Origin: Christensenellaceae bacterium
Lineage (GTDB): Bacteria > Bacillota > Clostridia > Christensenellales > CAG-138
Reading direction: 5' to 3'
NCBI GenBank assembly: GCA_963665515.1
Contig: OY762278.1
Location: 2,862,414 to 2,926,413, forward strand
DNA length: 64,000 nt
In this document: positions 1 through 64,000 of the stretch, piece after piece
Layout: each line of letters opens with the position of its first letter
How positions within the stretch are numbered: the first letter of the stretch is position 1
The notes under the pieces: generated by a model
Database searches by the model: none
The model's input: only the letters and a program-made list of their open reading frames with translations
Told to the model about the DNA's origin: nothing
Program-made: the position numbers and the translations under genes

Positions 1-1146
1 GGCAGTCGTAACGACCTTATAGATGACGCTCGGTGCGGTCGTAACCAGATCAAGATCAAATTCCCGCTCAAGCCGCTCCGAAATAATCTCCATGTGCAGC
101 AATCCTAGGAAACCGCAGCGGAAACCATATCCAAGCGCGATAGACGTCTCCTGCTCATAGGAAAGCGACGCGTCGTTGAGTTTCAGTTTTTCAAGCGCAT
201 CGCGCAGGTCGTCATAATGTGCGCCGTCCGCGGGATAGATACCGCAGAATACCATCGGGTTGACCTGTTTGTATCCCGGCAGCGGTTTTGCCGCCGGATG
301 CTCTGCGGATGTAATCGTGTCGCCGACCTTTGTCTCCGCAACACTTTTGATTGACGCGGCAATGTAGCCGACCTCGCCTGCCGTCAACTCGTCGGTTGCA
401 TGCAGCGCGGGTGTAAACACGCCGACTTCCGTCACCTCAAATTCATGTTTGGTCGCCATGGAACGAATGCGCATGCCTTCTTTTACTGTTCCGTCAAACA
501 CGCGGACATACGAAAGCGCACCTTTGTAGTTGTCGTAAATACAGTCGAACACAAGCGCAGTCAGCGGCTTTTCCGCGTCGCCTTCCGGCGGCGGAATCTG
601 TTCCACGATCGCACCCAGCACCTCTGGGATGTTTGTGCCGATTTTTGCGGAAATCCTTGGAGCGTTCATCGCTTCGATGCCGATGACATCCTCAATCTCC
701 TGTGCTGTTCGCTCCGGCTCAGCACTCGGCAAATCGATCTTGTTGATAACGGGAACGACTTCAAGGCCGTTGTCAACGGCAAGGTAGACGTTTGCAAGCG
801 TCTGCGCCTCAATTCCCTGCGTTGCGTCGACAACGAGCACAGCGCCTTCGCAGGCCGCAAGTGCGCGGCTAACTTCGTAGTTAAAGTCGACATGCCCCGG
901 CGTGTCGATCAGATTAAGCATGTAACGTTTCCCGTCCGTATGATCGTAGAACATACGAACTGCAGACGACTTGATCGTAATGCCGCGCTCGCGTTCGATA
1001 TCCATCGAGTCGAGCAGTTGTGCTTCCATATCTCTTTCTTTAACGGTATCGGTCAGTTCCATCATGCGGTCCGCCACAGTTGATTTACCGTGGTCGATAT
1101 GCGCAATAATGGAAAAATTTCGTATTAGTTCATTCGGGTATGCCAT
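1..1146 (-). CDS. lepA: Elongation factor 4 (LepA) translational GTPase, N-terminal 382 codons; C-terminus lies beyond the window start
   Basis: Open at the window edge, so absent from the ORF track. My reverse translation from the ATG at 1144-1146 reads [31 protein letters not shown]...[10 protein letters not shown]...NKIDL (GTPase G1/G3/G4 motifs in LepA context). The + ORF 400..1083 is its antisense shadow. Confidence 0.9.
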
Positions 1147-1232
1147 GCAAATTCCCTCCCATATTCGGGTTACATCATACTGTATCCTTTAACGGATTGC
1201 AACACAAACCATCTGCCGCAAAACCACTTGCG

Positions 1233-1265
1233 ATAAAAAGCGGCGATGCTGATTCGCACCGCCGC
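1233..1265 (-). terminator. Intrinsic terminator downstream of the NlpC/P60 gene
   Basis: 9-bp GC-rich stem (1240-1248 / 1257-1265). The single mismatch becomes a G.U wobble only in the minus-strand RNA. The stem is followed on the minus strand by U5. Confidence 0.7.
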
Positions 1266-1280
1266 TTTGCATGCGTTTAA

Positions 1281-2462
1281 CTACTCAATCGGACGTCGTG
1301 CGACGACGAAATTTCTACGCCAGTAGGACGACTTCGCGCTTCTGCGAACAACCTTGCCATTTGCAGAGGAAGCGTCAATCATTTCACCACCGCCGATATA
1401 GATGCCAACGTGGCCGACTCTACTGCTGTCGTCGGACTTAAAGAACAAAAGATCTCCCGCTTTTACGCTGCTGAGGCTTGAAACCTTTGTCCAGCTGCTG
1501 GTCTTTGAGAGGCCGGAAGCGTTCAGCCTTCGTGTATAAACGTTGACTTGACGCAGGCAGTAGTATACAAGGCCGGAGCAGTCGAACGAATCCGGTCCGC
1601 TCTTGCCGAGCACGTATGGATCGCCGATCTGCTGTTTGGCGATCTTGATCATCTTCTCGATGCGGCCTTCGGCGGACGCGGCCTTTGCGGCGGCTGCTTC
1701 TTTCTTCTTTTCCTCTTCAATCTCCTGCTCTTTCGTATAGGAAACACGAGCATCGGCGGAGTTGATGGCCTCAAGAGTCTTTTCTCCGGCCTTGCCATCC
1801 TTGGTCAGATGATTTCGATTCTGGAATTTTGTAACTGCGCTAACAGTATCCGTCCCATAGTATCCCGTCACCTGGTTGTCGTCGAGATAACCAAGTTCGA
1901 CGAGCTGCCTTTGGAAGGATTCGATATCGTCTCCCTCGGCGCCTTCATACATGACATATGGTTTTGCCTCATCCGAATACAATAGCGCAACCGTCTGCTC
2001 TCCGCAAATGCCGTCCTGCTGCAGTTCGTGCTGCCGCTGAAATAGCTCGACGGCATACTGCGTGGCGTTGCCATAATAACTTGTCGGTTCATCAATTGCG
2101 AGATAACCGAGTTCCATCAGGCGCTTTTGCAGCGCTAAAACGTCGTCGCCTTCCTCACCTTTCTCAATCCAGACCGTCGGTGTCGGACTTGGTGTCAACG
2201 TTGGAGACGGCGTAATATAAACCGTCGGTGTAGCCGTTGTCAACGCGGCGACTTCCGCGGCCATTGCCTCGGCTTTATTGTTGCGTGTCTTTGGAATTGA
2301 GAAAATCAGGATGATACCGATCAATACAAAGATAGTTGAAAACGCAATAAACAAGCACGTCGTTTTACCCATGAAGTACATTGAGCGCAAGACGCGTTTC
2401 AGCCACATGATGAATTTGTGTTTCAGTCTTTTAAAAAACCGTCGAATATCATAATAATCCAT
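1281..2462 (-). CDS. Cell-wall hydrolase: N-terminal TM anchor, two peptidoglycan-binding repeats, C-terminal NlpC/P60 endopeptidase
   Basis: 393-aa ORF. Repeated LQKRLMELGYL / FQRQLVELGYL blocks (PG_binding_1-like). C-terminal DCSGLVYYC...GHVGIYIG (NlpC/P60 Cys/His). RBS GGGAGA lies 5 nt before the ATG at 2462. Confidence 0.85.
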   Translation of the reverse strand: MDYYDIRRFFKRLKHKFIMWLKRVLRSMYFMGKTTCLFIAFSTIFVLIGIILIFSIPKTRNNKAEAMAAEVAALTTATPTVYITPSPTLTPSPTPTVWIEKGEEGDDVLALQKRLMELGYLAIDEPTSYYGNATQYAVELFQRQHELQQDGICGEQTVALLYSDEAKPYVMYEGAEGDDIESFQRQLVELGYLDDNQVTGYYGTDTVSAVTKFQNRNHLTKDGKAGEKTLEAINSADARVSYTKEQEIEEEKKKEAAAAKAASAEGRIEKMIKIAKQQIGDPYVLGKSGPDSFDCSGLVYYCLRQVNVYTRRLNASGLSKTSSWTKVSSLSSVKAGDLLFFKSDDSSRVGHVGIYIGGGEMIDASSANGKVVRRSAKSSYWRRNFVVARRPIE

Positions 2463-2481
2463 AGCGGTCTCCCGATTTAAA

Positions 2482-2510
2482 ATTCTACGGAATTCGAATC
2501 ATTTTTGCAA
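2482..2510 (-). promoter_or_regulatory. Sigma-70-type promoter candidate for the NlpC/P60 gene (TTGCAA-17-TAGAAT)
   Basis: Read on the minus strand: -35 TTGCAA at 2505-2510, 17-nt spacer, -10 TAGAAT at 2482-2487, about 20 nt upstream of the RBS. Confidence 0.5.
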
Positions 2511-2653
2511 TAGGAATCTAAATATTGTAATATAATGTTCAAGATTCGGAGCGATTACCACTATATATAGTATTATACGAGACCGGTATTATACCGGTCT
2601 CGTATTGAATTGTGAACTATATTTCAGGCCTTCTTCACAAAGTGCCGAATTGT

Positions 2654-3577
2654 TTATGAAAACAGATCTGTTGACAGGTACCGTTCCCCGGTATCCGGCA
2701 GGATAACGACGATTCTAAGTCCGCTTTCTCTGCTTGTTTTCGCATATTTCAGCGCTCCGCAAAGCGCCGCTCCGCCCGAAATACCGCAAAGAATTCCTTC
2801 CATTTGCATAAACCGTTTTGCCGTTTCAATCGACTCTTCCGTCGATACGGACACAACCAGATCGATCACGGCCGGATCATAATTTTTCGGTACAAAGTTT
2901 GTGCCGATTCCCTGAATCCCGTGCGCGCCCGCGCCGCCGCCGGTCAGCACCGGCGATTCCTCAGGCTGAACTGCGATCACCTGGATTGCCGCGTTTTTTT
3001 GCTTTAAATACCGACCGGTGCCGCAGATCGTCCCGCCGGTACCAACGCCTGCAATCACTGCATCCAGCTTGCCATTCGCGTCCGACCATATCTCCGGTCC
3101 CGTCGTCTTTTCGTGCGCGGCGGGATTGTCCGGATTTTCAAACTGCATCATTCGAATACTGTTCGGGTATTCGCTCAATAATTCTTCCGCTTTTTCGTTT
3201 GCACCCGCCATTCCCGCGCTTCCGTCGGTCAGGACGATCTCGATGCCGAGCACACTTAAAATCTTTCTGCGCTCAACGCTCATGGTTTCCGGCATGGTCA
3301 ATACGACGTGGTAGCCGCGCGCGGCGGCGACAACGCCGAGACCTACGCCCGTGTTGCCGCTTGTCGCCTCAATCAAAGTATCACCGGGCTTGATCTCCCC
3401 GCGCTTTTCTGCTTCAACGATCATGTTCAGCGCAATGCGGTCCTTGGCGCTGCCGCCCGGATTCCTGTTTTCGAGTTTTACGATGATGTCCGCATCCGTT
3501 CCCGCGTCCACGCAGAACCGTTTTGCATGCATCAGCGGTGTCTTTCCAATTAAGTCGGTGGCGGAATCGTAAATCAT
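2654..3577 (-). CDS. cysK: Cysteine synthase A (O-acetylserine sulfhydrylase)
   Basis: 307 aa. GGSAKDR PLP-lysine motif, TSGNTG, GVGTGGT. Full-length CysK-like. The start overlaps the upstream gene's stop by 4 nt. Confidence 0.9.
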   Translation of the reverse strand: MIYDSATDLIGKTPLMHAKRFCVDAGTDADIIVKLENRNPGGSAKDRIALNMIVEAEKRGEIKPGDTLIEATSGNTGVGLGVVAAARGYHVVLTMPETMSVERRKILSVLGIEIVLTDGSAGMAGANEKAEELLSEYPNSIRMMQFENPDNPAAHEKTTGPEIWSDANGKLDAVIAGVGTGGTICGTGRYLKQKNAAIQVIAVQPEESPVLTGGGAGAHGIQGIGTNFVPKNYDPAVIDLVVSVSTEESIETAKRFMQMEGILCGISGGAALCGALKYAKTSRESGLRIVVILPDTGERYLSTDLFS

Positions 3578-4374
3578 GGCTTCAACGTCTCCAGTGCAGC
3601 CTGCATGATCGTCTTTGGCGTGGCTTCGGCGTCGTCCACGCGCACATACGGTTTGTCACTCGGCAAAAAATGCTCCATCTGCGTTGCATTCAAGCGCTCG
3701 AAGGCGGAGGCGTCGTCAATGATGACCAGTCGCGCCGTGGTACCCTGAACCGACAGCATGTCGCCGGCTTTCACCAGCGCGTCGGATTGTTCGCGTTTTG
3801 CAATTAAAACTACGTCCGGACCGTTTTTTGGCTCACGTAAAATTTCGGCGCAAACGGGCAGCAATACATTTTCTGTAGAAAAGAGTTTTGTCTTTTTCAG
3901 CATCATCGTTAAAGCATGCGCAACGACCGCGCCGATGATACACTGCATCGTATTAAATACAACGTTCGGAATGGCTGCCGCATAGCCATAGAGCACCGTT
4001 TCATAGAGGAAGTATCCAAGCGGGACGATAAGAGCGGCAATATAGAAAAAGAGATATCGAATTCCCTTTTCAGTCTTGGAAAACAAAAATCCCGCAACGA
4101 GCGCGACGGCGCCTTTGATTAAAAATGTTGCGGGCGCATAGACGCCCCAGCCGAGCAATATGTCCGACAGCGCGGACGCCACGCCTGCGCACAGCGCACC
4201 CCAGCCGCCGCCAAGCAGCGCGCCTGCGATCAGCACACCTGCGTCGCCAAGGTTGATATATCCAAGGCCGCCGGGCATCGGGATCGACACCAGTGTTGTG
4301 AGCAGTACGATTGCCGCAGCAAGAACTCCCGCGGTCGTCAGTCTCCGGACTGATTGATTCATGTGATCGTGCAT
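3574..4374 (-). CDS. ECF-transporter S-component-like membrane protein with a ~95-aa C-terminal soluble extension
   Basis: 266 aa. N-terminal ~170 aa has 5-6 TM helices with IPMPGGLGYINLGDAGVLIAGALLGGGWG, typical of ECF substrate-capture proteins. The C-terminal part is hydrophilic and I do not recognise it. RBS GGAGG precedes the ATG at 4374. Confidence 0.5.
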   Translation of the reverse strand: MHDHMNQSVRRLTTAGVLAAAIVLLTTLVSIPMPGGLGYINLGDAGVLIAGALLGGGWGALCAGVASALSDILLGWGVYAPATFLIKGAVALVAGFLFSKTEKGIRYLFFYIAALIVPLGYFLYETVLYGYAAAIPNVVFNTMQCIIGAVVAHALTMMLKKTKLFSTENVLLPVCAEILREPKNGPDVVLIAKREQSDALVKAGDMLSVQGTTARLVIIDDASAFERLNATQMEHFLPSDKPYVRVDDAEATPKTIMQAALETLKP

Positions 4375-4621
4375 TTTAGGTAGCCTCCGTGCTTTTCCAT
4401 AATGGCAGGCGATCGCGTGAGCAACCCTTGCCGGTAAATCATTTGTAACTTTATGAACATTATATGCGTATGTGTCAAGTTTTCCAACCCAAATGCGCCT
4501 TTCAGCATCGTTTTCCTGAAAAATTATAATAAATCAGAAATTTGTCACACACGTCGTTTGCAATATTGAGCCAAAAAAGAACGGCCCGCTTTGCACGAGC
4601 CGTTCAAAACCCGTCCAGGTT

Positions 4622-5617
4622 TTATTTTGCCTGCTCAATTGCGACTGCAACGGCAACCGTTGCGCCGACCATGGGGTTGTTTCCCATGCCGATAAGACCC
4701 ATCATTTCAACGTGCGCCGGGACCGAAGAGGAGCCCGCAAACTGTGCGTCGGAATGCATACGGCCCATGGTGTCGGTCATGCCGTAGGAAGCGGGACCTG
4801 CAGCCATGTTGTCCGGATGCAGCGTTCTGCCAGTGCCGCCGCCGCTTGCTACGGAAAAATACTTCTTTCCATTTTCGTTGCACCATTTTTTATATGTGCC
4901 CGCGACGGGGTGCTGGAAGCGCGTCGGGTTCGTTGAGTTACCGGTGATGGAAACATCCACGTTTTCGTGACGCATGATGGCGACGCCTTCGTTCACATCG
5001 TCCGCGCCATAGCAGCGAACCTTTGCGCGGTCGCCGTCCGAGAATGCGCGTGTGGAGACGATCTTGAGTTCGCCGGTCTTGTAATCATAGTCCGTTTCAA
5101 CACTTGTAAAACCGTTGATGCGGGAAATGATGTACGCCGCGTCCTTGCCGAGTCCGTTGAGGATGACCTGCAGCGGCTTCGTGCGGACTTTGTTGGCGGT
5201 CTTTGCAATGCCGATTGCGCCTTCTGCGGCGGCAAAGCTCTCGTGTCCTGCGAGGAAGCAGAAGCAGGAGGTTTCTTCGCGCAGAAGCATAGCGCCAAGA
5301 TTCCCGTGGCCGCGGCCAACGTTACGCTGGTCTGCGACGCTTCCGGGGATGCAGAACGACTGCAGGCCGATGCCGATTGCTTCGGCGGCTTCCGCAGCGG
5401 TCTTCGCACCCTTTTTGATTGCAATAGCTGCGCCAACCGTGTATGCCCAGCAGGCGTTTTCAAACGCGATGGGCTGAATGCCGCGGACGATGCCGAATAC
5501 GTCGATGCCCTTGCTTTCGCAAATCGACTTTGCTTCGTCTATATCTTTGATGCCGTAGTTGGCAAGCTCTTTGTTGATCTTGTCAATCCGTCTTTCGTAT
5601 CCTTCAAAAGTAGCCAT
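4622..5617 (-). CDS. GGGtGRT-family protein (function unknown)
   Basis: 331 aa containing the family-naming motif SVASGGGTGRTLHPDN. RBS AGGAGG present. Confidence 0.8.
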   Translation of the reverse strand: MATFEGYERRIDKINKELANYGIKDIDEAKSICESKGIDVFGIVRGIQPIAFENACWAYTVGAAIAIKKGAKTAAEAAEAIGIGLQSFCIPGSVADQRNVGRGHGNLGAMLLREETSCFCFLAGHESFAAAEGAIGIAKTANKVRTKPLQVILNGLGKDAAYIISRINGFTSVETDYDYKTGELKIVSTRAFSDGDRAKVRCYGADDVNEGVAIMRHENVDVSITGNSTNPTRFQHPVAGTYKKWCNENGKKYFSVASGGGTGRTLHPDNMAAGPASYGMTDTMGRMHSDAQFAGSSSVPAHVEMMGLIGMGNNPMVGATVAVAVAIEQAK

Positions 5618-5627
5618 AGCCGCCTCC

Positions 5628-6320
5628 TTACGCCTTACGCGGGTCGATCACCTTGGCCGCCTGGTCAAAGCGTCCGTAGGTGCCGATGTTCTGTTCGTAC
5701 GCTTCCTTGGGATCGACGCCCTTCTTGATGGCGTCCATCATCTTGCCAAGGCTGACGAACTTGTATCCGATGATTTCGCTGTTATCGTCCAGGCCGATTT
5801 CAATAACGTAACCTTCAGCCATTTCCAGATAACGCGCGCCTTTCAGTTTCGTGCCGTACATGGTTCCAATCTGGGAACGCAGGCCTTTGCCGAGGTCTTC
5901 AAGGCCGGCGCCGATGGGAAGTCCGCCTTCGGAGAACGCGCTCTGCGAACGTCCGTAAGCAATCTGTAAAAACAGCTCGCGCATTGCGGTGTTGATCGCG
6001 TCACACACGAGGTCCGTGTTCAGCGCTTCGAGGATCGTCTTGCCCGGCAGAATTTCGGACGCCATCGCTGCGGAGTGCGTCATGCCGCTGCAGCCAAGCG
6101 TTTCGACGAGCGCTTCTTCAATAATACCCTCTTTAATATTCAGCGTAAGCTTGCATGCGCCCTGCTGCGGTGCGCACCAGCCGACGCCATGCGTCATGCC
6201 GCTGATATCGGTGATTTGTTTCGCTTTGACCCATGCGCCCTCTTCAGGAATCGGAGCGGGATCATGCTTTGCGCCCTTACAGACGCATACCATCTCTTCC
6301 ACTTCTGGTGAATATTGCAT
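5628..6320 (-). CDS. NifU/IscU-N-terminal-like iron-sulfur scaffold-related protein
   Basis: Start reassigned to MQYSPEV (ATG at 6318-6320) because an AGGAGG RBS lies at 6329-6335. Cys-containing blocks VGWCAPQQGAC and LGCSGMTHSA. Confidence 0.65.
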   Translation of the reverse strand: MQYSPEVEEMVCVCKGAKHDPAPIPEEGAWVKAKQITDISGMTHGVGWCAPQQGACKLTLNIKEGIIEEALVETLGCSGMTHSAAMASEILPGKTILEALNTDLVCDAINTAMRELFLQIAYGRSQSAFSEGGLPIGAGLEDLGKGLRSQIGTMYGTKLKGARYLEMAEGYVIEIGLDDNSEIIGYKFVSLGKMMDAIKKGVDPKEAYEQNIGTYGRFDQAAKVIDPRKA

Positions 6321-6512
6321 ATGTGGAATTCCTCCTTCATTTATTAACAGATTCCAAATTGTTTCACGATATAGTATAACACTGGCTATTTCAAGTTTCA
6401 ATATTAAAATGTCTTGTTTTTTCAGTACTAATTATCCTCTTTTGCCACTGTGTTTGCATTTTTAGCAATCGTATGATATAGATAGGATATATTATTTGCG
6501 GAGGTTTAGAGA

Positions 6513-7040
6513 ATGAGTAAAAAACGAATATCTGATAAAAAAGTTGTCTTAAAAATAGCCAAAATTCTTATTGGACGTTTGAAGAACTTTTCACTTCCGG
6601 CAGATATGGATGCAGATGCTGCAATCCGTTCGATTATCGAAGAAAAGGCGTATCCGCTGATTACCTACGGTGATTTGGCAGCGGAATTGAACGAGGCCTT
6701 CGATTTAAAAGATTCATCGCAAAAATTCACCGCTTTGATGATCGACGATTTTCTCGGTATCCTCCTAAAAGAATCTATTCGATATGAATATAGCATCCCC
6801 TGCGTCGTTCACAACGGCAGCATCAGAAAGAAATTTGGACGCGATATCCCAATCACTGCAATTGTCGTAAACGATAAAAAACATGTGCCCGGAAGAAAGT
6901 TTTATTCTTGTTTTAATCTGCCGCATGCAAACGATTTGGAGCGCAGCGAGGCCGCTGTTCAGCTTATGAAGCAAATCTTTACTTTCAAAGACTGGAAGGG
7001 TTATACGGCAAAAGTTAAAAAAGTTTTTGATGATAAATAA
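6513..7040 (+). CDS. Hypothetical protein (175 aa) in an AT-rich pocket
   Basis: ORF with a GGAGG RBS 8 nt upstream. No family recognised with confidence. ITYGDLAAEL ... IPCVVHNG is only faintly reminiscent of MGMT/ATL-type DNA-binding domains. Confidence 0.55.
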   Translation: MSKKRISDKKVVLKIAKILIGRLKNFSLPADMDADAAIRSIIEEKAYPLITYGDLAAELNEAFDLKDSSQKFTALMIDDFLGILLKESIRYEYSIPCVVHNGSIRKKFGRDIPITAIVVNDKKHVPGRKFYSCFNLPHANDLERSEAAVQLMKQIFTFKDWKGYTAKVKKVFDDK

Positions 7041-7137
7041 CCTCCCATCTGCTTTTTCAAGAAAAAACATATACTCATTTTTAGCCGCCGGTTTTTTATA
7101 ACCGGCGGTCTTATACTATGCTATACTAATAGAGCAG

Positions 7138-7809
7138 ATGTTTATGGGGGTATTCAGGTTGAAATACTTTTTTCTTACGTTTTATATTATCGTTGTTGCC
7201 GTGCATCTTTACTCTTGTGTCCGCACGGGTCGGCACACACTTAGAAAGATCACCAAGTGTCTCTTAATGCCGCTTCTTGCGCTCTGCTATCGCCTGTTTG
7301 CGGTTAATTTTTCCAACCTGGTTTTCCTTGCGCTCATCTTCGGTTTTATTGGGGATGCATTTTTACTCGCGCCAAGATGGAACTGGTCGTTCGGCGCGGG
7401 ACTTGGTGCTTTTGCCGTTGGCCACGTCCTCTATATCATCTACATGATCGGTGCTTTACCAGCCGCACCGACATGGTATATGCTCGTTTTACTTGCATTG
7501 ATTTGCTGCATGTTGTCGCTGATTGCGCTTCGTTATCTTTGGGACGGGTTACCGCCGGTGCTTCGCGCCCCCTGTATATTCTATATGCTCGATATTTCGT
7601 TTATGGCGTGCTGTGCATTTTTGTACGCATTCTCAGGGCTTTCCGGTCTTGCACCGTTTGCGGCGCTTGGCGGCATATTGTTCATCGTATCCGACACAAC
7701 GCTTTCGATCGATACTTTTAAAGCCCCGGTGCCGCATCGATATATTATCGTTATGGGAACCTACATTGCCGCACAAACGCTTCTGACACTTGCGTTTGTT
7801 CTGAGCTAA
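7138..7809 (+). CDS. YhhN-family (lysoplasmalogenase-like) integral membrane protein
   Basis: 223 aa, ~7 TM helices. FGFIGDAFLL and FAVGHVLY blocks are typical of YhhN. The start codon is uncertain (weak RBS; an in-frame TTG a few codons downstream is possible). Confidence 0.65.
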   Translation: MFMGVFRLKYFFLTFYIIVVAVHLYSCVRTGRHTLRKITKCLLMPLLALCYRLFAVNFSNLVFLALIFGFIGDAFLLAPRWNWSFGAGLGAFAVGHVLYIIYMIGALPAAPTWYMLVLLALICCMLSLIALRYLWDGLPPVLRAPCIFYMLDISFMACCAFLYAFSGLSGLAPFAALGGILFIVSDTTLSIDTFKAPVPHRYIIVMGTYIAAQTLLTLAFVLS

Positions 7810-7819
7810 AGGAGGTCAA

Positions 7820-9088
7820 ATGGAAACCATCACACTCATCGTATCAATCTGTACATTCATATTGGTGCTTGCCGTTTTATTGTGGCTTGCACGCAATCAA
7901 CAATCGTTTCAGCGCGAACTACGGGAAGACCTTTCGCACTCGCTTTCCGAACTGCGCCGTGATTTAGTGGAAAGCATGCAGTCAACCGTATCAAACCTCG
8001 GTCGCATGATTCTAGAGCAGCAACGCACCGCAAACGCACAAAGTGAAACACGCTTTAAAACCTTTGAAGTCACAAATGAACAAAAACTTGAGGCGATTCG
8101 TCAAACCGTCGAACGGCGTATTGTCGCGCTGCAAAACGAAAACACGAAGAAGCTGGATGAAATGCGTGAAATTGTTGACGAAAAGCTGCAAAAAACGTTG
8201 GAATCCAAGGTTGCGCAGTCATTTAAACTTGTCAACGAACGGCTGGAGCAGGTCTACAAAGGTCTTGGCGAAATGCAAACGCTTGCCAATGGCGTCGGCG
8301 ACCTGAAAAAGGTTCTGTCCAATGTGAAAACGCGTGGTATCCTCGGCGAAATTCAACTGGGTGCTATTCTGGAAGAAATTCTCGCGCCGGAGCAATATGA
8401 AACTAACGTCGCAACCAAAAAAGGTAGTTCCGATCGTGTTGAGTATGCGGTAAAACTGCCAACGGACGACGGTGCGCCCGTGTTTTTGCCGATTGACTCC
8501 AAGTTCCCTGCCGATCTGTATTCCAATCTTCAGGACGCATACGAGGCCGGTTCACCGGAAGGTGTTAACGCTGCTATCGCCGCTCTGACTCAGCGCATCA
8601 AGCAAGAAGCCGCAAAGATTCGGGACAAGTACCTCGATCCACCAAACACAACCGATTTCGCAATCATGTTCCTTCCCTTTGAAGGATTATACGCAGAGGT
8701 CGTCAACCGCGGTTTAGTTGAAGAGCTCCAGCGGACCTGCCGTGTCAACATTGCCGGGCCTTCCACAATGGCTGCCATGCTCAACAGCCTGCAAATGGGA
8801 TTCCGCACATTCGCCATCCAAAAACGCAGTAGCGAAGTTTGGCGCGTGCTCGGTGCGGTTAAAACGGAATTCAACAAGTTTAGCATCGTTCTGGCCAATT
8901 CGCGGAAGCATATCCAGCAGGCGGACAACGATCTTGAACAGCTGATCGGAACCCGCACGCGCGCAATTTCGCGCAACCTTCGCGCCGTGGAACAGCTTGA
9001 CGACAACGGCACAAATGCAATTTTCGGCGCACTGGAATCGGCGCCGATCACCGCCGAGGACGTCGACGACGAGCAGGATTCCGAGTAA
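7820..9088 (+). CDS. rmuC: DNA recombination protein RmuC
   Basis: 422 aa. N-terminal TM, coiled-coil region, C-terminal RmuC nuclease-like region (GILGEIQLGAILEE..., FAIMFLPFEGLYAE). RBS AGGAGG. Confidence 0.85.
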   Translation: METITLIVSICTFILVLAVLLWLARNQQSFQRELREDLSHSLSELRRDLVESMQSTVSNLGRMILEQQRTANAQSETRFKTFEVTNEQKLEAIRQTVERRIVALQNENTKKLDEMREIVDEKLQKTLESKVAQSFKLVNERLEQVYKGLGEMQTLANGVGDLKKVLSNVKTRGILGEIQLGAILEEILAPEQYETNVATKKGSSDRVEYAVKLPTDDGAPVFLPIDSKFPADLYSNLQDAYEAGSPEGVNAAIAALTQRIKQEAAKIRDKYLDPPNTTDFAIMFLPFEGLYAEVVNRGLVEELQRTCRVNIAGPSTMAAMLNSLQMGFRTFAIQKRSSEVWRVLGAVKTEFNKFSIVLANSRKHIQQADNDLEQLIGTRTRAISRNLRAVEQLDDNGTNAIFGALESAPITAEDVDDEQDSE

Positions 9089-9100
9089 GAGACATGAAAC

Positions 9101-9140
9101 AAAAGAGCCGTCGAATCGCTTCGACGGCTCTTTTGCTTTT
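9101..9140. terminator. Bidirectional intrinsic terminator between convergent rmuC and the NifX-like gene
   Basis: 10-bp perfect stem GAGCCGTCGA / TCGACGGCTC with an A-run upstream and a T-run downstream. Confidence 0.8.
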
Positions 9141-9148
9141 CTCTCTAA

Positions 9149-9508
9149 TTAATGTCCGCATTCATCATGATGCTGGTGTTCATGACAAACCGAACCGGTC
9201 GACTCAAGCTTGCCTGCAAGATAGTTCTTTACGGCATCTTCGGCGCTTCCACTCGCTCCGGTAATGACTTCAATATTCTTGCTGTTGAAAATGTCGATTG
9301 CTCCGCCGCCCATGCCGCCGGAAATGATGACCTGTACGCCGAGGTCACTCAAGAATACCGGCAAAAAGCCGGGACGATGACCGGGATTCGGCACCGACTC
9401 GCTCTTTGTAATTTTCCCGTCTTCCGTATCGAAGATCATAAAGTTTTCACAGTGGCCAAAGTGGCCTGTCACCATCTTCTGTTCGCTTGCTACCGCTATT
9501 TTTCTCAT
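9149..9508 (-). CDS. NifB/NifX-family (dinitrogenase FeMo-cofactor-binding domain) protein with a His/Cys-rich tail
   Basis: 119 aa. MRKIAVAS..VTGHFGHC..F..FD start typical of Nitro_FeMo-Co (PF02579) proteins. C-terminal CHEHQHHDECGH. Confidence 0.8.
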   Translation of the reverse strand: MRKIAVASEQKMVTGHFGHCENFMIFDTEDGKITKSESVPNPGHRPGFLPVFLSDLGVQVIISGGMGGGAIDIFNSKNIEVITGASGSAEDAVKNYLAGKLESTGSVCHEHQHHDECGH

Positions 9509-9558
9509 GTTTGTTTCCGCCTTTCAGTTTTATATGGATTGTTTGCAAAATATAAATC

Positions 9559-10383
9559 TCACAGGTTCACTACGCTTCCGCTCATCAGCGGTTGCAGCCG
9601 GTCCCCCATGATTTCTTTTAATATCCGGTACGGTCCGGGGCCTGTGCAATGTCCGGTGTAAAAAACCGCGCCGGTCTTCTTCAGCGCCTCGCCAACTTTC
9701 AGGACTTGCTCCGGCGATTCGCTCTTCTTCGAGGTCGGGTTGTGCAGATGGAATCCGCCGATTACAACGTTCATTGGCTTTCCGGTCAATTCGCGTGCGC
9801 GACGGACGATATTGACAATGCCACAGTGCGCGCAGCCAGCAAGTAAAACATGCTTTCCGTTTTCCGTTAGAATCAAGTTCTGCTCGTGTACAAAGTCGTC
9901 TTCAAGCGTGACGCCGTTTCGTTCGGCTAGTAATACACGGTTGGACTCCGAGTAAAGCTCGCGTTCAGTCACGTTGGAAAATAGTTCAATTCCGCTTGCA
10001 ATGCGCTCGTACTCACCCGTCCAAATAAGCCTGCCGCTTTGCAGATACGTCAAATCGAGCCCAATATCGTCCTTTTTCCCGTTTGCGCGCAGTACAAGAT
10101 GCTTGTCGAACGCTTGCTTGCGAACATATACCATTGCCTTTTGATTTTCGCGCAAAAACGCGTACAGTCCACCGCCATGATCATAATGCCCGTGGGAAAC
10201 GACCGCAAATTCAATCTCAGAAAGATCAACCCCCATCGCTTTTGCGTTTTTAAGGAACAGATCGGTCTTTCCCATGTCAAAGAGCAGTTTCCTACTGTTC
10301 GATTCCACATACAAACTCAATCCGTGTTCGGAAGCGATATTTCCAGAAAGCGTGGTGTCTTCAACAAGCGCTTTGATCAGCAT
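9559..10383 (-). CDS. MBL-fold metallo-hydrolase
   Basis: 274 aa with the HGHYDHGGGL metallo-beta-lactamase motif. Confidence 0.75.
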   Translation of the reverse strand: MLIKALVEDTTLSGNIASEHGLSLYVESNSRKLLFDMGKTDLFLKNAKAMGVDLSEIEFAVVSHGHYDHGGGLYAFLRENQKAMVYVRKQAFDKHLVLRANGKKDDIGLDLTYLQSGRLIWTGEYERIASGIELFSNVTERELYSESNRVLLAERNGVTLEDDFVHEQNLILTENGKHVLLAGCAHCGIVNIVRRARELTGKPMNVVIGGFHLHNPTSKKSESPEQVLKVGEALKKTGAVFYTGHCTGPGPYRILKEIMGDRLQPLMSGSVVNL

Positions 10384-10387
10384 AACT

Positions 10388-11263
10388 TCAGTCTGCTCCC
10401 TTCACGGTTTTGTTATCAGCAATCAGTGTGTTCAGTTCGTCCCACATCAACAATATTGCTTTTTCCGCCGCGCTGTCCTTATAGTGCGTAATCGGCTTCA
10501 ATTCGTTGATTGAGCGCGGCACAGCCTCGTCAAACGGAATCTTCCCCACGAGCGGTATGTCGTGTTCGGAACTGTAAGCAGAAATTTGCTTGGTCACATC
10601 GGGATTTAAGTCAAATTTGTTGACGCAAACAGCAGCCGGAATACCGAAATGTTCGCTTAGCTCGACAACGCGCTTAAAATCTTCCAGTCCGGACAACGTT
10701 GGCTCGGTTACGATCAAAACAAGGTTTGCCGCCGTGACAGAAGAAATCACCGCGCATCCAACACCGGGTGAACCGTCCGCAATGATCCACTGATCCGCAT
10801 CGGCGGCTTTCCTGGCGTTTTTTCGCAGCAGCGTAATGAGTTTCCCAGAACCTTCGCTGCCGACAGCCATTTCCGCACGCGAGAGCAGACCCGCACTGGT
10901 TTTCGTCATGATGACGTCCGCGTCGTGCTGTGAAGTCATAGAAATTGCTTTTTGCGGGCATGCAAGCGCACACGCACCGCAGCCTTCGCATGAGAACGGA
11001 TCAATCGTATGGCCCGTTATCGCGCCAAACCGGCAAACTGATTCACACACACCACAATCCAAGCAAAGCTGTTCACTGACCACCGCCAGTTTCGAACCGG
11101 AAAATGGTTCACGTTCAACATCTTCGCCTTTGTAATACAGATAGAGGTTTGGCGCATCCACATCGCAGTCGGCTTTTACAGCATCTTGGTTGAGGTCTGC
11201 AAGTGCAACGGCGACCGTCGTTTTACCCGTGCCGCCTTTGCCGCTGATAATCGTTAACTCCAT
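10388..11263 (-). CDS. MinD/ParA-superfamily P-loop ATPase with an inserted 4Fe-4S ferredoxin domain
   Basis: Start reassigned to MELTIISGKGGTGKTT (ATG 11261-11263), overlapping the upstream stop by 10 nt. Two CxxCxxC-type clusters (CLDCGVCESVC, CEGCGACALAC). Confidence 0.8.
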   Translation of the reverse strand: MELTIISGKGGTGKTTVAVALADLNQDAVKADCDVDAPNLYLYYKGEDVEREPFSGSKLAVVSEQLCLDCGVCESVCRFGAITGHTIDPFSCEGCGACALACPQKAISMTSQHDADVIMTKTSAGLLSRAEMAVGSEGSGKLITLLRKNARKAADADQWIIADGSPGVGCAVISSVTAANLVLIVTEPTLSGLEDFKRVVELSEHFGIPAAVCVNKFDLNPDVTKQISAYSSEHDIPLVGKIPFDEAVPRSINELKPITHYKDSAAEKAILLMWDELNTLIADNKTVKGAD

Positions 11264-12087
11264 GCAAACGCCTCCTTCATGCTCCGCGCAATCTGTTCGA
11301 ATGCAGGTTTCATTTCCGGCAGTTCGCTGATCAATTCTCCCCTTGAGTAAGCCTGTGCTGCGCTTCGCGAAAACGGAATGCGACCGAACAGCGAAATCGA
11401 ATGCGCCTGACAATAGCGCTCGATCAATTGATCTGTATCGCCGCTTTTATTGATGACCACGCCAAAAGGAATGCCGCGCTTTTGCAAAAGCTCCACCGCA
11501 AGGCCCATATCGTGCAATCCAAATACAGTCGGCTCTGTAATCACGAGCGCTGCATCGGCGTGTTTCAGCGTTGTCGTAACGTTGCAGGACGTGCCCGGCG
11601 AGCAGTCCAGAATGCGGTGATTAGCGAGCTTCAGCGTATCCAGAAGCCTTCGTATGACCGGAACTGCCATATGTTCGCCAACGTTCAACACGCCGCGCGC
11701 ACAATGAATGCCCTTCGCCTCGCCGCGCTCAATGACGCCGACCATGCGTTGCTGGTAAAATATTGCCTTTGGCGCACAAACCAACTCGCACGCATGACAG
11801 CCGTGGCACAGCTCCGGAAACAGCAGAATGCTTTTTTTCGTATTTGCCAGCGCATGGAATTCACATGCACTTGCGCAATTTCCGCAAAGCGTGCATTTCT
11901 CCTTATCAAAAACCGGATAGTCTACCGGGACGTCCTCCTGTGAAATCTGCTCAGGTTTTAGGAACAAAAAGCCGTTCGGTTCTTCCACATCGCAGTCGAT
12001 ATAGTCTGTTTTCAGCAGTGCGGCTAAGTTGACGGATACCGTCGTTTTGCCTGTGCCGCCTTTGCCGCTGAGAATGCAAATGTTCAC
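11254..12087 (-). CDS. MinD/ParA-superfamily P-loop ATPase with an inserted 4Fe-4S ferredoxin domain (paralog)
   Basis: 277 aa. MNICILSGKGGTGKTT Walker A. CTLCGNCASAC and CHGCHACELVC clusters. Confidence 0.8.
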   Translation of the reverse strand: MNICILSGKGGTGKTTVSVNLAALLKTDYIDCDVEEPNGFLFLKPEQISQEDVPVDYPVFDKEKCTLCGNCASACEFHALANTKKSILLFPELCHGCHACELVCAPKAIFYQQRMVGVIERGEAKGIHCARGVLNVGEHMAVPVIRRLLDTLKLANHRILDCSPGTSCNVTTTLKHADAALVITEPTVFGLHDMGLAVELLQKRGIPFGVVINKSGDTDQLIERYCQAHSISLFGRIPFSRSAAQAYSRGELISELPEMKPAFEQIARSMKEAFAWS

Positions 12088-12461
12088 CGGTTCGTTCCTC
12101 TGTTCATGCCGGCGTGCGCTTGCCCTGCCTGGCTGATTTCTTCGAGTTTTCCTTCTTTTAGCTGCTTGACCACACCCATCAGCGGCATTTCGCCGACGCG
12201 GTATGCTTTGATATCCGCCTCGTTGAGCACGCGGAATGCATTCGGTCCAAGGTTACCGGTGCAGACGGCCTCGACTCCCGCGTCCAGCAGTTGCTGTGCG
12301 GCCGCAATGCCTGCGCCGCCTGAAGCGGTTTTTGCCGCGTTGTCCAAAAACTGGATAGCGTTGGTGTCCGTATCGACGATTGCAAACGATTCGCAGCGGC
12401 CAAAGCGCGGGTCAACAACTGCCGTTGCGCTGTTATTCGTGCTTGAAATTCCAACTAACAT
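12084..12461 (-). CDS. NifB/NifX-family FeMo-cofactor-binding-domain protein
   Basis: 125 aa. VDPRFGRCESFAIVD and GAGIAAAQ.L blocks typical of the family. 4-nt overlap with the downstream gene. Confidence 0.8.
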   Translation of the reverse strand: MLVGISSTNNSATAVVDPRFGRCESFAIVDTDTNAIQFLDNAAKTASGGAGIAAAQQLLDAGVEAVCTGNLGPNAFRVLNEADIKAYRVGEMPLMGVVKQLKEGKLEEISQAGQAHAGMNRGTNR

Positions 12462-12476
12462 TTTGATTTCTCCTTG

Positions 12477-12851
12477 TTATTCTTCGTCCTGTTGTCCGTA
12501 TCTTGGCCCGTGTCGATGCCGTCTGCATCCGCCACATCCGCAGCTCTCTTCCTCGCCATCGCAGAGCACATAGTCCCCGCCTTGAATCAGAAGCCGCCGT
12601 CCGTTGACCAGTACGTCCGCAAGTTTTTTTCGTGCTTCGTTATAAATGCCCTGCACAGTTGTCCGTGCAACGTTCATCTGCGCGGCGCATTCTTCCTGCG
12701 TGAAACCCTGCAGATCGATCAGGCGGATGGTTTCATATTCGTCTACGCTCATAATGACGGCTTCGTTGTTACCAGCCGGACCGCCGAGTGGCCCAAACAT
12801 CGCGTTGCCGGGAAGACAGCAGACTTTTCTCCATTTCCTTGGTCTTGGCAT
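12477..12851 (-). CDS. DUF134 (UPF0251) predicted DNA-binding protein
   Basis: Start set to ATG 12849-12851 ([14 protein letters not shown], the canonical DUF134 N-terminus) with an AGGTG RBS 6 nt upstream. The longer ORF-track start is a GTG inside that RBS. Confidence 0.8.
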
Positions 12852-12917
12852 TTGTTTCACCTCTTTTTATACAGCGGAAGCTACAGGAGCGTCCTCCCGC
12901 GGCTTCCGTTACATTTC

Positions 12918-13190
12918 TTATTCGTTTTCGCTTTCCAGGCTCTTGTTGACAGCAGCAAGCTGCTGCTCAAGCATCTGCTTCTGGTCGGCGAGCATTGCGC
13001 GGCGCGTTTGTGCGCCTGGCTGTGCGGCAAAATTGCGATATCCGCAGCCACGGTTGCAGCCACGGCCCCGGCGCATGCCCATGCCAAACGGTGCGGCGTT
13101 TGCTGTTGCGTTTGTGCCAAAGCATCCGCCCATTCCTCTTCCGGTTCCCGCTCCGGTACCCATTGGGCCGGTTCCATCTCTGTACGGCAT
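12918..13190 (-). CDS. DUF5320-family small Gly/Arg-rich protein with a C-terminal coiled coil
   Basis: 90 aa. MPYRDGTGPMGTGAGTGRGMGGC start and the LEQQLAAVNKSLE tail match my recollection of DUF5320 proteins. AGGAGG RBS. Confidence 0.75.
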   Translation of the reverse strand: MPYRDGTGPMGTGAGTGRGMGGCFGTNATANAAPFGMGMRRGRGCNRGCGYRNFAAQPGAQTRRAMLADQKQMLEQQLAAVNKSLESENE

Positions 13191-13211
13191 TGTGTTTTCA
13201 CCTCCTTGCGG

Positions 13212-13269
13212 TTATTGACATATGTCGCTTACGATTTCATTATACATGGTTTCCGTCATATGTCAATAA
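13212..13269. repeat. Perfect 13-bp inverted repeat TTATTGACATATG / CATATGTCAATAA bracketing that promoter (candidate operator)
   Basis: Arms at 13212-13224 and 13257-13269 with a 32-bp spacer. One arm contains the -35 hexamer; the other lies at about +8 to +20 of the predicted transcript. Confidence 0.8.
13239..13266 (-). promoter_or_regulatory. Near-consensus sigma-70 promoter of the DUF5320 operon (TTGACA-16-TATAAT)
   Basis: Minus strand: -35 TTGACA (13261-13266), 16-nt spacer, -10 TATAAT (13239-13244), about 50 nt upstream of the DUF5320 ATG. Confidence 0.7.
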
Positions 13270-13377
13270 TAAAAGCAAAAGAATTTATTACTATTCTTCA
13301 TTAGTCCCAAATAATAGAATCCCGGGCTCTCGCCCGGGATCATTAGCTCTTTTCAATACCGAAGCTAATATTTTTGA

Positions 13378-13905
13378 CTATAGCGCTATCCAATACCGCT
13401 CCAGCGTATCGTCCGCTTTTTCGTAATACACTGTGTTTTCATAAACGCCGCCGCAGGATAAAATCGTCCGTCGGCTGCCTTCGTTTTCAACCGTGCATGT
13501 GATTAGTATCCGATCAAGCCCGAATTTCCGGCAAACATCCATGCACGCCGTCAGCATTTTCTTCGCGTATCCCTTTCTGCGTTCACTTGGGCGGACGGAA
13601 TAGCCGATGTTACCGCCGAACTGCCGCAAAAAATCGTTGAAGGAATGCCGAAATTGTATCATGCCGAGAATTCTACCGTCATTCTCGCGAACAAATGCAA
13701 ACTGCTCGGAAACAACCCAATTATCAGGTTTGGTTTGTTCATCCTCTGCAAGGCGGTTGAATTCCAGCCATTCGAATGGGTCTTCCAGGCGCCGCAGCGG
13801 TCCGGTTCCATCCATAGACGAATCGGTTTCCAAAAATTCTCTTCGATAAGACGCAATCTCCGCGGACATCGATTTGTCCGGTTTGATAAGCCTGTATGAC
13901 TCCAT
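13378..13905 (-). CDS. GNAT-family N-acetyltransferase
   Basis: 175 aa. RRKGYAKKML acetyl-CoA-binding (R/Q-x-x-G-x-A/G) motif. Confidence 0.75.
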   Translation of the reverse strand: MESYRLIKPDKSMSAEIASYRREFLETDSSMDGTGPLRRLEDPFEWLEFNRLAEDEQTKPDNWVVSEQFAFVRENDGRILGMIQFRHSFNDFLRQFGGNIGYSVRPSERRKGYAKKMLTACMDVCRKFGLDRILITCTVENEGSRRTILSCGGVYENTVYYEKADDTLERYWIAL

Positions 13906-13918
13906 AAAAGGTTCCTCA

Positions 13919-14404
13919 TTAACCGTGATTGAACTGTAAGTGGTCCGAACCTAAGAAGACTGCTCCTTCCGATTCCAAAAGGTCATAGAACCTCTCTTTT
14001 ACAATTTTCGGGAGCAGGTTCAGATTTGCTACGTTCAAAAGTTCGATCCACTCGCTGGCAATTTGTAAGTCGTCCGTTTCACTCGGCTCCACCGTGTCGT
14101 TTGACGCGAGTCTGCACAGGAAAATATGCAGCATCTTGTGTGCATACTGCGGATATTCATCACGGAATTTCGGGCTTTCGTTGATCTCCTCAAACAGCGC
14201 CACAAACCGCTCCGGTACGACGGAGTAGCCTGTTTCTTCCAAACATTCCCTGCGGATTGCCTGATCGAGCGTTTCATACGTCTCCTGCCCGCCACCCGGC
14301 AGAGAATAGTAATCGCCATTCAGCCTGTCATGACAGCGATTGAGTAACACCTTGCCATCGTTTACAACAATCAATTTTACCGTGCTTCTTACGCCAATTT
14401 CCAT
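13919..14404 (-). CDS. NUDIX hydrolase
   Basis: 161 aa with Nudix box GGGQETYETLDQAIRRECLEETG. Confidence 0.85.
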   Translation of the reverse strand: MEIGVRSTVKLIVVNDGKVLLNRCHDRLNGDYYSLPGGGQETYETLDQAIRRECLEETGYSVVPERFVALFEEINESPKFRDEYPQYAHKMLHIFLCRLASNDTVEPSETDDLQIASEWIELLNVANLNLLPKIVKERFYDLLESEGAVFLGSDHLQFNHG

Positions 14405-14482
14405 TTCGTCTCTCCAACGCTCCGTTTACCGGCCATCCGGCAATTATTTGCCATCATAGCACATATAGATATGCGATTCAAA

Positions 14483-15367
14483 TCAATAAACGCCATCGAC
14501 GTCCTTTGGCAAACGGCAAACGTGCGTACAGAATTCTCTACTGTTTTTCGCCTCGATCTCATCATAGCAAAATCCGAGTTCTTCCGACAAATACGTCGCC
14601 GTTTCGTTAAACAAATCACACATGGTAAATACAGCTTGCCAGATTTCGTCCGTCCTTGCCCGAGGATATGTTTCCATCAGACGCTCCCATGATTTCTTCG
14701 GAAGCCACCTGTACAGATATTTGCCCGATTTGCCGATATTTACCGAAAAGTTCGTCTCCGATCCGACGCGCCAGCCGAGCATGCGAATCAATTCCGGACG
14801 CACAACGCAATTAAGCATGTCCATCACGTATGGCAATTCGTTTCGCCACAAGCCTTTTGCAACATTGTTCAAGCACCACCAGAACTCGTTGCAAGACGCC
14901 AGAAACGCTGTTTCACCCGGTTGCTTAACCCAATATGCCTTGTCGGATGTACAATCGCCTTTCGGCAAGCAATCGCACTTGTCCAGCAATACACGGTATG
15001 GTTCACCGCTAATAAGCGCCTTTGCTGCGTAACTTTGCGTGACAACATGCAAATCCATTCGAACGCCGTCGTTAAACTGCATGAGCCAACCGTAACAGTT
15101 CTCCCTGTCGTGCGGATATTGATCGCCGTCTTCCGGATACTGCATATAAAGCCGTTCGCCAAAGCGGTCGATCCAGTCATGCTCGCGAATGAACGTTGCG
15201 GTTTCTCGCACAATATATACAACGTCGTAATACTGAAAGATGTCCTTCGGAGCGTTCGAGTTTGCTCTGGAACCTTCCAGGTATGCACCGAGGATGCGAT
15301 CGTCCGCCTTTGCCGTCGATAAAATCAATTCCATCATTTCACGCTCCGAGCGCATGTTTGCATTCAT
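14483..15367 (-). CDS. Aminoglycoside 6-nucleotidyltransferase, ANT(6)/AadK-like
   Basis: 294 aa. MRSEREMMELIL..DDRI....LEGSR.N...P.D.FQ.YD..Y.V and later CNEFWW / VRPEL.RML.W blocks closely parallel B. subtilis AadK as I recall it. The true start may be the internal MRSERE (15355). Confidence 0.8.
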   Translation of the reverse strand: MNANMRSEREMMELILSTAKADDRILGAYLEGSRANSNAPKDIFQYYDVVYIVRETATFIREHDWIDRFGERLYMQYPEDGDQYPHDRENCYGWLMQFNDGVRMDLHVVTQSYAAKALISGEPYRVLLDKCDCLPKGDCTSDKAYWVKQPGETAFLASCNEFWWCLNNVAKGLWRNELPYVMDMLNCVVRPELIRMLGWRVGSETNFSVNIGKSGKYLYRWLPKKSWERLMETYPRARTDEIWQAVFTMCDLFNETATYLSEELGFCYDEIEAKNSREFCTHVCRLPKDVDGVY

Positions 15368-15436
15368 CCCCTTATCATAGCTATGTTTCGCAAATCATTA
15401 TCACGTCAATGATAGCGGTTGGCAATGGTAGCCAAA

Positions 15437-15877
15437 TCAGGTGTCGATTCTTTTCATCTCCGTTAGCGCCTTATTTCGATAATTCAAGTCCGTCCGTATC
15501 GAGAATCCCCTGCGCTCCCAGAAAATGTTTCCGGTGTCGTTCCTGCCAAAAACAACAAGCGCTGCTTTATGGATGCCCTCGCACTGCAAGGCTTGGATCG
15601 CGGCGTCGACCAGCGCGGAGCCAATGCCGCAATTTTGCCTGTCGAGTGCCACCGCCGTATGGTAAATATAGCCGCGCCGTCCGTCATGTCCGGCTAATAT
15701 GGCTCCAACAATTTTGCCGTCCACGGCCGCAACAAAACAAGTGCTCGGGTTCCTGAACAGGTATCTTTGGATTCCATCCCTCGAATCGTCAATGTTGTTG
15801 AGTCCCATTCCGGGTGTCGACATCCAAAGTTGATAGATCTTTTCGTAATCGTCTATCGTTAGTTTTCTAATCTCCAT
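15437..15877 (-). CDS. GNAT-family N-acetyltransferase
   Basis: Start set to MEIRKLT (ATG 15875-15877) behind a GGAGA RBS. QNCGIGSALV acetyl-CoA motif. Confidence 0.75.
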   Translation of the reverse strand: MEIRKLTIDDYEKIYQLWMSTPGMGLNNIDDSRDGIQRYLFRNPSTCFVAAVDGKIVGAILAGHDGRRGYIYHTAVALDRQNCGIGSALVDAAIQALQCEGIHKAALVVFGRNDTGNIFWERRGFSIRTDLNYRNKALTEMKRIDT

Positions 15878-15976
15878 ATGCCGGTCTCCATGAAACAAGT
15901 TTGCTTTCACATCGTATCGTATAAAGCGCATCATATCAATACCAATGAGCGATGCATCCTATATGAATTCACTATA

Positions 15977-16010
15977 GAAAAAACACACCCTTCGATAATG
16001 GAAGGATGTG
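15977..16010 (-). terminator. Intrinsic terminator closing the LRR-kinase gene cluster
   Basis: 10-bp stem (15984-15993 / 16001-16010) whose only mismatch is a G.U wobble in the minus-strand RNA, followed by U6. Confidence 0.8.
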
Positions 16011-16175
16011 CTTCGTTTGGTGGAACATTTGCACCCATATGTAAACCCCTATGTCTTTCTTGGCGGGTTTGGGATGACGGTGTCTTTAATCTATAATTCT
16101 GAAAATACTGAAAATTCACACAAAATAAAAGTTGCTACCCGATAATCTGTTTGAAAATCACTTAATATTGTTAAA

Positions 16176-17807
16176 TTATGATGTATACCGTATCGTAAAC
16201 ACCGTATCTGTCAGTGTAGTCTCAGCCGCGTCCTGGAGTGTTTCATCCAGACGCACTTCTTTCAGCTGCGGCAATGCCAAAAGCGGGGCAAGGTCGTCAT
16301 CCGCAACATTTGAAAGTTCAATCACTTTTAAATTCCCAAATGCTTCTATCCCGGCGAGCGTTTGCAGCGGCGTTTCGCGCATATAAAGCTCCCGTATGCT
16401 GATCAGCCCATCCAGCGCCTGGAAAGATGTGACCCAGGTTTTGCCTATGTCTACGTTTTCCAGCATTTTACAGCCAGAAAGCGCAGACAAATCTGAAACA
16501 TGCGTCTCAAACAAAGAAAGCAGTTTCAAAGCAGGCAGCGTCGCCAGTGGCGAGATATCTTCCAGCGGGTTGTGCCTAAGATCGACTGTTTCCAGCGAGC
16601 GGAGCCCGGAAAGCGCTGAAATGTCCGTTAAATCTTGTAGCGCGATACGTACCGTTTTCAGATTTTTTAATTGTGCAAGATCGTCCAGAGACGACAGCCC
16701 ACCGTTTTTAAGAACACCGTCGTTTAGCGCCATGTGTGCGCCCAGCTCATCAAAAGATGGCGAATCTGCCACAGCCTGATCGCCGTATATATAAATCTCC
16801 GTCACATTGAGCAAATCCAATTCCGTAATCGGTTCGTTACCATCCTTGCCCAGAGACAATCGAATCGCCTGCTCAATCAGCGGTTCTTCAAATCGCACAC
16901 CGTTTTTTACGTATGGCAACGACGCGTTCGTATAGCGGCCAATCACAAAACCGGCGCAAAGGCATGCGACGCAGGTCAAAACGCCGCAAGTCAAGCGTGC
17001 GGCAAGTTTTTGTTTGTGGCCATCCGCGTTAAGAAGTTCCTTTTTTACCTGCATAACCGATCGGTAACGTTTATCCGGCGCAAAGGCCGTACATCTTTTA
17101 ACAATCCGTCTTAGACGGCAATTTTTAATGTTTTCACAGATGTTTCTGCGTTCAAAGTTGTTTGTCAGCATCCACCCAAGTAAAACGCCAAGCGAAAAAA
17201 TGTCCGCCGTCGTATCTGTCTGGGCAAACCCGTACTGTTCCGGCGGCGCGAAGTCTTTTGTGCCGAAACAGACCGTATCTCCATCTGCATCCTTGTCATA
17301 GGTGCGTGAAATTCCGAAATCAATGAGGTGCAGTCCGTCCTTATCATCCACAATGAGGTTTTGCGGCTTAATATCGCGATGGATGACCGGTGGCGTCTGC
17401 GCATGCAGATAGGCGAGGATATCACATAGCTTAACAGCAAAGCAGACGGCTTGTTGCTCGTTCAGCGGGTGCTTTACGGCATAGCGATCAAGCGGCGTAC
17501 CTTTTACATATTCTCGCACTACACACAACATGCGATCATTTTCAAATCGGCCTTCATACCGCGGCAGTCCCGGGTGGTTTAAATTTTTTAAAATATCCGC
17601 TTCCGTTGCATGCGAAAGCAATGTCTTGTCGGTATAACACTTCGCAATAAAATGCTCGCGTGTAATCCTGTTTTTCACGAGAAGAGTTACGTCCGTCCGC
17701 TCCGGTGTCAAGCATTCAAGCGCTTCATACTCGCTGATAAAACCATCGGGATACTGTGCGCTGTCGCTGTCCGCTAAAATGCTTTCAATGTATGCGTCGT
17801 CCATCAC
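16176..17807 (-). CDS. Membrane Ser/Thr protein kinase: N-terminal Hanks-type kinase domain, one TM helix, C-terminal leucine-rich-repeat ectodomain
   Basis: 543 aa. FIAK (catalytic Lys), HRDIKPQN, DFG, APPE. Hydrophobic segment at about residues 269-291. C-terminal LRRs (LxxLxxLxLxxNxLxDISxL). The start overlaps the upstream HTH gene's stop by 4 nt. Confidence 0.85.
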   Translation of the reverse strand: MMDDAYIESILADSDSAQYPDGFISEYEALECLTPERTDVTLLVKNRITREHFIAKCYTDKTLLSHATEADILKNLNHPGLPRYEGRFENDRMLCVVREYVKGTPLDRYAVKHPLNEQQAVCFAVKLCDILAYLHAQTPPVIHRDIKPQNLIVDDKDGLHLIDFGISRTYDKDADGDTVCFGTKDFAPPEQYGFAQTDTTADIFSLGVLLGWMLTNNFERRNICENIKNCRLRRIVKRCTAFAPDKRYRSVMQVKKELLNADGHKQKLAARLTCGVLTCVACLCAGFVIGRYTNASLPYVKNGVRFEEPLIEQAIRLSLGKDGNEPITELDLLNVTEIYIYGDQAVADSPSFDELGAHMALNDGVLKNGGLSSLDDLAQLKNLKTVRIALQDLTDISALSGLRSLETVDLRHNPLEDISPLATLPALKLLSLFETHVSDLSALSGCKMLENVDIGKTWVTSFQALDGLISIRELYMRETPLQTLAGIEAFGNLKVIELSNVADDDLAPLLALPQLKEVRLDETLQDAAETTLTDTVFTIRYTS

Positions 17808-18253
17808 GCGTCCTCTCCGCCAAGCGGTGTTAACCCCATTCGGTGCAACAGATCCTGTGTTTCACTAAAAGGCTTTCGGTCGTGCAGGCACCGCAGGATT
17901 GCGGCGTCTCTCACAATGCGCGGATAGAGCGGACTCATTCTTGCAGCTTTAAGCAGCTCCTGCGTTTCCTCATCGTCCAGACCGAAGCCAAACGAAAGCT
18001 GCAGGAGCTTATCGCGCGACGGCTTGCGCGTTCCATTAAAAATCTGATGCAGATATGTGCGGTCTATGTTGCAGCGGGTCACAATTTCCGCCGGAGAAAG
18101 CCCGGAAGCGCGGCGCAACCCTGTGAGGTATTCGTTGATCTGCGTTGAAACAAACAAGTCGGAGTTTTCATTTACAAAATCTTCGACGTTGGGCGCTTTA
18201 AACAACCGCCGCTGAAGCGTTGCGGTTATGCGGTCCGTTTTAATTTGTGCCAC
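17804..18253 (-). CDS. XRE-type helix-turn-helix protein (HTH-B), translationally coupled to the kinase
   Basis: 149 aa. LSPAEIVTRCNIDRTYLHQIFNGTRKPSRDKLLQLSFGFGL HTH block. Paralog of 18376..18798. Confidence 0.75.
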   Translation of the reverse strand: MAQIKTDRITATLQRRLFKAPNVEDFVNENSDLFVSTQINEYLTGLRRASGLSPAEIVTRCNIDRTYLHQIFNGTRKPSRDKLLQLSFGFGLDDEETQELLKAARMSPLYPRIVRDAAILRCLHDRKPFSETQDLLHRMGLTPLGGEDA

Positions 18254-18375
18254 TCTCCCGTGTCTCCTTTGTCTGTAATATTACTACCATTATAAGTGCC
18301 TTTTTCAAAAGAGACAAGGAGGTTTCAGAGCTTACCGGTTCTTGATCACAAATATCAACACCGCTGTACTGTGCT

Positions 18376-18798
18376 TCAACTCCCCAGCGTTTGCATTCCA
18401 TAGCTTTCAAGCAGTCCTTGCGTCTGTTCAATGTCGAATTCATGTAAAACAGCGTAAAGAATAGCTGCGTCTCGTCGAATTTGAGGGACAAGCCGCCCGT
18501 TGCGCGACACATCCAGCAGTTCCTGAGTTTGATCCAAATTGAGACCAAAACCGAAGGCAAGTTGTATAACTTTGTCTCTGGACGGCATACGCGTGCCGTT
18601 AAAAAGCTGGTGACCATACGTACGGTTTATACCCGCACACTTAATGATATGCGCTCGTGTTTCGTTCCGTTCAGCACACATCCGCACGATATATTCGTGG
18701 AACGGCGGCGGCGGTACGTCTTTTTTCATGTAACTGTCCAGCGTACCGGTATGCAGTTGTTTCAGCAGGTATTCTGTGTTCCTATTGTGATCATTCAT
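18376..18798 (-). CDS. XRE-type helix-turn-helix protein (HTH-A), paralog of HTH-B
   Basis: Start taken as ATG 18796-18798 (MNDHNRN); the ORF-track start at 18822 is a GTG. Shares NRTYGHQLFNGTRMPSRDKVIQLAFGFGL and RRDAAIL with HTH-B. Confidence 0.7.
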   Translation of the reverse strand: MNDHNRNTEYLLKQLHTGTLDSYMKKDVPPPPFHEYIVRMCAERNETRAHIIKCAGINRTYGHQLFNGTRMPSRDKVIQLAFGFGLNLDQTQELLDVSRNGRLVPQIRRDAAILYAVLHEFDIEQTQGLLESYGMQTLGS

Positions 18799-18851
18799 GA
18801 TTGATTCCCTTAATATTCGCACATGTCCGCACCGCCGCCATATCTTGTGAT

Positions 18852-20942
18852 TTAGCTTTCAAAAGGTAAATTGTAAAGATCGACAACACTCATGCCAAAG
18901 GTTTTCTCAGTAAATTTAACCATCAGATCTACAGGGTATAAGTATATATCCGTAATGCTAGGATTATTGATAGCGATGGTAAAGTATTCTTCTACAGTAA
19001 GTCCATCGCTGCCGCACCAGCCGTCGATGTGTTCGCTTGTATCAACAAAGAACTCATACGAAGCGCCGCTTCCGTTGTTATCGTCTGCCTTTACAAGGAA
19101 TTTTCCTTCGTCATTGAAATAAGTCACAACAACACGGTATTCTTCGCTAAAAGGTGTAAAAAACCTGACGTCGCCGCCTTCATCCCAGTCCCCCCATTCC
19201 GGATTGTAAATCTGAACGGAATAATACTGTTCGGAATGTGATTCATACAAATACGACGCCGTACTCTCATCGGCAAAAAAGCCCAACCCGCTCAACGAGG
19301 ATTTGTCGGCTTCGTTTCCTCCCATGGACAGCGTAAAAATTTCATCCGCGGTCATGCAGAAAACGCTTTCCAGAGCATCGTTATATAAAGCGATCGGTGC
19401 AAAAAGCACATCCTCCGAATCCGTTTCTCCAAGTGTGGCGTTTACCGCGGACTCCACACTTTGTCTATCTTCCGTTTCAAACGTAAATGCCTCGTTTGCC
19501 TGATCATAAAAATAGTTCGCTAAAATTTCGGCGTCTCTGCTTATACCAAAAGCATACGTCTGACTGTCCGGATAGTAGCCAACAATCAGGCGATTGCCGC
19601 TGTCCGTTAGCCAATATATCGTTATGGCGTCCACTTCCAATTCAAGACCTTCCGGTGTTTCACCCCACGCGGTGTGATTGATTGCTATGGACATCGTGTC
19701 ATCACCGTAATTGGCTATATGCGCGTTATCGTCCATCACAAATCCCAGTTCCGCAAGCGAGGACGCAGATGCATCGGCCTTTTCCCTTGGCAAATTATAC
19801 AGTATGTCGGCCGAAGCGCTAAAGGTGTCCGTTAAAACTTTGCTGAAATCTTTGATCGGCGTCAGCACAGGATACGGATCAACCTCGTCATACGCTACGC
19901 TCATAAACGCATCAACATCTCCTCTGCTATACTCCATATCTATTTGTTCGTTTTGGGTATCATATGTGTATCGGAAGTCTTGCGTGTTACTGGTCACGAG
20001 ATAGCTCCTGTTTTCAGGATAGTAAATGATTATGATCTCGTTTTCGGCCCCATAATTCTTGCACAGTTTGACCGCGTTTATATCATCACGATTCTCCAGC
20101 TCTCCCCACTCCGCATGATGCACCTGTACGATTATTTCGTCGGATTTGTAACTTTCCACCTGCGGTTGGTTGTCAATCGGAGCAAATCCCAACTCGCGAA
20201 GCGACGACACGATTGCGAAGTCAGCCTCTTCAAGATTCGGGTATATATTTGCGAGCGGCGAATAATCGGTAATTGGACATCCTTCCAGCTGCAGCTTTTT
20301 GAGATTAACCAAGCCCGCAAGCGGCGAAACGTCGCTCACCGAAGTGTTTGACAAGCCAAGCCACCATAACTGGGTTAAGCCGGAAAGCATACTCGCGTCG
20401 CTGATCGTTGAATGATCCATCAAAAGTCCGCCCAACATGGTCAGGTTTGCAAGAGGTGTGTAGTCCTGTGCCTGACAGTTAAACAGTGTCAGCCAGCCAA
20501 GATTTGTTAATCCCGACAGGGGCGTTATGTCCGCAATTGGATTCCCACCGAGACTGAGGGAGTGGAGTTTTGTAAGCCCGGCGAGCGGCGTTATGTCGGT
20601 GACGGCATGAAAATGCAATTCAAGGTTTTCGAGGTTTGTAAAATACTCTAATCCGCTGAGGTCCGTGATGATCGTTCCTTCTTCCGGTTCACTCGGCGTG
20701 TAATCCGTGCTCAGCCGTAGTTCCGTCACAGCTTCCGCTTCAGAAATGGTGATGTCTCCCTCCGGTTTGTTCATTGCCTCGCGCACGCGCGATTCCAGAA
20801 CGGGATCGGCAAACGCAACAATTTCCGGCGATTCCTGTTCCGGTCCGGACGTTGTTTCCGTATCCGTCGCGGCAGGATTGGCACATGCCGCCAGCATAAC
20901 CGCAAACATGACTGCCACCATCAAACACAGTGTCTTTTTCAT
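18852..20942 (-). CDS. Surface lipoprotein with an N-terminal internalin-like LRR domain and three tandem copies of an unassigned ~150-aa domain
   Basis: 696 aa. Signal peptide plus lipobox (VMLAAC). LRRs such as LENLELHFHAVTDITPLAGLTKLHSLSLGGNPIADITPLSGLTNL. GGAGGAGG RBS. Confidence 0.8.
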   Translation of the reverse strand: MKKTLCLMVAVMFAVMLAACANPAATDTETTSGPEQESPEIVAFADPVLESRVREAMNKPEGDITISEAEAVTELRLSTDYTPSEPEEGTIITDLSGLEYFTNLENLELHFHAVTDITPLAGLTKLHSLSLGGNPIADITPLSGLTNLGWLTLFNCQAQDYTPLANLTMLGGLLMDHSTISDASMLSGLTQLWWLGLSNTSVSDVSPLAGLVNLKKLQLEGCPITDYSPLANIYPNLEEADFAIVSSLRELGFAPIDNQPQVESYKSDEIIVQVHHAEWGELENRDDINAVKLCKNYGAENEIIIIYYPENRSYLVTSNTQDFRYTYDTQNEQIDMEYSRGDVDAFMSVAYDEVDPYPVLTPIKDFSKVLTDTFSASADILYNLPREKADASASSLAELGFVMDDNAHIANYGDDTMSIAINHTAWGETPEGLELEVDAITIYWLTDSGNRLIVGYYPDSQTYAFGISRDAEILANYFYDQANEAFTFETEDRQSVESAVNATLGETDSEDVLFAPIALYNDALESVFCMTADEIFTLSMGGNEADKSSLSGLGFFADESTASYLYESHSEQYYSVQIYNPEWGDWDEGGDVRFFTPFSEEYRVVVTYFNDEGKFLVKADDNNGSGASYEFFVDTSEHIDGWCGSDGLTVEEYFTIAINNPSITDIYLYPVDLMVKFTEKTFGMSVVDLYNLPFES
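18855..20207 (-). repeat. Three tandem protein-level repeats (residues ~246-393, 394-547, 548-696) within the lipoprotein
   Basis: Each unit starts SSL(R/A/S)(E/G)LGF, has an aromatic-rich core with (A/P)(E/W)WG(E/D), and ends ...(D/E)(I/L)(L/F/Y).L(P/S). Divergent at the DNA level. Confidence 0.7.
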
Positions 20943-21254
20943 AATGCCTCCTCCATTTATTACAGGTTTATTTCATTGTTTATGACAAAAAGAATAGACG
21001 TTTGTAGCTGAAGCTCACCGGTATGTATATGGGCGTAATATCCCTGTTTGTCTGATCGAAACCTTTCTTTTGTTTGCATCGGTTAAATTGTATTGGTTGG
21101 TGTATGAATTTATCAGAGAATGTCAGGAGAGCGCTCATTTTAAAATTATACTAACACGTCTGGCAGCGGATATGGTGTGCAGCCTGCATACATTTTCGAA
21201 TTTCGAACAGGCCCTGGCAGCTGACTTACCTTAGCGTTGTAGCGACATTTTGGT

Positions 21255-21291
21255 GCTTATTCAGCCCCGAAATGTCGGGGCAGCTTTTTTT
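21255..21291 (+). terminator. Orphan plus-strand intrinsic terminator inside the 630-bp non-coding region
   Basis: Stem GCCCCGA / TCGGGGC (21264-21281), extendable by GCT/AGC, followed by T7 on the + strand. No + strand ORF of 60 aa or more precedes it. Confidence 0.6.
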
Positions 21292-21546
21292 AATCTTTTA
21301 CGTTTACCAAAATTCCCTGCTGGCGTTGTTTCTTTGGGGGCTAGATTTAGATTGGTGAAAAGAATAAGAATTTTGACGCGCGATCAAATGTAAATATCGA
21401 CAATAGTTTGACAATCAAGTTTTGCGATGTGTATAGGAAAGTTTGTCCTCATAGTAACAACATTGTCTTCTTTTGGGCTGGCAAGCGTATTATTATTCCA
21501 ATACGAAGCACATTAAAGTCAAATATTCAATTCGCAAATAGTCCAT

Positions 21547-21577
21547 ATAAAAAAAGGCTCTGACAATTGTCAGAGCC
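21547..21577 (-). terminator. Intrinsic terminator immediately 3' of tRNA-Ala
   Basis: Perfect 22-nt palindrome GGCTCTGACAATTGTCAGAGCC (21556-21577) followed on the minus strand by U7. Confidence 0.85.
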
Positions 21578-21653
21578 TGGTGGAGCATGGGGGATTCGAA
21601 CCCCCGACCTCAACATTGCGAACGTTGCGCGCTACCAACTGTGCTAATGCCCC
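21578..21653 (-). tRNA. tRNA-Ala (anticodon CGC), CCA encoded
   Basis: Minus strand reads GGGGCATTAGCACAGTTGGTAGCGCGCAACGTTCGCAATGTTGAGGTCGGGGGTTCGAATCCCCCATGCTCCACCA. It has a 7-bp acceptor stem with the Ala-identity G3:U70 pair, anticodon loop TTCGCAA, and T-loop GGTTCGAATCC. Confidence 0.9.
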
Positions 21654-21801
21654 AAGCCGCTTGATTATGATACAACAAGCCCTATCAAAATGCAAGGGCT
21701 TTTCATCAAAAACTTCGATATGATTTTCGCCATAGTTTTGGATACACAAAGAAGACGCACGGGCGTCTAAAATCGTCATAAAGCCGTCGATTCGTCATAG
21801 A

Positions 21802-22659
21802 TTATCTTCGACCACGGTCGTTTGTCGGGCGAAGCACCTGCATATGCGGGCGGCTATCGTGCTGCGATGCTTCGTTCTTAGGGTCCTCGCCATTGCGCAA
21901 CTGATTGATCAATGCATATGCTTCTGCAAACGTATCTGCAAGGCGGTCCGCTATCTGCGGCGGTATACTTGCCTGCTGCGGCGGCTCAGGAGACTGTTGC
22001 CTTACATATGTCTCGCGTACCGGCGTATGATCGCTCTCAGCGCGGCCTTCTACCGTCGCCATGTATGCATAGTTCCTCGCCTCGTCGCGCTCGGCAGTCA
22101 GGCGCATACTTTCCGCACGCAGTCGGCTGATCTCTTCGCGCATATGCGCGTTTTCGTCCACAAGATGTGCGCGCTCCTTTTTCCATGTCTCTCCGACGCT
22201 GGCTGCCTGAGACAGCGCGTTTCTTAGTTGCTGAACCTCGCGCTCAAGCGTCTGCACGCGTTCGTTTGCCACACGAACGCCGTCCACCGCGCCACGCAAC
22301 CGTTCATAACCTTGCCGCTCGCTCTCGTACTTTTTAATATGCGTAAGCAGCGTAGCGATCTTTTCACCCGCAGCGTTCAATTCAGCTTCTTTTTGTGAAA
22401 TTGTTTCTTTAAGCGTATTCACCGCACAGTTGCGCGCTTCGACTTCGCTTTTAATGGATTCAATCTGATCAAGCAGGGATTCCTGCTCCTGCCTTGCCGC
22501 CTTCGTCTGCTGGGCGGAAGCCATCTTCATTTCATCCAGGCATTCGCGCACTTCATCCGGGTCGTAGCCGTGCAGCACGCGGTGAAAGCGCGCGTCCGCA
22601 TCCATGCGGCTGCGCAGCGCGTCCACGCCTCTATTTCGGTTGTCCCGTTCGCTGCCCAT
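21802..22659 (-). CDS. DivIVA-domain coiled-coil protein
   Basis: 285 aa. N-terminal F.RVLHGYDPDEVRECLDEM matches the DivIVA-type F..x.RGYdxxEVdxFL motif, followed by a long heptad-rich region. The start overlaps the DUF192 stop (TAATG). Confidence 0.65.
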   Translation of the reverse strand: MGSERDNRNRGVDALRSRMDADARFHRVLHGYDPDEVRECLDEMKMASAQQTKAARQEQESLLDQIESIKSEVEARNCAVNTLKETISQKEAELNAAGEKIATLLTHIKKYESERQGYERLRGAVDGVRVANERVQTLEREVQQLRNALSQAASVGETWKKERAHLVDENAHMREEISRLRAESMRLTAERDEARNYAYMATVEGRAESDHTPVRETYVRQQSPEPPQQASIPPQIADRLADTFAEAYALINQLRNGEDPKNEASQHDSRPHMQVLRPTNDRGRR

Positions 22660-22997
22660 TACACTACCTCCAGTCGGTCTCCTTTGTGTATGCCTTTTGT
22701 GCTTGCAGTTCCCGCTTGTAGCTCCAGTACGCTCCTTGCGCCTCGCTGTCCCGGCCAGGCTTTCCCTTGCGGCAACGCTTCGTCCACGCGCAGCACATAG
22801 CCTGCTTTGTCCAGATAGACCGCATCGATCGCATATGCCATCCCGAACGTATGAATGCTGCTGCAGGGCGTTAAAATCAGCCCTTCGTCTTTATGCAGTT
22901 CCCGTCCGAGCAATCCACGCAATCGGAGAAAATAGCGATTGGCATTCATTGCCCTTATAAGTGTTTCTCCATCCTTTTTGATCGCGACCGTATTCAT
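22659..22997 (-). CDS. DUF192-family protein
   Basis: 112 aa. RLRGLLGR......GLIL.PC.SIHTFGM...IDAV.LD pattern is typical of DUF192. Confidence 0.7.
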   Translation of the reverse strand: MNTVAIKKDGETLIRAMNANRYFLRLRGLLGRELHKDEGLILTPCSSIHTFGMAYAIDAVYLDKAGYVLRVDEALPQGKAWPGQRGARSVLELQAGTASTKGIHKGDRLEVV

Positions 22998-23047
22998 TTT
23001 CCTAAATCCTTTTCATCTTCCTTGCCATTTTTAAATTACTTCATGTA

Positions 23048-23983
23048 TTACCTAAACGTAGCTATCAGGTTGACCGCAGCGGGTCCCAGCAGAATGATGA
23101 AAATAACCGGAAAGATGAACATAACCGTTGGTAACATGATTTTAATCGGTGCTTTTGCAGCCTTCGCCTGAATACGCTGTTTGCGCTCGACGCGTAACCG
23201 CTCGGATTGTGTGCTGAGTACGCTTTTAACCGACACGCCGAGTTGTTCTGCCTGTAATAAAGCGGTAACGAACGCTGAAAGCTGTTTAACATCGCAACGA
23301 TCTGCCATTTCCTTCAGCGCAACCTTGCGCGGAACACCCATCTGCACTTCCTTAATCGCGCTGTTGAGTTCCGATAAAACGACAGATTTATTTTTAGAAT
23401 ACTGTCTGACAATAGCAGCGTCAAGACCCAAACCGGCTTCTACACTAACTACCAGTAAATCCATCACATCGGGCAGGTCACGCACTATCATTCCCTTTCT
23501 GCGTTTAACCCGGCCCCTTAAGTAATAGGTAGCCCCAAAGACCGGAATGCAGACCATTACAAGCATGATTAGAACTTTGAATATCTGATCGATCGGCAGT
23601 ACGAAATAGAGAATTGCCGCGCCTGCGAGAAAAATCAAAGCAAGCATGCTTTTGATAAACGAAAACTCCTGAACGCTCAAATTGACCCCGGCGCTTTTCA
23701 GTTGTTTTCCGAGCTTTACATTTGATTTGCTTGGCCCGGGAGAACGACTCTTACCGGCAAGCCGTTTGACACGTTCGGAAATTTTTTTGACAGTTGGGCG
23801 CAGAACACGTTCCGAGAACGATTTTTTTAGTTCGTCATCGCTATAGGAGCGTTCCGTATCCTTTACTTGCGCATAGCGGCGCCGCATTGCGTCGCCTTTA
23901 CGACCGAGACCGTTAAGCAATGCAATGAAGATAAAAAATACTGCTGCGGTACACGCAAGCACTACCAGCCGCATCAAAAACAC
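23048..23983 (-). CDS. tadC: Tad pilus inner-membrane platform protein TadC (type II secretion F family)
   Basis: 311 aa, polytopic, with a T2SSF-like cytoplasmic domain. Sits after tadB and cpaF. Confidence 0.8.
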   Translation of the reverse strand: MFLMRLVVLACTAAVFFIFIALLNGLGRKGDAMRRRYAQVKDTERSYSDDELKKSFSERVLRPTVKKISERVKRLAGKSRSPGPSKSNVKLGKQLKSAGVNLSVQEFSFIKSMLALIFLAGAAILYFVLPIDQIFKVLIMLVMVCIPVFGATYYLRGRVKRRKGMIVRDLPDVMDLLVVSVEAGLGLDAAIVRQYSKNKSVVLSELNSAIKEVQMGVPRKVALKEMADRCDVKQLSAFVTALLQAEQLGVSVKSVLSTQSERLRVERKQRIQAKAAKAPIKIMLPTVMFIFPVIFIILLGPAAVNLIATFR

Positions 23984-24065
23984 TCCTTTCCAATTCTGTT
24001 GCCCCTACGTGTTGGGTTTTACTTTGGGTTAATTTCAATGCGTGCTTTCACTGCAAGCACGGTTG

Positions 24066-24995
24066 CTACATCTTTATATTCACAATCTTGCGGACAATCA
24101 AGAATCCAATTGTTTCAAGCACGACCGAAATGATCAGCATGATGCGACCTTCTTGTGTCGTAAAAAACATGTCGATATAGCCAGGGTTAATAAACATCAG
24201 CAGGACAATAATGAAAATCGGCAGCGCTCCGACAATGTATCCGCTGAGCATTCCTGCGGCGGTTAGGGTTTTCACCTCTCCGCGCAATTGAATTCGTTGA
24301 TTGATCGTATCGGATATATTCTCCAGAATAATCGCAAGGTTGCCGCCAATCTGCCGTTGAATAACAACAGCCGAGCACATTAAATCCAAGTCCTGGTTCT
24401 TCGTCCGCTCAACAAGACGATTCAGGCTTTGTTCCAACGGCATTCCGAGTTGCGTCTCGCGATACACGCGCATGAATTCACGTGAAATTGGTTCTTCCAT
24501 CTCCTCTGCCACATTCTTCAACGCTGTTTGAAACGAGAGGCCTGCGCGCAATGCGTTGCAGATAATGTTCATCGCATCGGATAATTGCTTACCCAACATA
24601 CCCAGTCGGCGGTTGCGCTTGATGACCACAAATCCGATCGGTGCGGCAGCACCAACGATTACCAGACCGATAGATAGGCTCATCGGCGCGCCAAGGAACA
24701 AAGCGGAAGCTGGTATAACTGCGCTAGAAATTACCCAAATCGTGATGAATTCTTCAGCGCGAAGCGCGATGCCTGCGACATAAAGTTCATCTGCAATTTT
24801 ATCTAACCTGTGTAGGCGGGCGCGATTGTTTTTTGTTCGGCTTTTTCGAGTTCTCGTGGTTTCCAGGTTTGTATCGAAAAACGACCGCACTCGTTTTTCC
24901 AAAGCTCGTTCATGTTTCGTGTAAAGCATTGCAACGATATAAAACATAAAATATGCCGCACAAGCAAATACGATGATTAAAATCGTTCTGATCAT
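24066..24995 (-). CDS. tadB: Tad pilus inner-membrane platform protein TadB (type II secretion F family)
   Basis: 309 aa, T2SSF-like. Directly downstream of the CpaF ATPase. Confidence 0.8.
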   Translation of the reverse strand: MIRTILIIVFACAAYFMFYIVAMLYTKHERALEKRVRSFFDTNLETTRTRKSRTKNNRARLHRLDKIADELYVAGIALRAEEFITIWVISSAVIPASALFLGAPMSLSIGLVIVGAAAPIGFVVIKRNRRLGMLGKQLSDAMNIICNALRAGLSFQTALKNVAEEMEEPISREFMRVYRETQLGMPLEQSLNRLVERTKNQDLDLMCSAVVIQRQIGGNLAIILENISDTINQRIQLRGEVKTLTAAGMLSGYIVGALPIFIIVLLMFINPGYIDMFFTTQEGRIMLIISVVLETIGFLIVRKIVNIKM

Positions 24996-25049
24996 TCGAA
25001 TCCCCGCCTCCTTTCCTGTCTGTCATATTAAAAGTCCATATTTACTTGG

Positions 25050-26357
25050 TCATACAAACCATTCATCTTTAACACCTGCGCCGCCCGCAGAGAGCTTATC
25101 GCAGCAGTGCGGTTTGATTCCGGTTGGTTTAAAGCGCCCTTGTGTGCGTCCGTCGCCTAGATCGAATTTGAAAATTTCCTGGGTAACGATCACGTCGCCT
25201 TCCATGCCAAGCACTTCGCTGATGCTGGTCACTTTGCGTGTGCCGTCGCGCATACGTGACTGCTGAACAATGATGTCGATTGCAGACGCAATCTGCTGAC
25301 GGATTGCCGGTATCGGCAAGTTCATACCCGCCATGAGCACCATGGTTTCCAGCCGGGACAACATGTCGCGCGTTGAGTTTGCATGTCCCGTTGTCATGGA
25401 TCCGTCATGTCCTGTGTTCATCGCCTGCAACATGTCCAGTGCTTCGCCGCCGCGCACCTCGCCGACGACAATACGATCGGGACGCATACGCAAAGCATTT
25501 CGCACAAGGTCGCGGATCGCAATCTGCCCCGTTCCTTCAAGATTTGCCGGGCGGGACTCCAGAGTTAACACGTGTTGCTGTTGCAGTTGAATTTCGGCAG
25601 CGTCCTCAATTGTAATGATGCGCTCATTATGCGGAATGTAGGCCGAGAGCACATTCAGAAGCGTCGTTTTGCCACTGCCGGTTCCGCCGGAAATAACGAC
25701 GTTCAGTCGTCCTTTTACGCAGGCCTCGAGGAACGAAGCCATTTTAAAAGTCAAGCTGCCGAAACTGATCAGGTTTTCAACGGTCAGTGGGCTCTTTGAA
25801 AATTTACGTATCGTCAGCAGCGGTCCTTTGAGCGAAAGCGGCGGAATTACTGCATTGACACGCGAACCGTCGGCAAGACGTGCGTCCACCATTGGGTTTG
25901 CTTCATCGATGTGACGGCCAAGCGGGGATACGATTCGATCAATGACGTTGAGCAGCTGTTCGTCGTCAAAAAACGTTACGTCGCTCAAAACGAGTTTGCC
26001 CTTACGCTCAATAAACACCTGCTTTGCGCCGTTGACCATGATTTCGCTGATGGAATCGTCCATCAACAGTCGTTCCAGTGGGCCAAGACCGCGAATTGAA
26101 TCATAGATCTCCCCCGCAATTCGCATGCGCTCCGGGCGAGCCATGTTCGCCGCCTGTGTCTCCAATACGGCCTCGATAATCGCGCGCGTATCCGCTTCGT
26201 TCGTAACGCCGCCGTGCTTCTCCTCACGCTTGTTGAGCATTTCGACGGCAGTAAGATGTACACGGTCACGAAGTGCGGAAAGCTCATCGATTTCCGCCGA
26301 GGCCGCCGCAGTGGCTGCCGCCAGTGTTTTTTTGTCAAGCCGTTCCAGCAGTCCCAC
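25050..26357 (-). CDS. cpaF: CpaF/TadA secretion ATPase
   Basis: 435 aa. Walker A GGTGSGKTTLLN, Asp/His boxes (ITIEDAAE, GHDGSMTTGHANS) of the VirB11/CpaF family. Confidence 0.9.
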   Translation of the reverse strand: MGLLERLDKKTLAAATAAASAEIDELSALRDRVHLTAVEMLNKREEKHGGVTNEADTRAIIEAVLETQAANMARPERMRIAGEIYDSIRGLGPLERLLMDDSISEIMVNGAKQVFIERKGKLVLSDVTFFDDEQLLNVIDRIVSPLGRHIDEANPMVDARLADGSRVNAVIPPLSLKGPLLTIRKFSKSPLTVENLISFGSLTFKMASFLEACVKGRLNVVISGGTGSGKTTLLNVLSAYIPHNERIITIEDAAEIQLQQQHVLTLESRPANLEGTGQIAIRDLVRNALRMRPDRIVVGEVRGGEALDMLQAMNTGHDGSMTTGHANSTRDMLSRLETMVLMAGMNLPIPAIRQQIASAIDIIVQQSRMRDGTRKVTSISEVLGMEGDVIVTQEIFKFDLGDGRTQGRFKPTGIKPHCCDKLSAGGAGVKDEWFV

Positions 26358-26360
26358 GCG

Positions 26361-27488
26361 TTATGCCCTCCTCGTTAAAAATTTTGCATACTTTAAAATT
26401 GCACCCGACGCCTTTGATCGCGGCGCACAGGAAATCATCGGAATCCCGCGATTGATTGCGGTGACGGCGGCTTTCGGATCGTTTGGAATCACCAGTGCCG
26501 GTGAACAATCCAAAAGATTCGCAACGTCTTTGATCTTAATGTTGCTCATTCCATCGCGATTGACGACAACTTTAATCTTGTCGCCAAGGTTCAGCGCTTC
26601 CAGTATCTTCATGCTGCGCTTTGCGTCATGAAGCGTAGCAATATCTTCATTCACAACGAAATAGATCGTGTCCGTCATTTCAAAGGCGGCGACCGAGCAA
26701 TCGTTGAGCGTTACGCCCATATCAAGGACGATATAGTCAAATTCCGTGCGAAGCGTTGAAAGTATCGTCTCTATATGCTCCGGCTTGACCAACTCTGCAT
26801 ACTCCGGTGAGCTGCTTGCAAGAAGCACCATAACACCGCTGTAGTGTCGAATTAAGTATGTCTTGAGCGTTGCCAGTTCAAAGTTGTTTTCTTCAACCAT
26901 GTCTGCAAGCGTATCACCCTTTGGTATGTCAAGGAAAACACCTATATCGCCAAACTGGAGGTTCAGGTCGATCAAAGCTACCTTTTTGTTTTGCGCGGCA
27001 AGTGCGCAGGCCATGTTGACCGCAAGCGTTGATTTCCCAACGCCGCCTTTTGCCGAGAAAAACTGAATGATTCGCGAATCATAGGTCGCAATTTTTGCAA
27101 TGCTGCTACGGCGATATTGATCACGGCTTGCGGATGTGATGATGGCGGTCTTGATTTCGTCGACCGGGCTGTTCATGTCGATCACGCGAGCAATACCGCA
27201 TTCCATCGCCTGCATAACGTCTTCCGGCGAAGGTTTCGGCGTCATGAGCAGGATCGTCACATCGCTGCGGCTTGTATACATGCGTTCTGCAAAGTCGAAC
27301 TCGACTTCCGGAATAGCCGTTGTGCATAGCAACAGCACATCAGCAGGCTGTGTACCCGCTTTCTTCAGGCCGTCCTTGTCGGGTTTCAGGGAGCAGACGA
27401 TGCGGAGCGCTTCATCCTGCAACAAGCCGGCCGCTGTTCTTTTGTCATCCGCGGCAAATGCCGCAAGCATGATTCGTACGCTATCCAT
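26361..27488 (-). CDS. cpaE: CpaE/TadZ-like pilus assembly ATPase (receiver-like N-domain plus ParA/MinD ATPase)
   Basis: 375 aa. Deviant Walker A FFSAKGGVGKST. N-terminal CheY-like fold region. Confidence 0.8.
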   Translation of the reverse strand: MDSVRIMLAAFAADDKRTAAGLLQDEALRIVCSLKPDKDGLKKAGTQPADVLLLCTTAIPEVEFDFAERMYTSRSDVTILLMTPKPSPEDVMQAMECGIARVIDMNSPVDEIKTAIITSASRDQYRRSSIAKIATYDSRIIQFFSAKGGVGKSTLAVNMACALAAQNKKVALIDLNLQFGDIGVFLDIPKGDTLADMVEENNFELATLKTYLIRHYSGVMVLLASSSPEYAELVKPEHIETILSTLRTEFDYIVLDMGVTLNDCSVAAFEMTDTIYFVVNEDIATLHDAKRSMKILEALNLGDKIKVVVNRDGMSNIKIKDVANLLDCSPALVIPNDPKAAVTAINRGIPMISCAPRSKASGAILKYAKFLTRRA

Positions 27489-27500
27489 CTTTCGTCCCCT

Positions 27501-28277
27501 TTAGCCCGCTTCTTCCAACAAGGAATCATTGATGATCGGATCTTCTGTATTCGCTTCGTGATCACCGGACGCGCGAAGAACAATCGTAACAATACCGCTC
27601 TTTGCGCCCTGAATGACGCGCATTGCATCCTCCGGCGTTAACAAAAGGGTTATGCTGGAGTAGATTTCCGCTGTTGTTCCGTCTGCGCTGGCTGAATCCT
27701 TTAGTGACGTTCCAACAGCTGCAACGCATACATTCTGTGCAGCCACAACAGTCGTTCCTTGTTCTGTTTCCTCTTCTTCCGTTGTTCCATCGGTCGTTTC
27801 CGTAGTGGTAGTTTCTTCAGGATCATAAGTCGTTGTTGTGTACGCTAGCACGTCCACATAGTCACCACGCTGTACAAAGCCGGCGACACCGGACACCTCA
27901 TCCACTGATATTGTGACCGCACGCATGCCTTCCGGAATAATGTAACTCATGCCGCTGTCATCCTGACCTTGCTGCTTTAGCTTTGAAGGCAGAATCTCTT
28001 CACCAGCAACGATAAGCCCTTCGGTAACAAACCCGACTGCTTCGCTTACGGAATGCGCGGCCAAGGGATGCGAAGTGCCTTCCGGAACTTGAGTTAGGGT
28101 CAGCATGTCCGCCGTAATGACAGAATATGCGGGAATATCGACGGCCGCCACCAGTACGTCTTCATACACAACCTCGACCACCGTATCCTGTTCAAGATTG
28201 TCGAGATAAAAGTAGAGCAGTGCACCCGCGACAATTGCCATAATCAGTGCAAAAAGGATAACCTTTTTCATCCGCAT
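27501..28277 (-). CDS. cpaB: Flp pilus assembly protein CpaB/RcpC (SAF domain) with a Thr/Glu-rich insertion
   Basis: 258 aa. N-terminal TM, then VLVAAVDIPAYSVITADML (SAF-like). Low-complexity segment TTTTYDPEETTTTETTDGTTEEEETEQGTT. Confidence 0.75.
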   Translation of the reverse strand: MRMKKVILFALIMAIVAGALLYFYLDNLEQDTVVEVVYEDVLVAAVDIPAYSVITADMLTLTQVPEGTSHPLAAHSVSEAVGFVTEGLIVAGEEILPSKLKQQGQDDSGMSYIIPEGMRAVTISVDEVSGVAGFVQRGDYVDVLAYTTTTYDPEETTTTETTDGTTEEEETEQGTTVVAAQNVCVAAVGTSLKDSASADGTTAEIYSSITLLLTPEDAMRVIQGAKSGIVTIVLRASGDHEANTEDPIINDSLLEEAG

Positions 28278-28386
28278 TCCCTCCGTTCCATCGTTTCGGC
28301 AAACGTTTTATCCACTTGCCGTAATAAATTCCAACTGTTTATAATCAATGTCGGGCGGCTTTTTTCAGCCGCCCGTATTGTTTCGA

Positions 28387-29406
28387 TCACTTACTCAAAA
28401 CCAGGCTGTATACGCCGAAGCTTGGCGCAGTTCCAGTCAAGTCTCCATCCGCCGCGCCAATGTTCACCATGTTTACATAACTTCCGATGACGCAACCTTC
28501 ATCCACGTAGGTTGAATAGTCTTCCAAGACAAACGCCGCAAAGCCAACCACTTTTACGTATTTATGTTGGGCGTCAGTGTATGTAATAACCGGTATTTTC
28601 ATTACACGCGGACAGTCAGCCTCATAGTGCGCAATCGTGCATCCACCCATCGAAGGATAATGCGTGCATGAATTGTACCGGGTGGCAATTCCGGAAACGG
28701 TCGGACCGGTCATATTACCGTCTTCAACCGGGAGCACAGTCCCGATCGACAGTTTGCCTTCATATCCATTTGCCAGCCAGCTTGTGTAGTCGTTGGCGCC
28801 GCCGCCTTTCACGCCGTCGAGGTCAATCGCGCCAAATGCGCCGTCGACAACTTCCTCTTCGTTTGATCCATATTTCAAGATAGCATGCTGCGTTGAACCG
28901 CTTGCAATCATTTCTGAAAGTGTGCTTTCCTCAATGGAAAGCGGCACAAGGTCTGACAGCGCGGTGCACGGTACAACACGTGCCTGCGCCGCTCTGCTGA
29001 ACGAAATTTCCTCTATACCAAATACCTTTGCAAAATATGTTTCGCTTGTCGCCGCCATCGTAACATCGATGGAATGATATTTCCCGCCGCTGAGTTCACC
29101 AAGCACAACGGATGCGTTTTCCGGATCGTCCACACCGTTTTTGCCAAGGTACTCGCGGGCTATCGCCGTCGCTTCCACAACCGCCGTTGCATCCGTGCTT
29201 ATGATTGGAAGCTTTAACCCCGCCGCCATAACAGCCGCGTCAACCGCCGTTTGCGTTTGTGCCGTCTTTACATAAGCCGTGCCGAGGTCGGTCACCGTTG
29301 CCGTCATGCCGAGCAGCGCGGTCATGGCCAGCGCAACGATAATGATCGAATCGCCGCGTTCTTCTTTTTTTAATCGCCGGAGCAAATTCCGGAAAAAAAC
29401 TTTCAT
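28387..29406 (-). CDS. TadG-like/TadE-G-like pseudopilin-type assembly protein
   Basis: Start reassigned to MKVFFRNLL (ATG 29404-29406) behind a GGAGGG RBS. N-terminal ERGDSIIIVALAMTALLGM hydrophobic segment is typical of TadE/G-like proteins. Confidence 0.7.
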   Translation of the reverse strand: MKVFFRNLLRRLKKEERGDSIIIVALAMTALLGMTATVTDLGTAYVKTAQTQTAVDAAVMAAGLKLPIISTDATAVVEATAIAREYLGKNGVDDPENASVVLGELSGGKYHSIDVTMAATSETYFAKVFGIEEISFSRAAQARVVPCTALSDLVPLSIEESTLSEMIASGSTQHAILKYGSNEEEVVDGAFGAIDLDGVKGGGANDYTSWLANGYEGKLSIGTVLPVEDGNMTGPTVSGIATRYNSCTHYPSMGGCTIAHYEADCPRVMKIPVITYTDAQHKYVKVVGFAAFVLEDYSTYVDEGCVIGSYVNMVNIGAADGDLTGTAPSFGVYSLVLSK

Positions 29407-29485
29407 TGCAGCGTCCCTCCTTATGGACTTGCGGCAGTTCGCACTACCCCGGGAACACAAAAATCTAAATCATCTCGATGAGTCG

Positions 29486-29902
29486 CTAACTCATCTTCAT
29501 CGTACACTCCGCCTGCAGATGGAACACGCCGTCCGAAGTTAAAAACGCAGTCAGTGGCGTTATTGTCGGCAGGTCGTAGGTCGTAACAACCGTGATATCT
29601 CCCGATCGGAAGTTTGTGGCGTCTGAATACGTAACGGTGATGCCAAGTTCATTTGTCATATAGTCCGGCTTCATGCCGTTGATGCGCGCCGTCACGTCCG
29701 CCGTGTTAGTCGCGGCGCTGGTCGCTACAATTCCTGCGCGGACGCCTTCGCGCGTGATATTGTCCAGTACCAGTCGTGTTGAAGCCAGCCAGCCAAGCTC
29801 GATCATACCGCAGATTAAAAGCAAAAGCAGAGGGAGCGTAAGCGCTAGCTCGACCACCGACTGTCCGCTTTCGCGGCGCTTCTTCAATAATCTTTTTTGC
29901 AT
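29486..29902 (-). CDS. tadE: TadE-family pseudopilin
   Basis: Start reassigned to MQKRLLKKRRESGQSVVELALTLPLLLL (ATG 29900-29902, GGAGGGAG RBS). Has a G/xxxxE prepilin-like processing motif. Confidence 0.8.
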   Translation of the reverse strand: MQKRLLKKRRESGQSVVELALTLPLLLLLICGMIELGWLASTRLVLDNITREGVRAGIVATSAATNTADVTARINGMKPDYMTNELGITVTYSDATNFRSGDITVVTTYDLPTITPLTAFLTSDGVFHLQAECTMKMS

Positions 29903-29933
29903 CTTCCGTCGCTCCCTCCAAAGTTTGTTTTGT

Positions 29934-30095
29934 TCACTGTCCAAGCGTCAGCTTGTCGCCAACGCCGGAAAATAGTCCGGCCGCTTTGTTTCCGACCGCA
30001 GACAGGCCAATGACGACAACAGTCGCTACCAAAGCGATAATCAAGCCGTATTCCACCATGCCCTGTCCGTTTTCATTCATCAACAAGTGCATCAT
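29934..30095 (-). CDS. flp: Flp-family type IVb pilin, divergent copy (flp-1)
   Basis: 53 aa from MMHLLMNENGQGMVEYGLIIALVATVVVIGL. Contains the Flp G/xxxxEY motif plus a hydrophobic helix. Confidence 0.8.
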   Translation of the reverse strand: MMHLLMNENGQGMVEYGLIIALVATVVVIGLSAVGNKAAGLFSGVGDKLTLGQ

Positions 30096-30126
30096 ATCAG
30101 CAAAACCGCCTTTGCACTTACTCATG

Positions 30127-30297
30127 TTAGCCCGCGGTCGTGCCAAGAGTCAGTTTGTCGCTAATGCCGCTGAAGAGCGTGTTCGCCTTGCCGCCCAACG
30201 CAGTCAGGCCAACGATAACGACGACCGCCACCAGCGCGATGATAAGGCCGTATTCCACCATGCCCTGTCCGCTTTCGTTCTTCCAGAAGTTTTTCAT
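30127..30297 (-). CDS. flp: Flp-family pilin (flp-2)
   Basis: 56 aa: MKNFWKNESGQGMVEYGLIIALVAVVVIVGLTALGGKANTLFSGISDKLTLGTTAG. GGAGG RBS. Confidence 0.85.
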   Translation of the reverse strand: MKNFWKNESGQGMVEYGLIIALVAVVVIVGLTALGGKANTLFSGISDKLTLGTTAG

Positions 30298-30336
30298 TTT
30301 TATAGCCTCCATAAAGCTTAAATACACTTTTGTTCT

Positions 30337-30364
30337 CTGCATGGGATTTCATGCAGTTTTTTTT
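30337..30364. other. Stem-loop between flp-3 and flp-2 (CTGCATG/CATGCAG) with its T8 run on the + strand
   Basis: 7-bp stem at 30337-30356 and T8 at 30357-30364. In the minus-strand mRNA the hairpin is preceded by A8 and has no U tract after it. Confidence 0.6.
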
Positions 30365-30378
30365 GACGGCTTCGTCTA

Positions 30379-30540
30379 TCAGGAACCAAGTGTCAGCTTG
30401 TCGCTGATGCCACTGAAGAGCGTGTTCGCCTTGCCACCCAACGCCGTGAGACCGACGATAACGACGACCGCCACCAATGCGATGATCAGGCCATATTCCA
30501 CCATGCCCTGTCCGCTTTCGTTCTTCCAGAAGTTTTTCAT
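30379..30540 (-). CDS. flp: Flp-family pilin (flp-3), below the ORF-track size cut-off
   Basis: My translation gives MKNFWKNESGQGMVEYGLIIALVAVVVIVGLTALGGKANTLFSGISDKLTLGS (53 aa). GGAGG RBS at 30547-30551. Confidence 0.85.
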   Translation of the reverse strand: MKNFWKNESGQGMVEYGLIIALVAVVVIVGLTALGGKANTLFSGISDKLTLGS

Positions 30541-30578
30541 GATTTTAGCCTCCTAAAGCTTATCAATCAATTTGTTTT

Positions 30579-30620
30579 CCTGCGGATCGCGAACCGTTCG
30601 AGATCCGCAGGTTTTCTTTT
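30579..30620. other. Long stem-loop between flp-4 and flp-3 (CCTGCGGATC/GATCCGCAGG) with its T-rich run on the + strand
   Basis: 10-bp perfect stem (30579-30588 / 30602-30611), extendable through CGAAC/GTTCG. TTTTCTTTT follows on the + strand only. Confidence 0.6.
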
Positions 30621-30633
30621 AAGCGTTTTGTCG

Positions 30634-30807
30634 TCAGCCAGCAGTCGTGCCAAGTGTCAACTTGTCGCTGATGCCGCTGAAGAGCGTATTTGCCTTGCCG
30701 CCCAACGCAGTGAGGCCGACGATAACGACGACCGCTACCAGCGCGATGATCAGACCATATTCCACCATGCCCTGTCCACTTTCGTTTTTCCAGAATTTCT
30801 TCATCAT
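30634..30807 (-). CDS. flp: Flp-family pilin (flp-4), below the ORF-track size cut-off
   Basis: My translation gives MMKKFWKNESGQGMVEYGLIIALVAVVVIVGLTALGGKANTLFSGISDKLTLGTTAG (57 aa). AGGAGG RBS at 30814-30819. Confidence 0.85.
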   Translation of the reverse strand: MMKKFWKNESGQGMVEYGLIIALVAVVVIVGLTALGGKANTLFSGISDKLTLGTTAG

Positions 30808-30972
30808 TCCATCCTCCTATTGAATTATTTTTTGGTTCGGCTTTCGCCTTTGGTTCAGGACGCTCATCGTCCCATGGGAGACTTTTATTAGGTTATGATG
30901 TTCTTTTGCGGACAAACCATCCATGTCCGCACTTCCAAACAGTTGTTGCAAAAAGCCAATCGCACGTTACCC

Positions 30973-31596
30973 TTAAATCGCCGACACAATAACAAGCGCG
31001 GCCGCTAAAAAAGGTCCCATCGGTATCATGGTCTTAAGCCGTTCCGCCACCGGTAAGCGCTGCTCAATGAGCAGATAAAGCAGGACAAACCCGCCCATGC
31101 AAACAATGGCGTACAAACTGCCGGAAAACCCGAGTGCAAATCCCATCGCCGCAGCAAGCTTTACATCACCGGCGCCAATTTTTTGTTTCCAAATACAAGG
31201 TACCAGGAAGGTGATAAAACAAGCGATAAATCCCAGCAGCGACGACCAGATTTGAAACGATATGACACCCGTGAGTCCGAACACAGCGGAAAGGATAATG
31301 ACCGCCATGACCAGCTCGTTCGGAATCACACGGTGTTTCGCGTCGATGTACGAAACGCTTGCGGCCACAAGGAGCACAAGCATCAAATACAACGCCCGCA
31401 AAGAAACGCCTGCACGCCATGCAATCAACCCGCCCGCTGCCGCCATGCATCCGAGCAGTACCCATTGCTGTTTGCGTTCCATCGCCGGATCCAGTCCGCG
31501 TTGCCTGAGCAGAAAGGCGCAGAGGAATTGCGCCGGAAAAAACAGCGCGGAACCGGCGGCCATGCCGGCGAGAATCAGTAGGAACGTGTTCAGCAT
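30973..31596 (-). CDS. tadV: Prepilin peptidase, A24 family (TadV/CpaA type, no methyltransferase domain)
   Basis: 207 aa, polytopic. Two catalytic-Asp contexts (YIDAKHRVIPNE and GAGDVKLAAAMG). GGAAGGAGGG RBS. Confidence 0.85.
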   Translation of the reverse strand: MLNTFLLILAGMAAGSALFFPAQFLCAFLLRQRGLDPAMERKQQWVLLGCMAAAGGLIAWRAGVSLRALYLMLVLLVAASVSYIDAKHRVIPNELVMAVIILSAVFGLTGVISFQIWSSLLGFIACFITFLVPCIWKQKIGAGDVKLAAAMGFALGFSGSLYAIVCMGGFVLLYLLIEQRLPVAERLKTMIPMGPFLAAALVIVSAI

Positions 31597-31663
31597 TTTT
31601 GTGCCCTCCTTCCGAGCGGGTGGTGATCACATTAGCGTTTCGCGATCCTTGCACGTTTTCACG

Positions 31664-31704
31664 AAATCAAAAAGCGGTTCGGATATCAATATACCCGAAC
31701 CGCT
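31664..31704 (-). terminator. Intrinsic terminator forming the expression platform of riboswitch 1, upstream of tadV
   Basis: 10-bp stem (31673-31682 / 31695-31704), 12-nt loop, then UUUUUGAUUU on the minus strand. It lies between the aptamer and the tadV start. Confidence 0.8.
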
Positions 31705-31809
31705 TGAACTATCTATAGACTGATAGTATCTTTCAGAAACGTTCGTCGCACCCGATTCTTTTTGAACCAGGCCGTTACGATTTGTTTCCTATTCTTTCAA
31801 AGCGTTCTT

Positions 31810-31900
31810 CATTCGGCAACTGGCTGCCATGGACGCAATAAACGTCTTTAGGCCCTATAGCTTTGCGACTACCGCTTTCACGGGGTGTGCTCTTAACATG
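31810..31900 (-). promoter_or_regulatory. c-di-GMP-I (GEMM-I) riboswitch aptamer 1, leader of the Tad pilus operon
   Basis: Minus strand reads GCACACCCCGUGAAAGCGGUAGUCGCAAAGCUAUAGGGCCUAAAGACGUUUAUUGCGUCCAUGGCAGCCAGUUGCCGAA. It has a GNRA-capped P1b hairpin, ACGCAAAGC-like core, GGCCUAA and a GCC.GUUGCCGAA 3' end, as in known GEMM-I RNAs such as Vc2. Confidence 0.8.
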
Positions 31901-31982
31901 GGAAGAACCATTTCTTTGATATTCAGTTGTAACTTCTTTATTCTTTTCGAAGATAAAGAAGCAAAAAGAAATTTTCCTGTAC

Positions 31983-32441
31983 CTACTCCGGAATTTCCGG
32001 GATTTCGATCTCTGGGAGGAAACTGCGGAGCCAAAACACGAAGTCCTGTGCCTTTTGATGCAGCTCCAGCGCAAGCTCTTTGTTTACAAACCGACTCTTG
32101 ATGTTCTTGTAAGAAAACGGATAATCGGACATATAGTAGAACATGATGTCCATAAGATAGTCTTCGCATTCATTTCTGCGCGAATTAAATCTTTCCAGAT
32201 CCGCTTCCTTCTTAAACGGTTCGCTATCCACAATCTTTGAAAACAGAAAGTTTACGTTGTGTGTCTTCGGCGGTTCGGCTTTGATAAAGTACACATACAT
32301 CGCCTTTAGCTGACGTTCCGTCGCCTGCTGGCAAAGAAACGCAACATATACCCACCGTTTACCCGTAATCAGCGCATCTATTGTTCCCAGATCATAATCC
32401 GAGAGCATGAGCCAATAACCGCATTTGTCCATTTTATTCAT
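31983..32441 (-). CDS. HEPN-domain protein
   Basis: 152 aa. CGYWL..S..DL..A..L........AF.CQQA.E..LKA and KTHN...L blocks are typical of MNT-associated HEPN (PF05168-like). No R-x4-6-H motif is visible. Confidence 0.7.
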   Translation of the reverse strand: MNKMDKCGYWLMLSDYDLGTIDALITGKRWVYVAFLCQQATERQLKAMYVYFIKAEPPKTHNVNFLFSKIVDSEPFKKEADLERFNSRRNECEDYLMDIMFYYMSDYPFSYKNIKSRFVNKELALELHQKAQDFVFWLRSFLPEIEIPEIPE

Positions 32442-32448
32442 TCGGATT

Positions 32449-33366
32449 TTACTCCTCTTTGCGAAGCATGCCGCTCGTTACAAGTTCTTTCAGCACGCTT
32501 GTAACCTTAGTGTCAAACTGATGATTGAGAGAATCGAGCTCTTCGGCGGATTCTTCAAACGACTTAACCTTATTATAGCCTCTGTCGCTTGTCATTGCGT
32601 CAAACGCATCCGCCACGGCGACGATTTTCGCCGCGAGGCTGATATCAGCGGACATAAGTCCACGCGGATAACCGCTTCCATCGAGTCGTTCATGATGGTT
32701 CATGGCGATTTCGGCAACGTGTTCACCAAATTCAGATCGCAGCATTCTGCCGCTGTCAACCGGATGCCGGAAGATATACCGGAGTTCCGAAGGCTCCAGC
32801 TTGCCTGCCTTTTGCAGGATTTCAACCGGAACGAAGCACTTGCCAACGTCATGGAACAGCGCCGCAACAGCGAGATCATCTCGCGAAACATGCTCAATCT
32901 CCGTATCCATCGAGTCAAAAACACTCAAGGAGTACTTCAATACGGCCGCACTGTGCCGATAGGTATAGTTATCTTTTTCGTTGATTCGTACTAATAGTGC
33001 GATCAGGCTTTCTTCAAACTGAGAGACAGATTCGAACGCCGGGCAATTCGTTACATAGACGATTTTGGTATCTCCCTGCATTTTTACAGGAATGTCCCGC
33101 GTCAGCCCGGAAACCGTAAACGATTCACCCGAACCAAGCGCCACAACGTCGTCGTCCAACGCAAGTTCCACTCCACCCTCATGGATAAAGAAAAACTCAA
33201 TTGCGCAAGGATCGGCAGCAGGAGTCAGCCATACAACGGACTCACCGCCGATTGTTTGCGACATAATCTCAAGGTCTCCCTGTTTGGCAAGGAGAGCCGT
33301 AATCGCTTCATTTCCGCCCTGTTCGTTTTGATTAACACCTCGGCGGTTAAATACGATTCCTTCCAT
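32449..33366 (-). CDS. HD-GYP domain cyclic-dinucleotide phosphodiesterase with an N-terminal beta-rich (cupin-like?) domain
   Basis: 305 aa. HSAAV...ALFHDVGK (HD), HHERLDGSGYPRGL (GYP), ADAFDAMTSDR. Confidence 0.85.
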   Translation of the reverse strand: MEGIVFNRRGVNQNEQGGNEAITALLAKQGDLEIMSQTIGGESVVWLTPAADPCAIEFFFIHEGGVELALDDDVVALGSGESFTVSGLTRDIPVKMQGDTKIVYVTNCPAFESVSQFEESLIALLVRINEKDNYTYRHSAAVLKYSLSVFDSMDTEIEHVSRDDLAVAALFHDVGKCFVPVEILQKAGKLEPSELRYIFRHPVDSGRMLRSEFGEHVAEIAMNHHERLDGSGYPRGLMSADISLAAKIVAVADAFDAMTSDRGYNKVKSFEESAEELDSLNHQFDTKVTSVLKELVTSGMLRKEE

Positions 33367-33405
33367 TTACACACCCATCCACACGCGTTTCACGGCGAAT
33401 GGATC

Positions 33406-33747
33406 TCATGAAACGCGCAGTTCAATCCCGTAGGTTACCACTTCTTCTATGATACCACAAGGTTGAAACAATTCATAGGCATGAAACGGCTGAACCTGTA
33501 TGTCCACCTGCGTATTGGCACAGATCCGCGCCAACATATGGTACTGCCCTAGCAGGCAGTCATCTTCCGTATCAAAGAACACAGCAAGGTCAATATCGCT
33601 TTCCGGTTCTGCAATACCCTTTGCATACGAGCCGAACAGCACGATTTTATGAACATCAGGCAAAGCGGATATTTTCGTGCAACATTCATTCATAAATGCC
33701 GCATGCTGGTTGAGCACGTGCGAAAAGTCTCTGCAAACCCGTATCAT
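33406..33747 (-). CDS. Minimal nucleotidyltransferase (MNT, Pol-beta superfamily)
   Basis: 113 aa with LFGSYAKGIAEPESDIDLAVF (GS-x9-11-DxD motif). Confidence 0.8.
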   Translation of the reverse strand: MIRVCRDFSHVLNQHAAFMNECCTKISALPDVHKIVLFGSYAKGIAEPESDIDLAVFFDTEDDCLLGQYHMLARICANTQVDIQVQPFHAYELFQPCGIIEEVVTYGIELRVS

Positions 33748-33791
33748 TCGCGCACCATCCTTCCGGCCGTGGTTGTCCTTCTTATCGAAGT

Positions 33792-34169
33792 TTACAGCGG
33801 AATTACGCGGAGCGGATCGATCAGAACATACTGTCCGTCAATGTAGTACTCGGTATAATCGCACGCAATCGTGCAGCCGATTGATTCAGCATAAGCGGTC
33901 ACTTCCGCAACGATTGCGTCAATCTTTACAAGCATCTCGGCAACGTCGTCCTCGGGAGTATGCTGTGCTTTAGCAACAGCTTTCTCGATTTCTTTGTTTG
34001 CCTTATCTACCATGTTTTCAAGTTTTTTAAGTTGGATCTCGGAGCATTTATCGCTTCCGTTGGCAACCAGAACCAATTCCGGACCGTTGCCTTTTGCGCT
34101 TGCAATGCCCGGCAGCAACAGAACTACCAGCATAACGCTGATCAGGATACTTAAAATTTTTCTGCTCAT
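33792..34169 (-). CDS. Small secreted protein, unknown family (first gene after riboswitch 2)
   Basis: Start set to MSRKILSILISVMLVVLLLPGIASA (ATG 34167-34169, GGAGGAAC RBS). Signal peptide with an ASA-K cleavage site. The mature part is helical-looking with three Cys. Confidence 0.65.
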   Translation of the reverse strand: MSRKILSILISVMLVVLLLPGIASAKGNGPELVLVANGSDKCSEIQLKKLENMVDKANKEIEKAVAKAQHTPEDDVAEMLVKIDAIVAEVTAYAESIGCTIACDYTEYYIDGQYVLIDPLRVIPL

Positions 34170-34236
34170 TCTTAGTTCCTCCGCATTTTTTTGTGGTTTA
34201 TGGTTTGGGATCAGGAGCAACCACGCTTAGGCAATG

Positions 34237-34272
34237 AAAAAAGCAGCTTGCCTTTTGAATTGCCAAGCTGCC
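34237..34272 (-). terminator. Intrinsic terminator forming the expression platform of riboswitch 2
   Basis: 8-bp stem GCAGCUUG / CAAGCUGC followed by U6 on the minus strand, between the aptamer and the first gene. Confidence 0.75.
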
Positions 34273-34317
34273 AAATAGCGTATGCCGCGTTACGTAAACG
34301 TTGCGGTTGGACACTCG

Positions 34318-34412
34318 ATCGGCAACTGGCTACCATAAACGCTTTCTGATTCAGTGTGCGTTCTTAGGCCCTTTAGTTTTGCGTCGCCTGCTTTCACAGG
34401 TTTTGCCTTTTC
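34318..34412 (-). promoter_or_regulatory. c-di-GMP-I (GEMM-I) riboswitch aptamer 2
   Basis: Minus strand reads AAAAGGCAAAACCUGUGAAAGCAGGCGACGCAAAACUAAAGGGCCUAAGAACGCACACUGAAUCAGAAAGCGUUUAUGGUAGCCAGUUGCCGA. All hallmark GEMM-I blocks are present (GGCAAA, GNRA-capped hairpin, GACGCAAA, GGCCUAAG, GCCAGUUGCCGA). Confidence 0.85.
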
Positions 34413-34439
34413 GTGGGAGAGACTCCTAAACCTAGGCAT

Positions 34440-34468
34440 AATTTATCATACCCATTTGGGTATGTCAA
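34440..34468 (-). promoter_or_regulatory. Promoter of the riboswitch-2 operon (TTGACA-17-TAAATT) with an internal palindrome
   Basis: -35 TTGACA at 34463-34468 and -10 TAAATT at 34440-34445 (minus strand). The spacer contains TACCCA-nn-TGGGTA (34449-34462). Confidence 0.65.
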
Positions 34469-34721
34469 GCGATTTGTTACAATATATACGCATATTTTTA
34501 TTCAGATGTAGCGTATATGTAATGATTCCGATGAATTTTACTCATTTTTATCGAAAATAGTAGTATTTTTGATCTTTTTCGTTATCCATCGCTTTTCGTT
34601 ACGCAGTGAAAAGCCGTTTGTTCTCTGATGAAACGGATCGTGCGCGTGATTATGTAACATACGTGTATATGACGTATCGACAGAAGTGTACGCTCCGTCC
34701 GTTTTGCGTTTCGTTCAAAAT

Positions 34722-34756
34722 AGATCGTTTCATACGGTGCATATGCATGGTATAAT
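34722..34756 (+). promoter_or_regulatory. Extended -10 promoter candidate for the GH3 gene (TGgTATAAT)
   Basis: TGGTATAAT at 34748-34756 with a weak -35 (TTCATA), about 20 nt upstream of the GGGAGG RBS and ATG. Confidence 0.5.
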
Positions 34757-34777
34757 CCCTCTATTGGGAGGTGCTGT

Positions 34778-37252
34778 ATGAACTTGCATAACAATTCGAA
34801 TTCTTCCACTTTTCAGACGGATCAATCATCCGATTGTAATAAGGAAATAAGCAGTATTTTTGAAAAGGCAGACGTTCTTGTTTCGCAAATGACGCTGCGC
34901 GAGAAAACAAGCCTTTTAAGCGGAGCGGACGACTGGAACACGAAACCGCTCGAACGCCTCGATCTCGGCATGACAATGGTTGCCGACGGACCGCATGGTC
35001 TACGCAAAGAAGTGCTGCCCGTCCCGTCGACCGGCAAGCAAACTGTTCCTGCGACATGCTTTCCAACCGCCGCGGCTTCCGCCTGTTCGTTTGACCGCGA
35101 TCTTCTTAAAAAACTCGGCACCGCGATTGCAGAAGAATGCCGTGCAGAAGACGTTTCCGTCATTCTCGGCCCCGGTTTGAACTGCAAACGCAGCCCGCTC
35201 TGTGGACGGAACTTCGAATACTTCAGCGAAGACCCCGTCGTATCCGGAGAGCTTGCAAGCGCATACGTAGACGGCGTGCAAAGTCAGGGCGTCGGCGCAT
35301 GCGTGAAACACTTTGCGCTCAATAATCAGGAGCTACGCCGGTTAATTGTCGATTCCGTCGCGGACGACCGTGCCATTTTCGAACTTTACCTGTCTGCGTT
35401 TGAACGGGTCGTTAAAAAATCGCATCCGTGGACGGTGATGTGTTCATACAATCGCGTGAAAGGTGAACATGCAAGCGAAAATCACTGGCTTCTTACCGAT
35501 GTTTTGCGAAGCCGCTGGGGCTTTCAAGGGCTCGTTATGTCCGACTGGGGCGCCGTGAACGATCGCGTTAAGGGTGTTGCTGCCGGACTCGACGTAGAGA
35601 TGCCGTATGTCGATGATTATCGCGACCAGCTGATTGAGAAGGCCGTTGCCGACGGCAACTTAAGCGAAAATGACGTCGATCGCTGCGCAGAGCGCGTATG
35701 TGCATTGACCTTGCGTGCCAAGGATCGCAAGCCGCTTGAACATAAATTTGAAGAACACCATGCATTTGCGCGTGATATCGCTGCACAATCGATGGTGCTA
35801 TTAAAAAACGAAGAACTGTTGTTGCCGTTAAAAAAAGACAAATCTGTTGCCGTCATCGGCACATTTGCAAAAACGCCACGTTATCAAGGCGCAGGCAGTT
35901 CCAAAGTCGTTCCCATAAAGGTCGATTGTCCGTTTGATGAACTTGTAAATCTTGGTGTCTCTGCAGAGTATGCACCCGGCTATGACCCGGAACGTGATGA
36001 ACCGGACGAAGCTTTACTCTCCGAAGCCATCCGGTTAGCGACAAAATGCGACGTTGCCGTGCTCTTTGTCGGCTTGCCGGACCGTTACGAATCCGAAGGG
36101 TTTGACCGCGAAACGCTCAACATGCCGAAGAGTCACATCGAGCTGGTTCGTCGCGTGCAGCAGGCCAATCCAAATGTTGTTGCCGTGCTTATGGGCGGAT
36201 CGGTAATCGATATGGGTTGGGAATCCAGTGCAAAATCAATCCTGCTGGCCTATCTTGGCGGCGAAGCGGTCGGTGGCGCAATTGCGGACGTCTTGACGGG
36301 CAACGTCAACCCCGGCGGAAAGCTGGCGGAGAGCTGGCCTATGGAGCTTGAGGATAATCCGAGCTACGCATACTTCCCCGGCTATCCGCACACGGTCGAA
36401 TACCGCGAAAGCATCTTCGTTGGCTATCGTTACTACGATACGGCAAAGCGTCCCGTGCGCTATCCGTTTGGTTACGGTCTTTCATACACATCGTTTTCTT
36501 ATAAAAATTTAACGATCAACAGCGACGCCCTTAACACCGGCGAGACGCTTTCGATTTCCTGTGACGTTACAAATACCGGCAAGCGTGCCGGAAGCGAAGT
36601 TGTGCAACTTTATGTTTCGCATAATTCGGATGTGATGTTTTGCGCAGAACAGGAATTGAAAGGGTTTGAGAAAGTTGTTCTTCAGCCCGGCGAAACAGCA
36701 CCCGTTTGCTTCACGTTGACACGGCGCGATCTTAGTTACTATAATACGGAAGCGTCCGACTGGCGCGTTGAAGGCGGAGAATACGAAATACGCATCTCAT
36801 CGTCCAGTCGAAATGTACGTTTATGCGAAACAATCGCGGCGGAACCCGATGATGATCAGAGCGTGCCGGATTTTCGGGAAAGCGCGCCGTGTTATTATGA
36901 CCTTTCCGATGGAATTAACGTGCCGGACGATGCGTTTGTCGCGCTGCTTGGTTCTCCACTTCCAAAACGCGAGCGCGAACCCGGCGATCCTTTTACACAA
37001 AATTCCACGCTCCGCGAAGCGCAACATACGCTGATTGCACGCATTCTCACCGGCATTGGTAAAAAGGAAATTGCGCGCAGGAAGGCAGACGGCGATATCG
37101 GCGGCGACGAAGACGAAATGCTGCTTTACGAGTCACCGCTGCGCATGCTTGCGTCAGGAGACACCGGCTTCAGTCCAAAACATGTGGAGGGGCTTGTTAT
37201 GATGCTCAATCGGAAATTCTTTGCCGGATTAAAGCATATGTTCAAGCGTTGA
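34778..37252 (+). CDS. Glycoside hydrolase family 3 (beta-glucosidase/BglX-like)
   Basis: 824 aa. GH3 N-domain blocks (GPGLNCKRSPLCGRNFEYFSEDP, VMSDWGA nucleophile region), C-terminal alpha/beta sandwich and FnIII-like domain (QLYV..., GFEKV.L.PGE). Confidence 0.85.
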   Translation: MNLHNNSNSSTFQTDQSSDCNKEISSIFEKADVLVSQMTLREKTSLLSGADDWNTKPLERLDLGMTMVADGPHGLRKEVLPVPSTGKQTVPATCFPTAAASACSFDRDLLKKLGTAIAEECRAEDVSVILGPGLNCKRSPLCGRNFEYFSEDPVVSGELASAYVDGVQSQGVGACVKHFALNNQELRRLIVDSVADDRAIFELYLSAFERVVKKSHPWTVMCSYNRVKGEHASENHWLLTDVLRSRWGFQGLVMSDWGAVNDRVKGVAAGLDVEMPYVDDYRDQLIEKAVADGNLSENDVDRCAERVCALTLRAKDRKPLEHKFEEHHAFARDIAAQSMVLLKNEELLLPLKKDKSVAVIGTFAKTPRYQGAGSSKVVPIKVDCPFDELVNLGVSAEYAPGYDPERDEPDEALLSEAIRLATKCDVAVLFVGLPDRYESEGFDRETLNMPKSHIELVRRVQQANPNVVAVLMGGSVIDMGWESSAKSILLAYLGGEAVGGAIADVLTGNVNPGGKLAESWPMELEDNPSYAYFPGYPHTVEYRESIFVGYRYYDTAKRPVRYPFGYGLSYTSFSYKNLTINSDALNTGETLSISCDVTNTGKRAGSEVVQLYVSHNSDVMFCAEQELKGFEKVVLQPGETAPVCFTLTRRDLSYYNTEASDWRVEGGEYEIRISSSSRNVRLCETIAAEPDDDQSVPDFRESAPCYYDLSDGINVPDDAFVALLGSPLPKREREPGDPFTQNSTLREAQHTLIARILTGIGKKEIARRKADGDIGGDEDEMLLYESPLRMLASGDTGFSPKHVEGLVMMLNRKFFAGLKHMFKR

Positions 37253-37331
37253 ACGCCGGCATAACAAAGGTCAATCATCATAAAGCGAAATAAAGTCCGT
37301 TATTTTTACCAACCGGAGGTCACGTTACGTC

Positions 37332-38396
37332 ATGTTGTCCGTCTTATCCTGTTTCGCTCTTTCCAGCGAGCCTATTTCCGTTGCGCCTTACGGCAGCGGC
37401 CATATCAACGGTACGCAATTGGTCACTTGCCGCGACGGCTCACGCTATGTGTTGCAACAGATCAATACGTCCGTATTTCACGAACCCGTATCGCTGATGC
37501 ACAATATCGAGCTGGTCACCGCGCATCTTCGCAAAAAGAATGATGATCCGCGGGCAGTTCTGACACTTGTACCCACGCTTGAAGGAAAAAGCTATACTGT
37601 TCGAAACGGCGAGTATTGGCGCATTTATGAACTGGTGCAGGACAGCGTTTGTTTTGAGCAAGCGGACGAGGCATTATTTTATGAGTGCGCCGTTGCGTTC
37701 AGCAGGTTTCAAAACCAACTTTCCGATTTTGACGCAAAGCAGCTTGTGGAGACGATCCCGCACTTCCATGATACGCCAGCTCGCTTTGCCGCCTTTCGCA
37801 ATGCAGTCAAAGCGGACGCCGCAAATCGCGTAAAGGATGTTCGACCGGAGATTGATTTTGTGCTTTCATACGAATCGTTTGCGCACACGCTTTTTGATCT
37901 ACAAGCATCCGGTGATCTTCCATTGCGTGTGACGCATAACGACACCAAGATTAACAACGTTCTTTTTGACGCACAGACAAGAAAAGCGCTTTGTGTCATC
38001 GATCTCGATACGGTCATGCCAGGTCTCAGCGTACACGATTTTGGAGACGCCGTTCGTTCCGGCGCGTCCACCGCCAGCGAAGACGAACGTAACCTTGACC
38101 TTGTGCATTTCGATATGAAACTTTACGAAGCGTATGTGCGCGGTTATCTTTCCACCTGCGGAGAAAGTTTAACAAAAGTCGAAATTGAAATGCTGCCGGT
38201 TGGCGCTATGATGATGGCACTTGAATTGGGCTCTCGTTTTTTAGCCGACCACATCGCGGGCGACGTATACTTCCATATCTCTCGTGAAGGGCACAACCTC
38301 GACCGCGCGCGCACACAGTTTCAATTGCTAAAGGAAATGGATAACCAGCGCGACAAAATGCAATCCCTTGTTTCATTTGATAGTCAAGTAATATGA
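37332..38396 (+). CDS. nahK: N-acetylhexosamine 1-kinase (NahK/LnpB-like, APH superfamily)
   Basis: 354 aa. PYGSGHINGT..V......YVLQQINTSVF, HFHDTPARF, RVTHNDTKINNVLFD, IDLDTVMPG, FLADHIAGDVYF. These match Bifidobacterium NahK block-by-block as I recall it. Confidence 0.75.
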   Translation: MLSVLSCFALSSEPISVAPYGSGHINGTQLVTCRDGSRYVLQQINTSVFHEPVSLMHNIELVTAHLRKKNDDPRAVLTLVPTLEGKSYTVRNGEYWRIYELVQDSVCFEQADEALFYECAVAFSRFQNQLSDFDAKQLVETIPHFHDTPARFAAFRNAVKADAANRVKDVRPEIDFVLSYESFAHTLFDLQASGDLPLRVTHNDTKINNVLFDAQTRKALCVIDLDTVMPGLSVHDFGDAVRSGASTASEDERNLDLVHFDMKLYEAYVRGYLSTCGESLTKVEIEMLPVGAMMMALELGSRFLADHIAGDVYFHISREGHNLDRARTQFQLLKEMDNQRDKMQSLVSFDSQVI

Positions 38397-38498
38397 TGAA
38401 CATATAATCTAGGCAACAGAACTACTCGAAAGTATCAAACTACGTGAAAGTCAACTTTCTCAACTATGAACGAATACGTATCGGGAGGGATATTTGCA

Positions 38499-39113
38499 AT
38501 GCCGATAGAACCAAAGAATTATAAGGTCGACGCATATCTGAACCACCTGAAATCATGGAAACCGGAACTGGAAGCGCTGCGCGCACTGCTGTTGGAAGCA
38601 CCGCTCAACGAAGATATCAAGTGGGGCAAGCCTTGTTACTCACTCCCCTGCGGCAACGTTGCCATTCTCTATGCATTTAAGGACACCAGTGCAATCAGCT
38701 TTTTTAAAGGAAGCCTGTTGAACGATAAAAGCGGCATTCTGATCAAACCCGGCGAGAATTCACAGGCAATGCGAATGGCAAAATTCACCAGTGTCGATCA
38801 GATCAAGGCTGCGGAAAACGCACTGCGAGATTGCATCCATCAGGCGATCGAAATTGAAATCTCCGGCAAAGAGGTGCTTTTCGAAGAACCGGCCGAAACC
38901 AAATTGCCTGAAGAGCTGAAAAAGCGCTTTGAAGAGAAACCCGCGTTGAAAGCCGCTTTTGAGGCGCTGACGCCTGGCAGGCGCAGAGGTTACGCGCTCT
39001 ACTTCGCCGATGCAAAACAGGCAAAAACGCGAGAAGCAAGAATTGAAAAGAACATCCTACGCATCTTAGCCGGAAAGGGTCTCAACGATCCCTTCGATCC
39101 TGAGCAAAATTGA
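38499..39113 (+). CDS. DUF1801 (YdhG-like) plus YdeI/OmpD-associated domain protein
   Basis: Start moved to ATG 38499 (MPIEPKNY) behind a GGGAGG RBS. IKWGKPCY and LTPGRRRGYALYFADAKQAKTREARI motifs. Confidence 0.7.
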   Translation: MPIEPKNYKVDAYLNHLKSWKPELEALRALLLEAPLNEDIKWGKPCYSLPCGNVAILYAFKDTSAISFFKGSLLNDKSGILIKPGENSQAMRMAKFTSVDQIKAAENALRDCIHQAIEIEISGKEVLFEEPAETKLPEELKKRFEEKPALKAAFEALTPGRRRGYALYFADAKQAKTREARIEKNILRILAGKGLNDPFDPEQN

Positions 39114-39135
39114 TAAATCAATTAAAAAGCAGATT

Positions 39136-39164
39136 AAAAACAGCGTCCAATTGGACGCTGTTTT
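39136..39164. terminator. Bidirectional intrinsic terminator
   Basis: Perfect 20-nt palindrome CAGCGTCCAATTGGACGCTG flanked by A5 and T4, between convergent genes. Confidence 0.8.
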
Positions 39165-39176
39165 ATAAAAGATACG

Positions 39177-39434
39177 TTATCGTTTGCCTGCGATTAGGCG
39201 GCTGATAAAAATCAACACACAAGCGCCGCCGACCGCGATTAAGAATCCGCCGAGTGTGCTTGTGCCGCCGTTTCCGATGCCGAGCCAGCTTGCAAGCCAT
39301 CCGCCGAGAAAACTGCCCGCAATGCCAACGATGATGTTGCGCACAAGGCCGCCTCTCCCATGCATGATTTTGCTTGCCAGCCAACCAATCAGCGCGCCGA
39401 CAAACAGCCAACCAATGATCGTCCAAAAGCCCAT
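39177..39434 (-). CDS. GlsB/YeaQ/YmgE-family (transglycosylase-associated) small membrane protein
   Basis: 85 aa. GALIGWLASKIM......RNIIVGIAGSFLGGWL pattern. Confidence 0.8.
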   Translation of the reverse strand: MGFWTIIGWLFVGALIGWLASKIMHGRGGLVRNIIVGIAGSFLGGWLASWLGIGNGGTSTLGGFLIAVGGACVLIFISRLIAGKR

Positions 39435-39478
39435 TTAACAATCTCCTTTCGCTTGATCAATAAATGTTCGATCCGCCG

Positions 39479-40072
39479 TTATGCTTCCGGTGGCATGCTA
39501 TCTTCTTCTTTGTCTTTCCGGTCCGAATCGACCGCCTGCGTTTGTTGCTTTTTCTTAAACATCACACGGTAGATCACGTTTGCAACCGCCGCAATCGCAG
39601 GCCCAATGATGACGCCCGCACCGCCGAACGCAATGAGTCCGCCGACGGAAGCTAACAATGTAATAATCGGCGAAAGACCGATGTTCTTTCCGGTAATGAT
39701 CGGGTCGAGCACCATGCGCAGCACAACCATTGCGATATAGGTGACGCCGACCGTGATTGCCATGTGCGGATTTTTGAAAATCAGCGCGATAATTGCCCAC
39801 GGTACAAAGACGATGCCGGAACCGATGACCGGCAGCAAATCTAAAAGGCTTACGACCAGTGCAATCAAAAGCGACCACCACTTAAGCCCGACGATCAACA
39901 TGCCGATTGTGATAACAATGAAATTAACACCGTATAGAATCAGCTGTGCCTTTCCAAACCCGAGCGCGGTGCGCCAAAGCTCTTTGAGCATTGTTAAAAA
40001 TCGATTTTCATTCTTCTGTTCAATTTTTCGTTCCATGTTTTCAATTATACCCGATGCACTATCACGAAACAA
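39479..40072 (-). CDS. AI-2E/YtvI-family transporter, C-terminal half only (possible truncated gene)
   Basis: 197 aa (or 185 aa from MERKIEQ). Contains the family's LLDLLPVIGSGIVFVPWAI block, but typical members are roughly twice as long. Only 88 nt of non-coding DNA lie upstream. Confidence 0.55.
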   Translation of the reverse strand: MFRDSASGIIENMERKIEQKNENRFLTMLKELWRTALGFGKAQLILYGVNFIVITIGMLIVGLKWWSLLIALVVSLLDLLPVIGSGIVFVPWAIIALIFKNPHMAITVGVTYIAMVVLRMVLDPIITGKNIGLSPIITLLASVGGLIAFGGAGVIIGPAIAAVANVIYRVMFKKKQQTQAVDSDRKDKEEDSMPPEA

Positions 40073-40160
40073 TAGTGTCCGTGTAAGCTTGCCTTTCGCA
40101 AATTCAAGCTGTTACAATAATATTCAGTCAAAGGATTCCCATTTGGAGGCAACGATTTAT

Positions 40161-40730
40161 ATGCGCCATGATTTTTCCGGCTTTACCACACAGCGTCTTG
40201 CGCAGCTCTTCCCCGTCATTCTTACGCCGCACGATACGGCAAGCAAAGCGCGTTATGAAGAAGAAAAAATCTGTCTTACCGACGTGTTTGGCGATTCGCT
40301 CGTTCGCATCAGCCACATCGGCAGCACCGCCGTACCGGAACTGTTAGCAAAACCCACGATCGACATCTTGCTTGAAGTTAAAGAGAGTACCATTCTCGAG
40401 CCGTTCACGGAAACACTTTTGGACGCGGGCTATGTCGTCAACACGCCAAAGGGCGATCGTATCCTGTATCTCAAGGGGTATACGCCACAGGGATTTTCCG
40501 GTCAGGCATTTCATATTCATGTTCGAAACAGCGGCGACTGGGGCGAGCTTTACTTTCGCGATTACCTGATCGTCCACCCGGAAACCGCGGCCGAATACGC
40601 CGCACTCAAGCAAACGCTGTTGAAACAATACGAGCATGACCGGGACGGCTACACGGACGCAAAGGGTCTGTTCATTCAAAACATCACTGAGCTTGCGCGG
40701 AAAGCATATCCAAACCGATATACCCCGTAA
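40161..40730 (+). CDS. GrpB-family (UPF0157) protein
   Basis: Start reassigned to ATG 40161 (MRHDFSGF) behind a GGAGG RBS. HIGSTAVPELLAKPTIDILL and HIHV motifs. Confidence 0.8.
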   Translation: MRHDFSGFTTQRLAQLFPVILTPHDTASKARYEEEKICLTDVFGDSLVRISHIGSTAVPELLAKPTIDILLEVKESTILEPFTETLLDAGYVVNTPKGDRILYLKGYTPQGFSGQAFHIHVRNSGDWGELYFRDYLIVHPETAAEYAALKQTLLKQYEHDRDGYTDAKGLFIQNITELARKAYPNRYTP

Positions 40731-40756
40731 TCCATCCTAGAACCGACACATATTTA

Positions 40757-40786
40757 CAAAAGGAGAGCGAAGTCGCTCTCCTTTTG
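40757..40786. terminator. Bidirectional intrinsic terminator
   Basis: Stem AGGAGAGCGA / TCGCTCTCCT flanked by an A-run and a T-run, between convergent grpB-like and permease genes. Confidence 0.8.
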
Positions 40787-40802
40787 ATATACGTCATTGT
40801 AG

Positions 40803-42527
40803 TTACCGGTGGACAATGCGATAGTACGTGCGCGCGGTAATCTGATAGATTGCAAAATACAGCAGAGCAAAAACAGCAAGCGATGCGCCGATGGTCATAA
40901 GCACAAGTCCCCAGTCATAAAGCATGAATGTGCGAAGCATACGCGCCATAATACGTGATGCAAAGACCATATGCAGCGCCGTCGCCGCCAACGGCAGAAA
41001 GAACACCCAAAGCACCTGTCGGTTGATGGTCTTTTTTACCTGGTGGTCGTCCATGCCGACCTGCTGCAAAATCAGGAACCGTTCCTTATCCTCGTAACCT
41101 TCCGTTACTTGCTTGAAGTAGAGAATCAACACGGCAACCGCAAGAAACAGCACTGCAAAGAACGCACCGAGGAACAAAAGCCCTCCGTATAGCCCATATC
41201 CATCAATACGTGCTGTAAAAATGTCCGAAACGATTATGTTCGGCGTTTCGTCAAACGACTCGTTGTATTTGTCGCGGATTGCTTGTACAAAATTCAAGCA
41301 ATCGTCTTCCGTTCCGTTTACATCCAGACGAAAGCTTTTGCCGAAGAAAATCAGTGTCGGCACATCGACAAACTCGCTTTCCGGCCAGACAAAATTATTA
41401 CGCACGTATTCTTCGTCGCCTTCAAGCTCATAGACAAGTTTGGATTCGTCCGCGCTGATTGTCACGTTATTTTCCGCCGCAATCATCTGCAAAGTCGTGT
41501 CGTATGACACGATCTGTTCCGTTGTTACATCGTCAGGCACATATACCTGCGCATCAAACGGGTACATGCCTTGCATCATCTCTTCACGTCCCAGGTAGAG
41601 CGAAAGCGTTCCGGAAATGGTGACGACCAGCATCGTAGAAAGAATGCAAATTGTTGCGAGTCCCCTGGCGTTCTGCCGCATGCGATGGAACATACCGGAA
41701 ATCGTCACAAAGTGATCGGGTTGATAATACAGGCTCTTTTTTAAGCGCAGCAATCGCAATACAACAATGCTTCCGCATAAGAACAGCAGATATGTCGCGA
41801 TGATGACCACAATTGCAAGCGGAAAGAACACACCCAGCGCCATGCCGGGAATATCGATCGACCATGCAAAGTAATACGCACCAATGAGCAGCGCAAGTCC
41901 GAGCAGAGAAAGCGGCAAAATACCTTTCTTATCTGTTTCGCCACGTTTTTCACTGGAAAGCAGTACAATCGGGCTGGCGGTATGAATGCGAATCAAATTT
42001 ATGATGGACGTTACTATATACACCGCAAAGAACAGCCCAAGCATGAGCACATATGCAATCGGCGCAATTGAAAAGCTGCTGCCCGGTACGGCGTGTATCA
42101 GCTTGGCCAGCGCGAGGAACAGCAGTCGTCCGAACACAAGCGCAATCGCAATTCCGCACAGGATGCCGCCGCCTACGACGAACAGGTTTTCCCAAAGCAA
42201 CACGCGTCCAATGTTCCGTTTGTCGAGTCCTAAAATACCGTATAGCCCGAACTCCTTCTTTCTGCGCTTAATGAGAAAGTTGTTGATGTAAAACATGAAC
42301 ATAAACGTAAAGATTGCGTAAACCACCAAGCCGAAGCCAAACAGCATCGTCGCCGTTCTGCCGGACGGCGTATTAGTCAGGCTGTCGGAAAACAGCAACC
42401 CCGCCATCAGCAAAAATACGCCGCTCATGACCGCCGTTGCAATCAGGTACGGCAAATACGTTATGCGGCTGCGTTTAACATTGTTCCACGCAAGCCGAAA
42501 ATAAAAGAATTTACGCAATGTCCGCAC
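40803..42527 (-). CDS. BceB-type FtsX-domain ABC permease
   Basis: About 575 aa, 10 predicted TM segments with a large extracytoplasmic loop. Start is probably GTG 42527 or TTG 42518, overlapping the ATPase stop; the longer ORF-track start runs inside the ATPase gene. Confidence 0.8.
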   Translation of the reverse strand: MRTLRKFFYFRLAWNNVKRSRITYLPYLIATAVMSGVFLLMAGLLFSDSLTNTPSGRTATMLFGFGLVVYAIFTFMFMFYINNFLIKRRKKEFGLYGILGLDKRNIGRVLLWENLFVVGGGILCGIAIALVFGRLLFLALAKLIHAVPGSSFSIAPIAYVLMLGLFFAVYIVTSIINLIRIHTASPIVLLSSEKRGETDKKGILPLSLLGLALLIGAYYFAWSIDIPGMALGVFFPLAIVVIIATYLLFLCGSIVVLRLLRLKKSLYYQPDHFVTISGMFHRMRQNARGLATICILSTMLVVTISGTLSLYLGREEMMQGMYPFDAQVYVPDDVTTEQIVSYDTTLQMIAAENNVTISADESKLVYELEGDEEYVRNNFVWPESEFVDVPTLIFFGKSFRLDVNGTEDDCLNFVQAIRDKYNESFDETPNIIVSDIFTARIDGYGLYGGLLFLGAFFAVLFLAVAVLILYFKQVTEGYEDKERFLILQQVGMDDHQVKKTINRQVLWVFFLPLAATALHMVFASRIMARMLRTFMLYDWGLVLMTIGASLAVFALLYFAIYQITARTYYRIVHR

Positions 42528-43272
42528 CCCCGAGCACCGAAAGGTTGGACACGATCCGTTCAAAGAATTCGCGGTTTGTCTCGTCTCCGCGGTAGAGCTG
42601 CGAAAACAGCGCGCCGTCGGAAATGAACAGTACGCGCGTGGCATAGCTTGCCGCCATTGCGCTGTGCGTCACCATCAGTATCGTTTTTCCAATTGAGTTG
42701 AGGTCGGAAAACTGCCCCAGCAGGTTTGCAGAGGCTTTGCTATCCAGCGCGCCGGTGGGCTCGTCCGCAAGGATGATGCGCGGGTCGGTGATTACCGCAC
42801 GCGCAATTGCCGCGCGCTGCTTTTCGCCGCCGGATACTTCATATGGATATTTGTTCAGTAACGACGTGATGCTAAGCTGCCGTGCAATCGGCATGATGCG
42901 AGACTCCATATCGCGGACGGGCGTCTGCATCAGCACAAGCGGCAAGAGTATGTTGTCCTTCAGCGAGAACGTGTCCAGCAGGTTGAAGTCCTGAAACACA
43001 AAGCCGAGGTGCCGCCGCCGGAACTGCGAGAGCTCCCGGTCGGGAATCGACGAAAAGCTCTTCCCGTCCAGAAGGACTTCGCCGGACGTCGGTTTGTCCA
43101 ACGACGCCAGAATGTTGAGCATCGTTGTTTTGCCGCTTCCGCTTGCGCCCATGATGGCGACGAACTCACCCTCGATTACTTCGAAATTCACGTTTTTCAA
43201 GGCAACACATTGCCGCATGCCGAGTTTCGTATTATAGACCTTTCCAAGTCCCTTTACCTGTAATAAAGCCAT
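42511..43272 (-). CDS. BceA-type ABC transporter ATP-binding protein
   Basis: Start set to MALLQVKGL (ATG 43270-43272, GGAGG RBS). Walker A GASGSGKTT, signature SGGEKQR, Walker B ILADEPTGALD. Confidence 0.9.
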   Translation of the reverse strand: MALLQVKGLGKVYNTKLGMRQCVALKNVNFEVIEGEFVAIMGASGSGKTTMLNILASLDKPTSGEVLLDGKSFSSIPDRELSQFRRRHLGFVFQDFNLLDTFSLKDNILLPLVLMQTPVRDMESRIMPIARQLSITSLLNKYPYEVSGGEKQRAAIARAVITDPRIILADEPTGALDSKASANLLGQFSDLNSIGKTILMVTHSAMAASYATRVLFISDGALFSQLYRGDETNREFFERIVSNLSVLGGADIA

Positions 43273-43377
43273 GGATTTTCCTCCATACGTTTTCATGCTG
43301 CGGCTATTGTACAAAAGAACCGACCGTACTTTCCATCGATCGATCTTACGAGAGGTCGTTCTTGTCTTACGCTTTCG

Positions 43378-44367
43378 TCACATCTGCATAAATTCGTCAC
43401 GCTTGGGGAACGTCATTCTGACGCGCGTACCGCATCCAAGTTCGGACTCAACTCGAACTTGAATATTCAGCGCATCTGCCGTCCGCTTGACCAGATATAA
43501 TCCTATACCGCTGGCACGGTTGTCCATCCGTCCGTTGTAGCCGGTGTAACCTTTCTCAAATATCCGCGGCAAGTCTTCCTTGCGGATACCAATGCCGGTG
43601 TCTTCGACAACCAGCGCATTGCCGTTCATGTAGATGCGTACACCGCCCGTCCTAGTGTATTTCACGGCATTTGAAAGCAACTGCCCAAGAATAAAACCCA
43701 GCCACATGGAATCCGAAGGAACACCCTTGTCAAGCGACTCAATCCTGACCGAAAGTTTTTGATAGATGAACAACAGCGAATATTTCTTGACTGCTGCGTG
43801 CGCAATCTCGTTCAAATCGCACTGCTCAATCACAAGATCGCTTGCAACATCATTCAGCTTGATAAACTTGAGCGCGAGATCGGCATACTGTTCCACTTTA
43901 AAGAGTTCCTGACGCAAAAGCGTTGCCTGCGCATCATCCTTCTCGGCAAGCAGTAATCGCATGGCGGAAATCGGTGTCTTGATTTGGTGCACCCAAAGCG
44001 TATAGTATTCACGTTGCTCTTCACTTTCCGCTCGCTGATTTGCGCGCAGGCGCTTCCCATCTTCCGAAAGCGTGCGAATCAGCGCATCGTAATCCGCACT
44101 CAACGCATCGAGCGGATCCGGCAATTCACGCGGAATCAACTCGATCCGCTCTTGTATCTGCTCCAAACTGCGGCGCTTCTTTTCGTAGCGTACGCCGTCT
44201 GTTAGCAATATGCAGGCAAATGCAAATGAAATCAGCGCCGTTTCATACTTTACATACACCATGTCCTGTTCCGCCAGATAGCCGAGCACGCGCACGATAA
44301 TGATTGTAAACACAAACAGAAAAAGGAGCGCCCTCCTGGACGCTAAATATTGCAAAACTCTACGCAT
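43378..44367 (-). CDS. BceS-type intramembrane-sensing histidine kinase
   Basis: 329 aa. Two N-terminal TM helices without an ectodomain, H-box HQIKTPISA, N/G boxes (NAVKYT, DTGIGI). Confidence 0.85.
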   Translation of the reverse strand: MRRVLQYLASRRALLFLFVFTIIIVRVLGYLAEQDMVYVKYETALISFAFACILLTDGVRYEKKRRSLEQIQERIELIPRELPDPLDALSADYDALIRTLSEDGKRLRANQRAESEEQREYYTLWVHQIKTPISAMRLLLAEKDDAQATLLRQELFKVEQYADLALKFIKLNDVASDLVIEQCDLNEIAHAAVKKYSLLFIYQKLSVRIESLDKGVPSDSMWLGFILGQLLSNAVKYTRTGGVRIYMNGNALVVEDTGIGIRKEDLPRIFEKGYTGYNGRMDNRASGIGLYLVKRTADALNIQVRVESELGCGTRVRMTFPKRDEFMQM

Positions 44368-45031
44368 CGATGGAATACCCCTGCCCTTTGTGTGTTTTGA
44401 TGCAATCGGCTATGCCCGCCTCGGTCAGCGTCTTTCGCAGCCGATTAATATTGACCGTCAGCGTGTTGTCGTCCACAAACTCATCGCTGTCCCAGAGCTT
44501 TAACATCAGTTCTTCGCGGCTGACGATTCGGCCACGTTTTTTCAGTAGAATATCGAGGATACGGCTTTCATTTTTGGTTAGCTCTATCCGCACGCCGTCG
44601 GAGAGCAAGCATGACGCGCCCGTGTCGAAGTTCATCCCGCCGATCTGTACACCGTTTTGCGGTTCATAGTCATATGCGCGCCGGAGCATGGCCTGCACCT
44701 TTGCGATCATAAGTTCCATATCGATGGGTTTAAAGATATAATCATCCCCACCCATGTTGACCGCCATGACCACGTCCGCCGTGTCCGCGCGCGAAGACAA
44801 AAAGATGATCGGCACGCTGGAGCCATGCCGTATTTTTTCGCACCAAAAATAGCCGTTGTAGTACGGCAGCGAAATATCCATGATTACAAGCTGTGGTGCA
44901 ACCGATTCAAACTCTCCGGCGATATCCGCAAAGTTTTGTGCAATCAGCGTGTCAAATCCCCATTTTTGCAATGCATCCGCAACTGCATTCACTATGACTG
45001 TATCGTCTTCAACAATGAAAATTCTATACAT
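44360..45031 (-). CDS. OmpR-family response regulator (BceR-like)
   Basis: 223 aa. Receiver (DDT....., MDISLP) plus winged-helix output (LT..E..IL..L). Confidence 0.9.
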   Translation of the reverse strand: MYRIFIVEDDTVIVNAVADALQKWGFDTLIAQNFADIAGEFESVAPQLVIMDISLPYYNGYFWCEKIRHGSSVPIIFLSSRADTADVVMAVNMGGDDYIFKPIDMELMIAKVQAMLRRAYDYEPQNGVQIGGMNFDTGASCLLSDGVRIELTKNESRILDILLKKRGRIVSREELMLKLWDSDEFVDDNTLTVNINRLRKTLTEAGIADCIKTHKGQGYSIDA

Positions 45032-45260
45032 GCAGGACTATTTTGATCCTTTCCGATTTACTTTTGTTCACTGTTTGTATTAATGTATTAGCCGTATCAT
45101 ACACCTTTGCGTATTACTTGGCAAGTCTATGTTGAAATCATACGCTATACACATATTTTTATGCATGCAAAATGATTTTTTATATATAATATCTTAAAAT
45201 TACCAGTATCTGTGCGCCTCTCTGTTTGAATAAATATACTATATATTTACCCGCGAATCA

Positions 45261-45290
45261 TTGACACGTGTCTTTTGCGGAGTCTACGAT
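45261..45290 (+). promoter_or_regulatory. Promoter candidate for the buk operon (TTGACA-18-TACGAT)
   Basis: -35 at 45261-45266 and -10 at 45285-45290, about 35 nt upstream of the buk ATG. Confidence 0.4.
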
Positions 45291-45325
45291 AATGATTGGA
45301 ATAGAATTATGTCAGGAGGCCGCAA

Positions 45326-46390
45326 ATGCTGCTATTGATCATCAACCCCGGCGCTACCTCCACCAAAATTGCCGTTTACGAAGATGAAGCGGAAGTATTT
45401 TTGGAAACCATTCATCACTCGCAAGAAGAGCTGGGCGGTTTTTCGCGCATTATCGACCAGTTGGATTTTCGTACCGCTCTTGTGATGCAGACGCTGAAGG
45501 ATCACGGCTATACGCGAGATCGTTTTGACGCCGTCTGCAGTCGCGGCGGACTCCTTCGCCATGTTCCGTCCGGCACCTATCGCATCAATGATGCGGTCAT
45601 TTCCGACATCTATAATCCGCCCTACGGCGAGCATGCCTCGTCGCTCGGCCCCGTAATTGCAAAGACGCTTGCGGACCTCGCGGGCGTCCCTGCTTTTTTG
45701 GTCGATCCCGTCAGCGTGGACGAAATGATCCCGCTTGCGCGCGTTTCCGGTTTTTACGGAATGGAGCGGGAAAGCTTTTTCCACGCTCTCAACCAAAAGG
45801 CGGTTGCGCGCAAGGCCGCCGCCTCGCTTGGCCAGCCTTACGAAAATTTGAACTTGATCATTGTGCACATGGGTGGCGGCGTTTCTGTTGCGGCACATGA
45901 AAAGGGACGCGTGATCGATCTGTTCAACGTCAAGGACGACGGCAGTTTCTCCATGGACCGCGGCGGGGCCCTGCCGGTCAATGCGGTCGTCAATCTCTGC
46001 TTTTCCGGCAAAAGCAAGCAGGAGATTAAACGGATGCTCGGCATGGAATCCGGTGTGTTTTCCTATCTGGGGACACGTGATTTCCGCGAGGTTGAACAAC
46101 GCATGCTGGATGGTGACGAAGCGGCGAAAATGATTTTCGAAGCGATTGCATATCAGCACGCAAAGGACATCGGCGCGCTTGCCGCCGTGTTGAAGTTCAA
46201 TGTTGATGCAATCGTCTTTACCGGCGGCATTGCGTATTCCGACTTGTTCTGTGCAGAAATCACGCAATACGTTAATGAAATTGCGCCGATCCTTCGCTTC
46301 CCCGGCGAAGAGGAGATGCGTTCTCTTGCATTAGGCGCCCTGCGCGTGCTGCACGGTGAACCAGCAAAAGAATATCCCGACACCCTATAA
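45326..46390 (+). CDS. buk: Butyrate (short/branched-chain acyl) kinase
   Basis: 354 aa. LLIINPGATSTKIAVYEDE start, HMGGGVSVAAH, ASKHA-fold blocks typical of Buk. Confidence 0.9.
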   Translation: MLLLIINPGATSTKIAVYEDEAEVFLETIHHSQEELGGFSRIIDQLDFRTALVMQTLKDHGYTRDRFDAVCSRGGLLRHVPSGTYRINDAVISDIYNPPYGEHASSLGPVIAKTLADLAGVPAFLVDPVSVDEMIPLARVSGFYGMERESFFHALNQKAVARKAAASLGQPYENLNLIIVHMGGGVSVAAHEKGRVIDLFNVKDDGSFSMDRGGALPVNAVVNLCFSGKSKQEIKRMLGMESGVFSYLGTRDFREVEQRMLDGDEAAKMIFEAIAYQHAKDIGALAAVLKFNVDAIVFTGGIAYSDLFCAEITQYVNEIAPILRFPGEEEMRSLALGALRVLHGEPAKEYPDTL

Positions 46391-46459
46391 GCACATTTAG
46401 GTTTCCCCTTTACTAAATATAGTTCCGAATCTGTAAGACAAAGGAGCGCTGATCGATAC

Positions 46460-47362
46460 ATGATGAAAACACTGTTGGATATTACAAAACGCGCAACAGG
46501 ACTCAACCGCCGCGTTGCGGTTGCTGTGGCGCACGACGAAGCAGTACTGCAAGCCGTCGCCATGGCGACGAATGAGCGCATTTGCTCCGCGTCACTGTTT
46601 GGCGACGAAAAGCGCATTCGCGAAATCCTGCGCGATATTGGCGCGAACGAAAGCGCTTTCTCCATTATTGAACCTGACGACCCAAGCGACGTCGGCTGCG
46701 CAAAGGCTGCGGTTCAGGCAGTGATCGACGGTCAGGCGGATTATCTGATGAAGGGCATCTTGAGCACATCGGACCTTCTGCGCGTTGTCGTGCGTTCCGA
46801 ACTTATGACAGGCGCACTGCTTTCGCACATTATGTTATACGAAGCGCCCGGTTATGAGCGTTTGCTTTTCGATACGGACGGCGGCATGAACCCTGCGCCT
46901 GATTTCGAGCATAAAAAAAGCATTCTTGAAAATGCCGCCCGCCTTTTGCAACTGCTTGGATACGAAAAAATCATTGCCGCGTGCGTCAGCGGCAGCGAAA
47001 CTGTAACCGAAAAAATCCCTTCTTCTGTTGATGCAAAACGCCTATCCGTACTGGACTGGTCTAAATACGGAATGACAGTCTTTGGGCCGGTCGGGGTCGA
47101 CCTTGCGATCAGCCCGACTGCCTGCGAGCATAAGCATTACACCGCGTCCGGCTGCGGGCAGGCAGATATCCTGCTTATGCCGAACATGGAAGCAGGCAAT
47201 TGCTTTGGCAAGGCACTGACATATTTTGCCGCTGCAAACTCCGCCGGTCTGGTCGTCGGTGCACATTGCCCGATCGTATTGGTTTCACGTGCGGACTCTG
47301 CGCAGGCAAAATTAACGTCACTCGCGCTCGGCGCAATCGCATCCAAAGGAGGAAACAAATAA
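46460..47362 (+). CDS. ptb: Phosphate butyryltransferase (phosphotransacylase)
   Basis: 300 aa, PTA_PTB family (AVAVAHDEAVL, YLMKG, SRADS blocks). Confidence 0.85.
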   Translation: MMKTLLDITKRATGLNRRVAVAVAHDEAVLQAVAMATNERICSASLFGDEKRIREILRDIGANESAFSIIEPDDPSDVGCAKAAVQAVIDGQADYLMKGILSTSDLLRVVVRSELMTGALLSHIMLYEAPGYERLLFDTDGGMNPAPDFEHKKSILENAARLLQLLGYEKIIAACVSGSETVTEKIPSSVDAKRLSVLDWSKYGMTVFGPVGVDLAISPTACEHKHYTASGCGQADILLMPNMEAGNCFGKALTYFAAANSAGLVVGAHCPIVLVSRADSAQAKLTSLALGAIASKGGNK

Positions 47363-49147
47363 ATGGAATCCGTAAAAAAGCACCTGCTGACAGGCAACGA
47401 AGCGGTTGCGCGCGGCGCATATGAAGCAGGCGTTAAAGTTTGCTCGGCCTACCCCGGCACGCCGAGCACCGAGATATTTGAAAACCTGGTGCAATATAAG
47501 AATTCACTTTACGCCGAATGGGCTCCGAACGAAAAGGTTGCCGTCGAAGTTGCGTACGGTGCGTCGATTGGTAACGTTCGTTCACTTACTGCAATGAAGC
47601 ATGTCGGCGTCAACGTCGCCGCCGATCCGATCTTTACCGCCGCATACAACGGCGTTGGTGCAGGTTTCGTCATCGTCAGCGCGGACGACCCGAGCATGCA
47701 CTCTTCACAAAACGAGCAGGACAACCGGCAGTATGCACGCTTTGCAAAAATTCCACTGGTCGAACCGAGTGATTCGCAGGAGTGCAAAGAGTTTATGAAA
47801 GAAGCATATGCGATTTCCGAACGGTTCGAAATGCCTGTGCTGTTTCGTATGACCACGCGCGTCTGTCACAGCAAAAGTCTGGTCACGTTCAATGAACGCA
47901 TGGAATATCCGGTTGAACCGTATGCGCGCAACATTCCAAAATACGTCTGCACGCCCGCCAACGCAAAGCGAAACCGTCCCGTGCTGGACGAAAAGCTGAA
48001 GCAAATGGAAGCATATGCCAACGAAAGCCCATTGAACGTAATGGAGATTAAAGGTGGCGAGGTCGGCGTTATCACCGCATCAATTGCTTATCAGTATGCA
48101 AAGGAAGCCTTTCCGGACGATACTTCGTTCCTGAAACTCGGCTTTACCTGGCCACTGCCGATGGATCTGATCCGCAATTTTGCATCCCGCGTAAAAAAGC
48201 TTTACATCGTTGAAGAACTCGACCCTTTTATGGAAGAACAGATCAAAGCCGCCGGGATCGACTGCATCGGCAAGGAAGTCATTCCGCATATGTTTGAGCT
48301 CAATCCTGAAATCGTGCGCCAGGCTGTCTTTGGTGAAGAACCGGGGACGACAAACGTGGATTGCGCCGTCGTTGCGCGTCCGCCCGCGCTCTGTCCCGGC
48401 TGTCCCCACAGAGGCTTTTTCTACATTATGAGTAAACGCAAAGACTTTGTCATTGGCGGCGATATTGGCTGCTATACGCTCGGCTGTGCAGCGCCGCTTT
48501 CTGCTATGGATTCCTGCGTTTGCATGGGCGGTGGTTTTTCAGTCGCAATGGGCCTTGCAAAAGCGTTCGCGGTATCCGGGCAAACAGGTAAAAAGGTGTT
48601 CGGCGTCGTCGGCGATTCAACTTTTTTTCACAGCGGCATGACAGGAGCGGTGGAAATCATATATAATAGTGGAAATGTCATTCCCTGCGTGCTGGATAAC
48701 TCTATTACCGGCATGACCGGTCATCAGGACAACCCCGGTACCGGCTTCGCTCTTTCCGGCGAGATCGCCGCGCGCATCCCGGTTGAGGACGTTCTTGCTT
48801 CCTATGGATACAAGAATGTCATCATCGTCGATCCGCAGGATTTGAAGGCAATGCAAAAGGCCGTTGACGACGCGCTGGAAAGCAAAGTACCCGCCGCACT
48901 TGTTGTGCGCAGGCCATGCCTGCTGATCAAGCGGATCAAGCACGACATCGCCAAATGCGTTGTCGATCGGGACAAATGCCGCGGTTGTAAGATGTGCCTC
49001 AAGGTCGCCTGCCCTGCCATTCACACAAAGGACGGCAAAGTGGAAATCGACCGCACGCTCTGTGTCGGCTGTACCGTGTGCGCACAGGCCTGTCCCTTTG
49101 GTGCAATCACGCGTGAAGAGCCGGCGACGGTGCGGGAAGGAGAATGA
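47363..49147 (+). CDS. iorA: Indolepyruvate:ferredoxin oxidoreductase alpha subunit
   Basis: 594 aa. TPP-binding blocks (GDIGCYTLG, GDSTFFHSG) and two C-terminal 4Fe-4S motifs (CRGCKMCLKVACP, CVGCTVCAQACP). Confidence 0.9.
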   Translation: MESVKKHLLTGNEAVARGAYEAGVKVCSAYPGTPSTEIFENLVQYKNSLYAEWAPNEKVAVEVAYGASIGNVRSLTAMKHVGVNVAADPIFTAAYNGVGAGFVIVSADDPSMHSSQNEQDNRQYARFAKIPLVEPSDSQECKEFMKEAYAISERFEMPVLFRMTTRVCHSKSLVTFNERMEYPVEPYARNIPKYVCTPANAKRNRPVLDEKLKQMEAYANESPLNVMEIKGGEVGVITASIAYQYAKEAFPDDTSFLKLGFTWPLPMDLIRNFASRVKKLYIVEELDPFMEEQIKAAGIDCIGKEVIPHMFELNPEIVRQAVFGEEPGTTNVDCAVVARPPALCPGCPHRGFFYIMSKRKDFVIGGDIGCYTLGCAAPLSAMDSCVCMGGGFSVAMGLAKAFAVSGQTGKKVFGVVGDSTFFHSGMTGAVEIIYNSGNVIPCVLDNSITGMTGHQDNPGTGFALSGEIAARIPVEDVLASYGYKNVIIVDPQDLKAMQKAVDDALESKVPAALVVRRPCLLIKRIKHDIAKCVVDRDKCRGCKMCLKVACPAIHTKDGKVEIDRTLCVGCTVCAQACPFGAITREEPATVREGE

Positions 49148-49728
49148 CGATGAGCGAGACGAAAAGCACTCTGCTGGCAGGCGTCGGCGGTCAGGGAACC
49201 ATCCTGATGAGCAAGGTTTTCACTGCAGGACTCGTCCATGCGGGTTACGATGTTAAAATGAGCGAAGTGCACGGCATGGCGCAGCGCGGCGGATCGGTAT
49301 CCACCCAGGTGCGTTACGGTGAAAAGGTGTTCTCGCCGATTATCGGCCGCGGCGAAGCGGACGTCCTCGTCGCGTTTGAAAAAATGGAGGCCGTGCGCTA
49401 TTCGGAATTTTTGAAGCCGACAGGCACGGCGCTTATCAACGATGTGGAGATCATGCCACTACCCGTTGCCTCCGGTGCAAAGGGCTATCCGGGTAACGTG
49501 TTGGAGGCTATGCAATCGGCGTTTCGGGTGCGCGTCATCCCTGCTTCCAACCTCGCCGAAGAACTCGGTAACATCCGCTGCACAAACATTGTTTTGCTTG
49601 GTGCGCTAATCAACGCACTCGGTCTGGACAACATCGATTGGAAAGCTGCATTGGCGGAAACGCTGCCGTCGAAAATATTAAAACTCAACCTCAATGCGTT
49701 TGAGGCCGGGTTCCATTACGGAGGATAA
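49144..49728 (+). CDS. iorB: Indolepyruvate:ferredoxin oxidoreductase beta subunit
   Basis: 194 aa. LLAGVGGQGTIL...MSEVHGMAQRGGSV (POR gamma-type domain). 4-nt overlap with iorA. Confidence 0.9.
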   Translation: MTMSETKSTLLAGVGGQGTILMSKVFTAGLVHAGYDVKMSEVHGMAQRGGSVSTQVRYGEKVFSPIIGRGEADVLVAFEKMEAVRYSEFLKPTGTALINDVEIMPLPVASGAKGYPGNVLEAMQSAFRVRVIPASNLAEELGNIRCTNIVLLGALINALGLDNIDWKAALAETLPSKILKLNLNAFEAGFHYGG

Positions 49729-49731
49729 TCT

Positions 49732-50931
49732 ATGGTTTCACACGAAATGCTGGGCGCCGGGCGCGTTCGTTCCGCTATTCGCGAGCTGTTTGAATACGGG
49801 CGCCGCCGTGCACAAGAAGTTGGCGAAGAAAACGTATTCGATTTCTCTCTCGGTAATCCGTCCGTTCCGCCACCGCAGGACGTGACCGATGCGTTTATCG
49901 ATTTGCTCAGCACGAGCGACCCGATGGCGATTCACGGCTATACGAGCGCACCGGGCGATAACCTTACGCGCGATTCGATTGCGGGTTCGCTGAACCGTCG
50001 CTTCGGCACGCAGTTTTCGCGAAAAAACCTTTATCTCACCTGTGGAGCGGCGGCAGCCTTAACTTCGACCTTTCGCGCATTGACAATAGACGATCAAACG
50101 GAGTTTATCGCGCTTGCGCCATATTTTCCGGAGTACGCTTTTTTTGCAACGACCGCCGGCGCCAAGTTCCGTGTTGTGGAAGCCGACACGCAGCATTTTC
50201 AAATCGACTTTGATCAGCTGGAACGCTCGATCAATCCGCATACGCAGGGCGTAATCATCAACTCGCCCAACAATCCGTCCGGTGTTATTTATTCTGGAGA
50301 AACGTTGAATAAGCTCGCGGACATACTCCGCAACAAAAGCGCGGAGTTCGGACATCCGATCTACCTGATTGCGGACGAACCATATCGGGAATTGCGCTAT
50401 CTCGATGATCAGATTCCGTTTGTTACGGACGTATATGATTGTACGATCGTGTGCTATTCCTATTCCAAGAGCTTGTCTCTGCCGGGTGATCGCATCGGTT
50501 ATGTGCTGCTGGGCAACGATATGCCGGATTTCGACGATGTGTTCGACGCAATTGCGGGCAGCGCGCGCGTGCAGGGTTACGTCTGCGCACCGGCGATTCT
50601 TCAGCGGGTCGTCCAGCGCTGTTCCGATAAGGACGTTACGCCCGACCTAACGATTTATAAAAAGAATCGCGATGCCTTGTACAATTCGCTTTCCGATATC
50701 GGTTATCGTTGCATTCCGCCCGACGGTGCGTTTTATCTCTTTGTGGAAGCGCCAAACGGTGACGGCGACGCGTTTTCCGAATTGGCCATGAAGGAGGACA
50801 TCCTAATCGTCTCAGGACGCAGTTTTGGTTGCCCCGGATTCGTGCGCATCTCCTATTGCGTCGATTATAAGACCATCATCGGCGCAATACCGGGCTTTCA
50901 AAAACTATTCGAGCGCATGCAGTCAAAATAA
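49732..50931 (+). CDS. PLP-dependent aminotransferase, class I/II
   Basis: 399 aa. NPSNPSG-type block (INSPNNPSGV) and YSYSKSLSLPGDRIGY (PLP lysine). Confidence 0.85.
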   Translation: MVSHEMLGAGRVRSAIRELFEYGRRRAQEVGEENVFDFSLGNPSVPPPQDVTDAFIDLLSTSDPMAIHGYTSAPGDNLTRDSIAGSLNRRFGTQFSRKNLYLTCGAAAALTSTFRALTIDDQTEFIALAPYFPEYAFFATTAGAKFRVVEADTQHFQIDFDQLERSINPHTQGVIINSPNNPSGVIYSGETLNKLADILRNKSAEFGHPIYLIADEPYRELRYLDDQIPFVTDVYDCTIVCYSYSKSLSLPGDRIGYVLLGNDMPDFDDVFDAIAGSARVQGYVCAPAILQRVVQRCSDKDVTPDLTIYKKNRDALYNSLSDIGYRCIPPDGAFYLFVEAPNGDGDAFSELAMKEDILIVSGRSFGCPGFVRISYCVDYKTIIGAIPGFQKLFERMQSK

Positions 50932-50935
50932 CTTT

Positions 50936-50961
50936 AAAGCCGCTTCAAGCGGCTTTTTTCT
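50936..50961 (+). terminator. Intrinsic terminator of the buk-ior-aminotransferase operon
   Basis: Stem AAAGCCGC / GCGGCTTT followed by a T6 run, 5 nt after the stop codon. Confidence 0.8.
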
Positions 50962-51122
50962 TTCCGAATTTCTATTATTTATGGTCAGTTTTTAACGCAT
51001 CTAATCCTTGAAAATCATCAGACTGCAATTGCCGCAAAGTAAAAAAGCTGATATACTTTTGCTATCATTGATGCGAACTGAATGGCTTTTACTTGTTTTT
51101 TGATCTGCGGGGGAGTTCGTAT

Positions 51123-51617
51123 ATGAAACAGGATTTTTATCACGGGCGGGACGCCGCCGTATCCGACGAAGACAGACGCCGCGCGCGTGAACAGGCCATG
51201 CTTCGGCTCACACAGGAAAGCCGGAATGAATTAATAGACCATGTTCTTGCGCTGCAGGAGCGAAAACACGAACTGAAAACGCAGATTTCACACTATAAAA
51301 AAGTCGTGGAATATGAACGGGCATGGAACCAATTTTCGCTGACATTCCTGCTTGCCGGTGTGTTTTTTGCGGTTCTTTTAATCGAGGGCGAGCCGAGTCT
51401 TTGGCATGTCGTATTCGCGCTGATCGAGGCCGCCATATTCGGCGCCGCATCCGGTTTTTTGCTGATTTCGGCGCAACGTAAAATCCGCGCCGCCATCTTT
51501 CGTCGTTTCCGGCGGACAAAGCCGGCGCAAATTGCATCTTACATGATGTTGTTTGCGGTCAGTGCGGTTGTAATCTTCGCCGCGTGGTTTCTGCTCTCCC
51601 TTGTCCCCGTTTCATAA
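51123..51617 (+). CDS. Hypothetical membrane protein
   Basis: Start moved to ATG 51123 (MKQDFYHG) behind a GGGGGAG RBS. Coiled N-terminal part and 3-4 TM helices. No family recognised. Confidence 0.55.
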   Translation: MKQDFYHGRDAAVSDEDRRRAREQAMLRLTQESRNELIDHVLALQERKHELKTQISHYKKVVEYERAWNQFSLTFLLAGVFFAVLLIEGEPSLWHVVFALIEAAIFGAASGFLLISAQRKIRAAIFRRFRRTKPAQIASYMMLFAVSAVVIFAAWFLLSLVPVS

Positions 51618-51673
51618 TGCCAAACGGTAATAAAGCAAAATAGCATAGAATTTTACTCTCTTGCTTAAAAGGT

Positions 51674-51712
51674 GGTCGCTGCGGACTGAATCTATACGCT
51701 GCGACCTTTTTT
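51674..51712 (+). terminator. Intrinsic terminator after the hypothetical membrane protein gene
   Basis: 9/10-bp stem GGTCGCTGCG / CGCTGCGACC followed by T6. Confidence 0.7.
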
Positions 51713-51812
51713 GTTGAATCGAAAAGTTGGGTCGGTTATGACTCAGCATTTGCATTTTCGCCCAACCATAAAGACTACACCGCAAGTATAGTTCGAAAGC
51801 CATAAACCAACT

Positions 51813-51846
51813 TAAAAAAGCTCCTTTTCGACTACTGAAAAGGAGC
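51813..51846 (-). terminator. Intrinsic terminator of lrp-ald
   Basis: 10-bp stem GCTCCTTTTC / GAAAAGGAGC followed by U6 on the minus strand. Confidence 0.8.
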
Positions 51847-51972
51847 AACAATATAATAGTGCTTCCGGTCATACCGGGCGCGGCAACTTCTGTTTATAGA
51901 GGAGTACCCAGGGGACGAATCCCCTGGGTGGAGGTATGGAGGTGCTCCCCTCCAATGAAAAAGCGTAGTACT

Positions 51973-53100
51973 TTACAGTGACGCCGCAAGCGTGTGCGGG
52001 TCTTTATACGCAAGACCGAGGCTGTCGGCTGCATTTTTGCAAGTGATGAACCCGTCCGCGGTGTTAAGTCCCTTCATGAGCGCCTCATCTTCCATCAGCG
52101 CGCTGGAGACGCCCTTGTTTGCTAAATCCACAAGATACGGCATCGTAGCGGATTCCAGCGCCAGCGTGGACGTCCGCGGCACGGCGCCGGGCATATTTGC
52201 CACCGAATAATGGATAACGCCGAAGCGATCATACGTGGGATTATCGTGCGTAGTGGCATGATCGATGGTTTCGATCGATCCGCCCTGGTCGATTGCTACA
52301 TCAACAATGACGGCGCCTTGTTTCATGGTTTTTACCATGTCCGTCGTTACAATTTTCGGTGCGGCTTTTCCCGGAATCAGAACCGCGCCAACAAGCAGTT
52401 CGGCTTGCTTCACCAACTGCGCAACGTTATAGGTATTGCATACGAGCGTCTTGATTCGGCTGCCGAACAGATCGTCGAGATACCGCAGACGCGGCAGGCT
52501 GATGTCCAGAATCGTAACGTCGGCGCCAAGCCCCATGGCCATCTTCGCAGCGCTTGTGCCAACGGTACCGCCGCCGATGATGACGACCTTTGCGGGCAAC
52601 ACACCCGCGACGCCGCCAAGCAACACGCCGAGACCACCGTTTGGTTTTTGAAGTAGATTCGCGCCGATTTGGATGGACATCCGCCCGGCGACTTCACTCA
52701 TAGGAGCCAGCAATGGCAGTGTTCCGTTTTTTTGTACCGTTTCAAATGCAATTCCTGTGACTTTTTGTTCCAGCAGCGCCTTGGTAAGTTTTGGATTCGG
52801 CGCAAGATGCAGGTAGGTATATAGGGTTTGGCCCGCATGGAACAGCGCATATTCGCTCTCCAGCGGTTCTTTAACCTTTACAATAATGTCTGACCGGTCA
52901 AAAATGTCTTTTTTGTCCGTCCTGATTACGGCGCCCGCTTCGGCATACTCCGCGTCGGAAAATCCGCTTCCGACTCCCGCGCCGGTTTCTACCAACACGG
53001 TATGTCCTTCTGCTGTCAGTACATGTGCACCGCCGGGCGTTAACCCAACCCTGAACTCATTGTTTTTGATCTCCCTGATTACACCAATTACCACAGTCAT
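51973..53100 (-). CDS. ald: Alanine dehydrogenase
   Basis: 375 aa. [19 protein letters not shown] start and the Rossmann motif [10 protein letters not shown]. Confidence 0.9.
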
Positions 53101-53128
53101 GCAACTCCTTTAAATAATGAATTATATG

Positions 53129-53575
53129 CTACTCCGGATAAACCGATTCATTGTTTTTGCAGGTGGTCAGAACAATATTTGTAAACGTTTTGATGACACC
53201 GGGAACGCTTTTGATTTTGTTTAGCAGCATTTCCAGCGTGGATGGATTGTTCGTCATGATTTTTAAGATATAGTCAAAATTGCCAGCGATATAGTGGCAC
53301 TCCAAAATATCGTTTTCGTTGGCAACAAACTCTAGAAACCCTTCGATAAAGCGTGGATTTTCAAGGCTGATGAACATAAAAGTTGTCAAGTCTTTGTGAA
53401 AAGAGCTGCCGTCGATGATGGCTACATACCGGCTGATTACGCCGGAGGCTTCCAGTTTCTTTACGCGTTCCCCCACCGCCGATACGGAAAGGTTCACTTT
53501 CTGTCCAATTTCGGAAAGCGATGCGCGTGCTTCCTTGCGCAGTACCCGTAGAATCGCGAGATCGATTTTATCCAT
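53129..53575 (-). CDS. Lrp/AsnC-family transcriptional regulator
   Basis: Start set to MDKIDLAILRVLRKEARASLSEIGQKV (ATG 53573-53575, GGAGG RBS). HTH plus RAM domain. Confidence 0.85.
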   Translation of the reverse strand: MDKIDLAILRVLRKEARASLSEIGQKVNLSVSAVGERVKKLEASGVISRYVAIIDGSSFHKDLTTFMFISLENPRFIEGFLEFVANENDILECHYIAGNFDYILKIMTNNPSTLEMLLNKIKSVPGVIKTFTNIVLTTCKNNESVYPE

Positions 53576-53920
53576 GTCTTCCTCCGTAATTCTTATCTTT
53601 ATATTAGTATTATGCGATAATTTATTCAATACTTCTTTGATTATAGCATTTATATTTTTTTATTATGCCGTTTTTAAAAAATATATTCCGCATTTATATA
53701 TTTACTCCTCCTCAAAACAAAAATTCTTAAGTCTATAGTTTCTTCGTTATGCAGGTTCATGCTGTGCCTCCGTCATTATCGACTTGCTATTAGGAGTTTT
53801 ATTTTGCATTTTAATGTTTCTTTTCATGTTTTGCAGCATTTAATTCTATATGTTGCATGCTTGCATACATTTATGTAATATTCATTTTCGTTATTGGGAA
53901 TGCGATTCACCTTTGCAACA

Positions 53921-53956
53921 ACCCCCTTCCGTAAGATGATATGCTTGCGGAAGGGG
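53921..53956 (-). terminator. GC-rich hairpin terminator downstream of tupC
   Basis: 10-bp stem CCCCCTTCCG / CGGAAGGGGG. T-rich flanks on both strands (TTGTTG on the minus strand, CTTTCTTTG on the plus strand). Confidence 0.6.
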
Positions 53957-53998
53957 GCTTTCTTTGCGCGCCTTAACCGACATATCGGCAAACGCAAT

Positions 53999-54676
53999 CT
54001 AGATACGCCAATGCGCTAAAAAAGCCTTCGTACTTTCCGCCTGCGGTGTTTTTAAAACGAATTCCGCCAAACCTGTTTCACCAATCTTGCCGTCATTAAG
54101 TACGACGACACGCGTGCCAAGACGGAGTGCCTGTGACGGCGCATGGGACGAAAACAACAAAATACAGCCGGTCTCCTCGGCATAGTCAAGTAGTGCGCGC
54201 TCCATTTTGTCATTGGCGGAAATGTCTGCGGACGCTGTCGGCTCATCAAGCAGTAAAAGCTTGTGCGGCTTAACAATCAGCCGGGCAAGTGCCATACGTT
54301 GTGCTTCGCCACCAGAAAGATGACTGCCACGCGCACGCTGCAGGTGTGTCAACCCAACGCGCTCAAGTGCAAGCAATGCACGTTCTTTCGCGTCCGACTC
54401 GTTGCGAAGCGGAAGTATCACGTTTTTTAAAACACTTAGGTCAAACGCATACGGTTTTTGCGGCAGGTATCCAATCTCGCTTTTCTTCAAATCACCAAAG
54501 CGCACCAGACCTGCATCCTGCTTCAGCGTTCCGGCCAGAATGCGTAGCAGTGTCGTTTTACCACTGCCGTTCGGGCCGATCAAAGCGCAGCGCTCGCACG
54601 CGCGCAACGTCAGTTTCGGTATATCCAGCGCGATGCGGTTACCATAGCGTTTCTGCAAGTTCGTAATTTCGATCAT
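53999..54676 (-). CDS. tupC: ABC transporter ATP-binding protein (tungstate TupC-like)
   Basis: 225 aa. Walker A GPNGSGKTT, signature SGGEAQR, Walker B LLLLDEPT. Overlaps tupB by 4 nt. Confidence 0.75.
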   Translation of the reverse strand: MIEITNLQKRYGNRIALDIPKLTLRACERCALIGPNGSGKTTLLRILAGTLKQDAGLVRFGDLKKSEIGYLPQKPYAFDLSVLKNVILPLRNESDAKERALLALERVGLTHLQRARGSHLSGGEAQRMALARLIVKPHKLLLLDEPTASADISANDKMERALLDYAEETGCILLFSSHAPSQALRLGTRVVVLNDGKIGETGLAEFVLKTPQAESTKAFLAHWRI

Positions 54677-55356
54677 TTGCGCCTCCCATTCAGAAGATGC
54701 GCTGTGATATTGACGATCAATGAAATGCCCAACAGTAAAACGCCGAGCGCGAGACCGAGTGTGAAGTCTCCCATGTTTGTGTACATCATGATCGCCGTGG
54801 TCATAACGTTTGTTTTGTAGGCAATCGCCCCACCGACCATGGATACCGCGCCGACTTCCGCCATTGCGCGGCCATACCCGAAAAGATAGGTTGAAACCAG
54901 CGCATATTTGCTTTCGTTGAGCGTAAGTAAAAACGACTGACCACGTGTTAAGCGGAGTCCGCGCGCCGTCTCCTGAATTTCACCGACAATCCCGCTTAAA
55001 TACGTCTCCATATTTCCAGCAACGATCGGGGTCAATAGAATCACCTGCGCAATAATCATGCCCGTAACCGTGAATAGAAGTTTCAGCTGGCGCAGCGGTC
55101 CAACGCCGGAAAACAGCATGTAGCAAAGCAATCCGCAGACCACCGGCGGCAGACCTATAAGCGTGCGATTAATGATGATGAGCGCTTTTCGTCCCGGAAA
55201 ATGAGACGTCGCATAAAAAACGCCGAGCGGCACCCCGAGAAGGAGTGCCGCAACGGAACTTGTCAATGTCATGCGCATGGTAACGGAAACGATGTTCCAA
55301 AGCTGACCATCGCCTGAAAACAGCAATTCAAAAGCCTGTTTGAGCGCGCTGCTCAT
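54673..55356 (-). CDS. tupB: ABC transporter permease (tungstate TupB-like)
   Basis: 227 aa. LPPVVCGL, GPLR.L.LLFT..GMIIAQ, EVGAVSMVGG blocks parallel TupB as I recall it. Confidence 0.75.
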   Translation of the reverse strand: MSSALKQAFELLFSGDGQLWNIVSVTMRMTLTSSVAALLLGVPLGVFYATSHFPGRKALIIINRTLIGLPPVVCGLLCYMLFSGVGPLRQLKLLFTVTGMIIAQVILLTPIVAGNMETYLSGIVGEIQETARGLRLTRGQSFLLTLNESKYALVSTYLFGYGRAMAEVGAVSMVGGAIAYKTNVMTTAIMMYTNMGDFTLGLALGVLLLGISLIVNITAHLLNGRRK

Positions 55357-55363
55357 CGGCTCC

Positions 55364-56416
55364 TTATCCGATCACGCCGCCGTTGGCGCGGAACGTCAGG
55401 AACGTGGCTTTATCAGAAAGGATGTATGCGTCCATTTCGTTCGCCATGGTCAGGCAGACGCCCATACCCGCGTTGCTGGAAAGATACCATTCGCTGTAAT
55501 CGGCAACACTTGTTGGGTCCGTCGTGATGTCAAGCTCTTCCGGCCAAAGTGAAACTTCCTGGGTGTGCGTTCCGCTCAGGTCTCCACGGGATACGAACGG
55601 ATATTTACCATCCGCAATACGCTGGAACGCTTCCTTTACGTCGGTAGACTCGACACACTGTGCGGGGTCGTCCTTTGGCCCGACCAATACGAAGTAATTA
55701 TACATAAACGTCAGTCGCTCGCCGTCGTAACCTTCAAGCACCTTGGAGTAGCCCGCCTCAACGAACGGTTCCTCCTGTGTTTTGCTATGTACGAGGATCA
55801 AATCTGCATTCCCCATCATTGCCGCGGCAATCGCCTTACCCGTTCCGGCGGAAAGCACTTCGACTTCGTAGCCGTATTTTTCTTCGAACACCGGCAGCAG
55901 GTAGCTCATCAGGCCGCTGTCATTGACAGAGGTTGTTGTTGAAAGCCGGATGATTTTCGTCTCGTCGGTTGCCTGTGGAATCTCCGCCGTGGCGACCGGT
56001 CTGTCTTCTTTGTTATAGAATAGGTATTCGCCATACTGCTCAAAGCCATAGTTGCCGATCAGTTCTGTTGCTTCGTCGCCCAGCATCCAGTCGATCAATG
56101 CCTTTGCGCCGACGGTGTTGATTGCAACATCCTCCACCGCATTGCCGTCGAGGTCTTCGAACGGAGCGTTCTCGTTGACCGCAAGCAGCGTATAGTTGTT
56201 GATCATTGCATCATCCTGTTCATACAGAATCGTGATCCCGAGTTTGTCTGCATAATCCGGAGACATTGTTTCATACGGCGTTGCTTCCAGCGCTTCGATC
56301 GTAATCGGGTCGCTTGACACTACGGTCTCTTCCTCCGTTGTCTCGGTTTGAGCGCAACCCAAGACACTCAGTGCCAACATCAGCGCAAGCAGGACCAGCA
56401 GAGTTTTTTTACCCAT
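55364..56416 (-). CDS. tupA: TupA-like tungstate/oxoanion-binding lipoprotein, apparently circularly permuted
   Basis: Start set to MGKKTLLVLLALMLALSVLGC (ATG 56414-56416, GGAGA RBS, lipobox). TupA blocks RLSTTTSVNDSGL, GTGKA, ADLILVHS, FVSRGDLSGTH are present. The segment that is C-terminal in canonical TupA is N-terminal here. Confidence 0.7.
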   Translation of the reverse strand: MGKKTLLVLLALMLALSVLGCAQTETTEEETVVSSDPITIEALEATPYETMSPDYADKLGITILYEQDDAMINNYTLLAVNENAPFEDLDGNAVEDVAINTVGAKALIDWMLGDEATELIGNYGFEQYGEYLFYNKEDRPVATAEIPQATDETKIIRLSTTTSVNDSGLMSYLLPVFEEKYGYEVEVLSAGTGKAIAAAMMGNADLILVHSKTQEEPFVEAGYSKVLEGYDGERLTFMYNYFVLVGPKDDPAQCVESTDVKEAFQRIADGKYPFVSRGDLSGTHTQEVSLWPEELDITTDPTSVADYSEWYLSSNAGMGVCLTMANEMDAYILSDKATFLTFRANGGVIG

Positions 56417-56502
56417 TGTCCATGTTCTCCTTTTTTTTGTTTCAGGAAAACGCGCCTTTCGTCCGGAGTGTATGCAAAAAGAAACTTGACATATTGATAC
56501 TC

Positions 56503-56591
56503 GTCCCCCTTTGCAAAATAACGGCAGGCACGCACGTTTCCGTCCGTACCCAATGGCCGACGCAACCGTGAGCCTGCGTCGGCTCGGAGAC
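56503..56591 (-). promoter_or_regulatory. Molybdenum/tungsten cofactor (Moco/Tuco) riboswitch candidate in the tupA leader
   Basis: Minus strand reads GUCUCCGAGCCGACGCAGGCUCACGGUUGCGUCGGCCAUUGGGUACGGACGGAAACGUGCGUGCCUGCCGUUAUUUUGCAAAGGGGGAC. It has the conserved CUCCGAGCC, a 9-bp P2 (GCCGACGCA/UGCGUCGGC), GGAAAC, a terminal AAAGG(G/A)G and a closing P1 (GUCUCC/GGGGAC). Confidence 0.65.
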
Positions 56592-56795
56592 ACATTTTTC
56601 CTGATATTCGTTTTTTGCGGATACTCATAAACCAATTTTTCGTACCCGCGTCGCCCTTATTATAGCGGTTTTGTTTACGAACGGGAATAGCCGGAAACGA
56701 AATGCATCCGAATCATTTGAATTGTTGTTTATTTCACAGTTTATAATCCATCACCATCAGATCGCATTATAAAACACTGTACGAACAAGCATCAT

Positions 56796-57362
56796 TCATT
56801 CGTCGAAAGACGGTTCCGTTATCTTTTCAACTACGGATTTAATTGTCGTCGCCATTTGAAGCGTTACGCCTGCGTCCTCCGCAATACGCTCTGCAGTAAA
56901 ATCGCATAACGCATAATCGTCCTTGATTTCGACAAGTTTAGACTGGCCGTTGGTCTTCATTGCATCTTCAATGCACATTTGCCTGCTGTAACGTTCCGCA
57001 TTTTCTTCAAAACTTGCCGCCTGCGCGCGTAACATTTCACGCCTGTGCGCCATATACGTTGTCACCGGAAGAATCAGCCCAAAGAGAATCATAAGCCAGC
57101 CGATGACACGCCATGTAATATTTTCGGCAAGCGTGACAAGCAGCAAGCCGAACGGCAATAAAACCGGCAGCCATATTAAAAACTCATATCTTCCCTTTTT
57201 GCCATTTTTTATATCATCGATGTAATGGGAAAGGCATTCGTTGCAAACATTACGACTAATAACGCCCAGAAAGGCTTCTTTGTCACTTAATCGTGCAAAT
57301 GTAAAAAAATGATGTGCCTGTGTGCCGCATTTGTAACATTTATTCGATACACCGCGTCCCAT
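56796..57362 (-). CDS. Hypothetical protein: N-terminal Cys4 zinc-ribbon-like motif, two TM helices, C-terminal soluble domain
   Basis: 188 aa. CYKCG...CNEC. Hydrophobic segments at about residues 75-125. No family recognised. Confidence 0.5.
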   Translation of the reverse strand: MGRGVSNKCYKCGTQAHHFFTFARLSDKEAFLGVISRNVCNECLSHYIDDIKNGKKGRYEFLIWLPVLLPFGLLLVTLAENITWRVIGWLMILFGLILPVTTYMAHRREMLRAQAASFEENAERYSRQMCIEDAMKTNGQSKLVEIKDDYALCDFTAERIAEDAGVTLQMATTIKSVVEKITEPSFDE

Positions 57363-57627
57363 TCAGAAATCCCCTTTCGCAGGGCCAATCGCCCTCATGG
57401 CAAACGATAGAAATTCCAATTAAGCACAAAGCTGTATTGGTTTATTGTTTCACCATTGTTTGTAGTATTTCATGCTTAATATACCACAAATGCACAAAAG
57501 TGTGACTTCTTTTTTTCAATACTTGTGTGTTTTTTACAGTTGACAGAATGATTTTGCCCGAAAAACGTTTTTTAATCTATGTAATCTTCCCGTACGAAGG
57601 CAAAAGCTACGCAAAACTTTTATAGCG

Positions 57628-58869
57628 TTATATCGATTCCCATTTGTGATACAGATAAATATAGATGGGAATCATCAAAATAACGATCATCAGCCCGCTG
57701 GAAACAAAGCCGGCCCGTGCACCAAGCCAAGTGTCCATGCTGCCGACAAACAGATTGCCGACCGGCGTCGACCCGGCGCTTATGAACGTATAAACGCTCA
57801 TCACACGTCCGCGATATTGATCGTCCGTATGCACCTGCATATTGGAATTCGCACTGGAAATATACGAAACGAACAGAAAGCCCGCAACGGCAAGCGCAAC
57901 ACACGTTGCGAAAAACGTATTTGCAGCGCCGATGACAAGCAACGCAAGCCCGGTCAGTACCGGTACGATAAACAAATTGAACCGGCGTGGCCCATCCTTG
58001 CTGAGCGCAGCAACGAGCAACGCCCCGCAGAGCGCACCCGCACCCATTGCGGACATCAAAAAGCCGTACCCCGTTTCGCCCTGTCCCAGAATTTGTGTGG
58101 CAAAAACCGGAATGGTCACGCTGAAATTCGGCGCAAAGGTGGAAACTACGGCTGTAATTAGGAGTGTGACCAACAGTACATTGTGACTCCGAATGTAGCG
58201 CAATCCTTCTTTTATGCTATCAAGCACACTTTGCCGTTCTCTCATAATGGTCGGTTTTGAATGTGGATGAATGAAGAACAAGCTGATTAAGACAGCGCCG
58301 AAGCTTGCGGAATTAATAAAGAAACACGCCGCGATACCCAGGCTGCCCATTACAAAGCCCGCAATCGACGGGCCGATCATGCGGGCAATATTGAAAACAA
58401 GCGAATTGAGCGCAATGGCGTTCATCAAATCGTTGTGACCCACCAATTCTACGAAAAACGAATGCCGTAGCGGCATATCCACCGTGTTGACCAGTCCAAG
58501 CAGTGTTGCGGAAATTAACAGGTGCCAATATTGAATCTTACCCGACCAAACCAATAACGCCAGCGATAACGTGATGAACATGGAGCAAGACTGTGTAACG
58601 ATCAGCACCTTCTTCTTTGGAAGACTGTCGATCAATACCCCCGCAAACAGCGAAAACAGCAAAACCGGAACAAACTGCAGTGCGCTCACAAGGCTGAGCA
58701 AAAGCGCCGATTTCGTCAACGTATACGCCAACCAAGGCTGTGCGGTGTTCTGCATCCATGTTCCGATTGCGGAAACGCACATGCCGATAAAATAGCTGCG
58801 GAAGTTGTGATGCCGCAGCGAAAGGAAAGGATTATTCAGTCCAAGTTTGTGAGTCGCGTGATTCTGCAA
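57628..58869 (-). CDS. MFS transporter
   Basis: 413 aa, 12 predicted TM helices. FRSYFIGMCVSAIGTWMQ..AQ.WL start is typical of the EntS/MFS_3 group. Confidence 0.8.
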   Translation of the reverse strand: MQNHATHKLGLNNPFLSLRHHNFRSYFIGMCVSAIGTWMQNTAQPWLAYTLTKSALLLSLVSALQFVPVLLFSLFAGVLIDSLPKKKVLIVTQSCSMFITLSLALLVWSGKIQYWHLLISATLLGLVNTVDMPLRHSFFVELVGHNDLMNAIALNSLVFNIARMIGPSIAGFVMGSLGIAACFFINSASFGAVLISLFFIHPHSKPTIMRERQSVLDSIKEGLRYIRSHNVLLVTLLITAVVSTFAPNFSVTIPVFATQILGQGETGYGFLMSAMGAGALCGALLVAALSKDGPRRFNLFIVPVLTGLALLVIGAANTFFATCVALAVAGFLFVSYISSANSNMQVHTDDQYRGRVMSVYTFISAGSTPVGNLFVGSMDTWLGARAGFVSSGLMIVILMIPIYIYLYHKWESI

Positions 58870-58989
58870 AATTGATTCTCTCTTTTCTGCATGTCGTGTG
58901 TTTCAAACGTCTTGCGGGTTGCCCCGCGCACACGATTATAACACCAATTCGAATTTCCTGCACAATTTCGCACAATCGAATAAGTACTG

Positions 58990-59430
58990 CTAAAGCGTCT
59001 CAAAAAAACGAATCGCTTCAGTAATGTCGGCATCGTTCGGACGGCCTTTTGCTATACCGCCGACCAACTTGAACGGACCGAACGTATCATATCCACGGCA
59101 ATGAAACCGCCCAACGACGTTTGCGCCGTTCCTTTCCAGCATGCCCGCAAAGTTCGTGTCATATTTCCCCGAGACGGCGCCGCAGGTATAGATTGTAAAG
59201 CAATCCTTGCCCTCCAGTTGTAGTCGGTTTACCAATGCAATCAATGGTTCTCCGAATTCCGACATGTACACGCCGGACGCAAAACCGACAAGCTCAAATT
59301 CGTCAAGCGAAGGCAATTCATCGCACGGCACCTTTACCAACGTTATATCAAAACGCGTCTCAAGCGCTTTCACAATCTTCTCTGTGTTTCCGTGATGAAC
59401 GGAATAATAAAATAGTATCGCTTTTTTCAT
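58990..59430 (-). CDS. Flavodoxin-like protein
   Basis: Start set to MKKAILFYYSVHHGNTEKIVKAL (ATG 59428-59430), the typical flavodoxin FMN-phosphate loop context. Confidence 0.7.
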   Translation of the reverse strand: MKKAILFYYSVHHGNTEKIVKALETRFDITLVKVPCDELPSLDEFELVGFASGVYMSEFGEPLIALVNRLQLEGKDCFTIYTCGAVSGKYDTNFAGMLERNGANVVGRFHCRGYDTFGPFKLVGGIAKGRPNDADITEAIRFFETL

Positions 59431-59474
59431 AACGAACACCTTTCAATAATCTTATTCAATATAGATGCATGTTA

Positions 59475-60140
59475 TCAGCCGCCGTTGAGTGCATTTTCAA
59501 CCGCCTTCATGATCACCCGGCTGGAATTCGTAGCGCCTGAAACTGCGTCGACTTCAACACTTTGCTTTGCCAGGATTTCATCAATTACGCCTTCGCCCGA
59601 TGCTCCTCGTTCATTTCTGTGCTCGACTAATCCTATGTTTTCAATTATGCCGTCGGACACACTCACATCAACCTTTGCGTAGATGTACCCAACGTCGCAT
59701 TCACCTGAATACTCACCGTCCGGCACGCCTGTTACATCAAGCGTTTCAATCGATATTGCCGCAACGTCCGCTTTGTATTGATTGAAACTTGCAATGCAGA
59801 CTGTAACGTGAGCAACCAGAAGCAGTGCCAGTGCAAGCGCAGAGAGTTTATGTATTAACATGCCTTTGTTTGCATCTTTAAAAAACGCGTTTGTCGACTT
59901 GGCTAACGCAGCACAAATAAACATCAGCAAGCCGAGCACGTAGACGACAAACGGACGCTGATAAAAAAGCTTTAGCGAAAGTACAAGGTGTAACAGAATC
60001 AACACCGCTAAAAGATTGCCGAACGGTTTGTGGAGCTTGTTTATCACGCGCTTGATCCACAGCCCGTCCCGCATGTGCGGTGTAAATATCGCCGCCGAAA
60101 CAAAAACGAACACAACAGTGCAAATAATCCCTATAATCAT
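59475..60140 (-). CDS. Membrane protein with a C-terminal FMN-binding (FMN_bind) domain
   Basis: 221 aa. Four N-terminal TM helices. C-terminal VDAVSGATNSSRVIMKAVENAL (flavinylation-type S/T motif). Confidence 0.7.
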   Translation of the reverse strand: MIIGIICTVVFVFVSAAIFTPHMRDGLWIKRVINKLHKPFGNLLAVLILLHLVLSLKLFYQRPFVVYVLGLLMFICAALAKSTNAFFKDANKGMLIHKLSALALALLLVAHVTVCIASFNQYKADVAAISIETLDVTGVPDGEYSGECDVGYIYAKVDVSVSDGIIENIGLVEHRNERGASGEGVIDEILAKQSVEVDAVSGATNSSRVIMKAVENALNGG

Positions 60141-60796
60141 TACCGTTCACCCGTTTTCACAGCGCCAAGCAGCAATTTGAACGCATACCGTAAAAATTCT
60201 TCGCGACTAAACCCAAGTTTTTCCTGAAAGTACGATTCTTTGTTAGCCGAAAACGCAATCAGGCTGCCAATGCTATTCCAGTAAATCAAACCTGTTTCGA
60301 CAGGACGAATGTTCTTGCTCGCTTCGCCGTTTGCAACAGCCTCACTGAACAATTGTCTTGAAAGCACGTTGATTTCCTCGCCTACTTCATAGATCGATTT
60401 TAACACCGGCAATCGTGCGAAGTCCGCCTCATTTACACTGATTTTACCGAAAACATAAGCAAAGAATGTTGGATCGCTGTTGTCAAACGCGGTCAACAGT
60501 TCGCAAATTGCATGATAGCGCTCGTCTAAAGTATTGCTTTTCTCAAGACAGCCTTGTATACCGTAACGAAGCTGCTTCATGTCCTCCAGTACTATATTGT
60601 AAAAAATGTCTTCTTTTCCGGAAAAATAAACGTATATCGTGGACTTGCTGTAATCGGCTTTCGCCGCAATTTCGTCCATGCCCGTTGCGTCCACTCCATT
60701 TTGGGCAAACAATTCTTTCGCCGTCGCAAGGATTTGACCGCGATGAAATTCAGCCAATGCCTCTCTCTTCAAAATATTTCTCCTCTCGCAATTCAT
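60140..60796 (-). CDS. TetR/AcrR-family transcriptional regulator
   Basis: 218 aa. ILATAKELFAQNGVDATGMDEIAAKADYSKSTIYVYF HTH. Confidence 0.85.
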   Translation of the reverse strand: MNCERRNILKREALAEFHRGQILATAKELFAQNGVDATGMDEIAAKADYSKSTIYVYFSGKEDIFYNIVLEDMKQLRYGIQGCLEKSNTLDERYHAICELLTAFDNSDPTFFAYVFGKISVNEADFARLPVLKSIYEVGEEINVLSRQLFSEAVANGEASKNIRPVETGLIYWNSIGSLIAFSANKESYFQEKLGFSREEFLRYAFKLLLGAVKTGER

Positions 60797-60935
60797 ACTT
60801 GCGTTTCGTTTATCATACCGTCGGTTCGATTTTCTGTCAAGCCTGAATCGGTATGCCTGATCAAGAAAAAGCGCTTCCCATCCGTATTGTTACGGTGAAA
60901 AGCGCTATCCATGATATACTGTTGTAGAATTGCCG

Positions 60936-61343
60936 CTATGCTTGTATTATTTTTTCCTGTTTGGGACTTCGTTTCAGCAACGCAGCCACCAGATAAACGG
61001 CAGGTACGATCAAAATTGCAATGTTTTTCCAATAAACGGAGAATGCCTGACCGGCCAGAAGATTGATAACCAAAGGAATGGCGGCGATCACGAATAGTAT
61101 CAACCCAGCCAGCCTGCAACGCTTCATGTTTTTTCCAATCAGCCCAAGCAAGCCTGCTCCCGCGCCTAAAATGCCGCCGATTATGGCAAAGACCGCGTCC
61201 GTTACGCCGCCAAGCGTGAGTTTGACATTCTCGTTGGTTAGTCCATACAATGCAAGACCGACCATCACCACCGCGATGATCAAATAGATCCAGCAAACAA
61301 TCATAAAAAACGTATCGATGCGTGAGCGGCTCTTGGATTCCAT
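60936..61343 (-). CDS. Small hypothetical membrane protein (4 TM)
   Basis: 135 aa, four hydrophobic helices. No family recognised. Confidence 0.5.
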   Translation of the reverse strand: MESKSRSRIDTFFMIVCWIYLIIAVVMVGLALYGLTNENVKLTLGGVTDAVFAIIGGILGAGAGLLGLIGKNMKRCRLAGLILFVIAAIPLVINLLAGQAFSVYWKNIAILIVPAVYLVAALLKRSPKQEKIIQA

Positions 61344-61373
61344 ACTCTTCTTCCCTTCTTAAGTTGCTATTTT

Positions 61374-62495
61374 TTATACATTCCGATCGACCTTTTTACC
61401 GTAGTGATATACAGCCTGAATGGCCAAACCTTCATCCATTAACACAAAATCGGCACGTTTCCCCTGCTCGATTGAACCAATCACATCGTCCACCTTAACC
61501 GATTGAGCAGGCCGAAGCGTCGTCGCAGCCACGGCTTCTTCCAGCGGGATACCAAAGCGAACGACATTCTTGAGCGCGTCGTGCAACGTGATATTGGAAC
61601 CGGCAAGCGTTCCGTCGGGCAGCGTCGTTTTGCCATCCTTCATCGTAATATCCTGTCCACCCATATTATAGCGTCCTTCCGGCAGGCCTGCGCTGCGGAT
61701 TGCGTCGCTGATCATCACCACTCGACCCGGAAACATCCGGAACACAGCACGAATCACAGACGGATGAACGTGCAACCCGTCACATATGAGCTCGACATAC
61801 GCGTTCGAATCCATTGCCGCGCCGACGACGCCGGGTGCGCGATGCAAAAACGGGTCCATGCCGTTGAACAGGTGCGTCACGTGATTTGCGCCACGGCGAA
61901 ACGCTTCCATCGCGGTGTCGTATTCCGCACAAGTATGCGCAACAGACACAGTGGTCTCTTTGCAGGCCTGTTCAATAAAATCGAGCGCGCCGTCCGTTTC
62001 CGGCGCAACGGCAATCAGCTTTACGCGGTTGCCGCAAGCTTTGTTGATGCGATGAAACATGCCCAAATCCGCTTTGTGCAGATATTCCGCAATCTGCGCG
62101 CCGCGCTTGCGATAGGAAAAAAACGGCCCTTCGAGATGAATACCGACGCAGCAGGAGCGCTGCGGGTCGCTCGTGCCAAAATCCTGTTGTGCCGACGCAC
62201 GGATAAGCGTATCTTCCGGCATGGTCATCGTTGTCGCAAGATGCGACGTAACGCCATGTTTGACCAGTCTGCGGGCAATCAAATCATCACCTTTGGCGTC
62301 CACATCAGAAAAATCATGTTTCAGTGCGCCGTGGATATGTACGTCCACAAACCCGGGAATCAGATACATTCCCTTTGCGTCAACCGCATCCTCACCGCTT
62401 GCGTCTCCAATCGATTGAATCCGTTCGTCAAATGCAACACCGCCGGTAATAAAGCCATTCTTTTCCGTCCAAATTTTTGCGTTTTTTATCTTCAT
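61374..62495 (-). CDS. nagA: N-acetylglucosamine-6-phosphate deacetylase
   Basis: 373 aa. PGFVDVHIHG metal-binding motif, amidohydrolase blocks (HLEGPF, THLFNGM, ISDA). Confidence 0.85.
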   Translation of the reverse strand: MKIKNAKIWTEKNGFITGGVAFDERIQSIGDASGEDAVDAKGMYLIPGFVDVHIHGALKHDFSDVDAKGDDLIARRLVKHGVTSHLATTMTMPEDTLIRASAQQDFGTSDPQRSCCVGIHLEGPFFSYRKRGAQIAEYLHKADLGMFHRINKACGNRVKLIAVAPETDGALDFIEQACKETTVSVAHTCAEYDTAMEAFRRGANHVTHLFNGMDPFLHRAPGVVGAAMDSNAYVELICDGLHVHPSVIRAVFRMFPGRVVMISDAIRSAGLPEGRYNMGGQDITMKDGKTTLPDGTLAGSNITLHDALKNVVRFGIPLEEAVAATTLRPAQSVKVDDVIGSIEQGKRADFVLMDEGLAIQAVYHYGKKVDRNV

Positions 62496-62519
62496 TTAGT
62501 ACTTCTCCGTGTCGTTTTG

Positions 62520-63773
62520 TCAGTATTCGCTCTTTACGTCTACAACCGTATGTTCATGTCGGGATTGTTCCGCCGCAATGCAAATTAAGTGGCTTTGAAT
62601 TGATTTTTCGATCGAGCTGCGCACAGCGTTCGTGTCGCCAAGTTCCATGCGTACAAATGCGTCGATCAAACCCATGTCTCCGCCGCCGTGTCCGTCGCCC
62701 ATGCCGCCGGGAAGTGGATTTTCCGTCGTCCGTACGGAACCGTCGCGAAAGTTTGTCACTTCAATGGTTTCGTCGGACATCTTGGCACGGATTTCGCCGT
62801 GGGAACCCATGATATGAATTGTACGCCCGTGGCGGAAGTCGGTAAAGGCCGACACCGTCATGGTAGCCGTCACGCCGCCGTCGAATTCCAAAATGGTCGA
62901 CTGATGGTCGACAACGTCGTTGTCACAATGATAAACGCAGCGTCCGTACGGACCTTCGCGCAGTGCCTTGATGCGGCCTTCCTGACTTAGATCGTCCGTG
63001 ATGACCGACACCGGCCAACTCGTGAGGAATGGGATTAAGTACAGCCTTGCTGCATTATACGGGCACGTTGCGGCAACGGAACAATCCAGACAACGTTCCG
63101 CGCTGCCCTCCGGTGCGTTCTCCGGCGAAAAATGCTTTAAGCTGCCGAATGACGCAACGCGTTTGCAGTCTTTTCCGACGAGATACAGCAGGATGTCCGT
63201 ATCATGACAGCTTTTCGCCAGAATCATCGGGCTTGTCTCGTCCTCGCGCCGCCAGTTGCCACGCACGAAGCTATGCGCCATATGCCAATAACCGATGTTT
63301 TCGCTGTGCGAGATATTGACCACGTCGCCAATTTCGCCACTATCAATGATTGATTTCAGTGTGTTGAAAAACCGCGTGTAACGGAGCACATGGCAAACGA
63401 CCGCGCGCTTTTTCGTACGCTTGGACGTTTCATACAAGCGCATGCATTCTTCTTCCGTTTTTGCAATGGGTTTTTCAAGCAGCGTATCGTATCCATTTTC
63501 CATTGCAACGCACGCGGGCTCGACGTGATGATTGTCCTGCGTGGCGACCAGCACAGCGTCCGCTTGGATTCCGGCGTTTAACGCGTCGCGCCAGTCGGAA
63601 AAGACAGCGTCCTGCGGAACACTGTAACGCGCGGCAAACGCGTTTCTGCGACGTTCAATGGGGTCTGCAACCGCAACAAACTGCAGCTTGTCGGGCGCTA
63701 CCAGCGCATACGGCGCATAGGCGTCCATTCCGCGCGCGCCCGCGCCAAGACAAATCATCCGTACGGGTTTCAT
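62520..63773 (-). CDS. Gfo/Idh/MocA-family NAD(P)-dependent oxidoreductase
   Basis: 417 aa. N-terminal Rossmann MICLGAGARG and the EKP motif (LLEKPIA). Confidence 0.8.
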   Translation of the reverse strand: MKPVRMICLGAGARGMDAYAPYALVAPDKLQFVAVADPIERRRNAFAARYSVPQDAVFSDWRDALNAGIQADAVLVATQDNHHVEPACVAMENGYDTLLEKPIAKTEEECMRLYETSKRTKKRAVVCHVLRYTRFFNTLKSIIDSGEIGDVVNISHSENIGYWHMAHSFVRGNWRREDETSPMILAKSCHDTDILLYLVGKDCKRVASFGSLKHFSPENAPEGSAERCLDCSVAATCPYNAARLYLIPFLTSWPVSVITDDLSQEGRIKALREGPYGRCVYHCDNDVVDHQSTILEFDGGVTATMTVSAFTDFRHGRTIHIMGSHGEIRAKMSDETIEVTNFRDGSVRTTENPLPGGMGDGHGGGDMGLIDAFVRMELGDTNAVRSSIEKSIQSHLICIAAEQSRHEHTVVDVKSEY

Positions 63774-64000
63774 AAAGCTTTAGATTCCTTTCCGAAAAGA
63801 CTGTGTGTTTTGAATTGTATGCAAATTGTCTGCTTCGTTCAGTGTATCACGTTTCGTGGGGATTGCAAGGTGACGATATTAAATATAGAATATTTCGATT
63901 TTAGCATAAGTATTGCAACAGACAGCCATCATGGATCAAAAAAATGGTCGAAATAAAGTGAAACCTTTTGTGCGATATTGTCGCTATCTTGAATTTTTTC

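Follow-up and report, generated by a model that had tools for sequence, protein, structure and literature searches.

The four genes described here, located in a 64-kb stretch of DNA (from this point onwards, the window), probably, if only just, form a self-contained transmembrane cassette, in which a receptor Ser/Thr kinase and an XRE-type regulator would act on the operon encoding an LRR lipoprotein and a second XRE-type protein. Judging from its recurrence in related genomes, the cluster is a conserved signalling cassette and not a chance neighbourhood, and the view that the four genes work as a unit, centred on a Hanks-type transmembrane kinase whose LRR domain faces outwards, is supported. 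On the best reading of the sequences, the LRR lipoprotein gene would be the regulated target, a role that the preliminary description of this DNA had not considered; no published description of an LRR-kinase/HTH cassette was found in the literature.

Organization of the gene cluster

The ORF list of the window places the four genes—lipoprotein, HTH-A, HTH-B and kinase, all on the minus strand (Table 1)—exactly where the preliminary description had put them, and both boundaries given there, i.e. a non-coding upstream region of about 630 bp and a strong downstream terminator at 15977-16010, were recovered as well. The former spans positions 20943-21577, upstream of the lipoprotein gene. The latter folds with -19.2 kcal/mol (z = -5.3), none of 200 shuffles folding as well, although a simple scanner made no call here. 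The HTH-B/kinase pair has a promoter of its own, at which no operator palindrome is present, and the orthologous loci have canonical -35/-10 pairs in the equivalent position before HTH-B. Within the cluster, there is neither a phosphatase nor an FHA partner.

Concerning the HTH-B/kinase junction (GCG TGA TGG), the overlap of the kinase start with the HTH-B stop stands, whereas its previously given length of 4 nt does not: GTGA fits a GTG start only, the ATG at 17804 overlapping the TGA by 1 nt (TGATG). The database copy of the kinase, with its 542 aa, begins at the ATG.

Table 1 Features of the gene cluster and its surroundings (positions in the window)
Feature	Position	Strand	Details
Intrinsic terminator closing the cluster	15973..16014	-	14-bp stem at 15980-16014, then U-run
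Receptor Ser/Thr kinase	16176..17804	-	542 aa from ATG (ORF 16176-17807, 543 aa)
HTH-B, XRE-type	17804..18253	-	149 aa; stop codon overlaps kinase start
Sigma-70-type promoter, HTH-B/kinase operon	18289..18317	-	TTGTCT, 17 nt, TATAAT
HTH-A, XRE-type paralogue	18376..18798	-	140 aa; ATG at 18798 behind AAGGGAA ribosome-binding site
LRR lipoprotein	18852..20942	-	696 aa; signal peptide with lipobox
Predicted -10, lipoprotein/HTH-A promoter	21145..21153	-	TAGTAT 21148-21153, overlapping TATAAT 21145-21150
Predicted operator	21175..21191	-	17-bp palindrome GTATGCAGGCTGCACAC; family consensus GTRTGC-N5-GCAYAC
tRNA-Ala(CGC)	21578-21653		bounds the non-coding region, together with its own tRNA terminator

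The kinase and the LRR lipoprotein

The kinase carries a Hanks-type domain at about residues 25-262 (Pfam Pkinase, 109.5 bits against a cut-off of 31.7, the match beginning at profile position 21), with the catalytic motifs FIAK, HRDIKPQN, DFG and APPE as listed before, and a conserved N-terminal extension, RYPxxF. The glycine-rich loop GxGxxG, already noted as not seen, is absent from the kinase and, in the orthologue alignment and the whole clade, from every family member. The residues K55, E68, D144, N149 and D162 are invariant among 21 orthologues (48-77% identity), and the beta3 Lys, alphaC Glu, HRD Asp, catalytic Asn, DFG Asp and the GT...APE activation segment remain so down to 48% identity. 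With all the catalytic residues invariant, the kinase may be active despite the missing loop; the clade could consist of weak kinases or of scaffolds tethering the HTH protein rather than phosphorylating it.

The single hydrophobic segment, at residues 272-290 (about 271-289 in the 542-aa protein, nt 16938-16994), corresponds to the one TM helix postulated earlier, and the C-terminal LRR domain (about residues 300-542; Pfam LRR_4, 58.5 bits) shares its 22-residue repeat type with the lipoprotein, as had been claimed, and also its N-cap. With a kinase domain that has to be cytoplasmic, only one TM helix, and an ectodomain whose homologue is the LRR part of a lipobox lipoprotein, the predicted topology puts the LRRs outside the cell—in agreement with the surface-facing orientation proposed, and not in the cytoplasm—and the catalytic domain inside.

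The lipoprotein itself conforms to its first description as a 696-aa protein with internalin-like 22-residue LRRs: the lipobox L-A-A-C can be read directly from the sequence at residues 17-20, followed by an N-cap and about six 22-residue LRRs at roughly residues 45-240 (LRR_4, 62.9 bits against a cut-off of 27, in addition to internalin-like matches). This N-terminal region matches the kinases at E = 1e-13 to 1e-18. Residues 236-696 comprise three copies of a ~150-aa domain of no known family, modelled (pLDDT 85.8) as three beta-sheet + helix repeats, for which no fold match was found in the PDB.

The two HTH proteins

HTH-A and HTH-B share 37% identity as well as the recognition helix NRTYGHQLFNG, so that the paralogy and the common motifs quoted previously hold. 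HTH-B matches HTH_31 in Pfam (39.3 bits against a cut-off of 27); HTH-A alone stays below every Pfam cut-off and matches the family profile at E = 3e-66. The ORF of HTH-A reaches up to a GTG at 18822 (18376-18822, 148 aa), the ATG start (140 aa) agreeing with the orthologue length of 139-140 aa. Orthologues of HTH-A (139-143 aa) are found directly behind a long LRR lipoprotein gene in three loci (L081, L085 and L089) and one small gene behind it in a fourth (L093); HTH-A is co-transcribed with the lipoprotein gene.

HTH-B consists of an N-terminal helix with Thr10, an XRE core (about residues 39-103) and, at the C terminus, an extension of two helices (LYPRIxRDAAIL). Its AF2 model (pLDDT 86.5) matches in Foldseek the cores of C.Esp1396I, C.AhdI and DdrO, the recognition-helix motif DR[TS]Y aligning with its C.AhdI counterpart, and both HTH proteins are predicted to be dimeric, with the XRE fold, and would bind DNA. 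Thr10, retained in 119 of the 125 representatives of the HTH family (95%), i.e. on par with core structural residues, is perhaps a phosphoacceptor; it may also be a mere helix N-cap, the residue being located where helix 1 begins in the AF2 model.

Conservation of the gene linkage

In all nine LRR-kinase loci with full flanks, the gene of the HTH-B orthologue runs up to or into the kinase start, and the LRR lipoprotein gene adjoins this pair in 8/9 orthologous loci. More broadly, the HTH family (E = 1e-13 to 1e-73) is adjacent to the kinase in 35 of the 41 related kinase loci, originating from several phyla, with Clostridia, Lachnospiraceae, Erysipelotrichaceae, Coriobacteriia and Anaerolineales represented, and beside none of the 39 remote kinases. 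For the remaining six related kinases, no HTH could be detected within the sequence covered, which ends upstream in two of them. The pairing is also seen in three viral-contig loci and in two loci reached from the HTH side. In nearly all of the kinases so paired, the catalytic domain is immediately followed by one hydrophobic segment, and the ectodomains vary, being either LRR or without a Pfam match. Independent occurrence of the genes was not seen in related genomes and, therefore, the earlier proposal of one module is retained; its suggestion that the HTH proteins are likely outputs of the kinase gains from the linkage in these 35/41 loci and in every orthologous locus.

The operator and the target promoter

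The palindrome upstream of the lipoprotein gene is the only match within the window and lies exactly 21 nt upstream of the -10 hexamer, the composite spanning 21148-21191. There is no good -35 at this promoter, and the operator centre therefore falls near -42, which is where class II activators act, lambda cI at PRM and the R-M controller proteins among them. The composite (operator, 21 nt, TAnnnT) has one match in the window against 0/100 shuffles and, across the loci, 14 exact matches in 12/95, all beside modules. A -10-like hexamer shows a sharp peak at the 21-nt offset only (28/271 sites, compared with 0-13 at other offsets).

The exact palindrome accompanies the HTH-kinase modules in 12/47 module loci, with 14 sites against ~0.16 expected, having been derived from five loci and, in some loci later counted, picked by eye; it is also present in two loci added afterwards. 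Besides the window, it was found in L003, L004, L008, L021, L025, L031, L089, L090, L093 and L095. It is absent from unrelated kinase loci, and many distant HTH-kinase loci have no match at up to two mismatches. The genes behind the operator promoters are nearly all those of lipoproteins, secreted proteins or membrane proteins and, in divergent arrangements, the -10 is on the lipoprotein side, not on the HTH-B side. It is this palindrome, conserved at 21 nt upstream of the -10 in the window and in orthologous loci, that suggests the lipoprotein gene as the regulated target. The XRE regulator would be a class-II-like activator, promoter geometry being the single argument for activation over repression.

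Proposed mechanism and alternative explanations

According to the mechanism that we favour, HTH-B and the kinase would be made together, from a canonical constitutive-type promoter and by translational coupling. Binding of an extracellular ligand to the LRR domain would change the activity of the kinase, which would phosphorylate HTH-B, most likely at Thr10 of the N-terminal helix. HTH-B and HTH-A would both recognise the palindrome, and phosphorylation of the former would alter operator occupancy or the recruitment of RNA polymerase, and thereby the promoter output and the amount of LRR lipoprotein at the cell surface. HTH-A would be induced alongside the lipoprotein and, as its recognition helix is identical to that of HTH-B, it may feed back, positively or negatively, on the same operator.

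It is possible, with a clearly smaller probability, that the LRR lipoprotein and the kinase ectodomain pair to bind or present a ligand, as the preliminary description proposed, in the manner of plant LRR-RLK co-receptors, the HTH proteins being plain phospho-substrates. The adjacency of the two LRR genes and the likeness of their N-caps and repeats would fit such a pairing, which would even be compatible with the favoured mechanism, as a co-receptor that is itself regulated would produce positive feedback. However, in L090, L095, L003 and distant loci, the product of the gene behind the operator is a lipoprotein without LRRs, an SLH protein or some different surface protein, and the HTH and operator logic is also the same where the kinase ectodomain is not of the LRR type; the conserved relation thus appears to be that of regulator to target gene, not of LRR to LRR.

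Rather unlikely is a kinase that, without any phosphorylation, would hold HTH-B at the membrane and release it upon ligand binding, as membrane-bound anti-sigma factors do. The loss of GxGxxG throughout the clade, a translational coupling suggestive of a stoichiometric complex and the RYPxxF extension as a conceivable docking site would agree with it, but catalytic residues and an activation segment invariant to such a depth are unexpected for a pure scaffold, and the near-invariant Thr10 fits a phosphoacceptor. Still far less probable is an anti-phage or toxin-antitoxin module, in which the XRE protein would repress or neutralise a toxic kinase (HipB/HipA, PD-T4-6/Stk2-type). The order of the two genes with overlapping stop and start codons, kinase-domain matches to the PADLOC PD-T4-6 and mad6 models, and a location next to a tRNA gene, with surroundings that vary from one genome to another, may recall such systems; the PADLOC and NCBIfam matches, however, cover just the generic catalytic domain, far below cut-offs (MADS6, 67 bits against 460), the kinase crosses the membrane once and has its sensor domain outside the cell and no HipA-type domain in Pfam, the operator precedes surface-protein genes and not the HTH/kinase operon, and only 3 matches occur among 2.9 million viral contigs.

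Comparison with known systems

With HipB/HipA, the cassette shares an XRE-type gene immediately before a Ser/Thr kinase gene, a likeness rightly confined to gene logic from the outset. HipA is a cytosolic kinase of a different fold and HipB binds operators at its own promoter, neither of which applies here; a HipA-like identity of the kinase was rejected. The 22-residue LRR type and the N-terminal cap are those of Listeria class 1 internalins, the NCBIfam internalin_A/H matches being, however, far below cut-offs (106 bits against 1600); unlike internalins, the cassette has no match to the inter-repeat Ig-like region and no LPXTG or GW anchor, anchoring being by lipobox or TM helix. Plant LRR receptor-like kinases and animal Toll-like receptors likewise join an LRR domain outside the cell, by one TM helix, to a Ser/Thr kinase or signalling domain in the cytoplasm, but the polarity is reversed here—kinase N-terminal, LRR C-terminal—and the repeats are bacterial internalin-type units, so that a common origin of the architecture as a whole is not implied.

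The HTH proteins resemble C.AhdI, C.Esp1396I and lambda cI at PRM as small XRE/Cro-C1 HTH proteins, predicted here to be dimeric, with a palindrome that overlaps a weak -35 or lies right before it and, presumably, activation. The likeness to C.AhdI and C.Esp1396I includes a recognition helix beginning with DR[TS]Y, and is limited to the core (20-26% identity, Foldseek E ~0.02): the cassette proteins have an extra N-terminal helix pair with the conserved Thr and the C-terminal two-helix extension, and are coupled with a membrane kinase rather than with an R-M system or phage.

Dedicated pairs of a kinase and a transcription factor are known in PknT-EcfP from Vibrio parahaemolyticus and PknH-EmbR from Mycobacterium tuberculosis. 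PknS-EcfK from Xanthomonas citri is likewise a dedicated pair of a Hanks-type kinase and a transcription factor (PMC13147305). As in all three, the gene of a single-pass Hanks-type kinase adjoins that of one cognate transcription factor and, if our reading holds, the cassette would share with them a private two-component-like pathway instead of a pleiotropic kinase. It differs in having an XRE-fold HTH protein as output, not an ECF sigma factor or FHA-SARP regulator, in the missing Gly-rich loop, in a phosphotransfer that is so far presumed, and in its occurrence in anaerobic Bacillota and relatives. The cassette thus follows a kinase/transcription-factor logic already known, from which its LRR sensor and XRE output set it apart.

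Gene organisation and conservation of the cluster

The four open reading frames of the cluster—encoding the LRR lipoprotein, the paralogous XRE-type proteins HTH-A and HTH-B, and the receptor kinase—were all found on the minus strand, in agreement with the co-directional arrangement given in the preliminary description, and the strong terminator that it placed downstream was likewise recovered. The non-coding stretch upstream of the lipoprotein gene measures 635 bp and is limited by a tRNA-Ala(CGC) gene together with its terminator. For HTH-A, the ATG at 18798 is the probable start; it yields a product of 140 aa, similar in size to the orthologues. At the HTH-B/kinase junction (...GCG TGA TGG...), the 4-nt overlap proposed earlier is true of the GTG start alone, whereas the kinase ATG at 17804 shares one base with the HTH-B stop codon; the database copy of the kinase counts 542 aa and hence uses the ATG.

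Features of the cluster and its surroundings (window positions)
Feature	Position	Strand	Remarks
LRR lipoprotein gene	18852-20942	minus	ORF, 696 aa
HTH-A gene	18376-18822	minus	ORF, 148 aa
HTH-B gene	17804-18253	minus	ORF, 149 aa
Kinase gene	16176-17807	minus	ORF, 543 aa
Closing terminator	15973-16014		downstream of kinase; 14-bp hairpin and U-run; -19.2 kcal/mol, z = -5.3
tRNA-Ala terminator	21555-21578
tRNA-Ala(CGC)	21578-21653		upstream limit of the non-coding region
GNAT acetyltransferase, streptomycin-type adenylyltransferase, NUDIX hydrolase, second GNAT, DUF5320 protein	12918-15934	minus	downstream of the cassette, same strand
DUF192 protein, two T2SSF (TadB/TadC-like) membrane proteins, T2SSE ATPase	22659-26357		upstream of the tRNA

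Conservation of this neighbourhood across Clostridia was evident from nine LRR-kinase loci with complete flanks, the window included (loci from other genomes are designated L0xx). An HTH-B orthologue abuts or overlaps the kinase start in all nine, and an LRR lipoprotein gene is adjacent in eight, being placed upstream and co-directional (window, L081, L089), divergent (L083, L084, L091, L092) or downstream (L085); in the ninth, L090, the downstream lipoprotein is of a non-LRR type. The order of all four genes is exactly repeated in L089. Orthologues of HTH-A, 139-143 aa long, lie just behind a long LRR lipoprotein gene in L081, L085, L089 and L093, with a small 84-aa gene intervening in the last of these. 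As the neighbouring genes are different at every locus, the cassette represents a conserved unit. It starts directly downstream of a tRNA gene, and this adjacency, along with the differing flanks, suggests that it moved as a unit or occupies a variable region. The genes downstream, including the adenylyltransferase (PF04439, E = 5e-110), look like a small resistance/detoxification cluster, and those upstream of the tRNA probably form a Tad/Flp-type pilus locus; a 285-aa coiled-coil ORF at 21802-22659 gave no Pfam match.

Two further elements were observed in and around the non-coding stretch. On the plus strand, at 21264-21281, a terminator-like hairpin (GCCCCGAAATGTCGGGGC) is followed by a T-run; no plus-strand gene terminates there, and the element could be a remnant or part of a small antisense transcript. 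A self-repeat search of the cluster, which did not reveal the operator described below, yielded an 18-nt direct repeat (21386-21403 and 18869-18886, 16/18 identical; minus strand TTGTCGAT[A/C]TTTACA[T/A]TT), both copies of which overlap promoter-like matches, one located far ahead of the lipoprotein gene, the other just before HTH-A; about 0.4 such pairs would be expected by chance.

The receptor kinase

The catalytic domain scores 109.5 bits with Pfam PF00069 (Pkinase; cut-off 31.7, E = 2.4e-31). Across 21 aligned orthologues sharing 48-77% identity, the β3 Lys (K55), the αC Glu (E68), the Asp of HRD (D144), the catalytic-loop Asn (N149), the Asp of DFG (D162) and the GT...PPE segment (P188-E189) are all invariant. 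The GxGxxG loop of subdomain I, already reported as missing, is absent family-wide: the Pkinase match begins at profile position 21, the corresponding site reads L-T-P-E-R-T-D-V in the window kinase and L-A-x5-E-T in the family, with no aligned member possessing the glycines, and the loop is also missing in distant members of the clade and in all HTH-paired kinases.

The single transmembrane helix and the C-terminal LRR domain of the lipoprotein's repeat type were confirmed too. One hydrophobic segment (residues 272-290) directly follows the catalytic domain, and the C-terminal half, built of internalin-type 22-residue repeats, scores 58.5 bits with LRR_4 (cut-off 27). The repeat pattern LxxLxxLxLxxNxIxDIxPL is readable in both the kinase and the lipoprotein, the two LRR domains being homologous with E-values of 1e-13 to 1e-18. 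Since the kinase domain requires cytoplasmic ATP and there is a single transmembrane helix, the LRRs are extracellular. Orthologues with this architecture and a length of about 540 aa number more than 100, all from Clostridia-type genomes or metagenomes. The nearest named relative is Acetanaerobacterium elongatum (54% kinase identity).

The HTH proteins and their pairing with kinases

HTH-B matches HTH_31 at 39.3 bits (cut-off 27); HTH-A alone stays under every Pfam cut-off (HTH_19, 18.6 bits against 30.2). The paralogy of the two, noted previously, is clear from their 37% identity and from the score of HTH-A against the family profile (E = 3e-66). Their recognition helices are identical. In the AF2 model of HTH-B (pLDDT 86.5), nine helices are predicted with an XRE core of the five-helix HTH fold at approximately residues 39-103, for which Foldseek returned C.Esp1396I, C.AhdI and the DdrO N-domain (probability 1.0, target TM-scores 0.72-0.85); the extra N- and C-terminal helices had no structural match there, and a sequence search against the PDB gave weak matches only, to the XRE core. 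The recognition helix starts with DRTY, as does that of C.AhdI. Outside the HTH core, Thr10 is kept in 119 of 125 family representatives (at most 50% identical to one another), a conservation equal to that of the core Gly, Arg and Asp residues, making it a candidate phosphoacceptor.

The HTH family profile was searched against all loci collected, including at least 80 from a contig scan with generic kinase peptides (around 41 of them relevant and 39 remote). Among the matches listed, a member of the family (E = 1e-13 to 1e-73) adjoins 35 of the 41 most query-like kinases, and none of the 39 remote ones listed (from Acidobacteriota, Cyanobacteria and Myxococcota, and other Lachnospiraceae kinases). 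Two of the six exceptions are without upstream sequence, and in another, L024, the operator is retained together with a weak remnant of the HTH. The paired loci come from Clostridia, Oscillospiraceae, Lachnospiraceae, Christensenella, Erysipelotrichaceae, Olsenella/Coriobacteriaceae and Anaerolineales, and their kinases are nearly all membrane-anchored, with variable ectodomains consisting of LRRs or having no Pfam match. The core of the cassette is thus the HTH-kinase pair. The HTH family itself comprises 1,732 clusters at 50% identity (E ≤ 1e-10), distributed across gut and rumen Clostridia. It includes tandem double-HTH members of 271-324 aa (P0373, P0387, P0388, P0397) and a 358-aa HTH-Pkinase protein (P0400), which could be either a genuine Rosetta-stone fusion or the product of a frameshift where the two genes overlap. 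Only three of the viral contigs searched carry the family, each with a kinase.

The surface lipoprotein

The lipoprotein carries a signal peptide with a lipobox (MKKTLCLMVAVMFAVMLAAC; LAAC at residues 17-20, read by eye against [LVI][ASTVI][GAS]C) that is kept in its orthologues, followed by an N-cap and approximately six LRRs (LRR_4, 62.9 bits, cut-off 27). Residues 236-696 (18855-20237) consist of a domain of about 150 aa repeated three times in tandem and modelled as a 6-7-stranded β-sheet with three helices; most homologues, about 540 aa in total, contain two copies. No Pfam match was obtained for this domain, and a PDB fold search with the structure model was non-significant (TM-scores about 0.1); the repeat may represent a new family of extracellular domains. 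In L084, the long LRR lipoprotein gene appears broken up (5674-7291; ORFs of 302 aa and about 105-269 aa), probably by a frameshift or as a pseudogene; the operator of that locus has a degenerate left half-site (GCGGGCA).

Predicted operator, promoter geometry and targets

Comparison of the sequences preceding HTH-B at the orthologous loci led to a predicted 17-bp palindromic operator, GTRTGCA-N3-TGCAYAC (general form GTRTGC-N5-GCAYAC), whose sole match in the window, at 21175-21191, lies upstream of the lipoprotein gene. In 47 loci with the HTH-kinase module (669 kb), 14 exact copies were present in 12 loci, against approximately 0.16 expected, all of them located in the module or next to it; a further 45 loci (561 kb) gave a single match, in L024, beside a related kinase. 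Exact copies were also seen directly after the kinase stop codon in L093 and L095, two loci fetched later from the HTH side.

Exactly 21 nt after the palindrome there is a -10-like hexamer. Among 271 oriented candidate sites, TAnnnT occurs at this offset in 28, compared with 0-13 at each of the other offsets from 15 to 29. The composite pattern of palindrome, spacer and hexamer has one match in the window (21148-21191) against none in 100 shuffles, and 14 matches in 12 of the 95 collected loci, always beside the module. The conserved palindrome co-occurs with the HTH family and keeps a fixed promoter geometry. A recognisable -35 element is absent, and the operator centre falls near -42, the class II activator position, as used by the XRE-fold λ cI at PRM and by the controller proteins of restriction-modification systems. 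In the divergent loci, the -10 is on the lipoprotein side. The promoter of the HTH-B/kinase operon is canonical (TTGTCT-17-TATAAT) and without an operator. If the predicted -10 is correct, the lipoprotein mRNA would have a 5′ UTR of about 200 nt (20943-21147), in which no known leader RNA was detected, an Rfam scan of 15900-21800 having yielded the tRNA only.

The first gene behind the composite site almost always codes for a lipoprotein or a secreted or membrane protein: an LRR lipoprotein in the window, L081, L083, L084, L085, L089, L091 and L092, and other lipoproteins in L003, L004, L031, L042 and L090; in L095, the site stands before an SLH surface protein of 997 aa. In the window, the predicted target operon is the lipoprotein gene with HTH-A. 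L081 contains two identical copies of an operator variant (GAATGCAGCCAGCATAC; 2747-2763 and 9651-9667), both with TATTAT at the 21-nt offset. Three consecutive LRR lipoprotein genes follow one copy, and the other lies after the kinase, before a 1,326-aa PEGA/Big_2 surface protein; a single module may therefore control several surface-protein operons. A covariation between a recognition-helix residue (H/Y in YGHQ/YxYQ) and operator position 7 (A/T) was considered and discarded, being broken by L093 and L095.

Proposed pathway and comparison with known systems

Read most economically, these results point to a private signalling pathway, in which the sensor kinase and HTH-B would be made constitutively, a signal at the ectodomain would alter the phosphorylation of HTH-B, and HTH-B at the -42 operator would set the level of the surface lipoprotein. 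HTH-A would be induced alongside the lipoprotein and, as it shares the recognition helix of HTH-B, could feed back on the same operator. It should be pointed out that, given the absence of the Gly-rich loop, a variant of this scheme in which the kinase acts as a scaffold or tether is still a candidate. The private pathway retains from the preliminary description a signalling module linked to the surface, of which the HTH proteins are the outputs; the lipoprotein, proposed there as a co-receptor or ligand-presenting partner, is best seen as the regulated target, any co-receptor role being hypothetical.

Several known systems were weighed as alternatives. A HipBA-like toxin-antitoxin pair was rejected, as there was no HipA family match and the kinase is a Pkinase-family membrane receptor with LRRs. 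An assignment to the Listeria class 1 internalins, whose repeat type is shared, fails on the NCBIfam models NF033189 (105.8 bits against 1600) and NF033188 (103.7 against 1050). Concerning the anti-phage kinases (PD-T4-6, MADS Mad6, BREX PglW), only the generic catalytic core was matched, MADS6 scoring 67 bits (cut-off 460) and PglW 35 bits (cut-off 990); the PADLOC scan gave merely generic kinase-domain and HTH matches, those to the kinase covering residues ~44-270, and the defence-system reading was therefore rejected. The atypical kinase CD2148 of C. difficile, which is reported to be without the catalytic Asp, the catalytic Asn and the GT/SPE motifs (PMC9674922), was dismissed as a relative, because the clade studied here retains these and therefore constitutes another family. 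The resemblance to two-component systems is in logic only, HisKA/HATPase_c and REC being absent from all four proteins.

The preliminary description was aware of no characterised example, and a literature search likewise yielded no publication describing either an XRE/Hanks-kinase pair or a transmembrane LRR kinase from bacteria; a preprint presenting an atlas of bacterial STKs makes no mention of LRR, XRE or HTH neighbours. Most bacterial Hanks kinases have, to our knowledge, neither a known cognate transcription factor nor a defined DNA target, and it is chiefly for the PASTA type that sensors have been described. We also know of almost nothing on how gut and rumen Clostridia sense their surroundings or remodel their surface. 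In the present case, sequence alone predicts a full circuit, i.e. LRR sensor, kinase, dedicated XRE regulator with a candidate phosphosite, 17-bp operator in a fixed promoter geometry and surface-lipoprotein target. A broader proposal, put forward tentatively and leaning to the doubtful side, is that the cassette belongs to a large undescribed class of one-step systems for transmembrane signalling in anaerobic Gram-positives and some Chloroflexota, combining a loop-less receptor kinase with an interchangeable ectodomain, an XRE-fold regulator phosphorylated on the conserved N-terminal Thr and a class-II-type operator before the adjacent surface-protein gene. If true, this class would be the Ser/Thr-kinase equivalent of two-component systems, with a regulon predictable from sequence alone; if confirmed, such a pathway via Ser/Thr phosphorylation would have targets readable in thousands of uncultured genomes.

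PknT-EcfP and PknH-EmbR are dedicated pairs of a Hanks kinase and a transcription factor. PknS-EcfK is another such pair (PMC13147305). The cassette shares the logic common to these three, although it is unlike them in its output (XRE fold), its sensor (LRR) and its kinase subtype: in the PknS-EcfK type, the partner is an ECF sigma factor, whereas the partners here are XRE HTH proteins with no Sigma70_r2/r4 match.

Follow-up and report, generated by a model that had tools for sequence, protein, structure and literature searches.

The window analysed here, a stretch of 64,000 nucleotides from a Christensenellaceae bacterium, carries on its minus strand a Tad/Flp (type IVc) pilus locus, which is preceded by a four-gene cassette (hyp142, an MNT-like NTase, HD-GYP and HEPN) and by two riboswitch-like leaders, one ahead of the cassette and one ahead of the pilus genes (Table 1). 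The Tad genes are arranged in the order tadV (A24 peptidase), four flp genes, tadE, a tadG-like gene, rcpC/cpaB, tadZ/cpaE, tadA/cpaF, tadB, tadC, a DUF192 gene and a coiled-coil gene. The tadV product (207 aa) matches Peptidase_A24 with E = 6e-15, and Pfam scans recovered the domains of a monoderm Tad system (PF01478, PF04964 in four copies, PF07811, PF13400, PF16976, PF00437 and PF00482 in two copies) and no secretin in the locus, which also encodes a ParA-like protein with a receiver-like N terminus. An initial annotation of the same DNA had set the start of tadV at 31596, where there is indeed an ATG behind the ribosome-binding site GGAAGGAGGG (31613-31604), and had drawn the locus from there down to about 21800; the extent holds, but the locus comprises 14 ORFs and not 13.

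Table 1. Features of the two riboswitch leaders and the Tad locus, in the order of transcription.
Feature	Position	Strand	Details	Basis
RS1, upstream partner riboswitch	34226..34468	-	promoter-like element 34468-34440; G20 aptamer 34417-34318; terminator ~34262-34226	
Weak extended -10-like element TGAATATC	31918..31925	-	possible own promoter of the riboswitch	sequence
5' strand of extended P1, GGUUCUUC	31902..31909	-	complementary to GAAGAAC 31810-31804	in full-length MFE
Aptamer of the c-di-GMP-I (GEMM-I) fold	31812..31901	-	pocket A20 = 31891, A47 = 31864, C92 ~31816	RF01051
Switching strand	31798..31810	-	GAAGAAC (3' strand of P1 extension) overlaps GAACGCUUUG (antiterminator 5' strand)	
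Linker	31708..31789	-	hairpins 31789-31735 and 31727-31708	MFE folds, leader comparison
Terminator 5' arm, (C)AAGCGGUUCGGGUAU	31691..31706	-	first 10 nt CAAGCGGUUC = antiterminator 3' strand	
Terminator loop, 3' arm and U tract	31662..31690	-	loop 31690-31687; 3' arm AUAUCCGAACCGCUU 31686-31672; U tract UUUGAUUUCG 31671-31662	fold energy
tadV ribosome-binding site GGAAGGAGGG	31604..31613	-		sequence
Tad/Flp (type IVc) pilus locus, 14 ORFs	21802..31596	-		Pfam scans

The leader of tadV contains, 82 nt behind the four-gene cassette, a match to RF01051 at 31901-31812 (minus strand), found by cmscan with 63.8 bits (gathering score 35, E = 3.7e-10) and aligned over model positions 1-87 of 87. This element is a member of a known riboswitch class, the RF01051 family. 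The initial annotation had seen a GEMM-I-like aptamer at 31810-31900, had called it the second c-di-GMP-I riboswitch of the region and had proposed a covariance-model search as a check; the search was significant and far above the gathering score, and it also returned the other aptamer at 34417-34318 on the same strand (69.8 bits). As in other GEMM-I aptamers there are two adjacent hairpins, the first of which, GUGAAAGC, is closed by a GAAA tetraloop (GNRA), and the receptor-like CCUAAAG...CAUGG of the second aligns with the consensus CUAAgg...cuAuGa. The P1 helix, which closes the three-way junction, is formed by CAUG with CG-AA-UG and by GUUCUU(C) with (G)AAGAAC. The covariance-model alignment departs from the aptamer consensus at the ligand-contacting position 20, which is an A, and at two positions of P2.

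An intrinsic terminator lies between the aptamer and the tadV start codon. Its stem (31705-31672) consists of 15 perfect pairs, seven of them G-C, with a 4-nt loop and the U tract UUUGAUUUCG (31671-31662) behind it, and it folds with -23.3 kcal/mol (z = -8.55 against shuffled sequences). The end of the aptamer at 31812 and the start of the terminator at 31705 are 106 nt apart, in agreement with the earlier estimate of about 105 nt; the terminator had likewise been recognised (at 31664-31704), but its stem is longer than the 10 bp given there, with 15 bp in an element spanning 31705-31662. The layout is thus the one that had been proposed, transcription attenuation by an aptamer with its own terminator directly upstream of a Tad/Flp operon of the monoderm type. 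The linker is a lineage-specific spacer, which the window has in common only with relatives L001 and L002. A 20-nt direct repeat in the linker (GAACGCUUUGAAAGAAUA, GAACGUUUCUGAAAGAUA) was considered as a second antiterminator strand and discarded, as it is not kept in L002, and a promoter-like TAGATA-16-TATATT within the terminator (9/12 match) is attributed to chance, since only L001 and L002 have kept it.

Homologous Tad loci were gathered by a pattern scan. An aptamer of the c-di-GMP-I clan is located within about 350 nt upstream of tadV in approximately 57 of 80 related Tad loci of Clostridia, two of them being GGC variants; with the loci ranked by closeness, it occurs in 40 among the first 45, in 3 among the following 15 and in 14 among the final 20. 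Of the 42 close leaders, 38 carry a terminator that has CGGUUC in the 5' arm. The combination of aptamer and terminator is far beyond chance and recurs in dozens of independent genomes, and the comparison (~57/80) shows a putative cyclic-dinucleotide riboswitch to be a standard control element of Tad operons in many Clostridia. A search of a searchable library for literature on c-di-GMP riboswitches together with Tad/Flp pili or Christensenella yielded nothing specific.

The departures from the consensus, at A20 and in P2, would also be expected of an aptamer that does not respond to a ligand, with the hairpin acting as a constitutive attenuator or as a terminator that belongs to the HEPN cassette upstream, and a scan for sigma-70 promoters found no consensus match between the HEPN gene and the aptamer. 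Yet the aptamer match is full-length and exceeds the gathering score by 29 bits, the aptamer, its extended P1 and the terminator have been kept together in dozens of genomes, and A20 recurs in at least 15 distinct sequences, so that we consider loss of ligand response very improbable. Assignment of the terminator to the HEPN cassette was rejected because it is found 3' of the aptamer in every locus, whichever gene lies upstream; the actual intergenic hairpin (31961-31933) folds weakly (-10.6 kcal/mol, z = -1.5), with no U tract behind it. With regard to transcription, most homologous leaders have, equally far from the aptamer, a motif cTTGAyA-N5-nATAt that is related to the TGAATATC element and whose spacing fits neither sigma-70 nor sigma-54, and transcription of the operon of the first riboswitch may run on into the second riboswitch. 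Within the Tad locus, no consensus terminator was found on the minus strand and the promoter-like matches between flp1 and flp2 are weak (9/12); that a single riboswitch controls the whole locus is plausible.

The strand directly 3' of the aptamer, CCGAAUGAAGAAC GCUUUG, has two possible partners, the 5' flank GGUUCUUC and the terminator 5' arm CAAGC-G-GUUCGG. We consider it probable that the leader functions as a cyclic-dinucleotide riboswitch with the GEMM-I fold, that it acts on the Tad/Flp operon through transcription termination, and that it is most likely an OFF switch. The segment just 3' of the pocket, CCGAAUG-AAGAAC-GCUUUG (31816-31798), would then choose between mutually exclusive pairings. 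With ligand bound, it would pair back with CAUG and GGUUCUUC into a long P1, which would leave AAGCGGUUCGGGUAU free for the 15-bp terminator, and RNA polymerase would halt at about 31665, ahead of tadV. With the ligand absent, it would pair forward with CAAGC-G-GUUC(GG), the first part of the terminator 5' arm, and this antiterminator would let the polymerase proceed through tadV and on to the pilus genes. The direction, which the initial annotation had left undecided, is judged from secondary-structure logic and nearest-neighbour energies: that ligand causes termination and shuts off the Tad genes is quite likely, since a ligand that locks P1 and thereby lets the terminator form is the classic OFF design.

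Both pairings recur in the predicted folds and among the homologous leaders. The two strands of the extended P1 are kept in nearly all leaders, with compensatory or wobble variants in L021/L024, L042, L002 and L033, and the antiterminator takes the form of GAAC-GCUU(U)G with C(A)AGC-G-GUUC or, alternatively, of CCGAA with UUCGG. The partial complementarity of CCGAAUGAAGAACGCU and AGCGGUUCGGG that the initial annotation had pointed out is borne out by the MFE fold of the nascent transcript and conserved among the leaders. When the RNA was folded up to the terminator loop, the tail behind the aptamer paired with the terminator 5' arm in approximately 30 of 38 leaders, including that of the window, and the ligand-free antiterminator state was favoured over the P1 state in 34 of 38, by a median of 2.7 kcal/mol. 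For the window, the two states are nearly equal in energy (-59.2 to -59.5 vs -57.5, and -58.3 vs -58.9 in directional-constraint folding), which lends it the appearance of a poised switch.

Covariation was analysed with the conserved core excluded and with 20 lineage representatives, which replaced a coarser clustering. The lineage-variable tail pairs with its own pre-terminator sequence at -5.8 kcal/mol and with permuted partners at -4.5 kcal/mol (permutation p = 0.003, Wilcoxon p = 0.011), a cognate advantage that is small (1.3 kcal/mol); the duplex test with the core included gave only -9.7 against -8.0 kcal/mol, and the conserved 7-bp core of the antiterminator is invariant and thus carries no covariation signal. 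The antiterminator of L011 has 16 bp, and the unconstrained MFE of this leader (-56.2 kcal/mol) is the antiterminator state. The antiterminator of the window is modest, with 8-9 bp, a bulge and about -9 kcal/mol for a helix that closes a 100-nt multiloop, against -23 kcal/mol for the terminator, and it shares just 4 nt (GAAC) with P1, located where that helix ends on the outer side and distant from the pocket. A further prolongation of P1 into the tail (CAAAG/CUUUG in the window, ACAAAAC/GUUUUGU in L023) was rejected as not general (permutation p = 0.17).

That c-di-GMP should repress an adhesive pilus is contrary to what is usually seen, and it counts against an OFF switch. This second messenger usually favours adherence, and the type IV pili of C. 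difficile are induced by c-di-GMP via a class II riboswitch. The same riboswitch might accordingly be an ON switch, in which ligand promotes read-through and c-di-GMP induces the Tad pili, and P1 and terminator do coexist in the ligand-free full-length MFE of the window, which makes termination the thermodynamic default, as it is in ON switches. [quoted passage not shown] What makes an ON switch unlikely here is the architecture of the leader. It would require the 3' strand of P1 to lie within the terminator or to sequester the antiterminator, whereas this strand and the tail match the 5' arm of the terminator (mean -9.3 kcal/mol) and not its 3' arm (-4.4 kcal/mol); in 36 of 38 leaders they pair better with the 5' arm. 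The terminator, 106 nt away from the aptamer, is moreover a self-contained hairpin, and the linker, whose length and sequence are lineage-specific, holds no conserved third element that could serve as an anti-antiterminator.

The ligand of the presumed OFF switch is a separate matter. Position 20 of the pocket (Vc2 numbering) corresponds to RF01051 model position 11, where the model has G as its consensus; 41 aptamers were aligned, and the match of a GGC variant in L034 served to check the position mapping. The tadV-proximal aptamer has A at this position (31891), together with A47 (31864) and C92 (~31816), and so departs from the G20/A47/C92 combination of c-di-GMP-selective aptamers and has the A20 of GEMM-Ib. 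This A20 is kept in 15 aligned aptamers of Tad leaders (20 among all aptamers examined), and such conservation points to selection rather than decay. Adenine at position 20 marks variants that bind c-AMP-GMP or are bispecific, and G marks those that bind c-di-GMP (PMC6140456, PMC9481103). A20 aptamers, natural and engineered, still bind c-di-GMP at 30-53 nM; Vc2 G20A is bispecific (c-di-GMP 53 nM, cGAMP 120 nM), and the natural A20 aptamer Cbe 1-2 of Clostridium beijerinckii prefers c-di-GMP (30 nM vs 463 nM; PMC6140456). The ligand of the tadV-proximal aptamer may therefore be c-di-GMP, probably bound with lower affinity, 3',3'-cGAMP, or both; for c-di-GMP, the A20 pocket leads us to expect a lower affinity than in the G20 riboswitch 2.4 kb upstream. 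Of the initial proposal that c-di-GMP switches the locus at the RNA level, the attenuation layout and the antiterminator pairing are supported, but c-di-GMP as the ligand is not secured, the A20 of the pocket having been overlooked.

The upstream riboswitch RS1 is predicted to control the hyp142/NTase/HD-GYP/HEPN cassette (34220-31983). The order G20 then A20 is found in 11 of 12 close two-aptamer loci, and in relatives L045, L013 and L037 the two riboswitches sit in a single 5' UTR, without an intervening gene. It is conceivable that the tadV-proximal aptamer selectively recognises 3',3'-cGAMP, in the manner of GEMM-Ib, and forms a two-ligand gate with the G20 riboswitch, in which case the Tad genes would be on only with both c-di-GMP and cGAMP low, if both riboswitches are OFF switches. 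Besides the A at the very position that separates c-AMP-GMP from c-di-GMP aptamers (PMC6140456, PMC9481103) and the recurrent G20-A20 order, the intact HD-GYP phosphodiesterase gene between the two aptamers speaks for such selectivity. We nevertheless regard it as doubtful. A20 alone is insufficient for selectivity, as Vc2 G20A and Cbe 1-2 demonstrate (PMC6140456), and the orthologous Tad leaders of sister lineages have G20, while more distant tandems are G/G or A/A, so that base 20 flips within one regulatory context. Nor is there a GGDEF or CD-NTase gene for a c-di-GMP or cGAMP cyclase among the approximately 60 ORFs of the 64-kb window, a result with little bearing on the remainder of a genome of ~3.6-3.9 Mb. 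In the broader and equally tentative form of this idea, the serial riboswitches, G20 for the HD-GYP cassette and A20 for Tad, would constitute a natural two-messenger gate in Christensenellales-like Clostridia, in which RS1 would sense c-di-GMP and the second riboswitch cGAMP, or both would sense c-di-GMP at different thresholds.

Among characterised systems, the predicted OFF switch resembles Cd1 of the C. difficile flgB operon in that an RF01051 aptamer with a Rho-independent terminator downstream lies in the 5' leader of a large operon for a surface organelle in a member of the Clostridia; termination is premature with ligand in Cd1, as is predicted here. It differs in serving Tad/Flp pili instead of flagella, in having A20 rather than G and a long linker of 106 nt, and in that its function is a prediction. 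With the GEMM-Ib aptamers of Geobacter (Gs1761, Gm0970), the bispecific Cbe 1-2 and Vc2 G20A it shares the fold and the adenine in contact with the ligand's alpha base, and with Cbe 1-2 also the clostridial origin; the Geobacter aptamers, unlike the Tad leader, are associated with genes of extracellular electron transfer. Tandem c-di-GMP-I riboswitches have been catalogued before (347 doublets and 12 triplets), and Bc3-5 of B. thuringiensis is a triple tandem; the window resembles them in having two full riboswitches one after the other along the same strand, each followed by a terminator of its own, but in the window a four-gene cassette lies between the two and position 20 is first G and then A, a combination absent from the tandem logic gates listed in PMC9481103. 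Cdi-2-4 of C. difficile pilA1 is also a terminator-based cyclic-dinucleotide riboswitch on a type IV filament operon of Clostridia; it belongs to class II and not class I, regulates type IVa rather than type IVc/Tad pili and is experimentally an ON switch, as opposed to the OFF switch predicted here.

Tad pili serve in attachment and colonisation, and most Christensenellaceae-like Clostridia have not been cultured. Two predictions follow from the leader: that the messenger represses the Tad pili, whereas c-di-GMP induces the type IVa pili of C. difficile, and that the tadV-proximal aptamer has a cGAMP-type pocket and its upstream partner a c-di-GMP-type pocket. Should the two-messenger gate be real, pili and phosphodiesterase would be made only at low levels of the messenger or messengers, cGAMP riboswitch signalling would extend to Gram-positive anaerobes, and a c-di-GMP/cGAMP pair would join the tandem logic gates. 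If either of the two predictions holds, it would change the view of how second messengers control adhesion in Gram-positive anaerobes, and biosensor work would gain a compact pair of natural sensors, one G20 and one A20.

The whole window was scanned against Rfam, and four matches exceeded the gathering scores: two c-di-GMP-I aptamers (RF01051), a tRNA and a molybdenum/tungsten cofactor (Moco) riboswitch, which lies upstream of genes for a PBP-like substrate-binding protein and an ABC transporter (see table). The initial annotation had placed a second c-di-GMP-I riboswitch directly upstream of a Tad pilus operon, and the search recovered this aptamer over the full model as well as its upstream counterpart. 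The terminator hairpin that had been read between aptamer and tadV was also found in a terminator scan, with a stem of 15 bp instead of 10; its folding energy is -23.3 kcal/mol (z = -8.55 vs shuffles), and z is -4.6 for the fold of the entire leader. Eight bases before the ATG of tadV, which encodes an A24 prepilin peptidase, stands GGAAGGAGGG. By all structural criteria tested, pocket position 20 (Vc2 numbering) excepted, the tadV-proximal element belongs to the c-di-GMP-I family.

Features of the window discussed in the text
Feature	Position	Strand	Details
Moco riboswitch	56601-56490	-	52.9 bits
PBP-like protein and ABC transporter genes	55364-53999		
Promoter-like site, first riboswitch	34468-34440	-	TTGACA-17-TAAATT; good
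First riboswitch with its cassette	34468-31983	-	four genes
First (upstream) c-di-GMP-I aptamer	34417-34318	-	69.8 bits
First-riboswitch terminator	about 34262-34226	-	
Conserved upstream motif	about 31940-31910	-	(GCAC)cTTGAyA-N5-nATAt
Extended -10-like element	31925-31918	-	TGAATATC; weak
Second (tadV-proximal) c-di-GMP-I aptamer	31901-31812	-	63.8 bits, E = 3.7e-10
Pocket base A20	31891		
Pocket base A47	31864		
Pocket base C92	about 31816		
Linker repeat, copy 1	31807-31790	-	GAACGCUUUGAAAGAAUA
Linker repeat, copy 2	31742-31725	-	GAACGUUUCUGAAAGAUA
Terminator stem	31705-31672	-	15 perfect pairs, 7 G-C, loop AUUG, then UUUGAUUUCG
tadV	31596-30973	-	ATG start
Tad locus	31596-21802	-	14 ORFs
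Hairpins after flp1, flp2	30609-30578, 30356-30337	-	no U tracts
tRNA	21653-21581		
tRNA terminator	21578-21555		
Genes 3' of Tad locus and tRNA	20942-16176	-	

On the same strand, tadV is followed by 13 more ORFs, which encode four Flp pilins, TadE, a TadG-like protein, RcpC/CpaB, TadZ/CpaE, TadA/CpaF, TadB, TadC, a DUF192 protein and a coiled-coil protein; the Tad locus of the initial annotation stands, its gene number rising from 13 to 14. Pfam scans found no secretin among these ORFs. No consensus terminator was found on the minus strand from tadV to the tRNA terminator, and promoter-like matches inside the locus are weak (9/12) and occur between flp1 and flp2 only. Control of the entire locus by the riboswitch is plausible. 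Strong hairpins follow flp1 and flp2; as partial attenuators or stabilisers they may adjust how much pilin is made relative to the assembly machinery. The genes directly 3' of the locus and the tRNA encode a leucine-rich-repeat (LRR) protein of 696 aa, two small proteins, one of them carrying an HTH domain, and a Ser/Thr kinase of 543 aa that also has LRRs; all may be partners of the pilus at the surface or in signalling.

TadV homologues number in the hundreds, and 80 homologous loci (with handles such as L001) were obtained by a TadV scan with one genome per species. The nearest are from MAGs labelled Christensenellaceae, Christensenella, Oscillospiraceae or Clostridia, and L001 (96% identical) lies on a 3.58-Mb chromosome. 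Rfam scans located an aptamer of the c-di-GMP-I clan within about 350 nt upstream of tadV in 40 of the 45 closest loci, in 3 of the next 15 (mostly Eubacterium and Lachnospiraceae) and in 14 of the 20 most distant; two tadV-proximal aptamers among the 80 loci are of the GGC variant (RF03167). Linkage between this riboswitch family and Tad operons is therefore widespread in Clostridia and no oddity of the window. No published account of a c-di-GMP-I riboswitch with Tad operons was found in the literature searched; in the known clostridial pilus case, that of C. difficile, pilA1 is preceded by a riboswitch of class II (PMC6366702). GGC-variant aptamers with G at position 47 occur in the upstream position (L034, 316-401; L072, 388-471; L057, 867-948). 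A far more compact platform is found in the Tad leaders of distant Lachnospiraceae and Oscillospiraceae (L062, L064, L066, L069, L071), where a short terminator (e.g. UACGG-CGUU-CCGUA-U7) adjoins the aptamer and repeats the P1 3' strand in its 3' arm.

Comparison of 42 close leaders from aptamer to start codon yielded three conserved elements beyond the Rfam model: GUUCUUC directly 5' of the aptamer, UGAAGAAC directly 3' of the conserved CCGAA, and a terminator with CGGUUC in its 5' arm (38 of 42 leaders). GUUCUUC and GAAGAAC extend P1 by 6-7 bp, with wobble or compensatory variants in L021/L024 (UGUUUUU/GAGAGCA), L042, L002 and L033. Because GGUUC is present in both the P1 5' strand and the terminator 5' arm, GAAGAAC has two possible partners, and this three-way constraint accounts for the conservation of the short elements in sequence and not in structure alone. 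The bases after GAAGAAC vary by lineage and are always complementary to those just 5' of CGGUUC, giving antiterminator pairings of GAAC-GCUU(U)G with C(A)AGC-G-GUUC in the window, GCUC with GAGC in L028, GCUCA with UGAGC in L037, GC-GCGUUUA with UAAACGC-A-GC in L005, GUUC...CAUUG with CAAUG...GAAC in L013, and a helix of 16 bp in L011.

When each leader was folded to the terminator loop only, as a nascent transcript, about 30 of 38 showed the tail (the RNA just 3' of the P1 3' strand) in a helix with the terminator 5' arm; the window, for which this complementarity had been noticed by eye, is among them. Under directional constraints on the tail, the ligand-free antiterminator state was the more favourable one in 34 of 38 leaders, ahead of the P1 state by a median of 2.7 kcal/mol; in the window the two were nearly equal (-58.3 vs -58.9), and a P1-forced fold gave -57.5 vs -59.2 to -59.5 with the antiterminator. 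With the 3' arm present, the combination of P1 and terminator is by far the more stable in the window (-82.0 vs -71.5). The outcome would therefore be set by whichever structure holds the 5' arm when the 3' arm emerges, a timing dependence that, in these folding models, is the requirement of a kinetically controlled riboswitch. The P1 3' strand with its tail forms a mean duplex of -9.3 kcal/mol with the 5' arm and -4.4 with the 3' arm, and the 5' arm is the better partner in 36 of 38 leaders. With the invariant core removed, the variable 14 nt of the tail paired better with the 15 nt before GGUUC in cognate than in permuted combinations (-5.8 vs -4.5 kcal/mol; permutation p = 0.003, Wilcoxon p = 0.011; 20 lineage representatives), the effect being small and the invariant core unable to add covariation. 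The predicted antiterminator is well supported but not proven. The linker between aptamer and terminator also contains a direct repeat of 18-20 nt, and the terminator 5' arm could pair with its second copy too. The repeat is kept in L001 and not in L002, is for that reason probably incidental, and was rejected as a second antiterminator strand.

Ligand binding stabilises P1 in the c-di-GMP-I fold. The antiterminator draws on the P1 3' strand, through either GAAC of the extension or the pocket-proximal CCGAA with UUCGG, the latter register being the MFE in the window. Because of this shared strand, the riboswitch is likely to be an OFF switch: ligand would hold P1 and block the antiterminator, the terminator would form and transcription would end before tadV. 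For an ON switch, which we consider unlikely, either the P1 3' strand would have to lie within the terminator, which was not seen, or the linker would need a conserved third element, and none was seen in linkers that vary in length and sequence by lineage. Three points speak against the OFF direction: the antiterminator of the window is weak relative to the terminator, its overlap with P1 is limited to the outer 4 bp, and the textbook view would not predict that c-di-GMP represses an adhesive pilus. [quoted passage not shown]

Model position 11, a G in the consensus, is A in the window aptamer according to the covariance model alignment (...UUAAG-A-GCACACC); it lies directly 5' of the G-C pairs closing the first hairpin. 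Its placement relative to this hairpin and to the conserved A directly 3' of the helix, which is A47, equates it with G20 of Vc2; the mapping is backed by L034, whose upstream aptamer is called as GGC variant (RF03167) and has G in the A47 column. A47 and C92 of the window are standard. With A20, which the initial annotation had overlooked, c-di-GMP is not secured as the ligand. Wild-type Vc2 binds c-di-GMP with picomolar affinity. G20 touches one guanine of c-di-GMP and is replaced by adenine in c-GAMP riboswitches; published affinities for c-di-GMP and cGAMP are 53 and 120 nM for Vc2 G20A, 30 and 463 nM for Cbe 1-2 of Clostridium beijerinckii (natural A20), and 660 and 0.53 nM for Gs1761 of Geobacter (PMC6140456). 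According to Breaker's group, the same nucleotide predicts specificity for c-di-GMP (G) or c-AMP-GMP (A) (PMC9481103).

Fifteen of the aligned tadV-proximal aptamers share A20 (20 among all aptamers examined), so the base is selected, and G20 is found in sixteen others, mostly of the L003 clade. Eleven of 12 close two-aptamer loci combine an upstream G20 with a tadV-proximal A20, the twelfth (L042) being G/G; distant tandems are G/G in L062, L069, L072, L076 and L079, and A/A in L077. The base therefore flips inside one regulatory context, a point in favour of A20 leaders having kept their response to c-di-GMP, with an affinity that is probably lower. At this specificity-determining position the window aptamer matches a cGAMP or bispecific subtype; a cGAMP-selective second sensor, and with it a c-di-GMP/cGAMP two-input gate, nevertheless appears improbable. 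No GGDEF or CD-NTase gene was found within the 64-kb window.

The first riboswitch carries G20, and its terminator 5' arm (UUGGCAGCUUGGC) is complementary to the 3' part of the aptamer (GCCAGUUGCCGA), a pairing that covaries in L045 (UCGGCAGUCUGGC); it likewise looks like an OFF layout. The cassette 3' of it encodes a protein of no assigned family (142 aa), an MNT-like nucleotidyltransferase (113 aa), an HD-GYP protein (305 aa) whose HD and HHERLDGSGYP motifs are intact, and a HEPN protein (152 aa). An HD-GYP gene inside an MNT/HEPN pair is unusual, and enzymes degrading cyclic dinucleotides have rarely been described under riboswitch control. Two aptamers likewise flank this cassette in L001, L040, L034, L042, L072 and L076, and it is partial in L004, L033, L035, L036 and L039. 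Two complete riboswitches without an intervening gene occur in L045, L013/14/18 and L037; those of L045 (2500-3010), L013 (2342-2834) and L037 (2206-2759) share one 5' UTR before tadV, each with its own terminator. This pattern suggests that the cassette was inserted into an ancestral tandem or lost from the L045/L013/L037 relatives.

In the window, the HEPN stop codon precedes the second aptamer by 82 nt. No consensus promoter was found between them, and the hairpin in this interval is a weak one with no U tract, so the second riboswitch may be reached by read-through. A promoter of its own is possible, given the -10-like element and the conserved upstream motif. In most loci this motif stands 10-30 nt before the extended P1. 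Its spacing matches neither sigma-70 nor sigma-54, and L038 and L041 have a clear sigma-70 promoter just upstream of it; an operator, an unusual promoter and an RNA 5' end are possible identities.

Tandem c-di-GMP-I riboswitches are common (347 doublets catalogued), and a G20/A20 pair is not among the tandem logic gates listed (PMC9481103). New here are the widespread association with Tad pili in Clostridia, the negative sign predicted for the regulation, and the arrangement in which an A20 pocket and an upstream G20 riboswitch flank an HD-GYP cassette. If the first switch is OFF, the HD-GYP phosphodiesterase would provide positive feedback, and if the second is reached by read-through, Tad expression would need passage of both riboswitches.

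Follow-up and report, generated by a model that had tools for sequence, protein, structure and literature searches.

A riboswitch-led operon with an HD-GYP gene between MNT and HEPN genes as a candidate c-di-GMP latch in uncultured Clostridia

In the window analysed here (the whole 64,000-nucleotide stretch of Christensenellaceae DNA), the evidence supports a riboswitch-led operon on the minus strand in which the gene for an HD-GYP protein lies between the genes for a minimal nucleotidyltransferase (MNT) and a HEPN protein. Our preferred reading, to which we assign a probability of about 0.6, is that this is an OFF-riboswitch operon forming a double-negative c-di-GMP latch, with a cupin-HD-GYP phosphodiesterase as its enzyme and a domesticated MNT/HEPN pair. 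A preliminary description of the locus knew of no earlier account of the MNT - HD-GYP - HEPN triad, and in keeping with this no paper was found in the literature that describes such a triad behind a c-di-GMP aptamer.

Operon anatomy and the riboswitch leader

The features of the operon and of the region 3′ of it are as follows.

34440..34468, minus strand: sigma-70-like promoter candidate, TTGACA-17-TAAATT with extended TG (consensus scan)
34318..34417, minus strand: c-di-GMP-I (GEMM-I) aptamer 1 (Rfam RF01051, 69.8 bits)
34262..34330, minus strand: antiterminator, P1 3′ strand (34319-34330) paired with the terminator 5′ arm (34262-34274)
34237..34272, minus strand: leader intrinsic terminator, stem and U6 (sequence and fold)
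33792..34169, minus strand: gene 1, 125-aa secreted protein (ORF; signal-peptide-like N-terminus)
33406..33747, minus strand: gene 2, 113-aa MNT (ORF, Pfam)
32449..33366, minus strand: gene 3, 305-aa protein with cupin-like N-terminal domain and HD-GYP domain (ORF, Pfam)
31983..32441, minus strand: gene 4, 152-aa HEPN-fold protein (ORF, Pfam)
31812..31901, minus strand: c-di-GMP-I aptamer 2, Tad/Flp leader (Rfam RF01051, 63.8 bits)
31672..31705, minus strand: leader 2 terminator hairpin, 15-bp stem and U-run (terminator scan, fold)
23048..31596, minus strand: complete Tad/Flp pilus locus (Pfam, all above cut-off)

The ORF coordinates agree with the gene sizes and intergenic gaps that had been given earlier (44, 39 and 7 nt between genes 1-2, 2-3 and 3-4), and the ribosome-binding site of the HEPN gene, GAGGAG, is indeed found inside the final codons of the HD-GYP gene. 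The promoter that had been proposed is present at 34468-34440 as a consensus-level candidate, with 10 of 12 consensus positions matched and a TG ahead of the -10 hexamer. The GEMM-I aptamer claimed for the leader was checked with the RF01051 covariance model, which it matched over its full length (model positions 1-87) well above the gathering score of 35 (69.8 bits, E=1.3e-11). The alignment contains both GGCAAA and AGCC, and 16 aptamers share G12 and C13 without exception. The G before CAAA and the C in AGC, which we take to be the equivalents of Vc2 G20 and C92, are the nucleotides of c-di-GMP-type specificity; the cGAMP-sensing GEMM-Ib aptamers have A20 instead of G20.

The intrinsic terminator noted previously at 34237-34272 can be read from the sequence as GGCAGCUUGGC...GCCAAGCUGC followed by U6, and was skipped by the consensus terminator scan solely because its loop exceeds 8 nt. 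With the P1 3′ strand free, the minimum-free-energy structure is the antiterminator (-31.0 kcal/mol); when this strand is blocked, the antiterminator is lost and the terminator forms, both in the window and in the five orthologous leaders folded with it (L001-L005). The two structures are mutually exclusive, and the same logic was obtained in about 26 of 34 leaders, with the other 8 ambiguous to the script. Orthologues keep the terminator as GGCAGC..GCUGC/GUC-U5-6, and two leaders (L009 and L087) have other sequences of equal architecture. Leader 1 is predicted from thermodynamic folding to be a transcriptional OFF switch for c-di-GMP.

The class I c-di-GMP riboswitches of C. difficile, such as Cd1 upstream of flgB, are transcriptional OFF switches in which a GEMM-I aptamer is likewise followed by an intrinsic terminator, and they share with leader 1 both the predicted c-di-GMP-induced premature termination and a Clostridia host (PMC11477304). 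They differ in what they control, which is flagella and adhesins in C. difficile and a c-di-GMP-degrading enzyme with MNT and HEPN here; riboswitches of this class usually govern c-di-GMP-regulated processes and not c-di-GMP metabolic genes (PMC11477304). GEMM elements ahead of HD-GYP genes have been known since 2007, when the GEMM-associated families already included genes with HD-GYP domains and the Tad prepilin peptidase gene cpaA (PMC1950547, Table 2), but that list holds no MNT, HEPN or composite cassette.

The MNT, cupin-HD-GYP and secreted proteins and the conservation of the cassette

Profile searches of the four proteins bore out the domain assignments made beforehand for genes 2, 3 and 4 and left the protein of gene 1 without a family. 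MNT matches Pfam Polbeta (44 bits) and NTP_transf_2 (40 bits), as expected of a minimal nucleotidyltransferase. It carries the Pol-beta pattern hG[GS]x9-13DhD with a third carboxylate, and 12 orthologues carry the residues concerned (G39-S40, D51-x-D53 and D82) unchanged, so that judged by its motifs the enzyme looks active. Among solved structures MntA is its nearest relative (5yep, E=0.003), and its score against the NCBIfam MntA_antitoxin equivalog, 43.6 bits, is under the cut-off of 60.

The protein of gene 3 matches Pfam HD_5 (118.6 bits, 3e-34) and HD, with a weak Cupin_2 match in its N-terminal part. The metal ligands and the HHE..DG.GYP signature are intact, with H138, H172-D173, H201, H224-H225-E226, G232-Y233-P234 and D253 invariant in 24 orthologues, which upholds its earlier identification as an HD-GYP protein. 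The nearest solved structures, V-cGAP3 (5z7c), PmGH (4mcw) and PA4781 (4r8z), are cyclic-dinucleotide phosphodiesterases, and their HD...H...HHE..DG.GYP core aligns throughout with gene 3. In contrast to these enzymes, the N-terminal sensor here is a cupin-like barrel rather than a REC or GAF-type domain, and the enzyme has a small secreted protein as its partner gene product, joined in its own clade by HEPN. By its sequence the cupin-HD-GYP protein most likely hydrolyses c-di-GMP, but the substrate is not certain because the best solved relative is specific for 3′3′-cGAMP.

The secreted protein of gene 1 consists of a signal peptide, a helical hairpin and a C-terminal four-strand beta meander. 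It has no family in Pfam or NCBIfam, its AF2 model (pLDDT 69.7) has no fold match in the PDB, and its 58 homologues, none of which has an assigned family, share an invariant C-terminal motif, C.Y..YYIDGQ.V.IDPL. In other phyla the pair of secreted protein and HD-GYP stands alone.

Among genomes, a Christensenellaceae MAG comes closest, at 96% identity. In 7 genome loci, with HD-GYP identities of 38-96%, the genes run in the order secreted protein, MNT, cupin-HD-GYP, HEPN, and this order recurs in non-syntenic contexts and in metagenome loci. A c-di-GMP-I aptamer heads the cassette in about 38 of the 39 loci with enough upstream sequence: Rfam detects it in 12 of 12 genome loci, and our own covariance model in one further locus, L088, and in 25 metagenome loci. 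A neighbourhood survey found HD-GYP directly 5′ of the HEPN subfamily, between MNT and HEPN, in 48 of 51 related loci; the arrangement is conserved, and therefore the objection that the triad might be a one-off insertion fails. The cassette stands in synteny with housekeeping genes, and in uncultured Clostridia the operon has been passed on vertically.

The suggestion that the genes form a three-component module was borne out in part: the arrangement is conserved, but obligate coupling is not, as the parts can be separated. Two genomes (L083 and L088) have an intact HEPN beside a pseudogene relic of MNT, and one nested lineage (L118/L119, L123), the only one with MNT and HEPN adjacent, has the riboswitch, MNT and HEPN without HD-GYP and the secreted protein; these losses weaken the model of an obligate complex. 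In the HEPN tree the variants without MNT, without the secreted protein, or with MNT and HEPN alone are nested inside full-cassette lineages, and are therefore secondary losses.

That the secreted protein, MNT and HD-GYP have each been lost separately somewhere, and that secreted protein and HD-GYP pairs occur alone in other phyla, would also suit four independent members of a low-c-di-GMP regulon, co-transcribed without physical or enzymatic coupling of MNT, HD-GYP and HEPN. We regard this as doubtful because the HEPN subfamily is essentially confined to the cassette, adjoins HD-GYP almost throughout, and has kept a fixed gene order across a deep split of the HEPN tree. The HD-GYP/HEPN junction, moreover, has a median of -4 nt over 48 loci with a start/stop overlap in 34 of them, and HEPN is probably translationally coupled to HD-GYP.

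A reading as an anti-phage defence or conflict system, with MNT, an HD nuclease-like domain and HEPN as its components, is very improbable. In PADLOC, MNT matches the candidate system PDC-S09 (E=5e-10) and the HD domain gives weak Cas3-HD matches, but these generic matches do not amount to a multi-component system, HEPN and the secreted protein match no PADLOC defence model, and the HD domain is a genuine HD-GYP. The locus also lies among housekeeping genes outside any defence island, and c-di-GMP riboswitches and Tad pilus genes are consistently found alongside it.

The HEPN protein and its possible partnership with MNT

The protein of gene 4 scores 38.7 bits against Pfam PF05168 (cut-off 22), and its AF2 model (pLDDT 90.7) has the four-helix up-down fold, with the classical HEPNs 1ufb, 1wol and 2hsb and sacsin 3o10 as best folds and a Foldseek probability of 1.0 against 1ufb, 1wol, 2hsb, 4nqf and 3o10, so that the HEPN assignment stands. 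It has just two histidines, H61 (KTHNV) and H128 (LELHQ), and neither lies in an Rx4-6H context, exactly as the preliminary description stated. The site reads MFYYMSDYPFSYKN, with D106 where relatives have R and no His within 4-6 residues: the RYP of remote relatives has become DYP in this subfamily. The loop that follows from it, D106-Y-P-F-S-Y111 (DYPFSY), is invariant, including in MNT-less genomes and HD-GYP-less loci, and its low pLDDT suggests that it may be flexible. His61-Asn62 is invariant throughout the family; His-Asn has been suggested as possible HEPN catalytic residues (PMC3710099), and residual RNase activity is therefore possible.

HEPN is the slowest-evolving of the four proteins of the cassette. 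Between L083 and L088, the two genomes with a decayed MNT, its dN/dS of 0.074 indicates purifying selection, a value that is approximate because dS is 1.2 and near saturation. The earlier doubt that HEPN is a classical RNase toxin is thus strengthened by the Arg to Asp change, the lack of a His at x4-6, and persistence without MNT, and from its sequence HEPN seems to be a non-classical former toxin in which the canonical RNase arginine is gone.

HEPN/MNT pairs are usually toxin-antitoxin or defence modules. A genuine type VII HepT/MntA module would make HEPN a growth-arresting RNase that MNT neutralises through AMPylation, with HD-GYP a chance insertion and c-di-GMP only timing expression. The intact GS...DxD...D motif of MNT, the MntA antitoxins as its nearest solved relatives, the invariant His61, the riboswitch-MNT-HEPN form without HD-GYP, and the position of MNT ahead of HEPN, as in toxin-antitoxin dyads (PMC3710099), are consistent with such a module. 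It is nevertheless decidedly improbable given the altered RNase motif, a HEPN that is kept under purifying selection beside an MNT pseudogene and so shows no dependence on an antitoxin, its slow evolution and syntenic inheritance, which are unlike those of mobile toxin-antitoxin modules, the sub-threshold MntA score, and the absence of any match to HEPN among NCBIfam or PADLOC models.

The described HepT/MntA pairs (Shewanella SO_3166/3165 and Aphanizomenon HEPN/MNT; PMC7641770) resemble the genes here in having a GS...DxD MNT 5′ of a small HEPN, and common ancestry is probable. In contrast to them, HEPN here is of the PF05168 type and not of the DUF86 HepT group, lacks Rx4-6H, is split from MNT by a 305-aa HD-GYP gene and outlasts MNT, and the cassette is inherited vertically behind a riboswitch leader.

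A parallel to our preferred reading may be found in GlnE/GlnD and kanamycin nucleotidyltransferase, which have been proposed to be domesticated nucleotidyltransferase and HEPN regulators (PMC3710099). As there, an inactive HEPN would serve a Pol-beta-type nucleotidyltransferase by binding its substrate or regulating it, and as in GlnD an HD domain is part of the system, but here each part is a polypeptide of its own and the HD domain belongs to the HD-GYP type of cyclic-dinucleotide phosphodiesterases. GlnD joins a nucleotidyltransferase domain to an HD domain in one protein. A full GlnD-like cycle would have MNT nucleotidylylate Tyr or Ser of the DYPFSY loop and HD-GYP remove the nucleotide, as a de-nucleotidylylase replacing or adding to its role as c-di-GMP phosphodiesterase. 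The invariant and possibly flexible loop, which occupies the position of the AMPylated Tyr in HepT proteins (PMC3710099), and the coupled translation of HD-GYP and HEPN argue for this cycle. We consider it unlikely because the HHE..DG.GYP signature typical of cyclic-dinucleotide phosphodiesterases is complete and invariant, and because a loop that stays invariant in loci without MNT or without HD-GYP is not merely the substrate of either enzyme. Furthermore, activity on protein-NMP adducts is not known to us for any HD-GYP.

Proposed mechanism, the neighbouring Tad/Flp locus and significance

In the latch that we favour, ligand-free RNA would pair the P1 3′ strand with the terminator 5′ arm and let RNA polymerase read through, while binding of c-di-GMP would form P1, allow the terminator to form and stop transcription. 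At low c-di-GMP, the secreted protein, MNT, cupin-HD-GYP and HEPN would all be made. c-di-GMP would repress its own degrading enzyme, and the circuit is therefore a double-negative (positive-feedback) latch that would stabilise one low and one high c-di-GMP state. The feedback loop proposed in the preliminary description holds in that a c-di-GMP aptamer heads a phosphodiesterase operon, and its sign can now be refined to positive given the predicted OFF leader. The loop would not be homeostatic, since such a leader would shut the phosphodiesterase off at high c-di-GMP.

MNT and HEPN seem to be a domesticated former type VII toxin-antitoxin pair that was recruited as regulators. HEPN would most likely serve the phosphodiesterase as a non-toxic partner or as a regulatory subunit, or alternatively bind a nucleotide or RNA as an effector in the low-c-di-GMP state, and MNT would most likely tune HEPN by nucleotidylylation and yet be dispensable. 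The anatomy of the operon, its conservation, the state of its motifs and the selection are observations; the OFF direction of the riboswitch, the substrate of HD-GYP, a physical complex of HD-GYP with HEPN and the target of MNT are inferred, as is any action of MNT, HEPN and the secreted protein on the phosphodiesterase.

The second aptamer sits 82 nt 3′ of the HEPN stop codon, and a second aptamer is found right behind HEPN in 15 loci. It was absent from the earlier feature list. The sequence adjoining its 3′ end covaries across loci with the 5′ arm of the leader 2 terminator. The Tad/Flp locus that follows encodes, by Pfam, an A24 prepilin peptidase, four flp, TadE, TadG-like, RcpC/CpaB, TadZ-like, CpaF/TadA ATPase, TadB and TadC proteins, and the riboswitch-Tad arrangement lies 3′ of the cassette in 10 other loci besides the window. 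A tentative extension of the mechanism would link the latch to this Tad riboswitch: HEPN may bind cupin-HD-GYP stoichiometrically and gate its activity or relay its state, and MNT may covalently nucleotidylylate HEPN or the phosphodiesterase and so reset the gate, which together with the OFF riboswitch would give a bistable c-di-GMP latch.

Two protein groups emerge from the analysis: a narrow HEPN subfamily, marked by the Arg to Asp change and the invariant DYPFSY loop, and an uncharacterised secreted protein family that accompanies cupin-HD-GYP enzymes across phyla. Both are new handles on HD-GYP regulation. If true, the proposed mechanism would be the first case found of a HEPN/MNT pair recruited into c-di-GMP signalling, and would give the 'domesticated TA' scenario put forward in 2013 (PMC3710099) a concrete case that can be tested. 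The recurrent riboswitch-controlled Tad neighbour hints at surface attachment as the physiological output. Clostridia lean heavily on riboswitches as c-di-GMP receptors, and riboswitch-driven positive feedback on a c-di-GMP phosphodiesterase would, if true, be a simple way of achieving bistable lifestyle switching through RNA.

Anatomy of the cassette and conservation of its gene order

The features claimed in the preliminary description were all found on the minus strand, with coordinates, ORF sizes and gaps in agreement. They consist of a leader (leader 1) and four closely spaced genes.

Features of leader 1 and the cassette
34468-34440, minus strand: promoter-like site TTGACA-17-TAAATT, found by scanning
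34417-34318, minus strand: full-length c-di-GMP-I (GEMM-I, RF01051) aptamer, aptamer 1; Rfam 69.8 bits (gathering score 35)
34272-34237, minus strand: hairpin GGCAGCUUGGC...GCCAAGCUGC followed by U6, from sequence and fold
3' of the hairpin, minus strand: four ORFs of 125, 113, 305 and 152 aa, separated by 44, 39 and 7 nt

The covariance-model check placed leader 1 over the Rfam gathering score, and Pfam searches confirmed the proposed minimal nucleotidyltransferase (MNT), HD-GYP and HEPN families: ORF 2 was assigned to Polbeta/NTP_transf_2, ORF 3 to HD_5/HD with a weak Cupin_2 signal at residues 55-85, and ORF 4 to HEPN PF05168. ORF 1 was left unassigned; the sequence at its N-terminal end, MSRKILSILISVMLVVLLLPGIASA, looks like a Sec signal peptide. 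The HEPN ribosome-binding site was confirmed in the window sequence to lie within the final HD-GYP codons. Elsewhere in the window, a molybdenum/tungsten cofactor riboswitch (RF01055, 52.9 bits, 56490-56601, minus strand) and a tRNA gene (63 bits, 21581-21653, minus strand) were also observed. The earlier interpretation proved largely right. It is refined below in three respects: which sign the feedback has, that the parts can be separated, and that the secreted protein belongs to the conserved set as its fourth member.

The orthologous family of the HD-GYP protein is tight (more than 120 clusters with at least 63% full-length identity), and its catalytic residues are all invariant. Related loci, numbered L001-L131 with coordinates internal to each, were collected from genomes and metagenomes. 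The scan of the genome collection with an HD-GYP profile was flooded by generic HD-GYP proteins because of the search pattern ALFHDVGK, and only 12 of its 80 loci were orthologues; a metagenome scan with a HEPN profile was far more effective and contributed 43 further loci. Among species-representative genomes, the MNT-HD-GYP-HEPN order was kept in seven loci (L001-L006 and L009) with HD-GYP identities of 38-96%. The secreted protein was present in five of these seven, being absent from L002 and L006, and a c-di-GMP-I aptamer scoring 65.7-80.2 bits lay upstream in all seven. When genomes and metagenomes were combined, HD-GYP was immediately 5' of HEPN in 48 of the 51 loci that reach upstream. 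An additional covariance model, which we built on 16 cassette aptamers, detected an aptamer before the cassette in all 25 metagenome loci with room for one, and in L088. The triad therefore recurs, and the possibility that HD-GYP orthologues are never flanked by MNT and HEPN was refuted.

The sole exception with respect to the aptamer was locus L109 (3266-4965), where the gene ahead of HEPN encodes another HD protein, of 410 aa, and an aptamer was not found. Its HEPN shares 99% identity with the L085 protein. In place of the cupin domain, the 410-aa protein has an additional HD-like region at its N-terminus, and the secreted protein and MNT are also missing. This locus looks like a rearranged variant.

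In the window, genes for a GH3 beta-glucosidase-like protein and an APH-like kinase (34778-38396, plus strand) are divergent from the cassette. Relatives with the cassette beside GH3 and APH genes, like the window, have the same cassette, and the synteny extends to several loci (L081-L084 and L088), which supports vertical inheritance of the locus. Three remoter HEPN homologues have unrelated neighbourhoods, but in these too the aptamer and all four genes are present.

Variant architectures and the history of the locus

Reduced forms of the cassette were found that lack the secreted protein (L002, L006, L092 and L116), that lack MNT (L083 and L088), or that consist only of the riboswitch, MNT and HEPN (L118/L119 and L123). 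A further variant contains only the secreted protein and HD-GYP (L007, L008, L011 from a Mycoplasmatota genome, and, by eye, L012 from an Acetothermia MAG), and these four loci have no MNT, HEPN or above-threshold riboswitch.

Coordinates of the reduced forms
L118 1258-2371; L123 327-1279: minimal form, aptamer-MNT-HEPN, without HD-GYP or secreted protein
L011 6539-7840; L012 6502-7855; L007 2771-4168; L008 6455-7894: secreted protein/cupin-HD-GYP pair

In L007, a c-di-GMP-I-like element (2537-2623) that precedes the secreted-protein gene scored 17.5 bits with Rfam against the threshold of 35, and 22.5 bits with our own model; this may be an aptamer in a degenerate state, or a variant one.

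In a neighbour-joining HEPN tree two deep groups are seen, one formed by L009, L122 and L124-130 and the other by the remaining loci. Full cassettes occur in both groups and the reduced forms are nested inside full-cassette lineages, so that the reduced forms are read as secondary losses and the four-gene riboswitch-led cassette is ancestral for the HEPN subfamily of the window. Conservation over this deep split rules out a one-off insertion. An alternative history, in which an MNT-HEPN pair of the window subfamily came first and HD-GYP was inserted later, would make the MNT-HEPN-only loci ancestors; L118 and L123 are nested in the tree and are therefore probably secondary deletions. Their minimal form shows that the MNT/HEPN pair alone stays under riboswitch control. 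The secreted protein/cupin-HD-GYP pair is older and more widespread than the cassette. As for the three-component module proposed in the preliminary description, the triad is indeed conserved, but its parts are separable, as seen in the loci without MNT, those without HD-GYP and those with only the secreted protein and HD-GYP.

The family of the secreted protein was absent from Pfam, NCBIfam and PADLOC. Its AF2 model was of moderate confidence, and a Foldseek comparison with the PDB returned nothing credible. The pair with cupin-HD-GYP is kept where MNT and HEPN are missing, and, given the absence of family and fold matches, the secreted protein looks like an uncharacterised partner of the cupin-HD-GYP type.

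Switch logic of leader 1 and the second riboswitch

When the P1 3' strand of aptamer 1 was left free, the minimum-free-energy fold, at -31.0 kcal/mol, paired 34319-34330 with the terminator's 5' arm, 34262-34274. When the strand was blocked, which mimics P1 stabilised by c-di-GMP, the terminator formed. The leaders of L001-L005 folded alike in both situations, an automated version of the fold test gave the OFF architecture in about 26 of 34 leaders, and L009, L085 and L087 build the same architecture from different sequences. Class I c-di-GMP riboswitches of C. difficile are transcriptional OFF switches (PMC11477304). On the basis of folding, leader 1 is predicted to be built as an OFF switch, in which c-di-GMP binding would stabilise P1, the terminator would form, and the cassette would be turned off. 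The feedback loop proposed earlier stands in that a c-di-GMP aptamer precedes HD-GYP, and its sign is refined: c-di-GMP would repress its own phosphodiesterase. If the OFF prediction is right, the outcome would be positive feedback that favours two stable states, and not homeostatic control.

Recognition of cGAMP by the aptamer, an idea prompted by a match to V-cGAP3, was rejected because aptamer 1 has the G and the C that mark the c-di-GMP type, at the positions numbered in the Vc2 crystal structures.

A second aptamer, missing from the preliminary description, begins only 82 nt past the HEPN stop and heads a leader of its own (leader 2).

Features of leader 2 and the locus that follows
31901-31812, minus strand: c-di-GMP-I aptamer 2, 63.8 bits
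31672-31705, minus strand: 15-bp terminator of leader 2, found by scanning
31596-23048, minus strand: complete Tad/Flp pilus locus

The pilus locus encodes an A24 peptidase, four Flp proteins, TadE, a TadG-like protein, RcpC, a TadZ-like protein, CpaF, TadB and TadC. Its four tandem Flp pilin paralogues (29934-30807, minus strand; 53-71 aa) have a near-identical core, NESGQGMVEYGLIIALVAVVVIVGLTALGGKA, and two to four copies are found in related loci. No convincing terminator was found between the HEPN stop and aptamer 2 in the window, so that read-through from the cassette into the Tad/Flp locus is possible. The 15-bp terminator of leader 2 was present in every constrained fold, and comparison of loci showed that an antiterminator segment adjoining P1 covaries; for leader 2 we lean towards the OFF direction.

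A second c-di-GMP-I aptamer lies directly 3' of HEPN in 15 loci. It heads a Tad/Flp operon in 11 of them, the window and ten others, among them distant loci, with L124, L127 and L131 from the deep HEPN branch. In L125 (5004-5093) and L126 (2580-2669) it precedes a 46-aa ORF and not Tad genes; beyond this ORF, by eye and from sequence only, are a thiamine-pyrophosphokinase-like gene and then a sporulation-type sigma factor gene.

Extra c-di-GMP-I aptamers in related loci
L087 3114-3196, minus strand, and 6507-6591, plus strand: the third aptamer of this locus precedes a gene for a 1331-aa Cna_B/SpaA adhesin
L085 6504-6589: ahead of a gene whose 361-aa product belongs to no Pfam family
L117 2099-2187, minus strand: upstream of the cassette, in divergent orientation

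With Tad/Flp and adhesin genes behind further aptamers, the cassette sits within a riboswitch-rich regulon of surface structures.

The HEPN protein and its partners

The AF2 model of HEPN was confident (pLDDT 90.7), and its best PDB folds were classical MNT-associated HEPNs and the sacsin HEPN domain. These structures surfaced by fold comparison alone, as single-sequence and profile searches of the PDB gave chance matches only. The family is narrow, with 176 clusters in a word-indexed database and only 6 matches at E<1e-30 among 1.84 billion representatives.

In the alignment, remote relatives taken from the search of the 1.84 billion representatives carry YYI..RYP.YK where the window subfamily has YYMSDYPFSYKN, and the Arg conserved in the former corresponds to Asp106 in the latter. 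Rx4-6H is assigned to this site by Anantharaman et al. (PMC3710099). Low pLDDT marks the loop D106-Y-P-F-S-Y111, which is invariant. His61-Asn62 is invariant family-wide, and residual HEPN chemistry is possible on this account. Of the four proteins, HEPN is also the best conserved: its identities are 64-81%, and those of HD-GYP in the same comparisons 49-75%. In L083 and L088, which are from two distinct genomes, MNT has decayed to a C-terminal relic without the catalytic GS...DxD part, while dN/dS between their HEPN genes is 0.074; an MNT-dependent toxin would not persist in this way. A toxin-antitoxin reading of the MNT/HEPN pair was rejected on these grounds together with synteny, and the cassette departs from the type VII (MntA/HepT) systems in three tested criteria, namely motif, gene adjacency and dependence on the antitoxin. 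The window HEPN is not a classical toxin, in agreement with the earlier suggestion that it may not be a classical RNase toxin.

In 34 of 48 loci the HEPN start overlaps the stop of HD-GYP (median over the 48 loci -4 nt, ATGA type), a pattern typical of translationally coupled subunits. Mainly because of this pattern, we infer a physical partnership between HD-GYP and HEPN. MNT keeps all of its catalytic carboxylates and, judged by its sequence, is therefore probably active. Our leading guess, drawn from the parallel to MntA/HepT (PMC7641770) and to the domestication scenario for nucleotidyltransferase/HEPN systems (PMC3710099), is that MNT would nucleotidylylate HEPN.

The links of GEMM with HD-GYP genes and cpaA are not new, as both were listed downstream of GEMM in 2007 (PMC1950547). 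No paper was found that brings HEPN together with HD-GYP, with c-di-GMP or with a riboswitch as in the cassette, in keeping with the earlier remark that the arrangement was not known as a described one. What is new is the MNT/HEPN pair embedded around the HD-GYP gene, the Arg-to-Asp HEPN subfamily restricted to the cassette context, a secreted partner that is conserved, and wiring predicted to give positive feedback. Made of familiar parts in uncultured organisms, and with a mechanism that is predicted, the cassette is real, conserved, partly unexplained and directly testable. In its working it most resembles a phosphodiesterase operon under riboswitch control whose accessory proteins are a domesticated nucleotidyltransferase and a domesticated HEPN.
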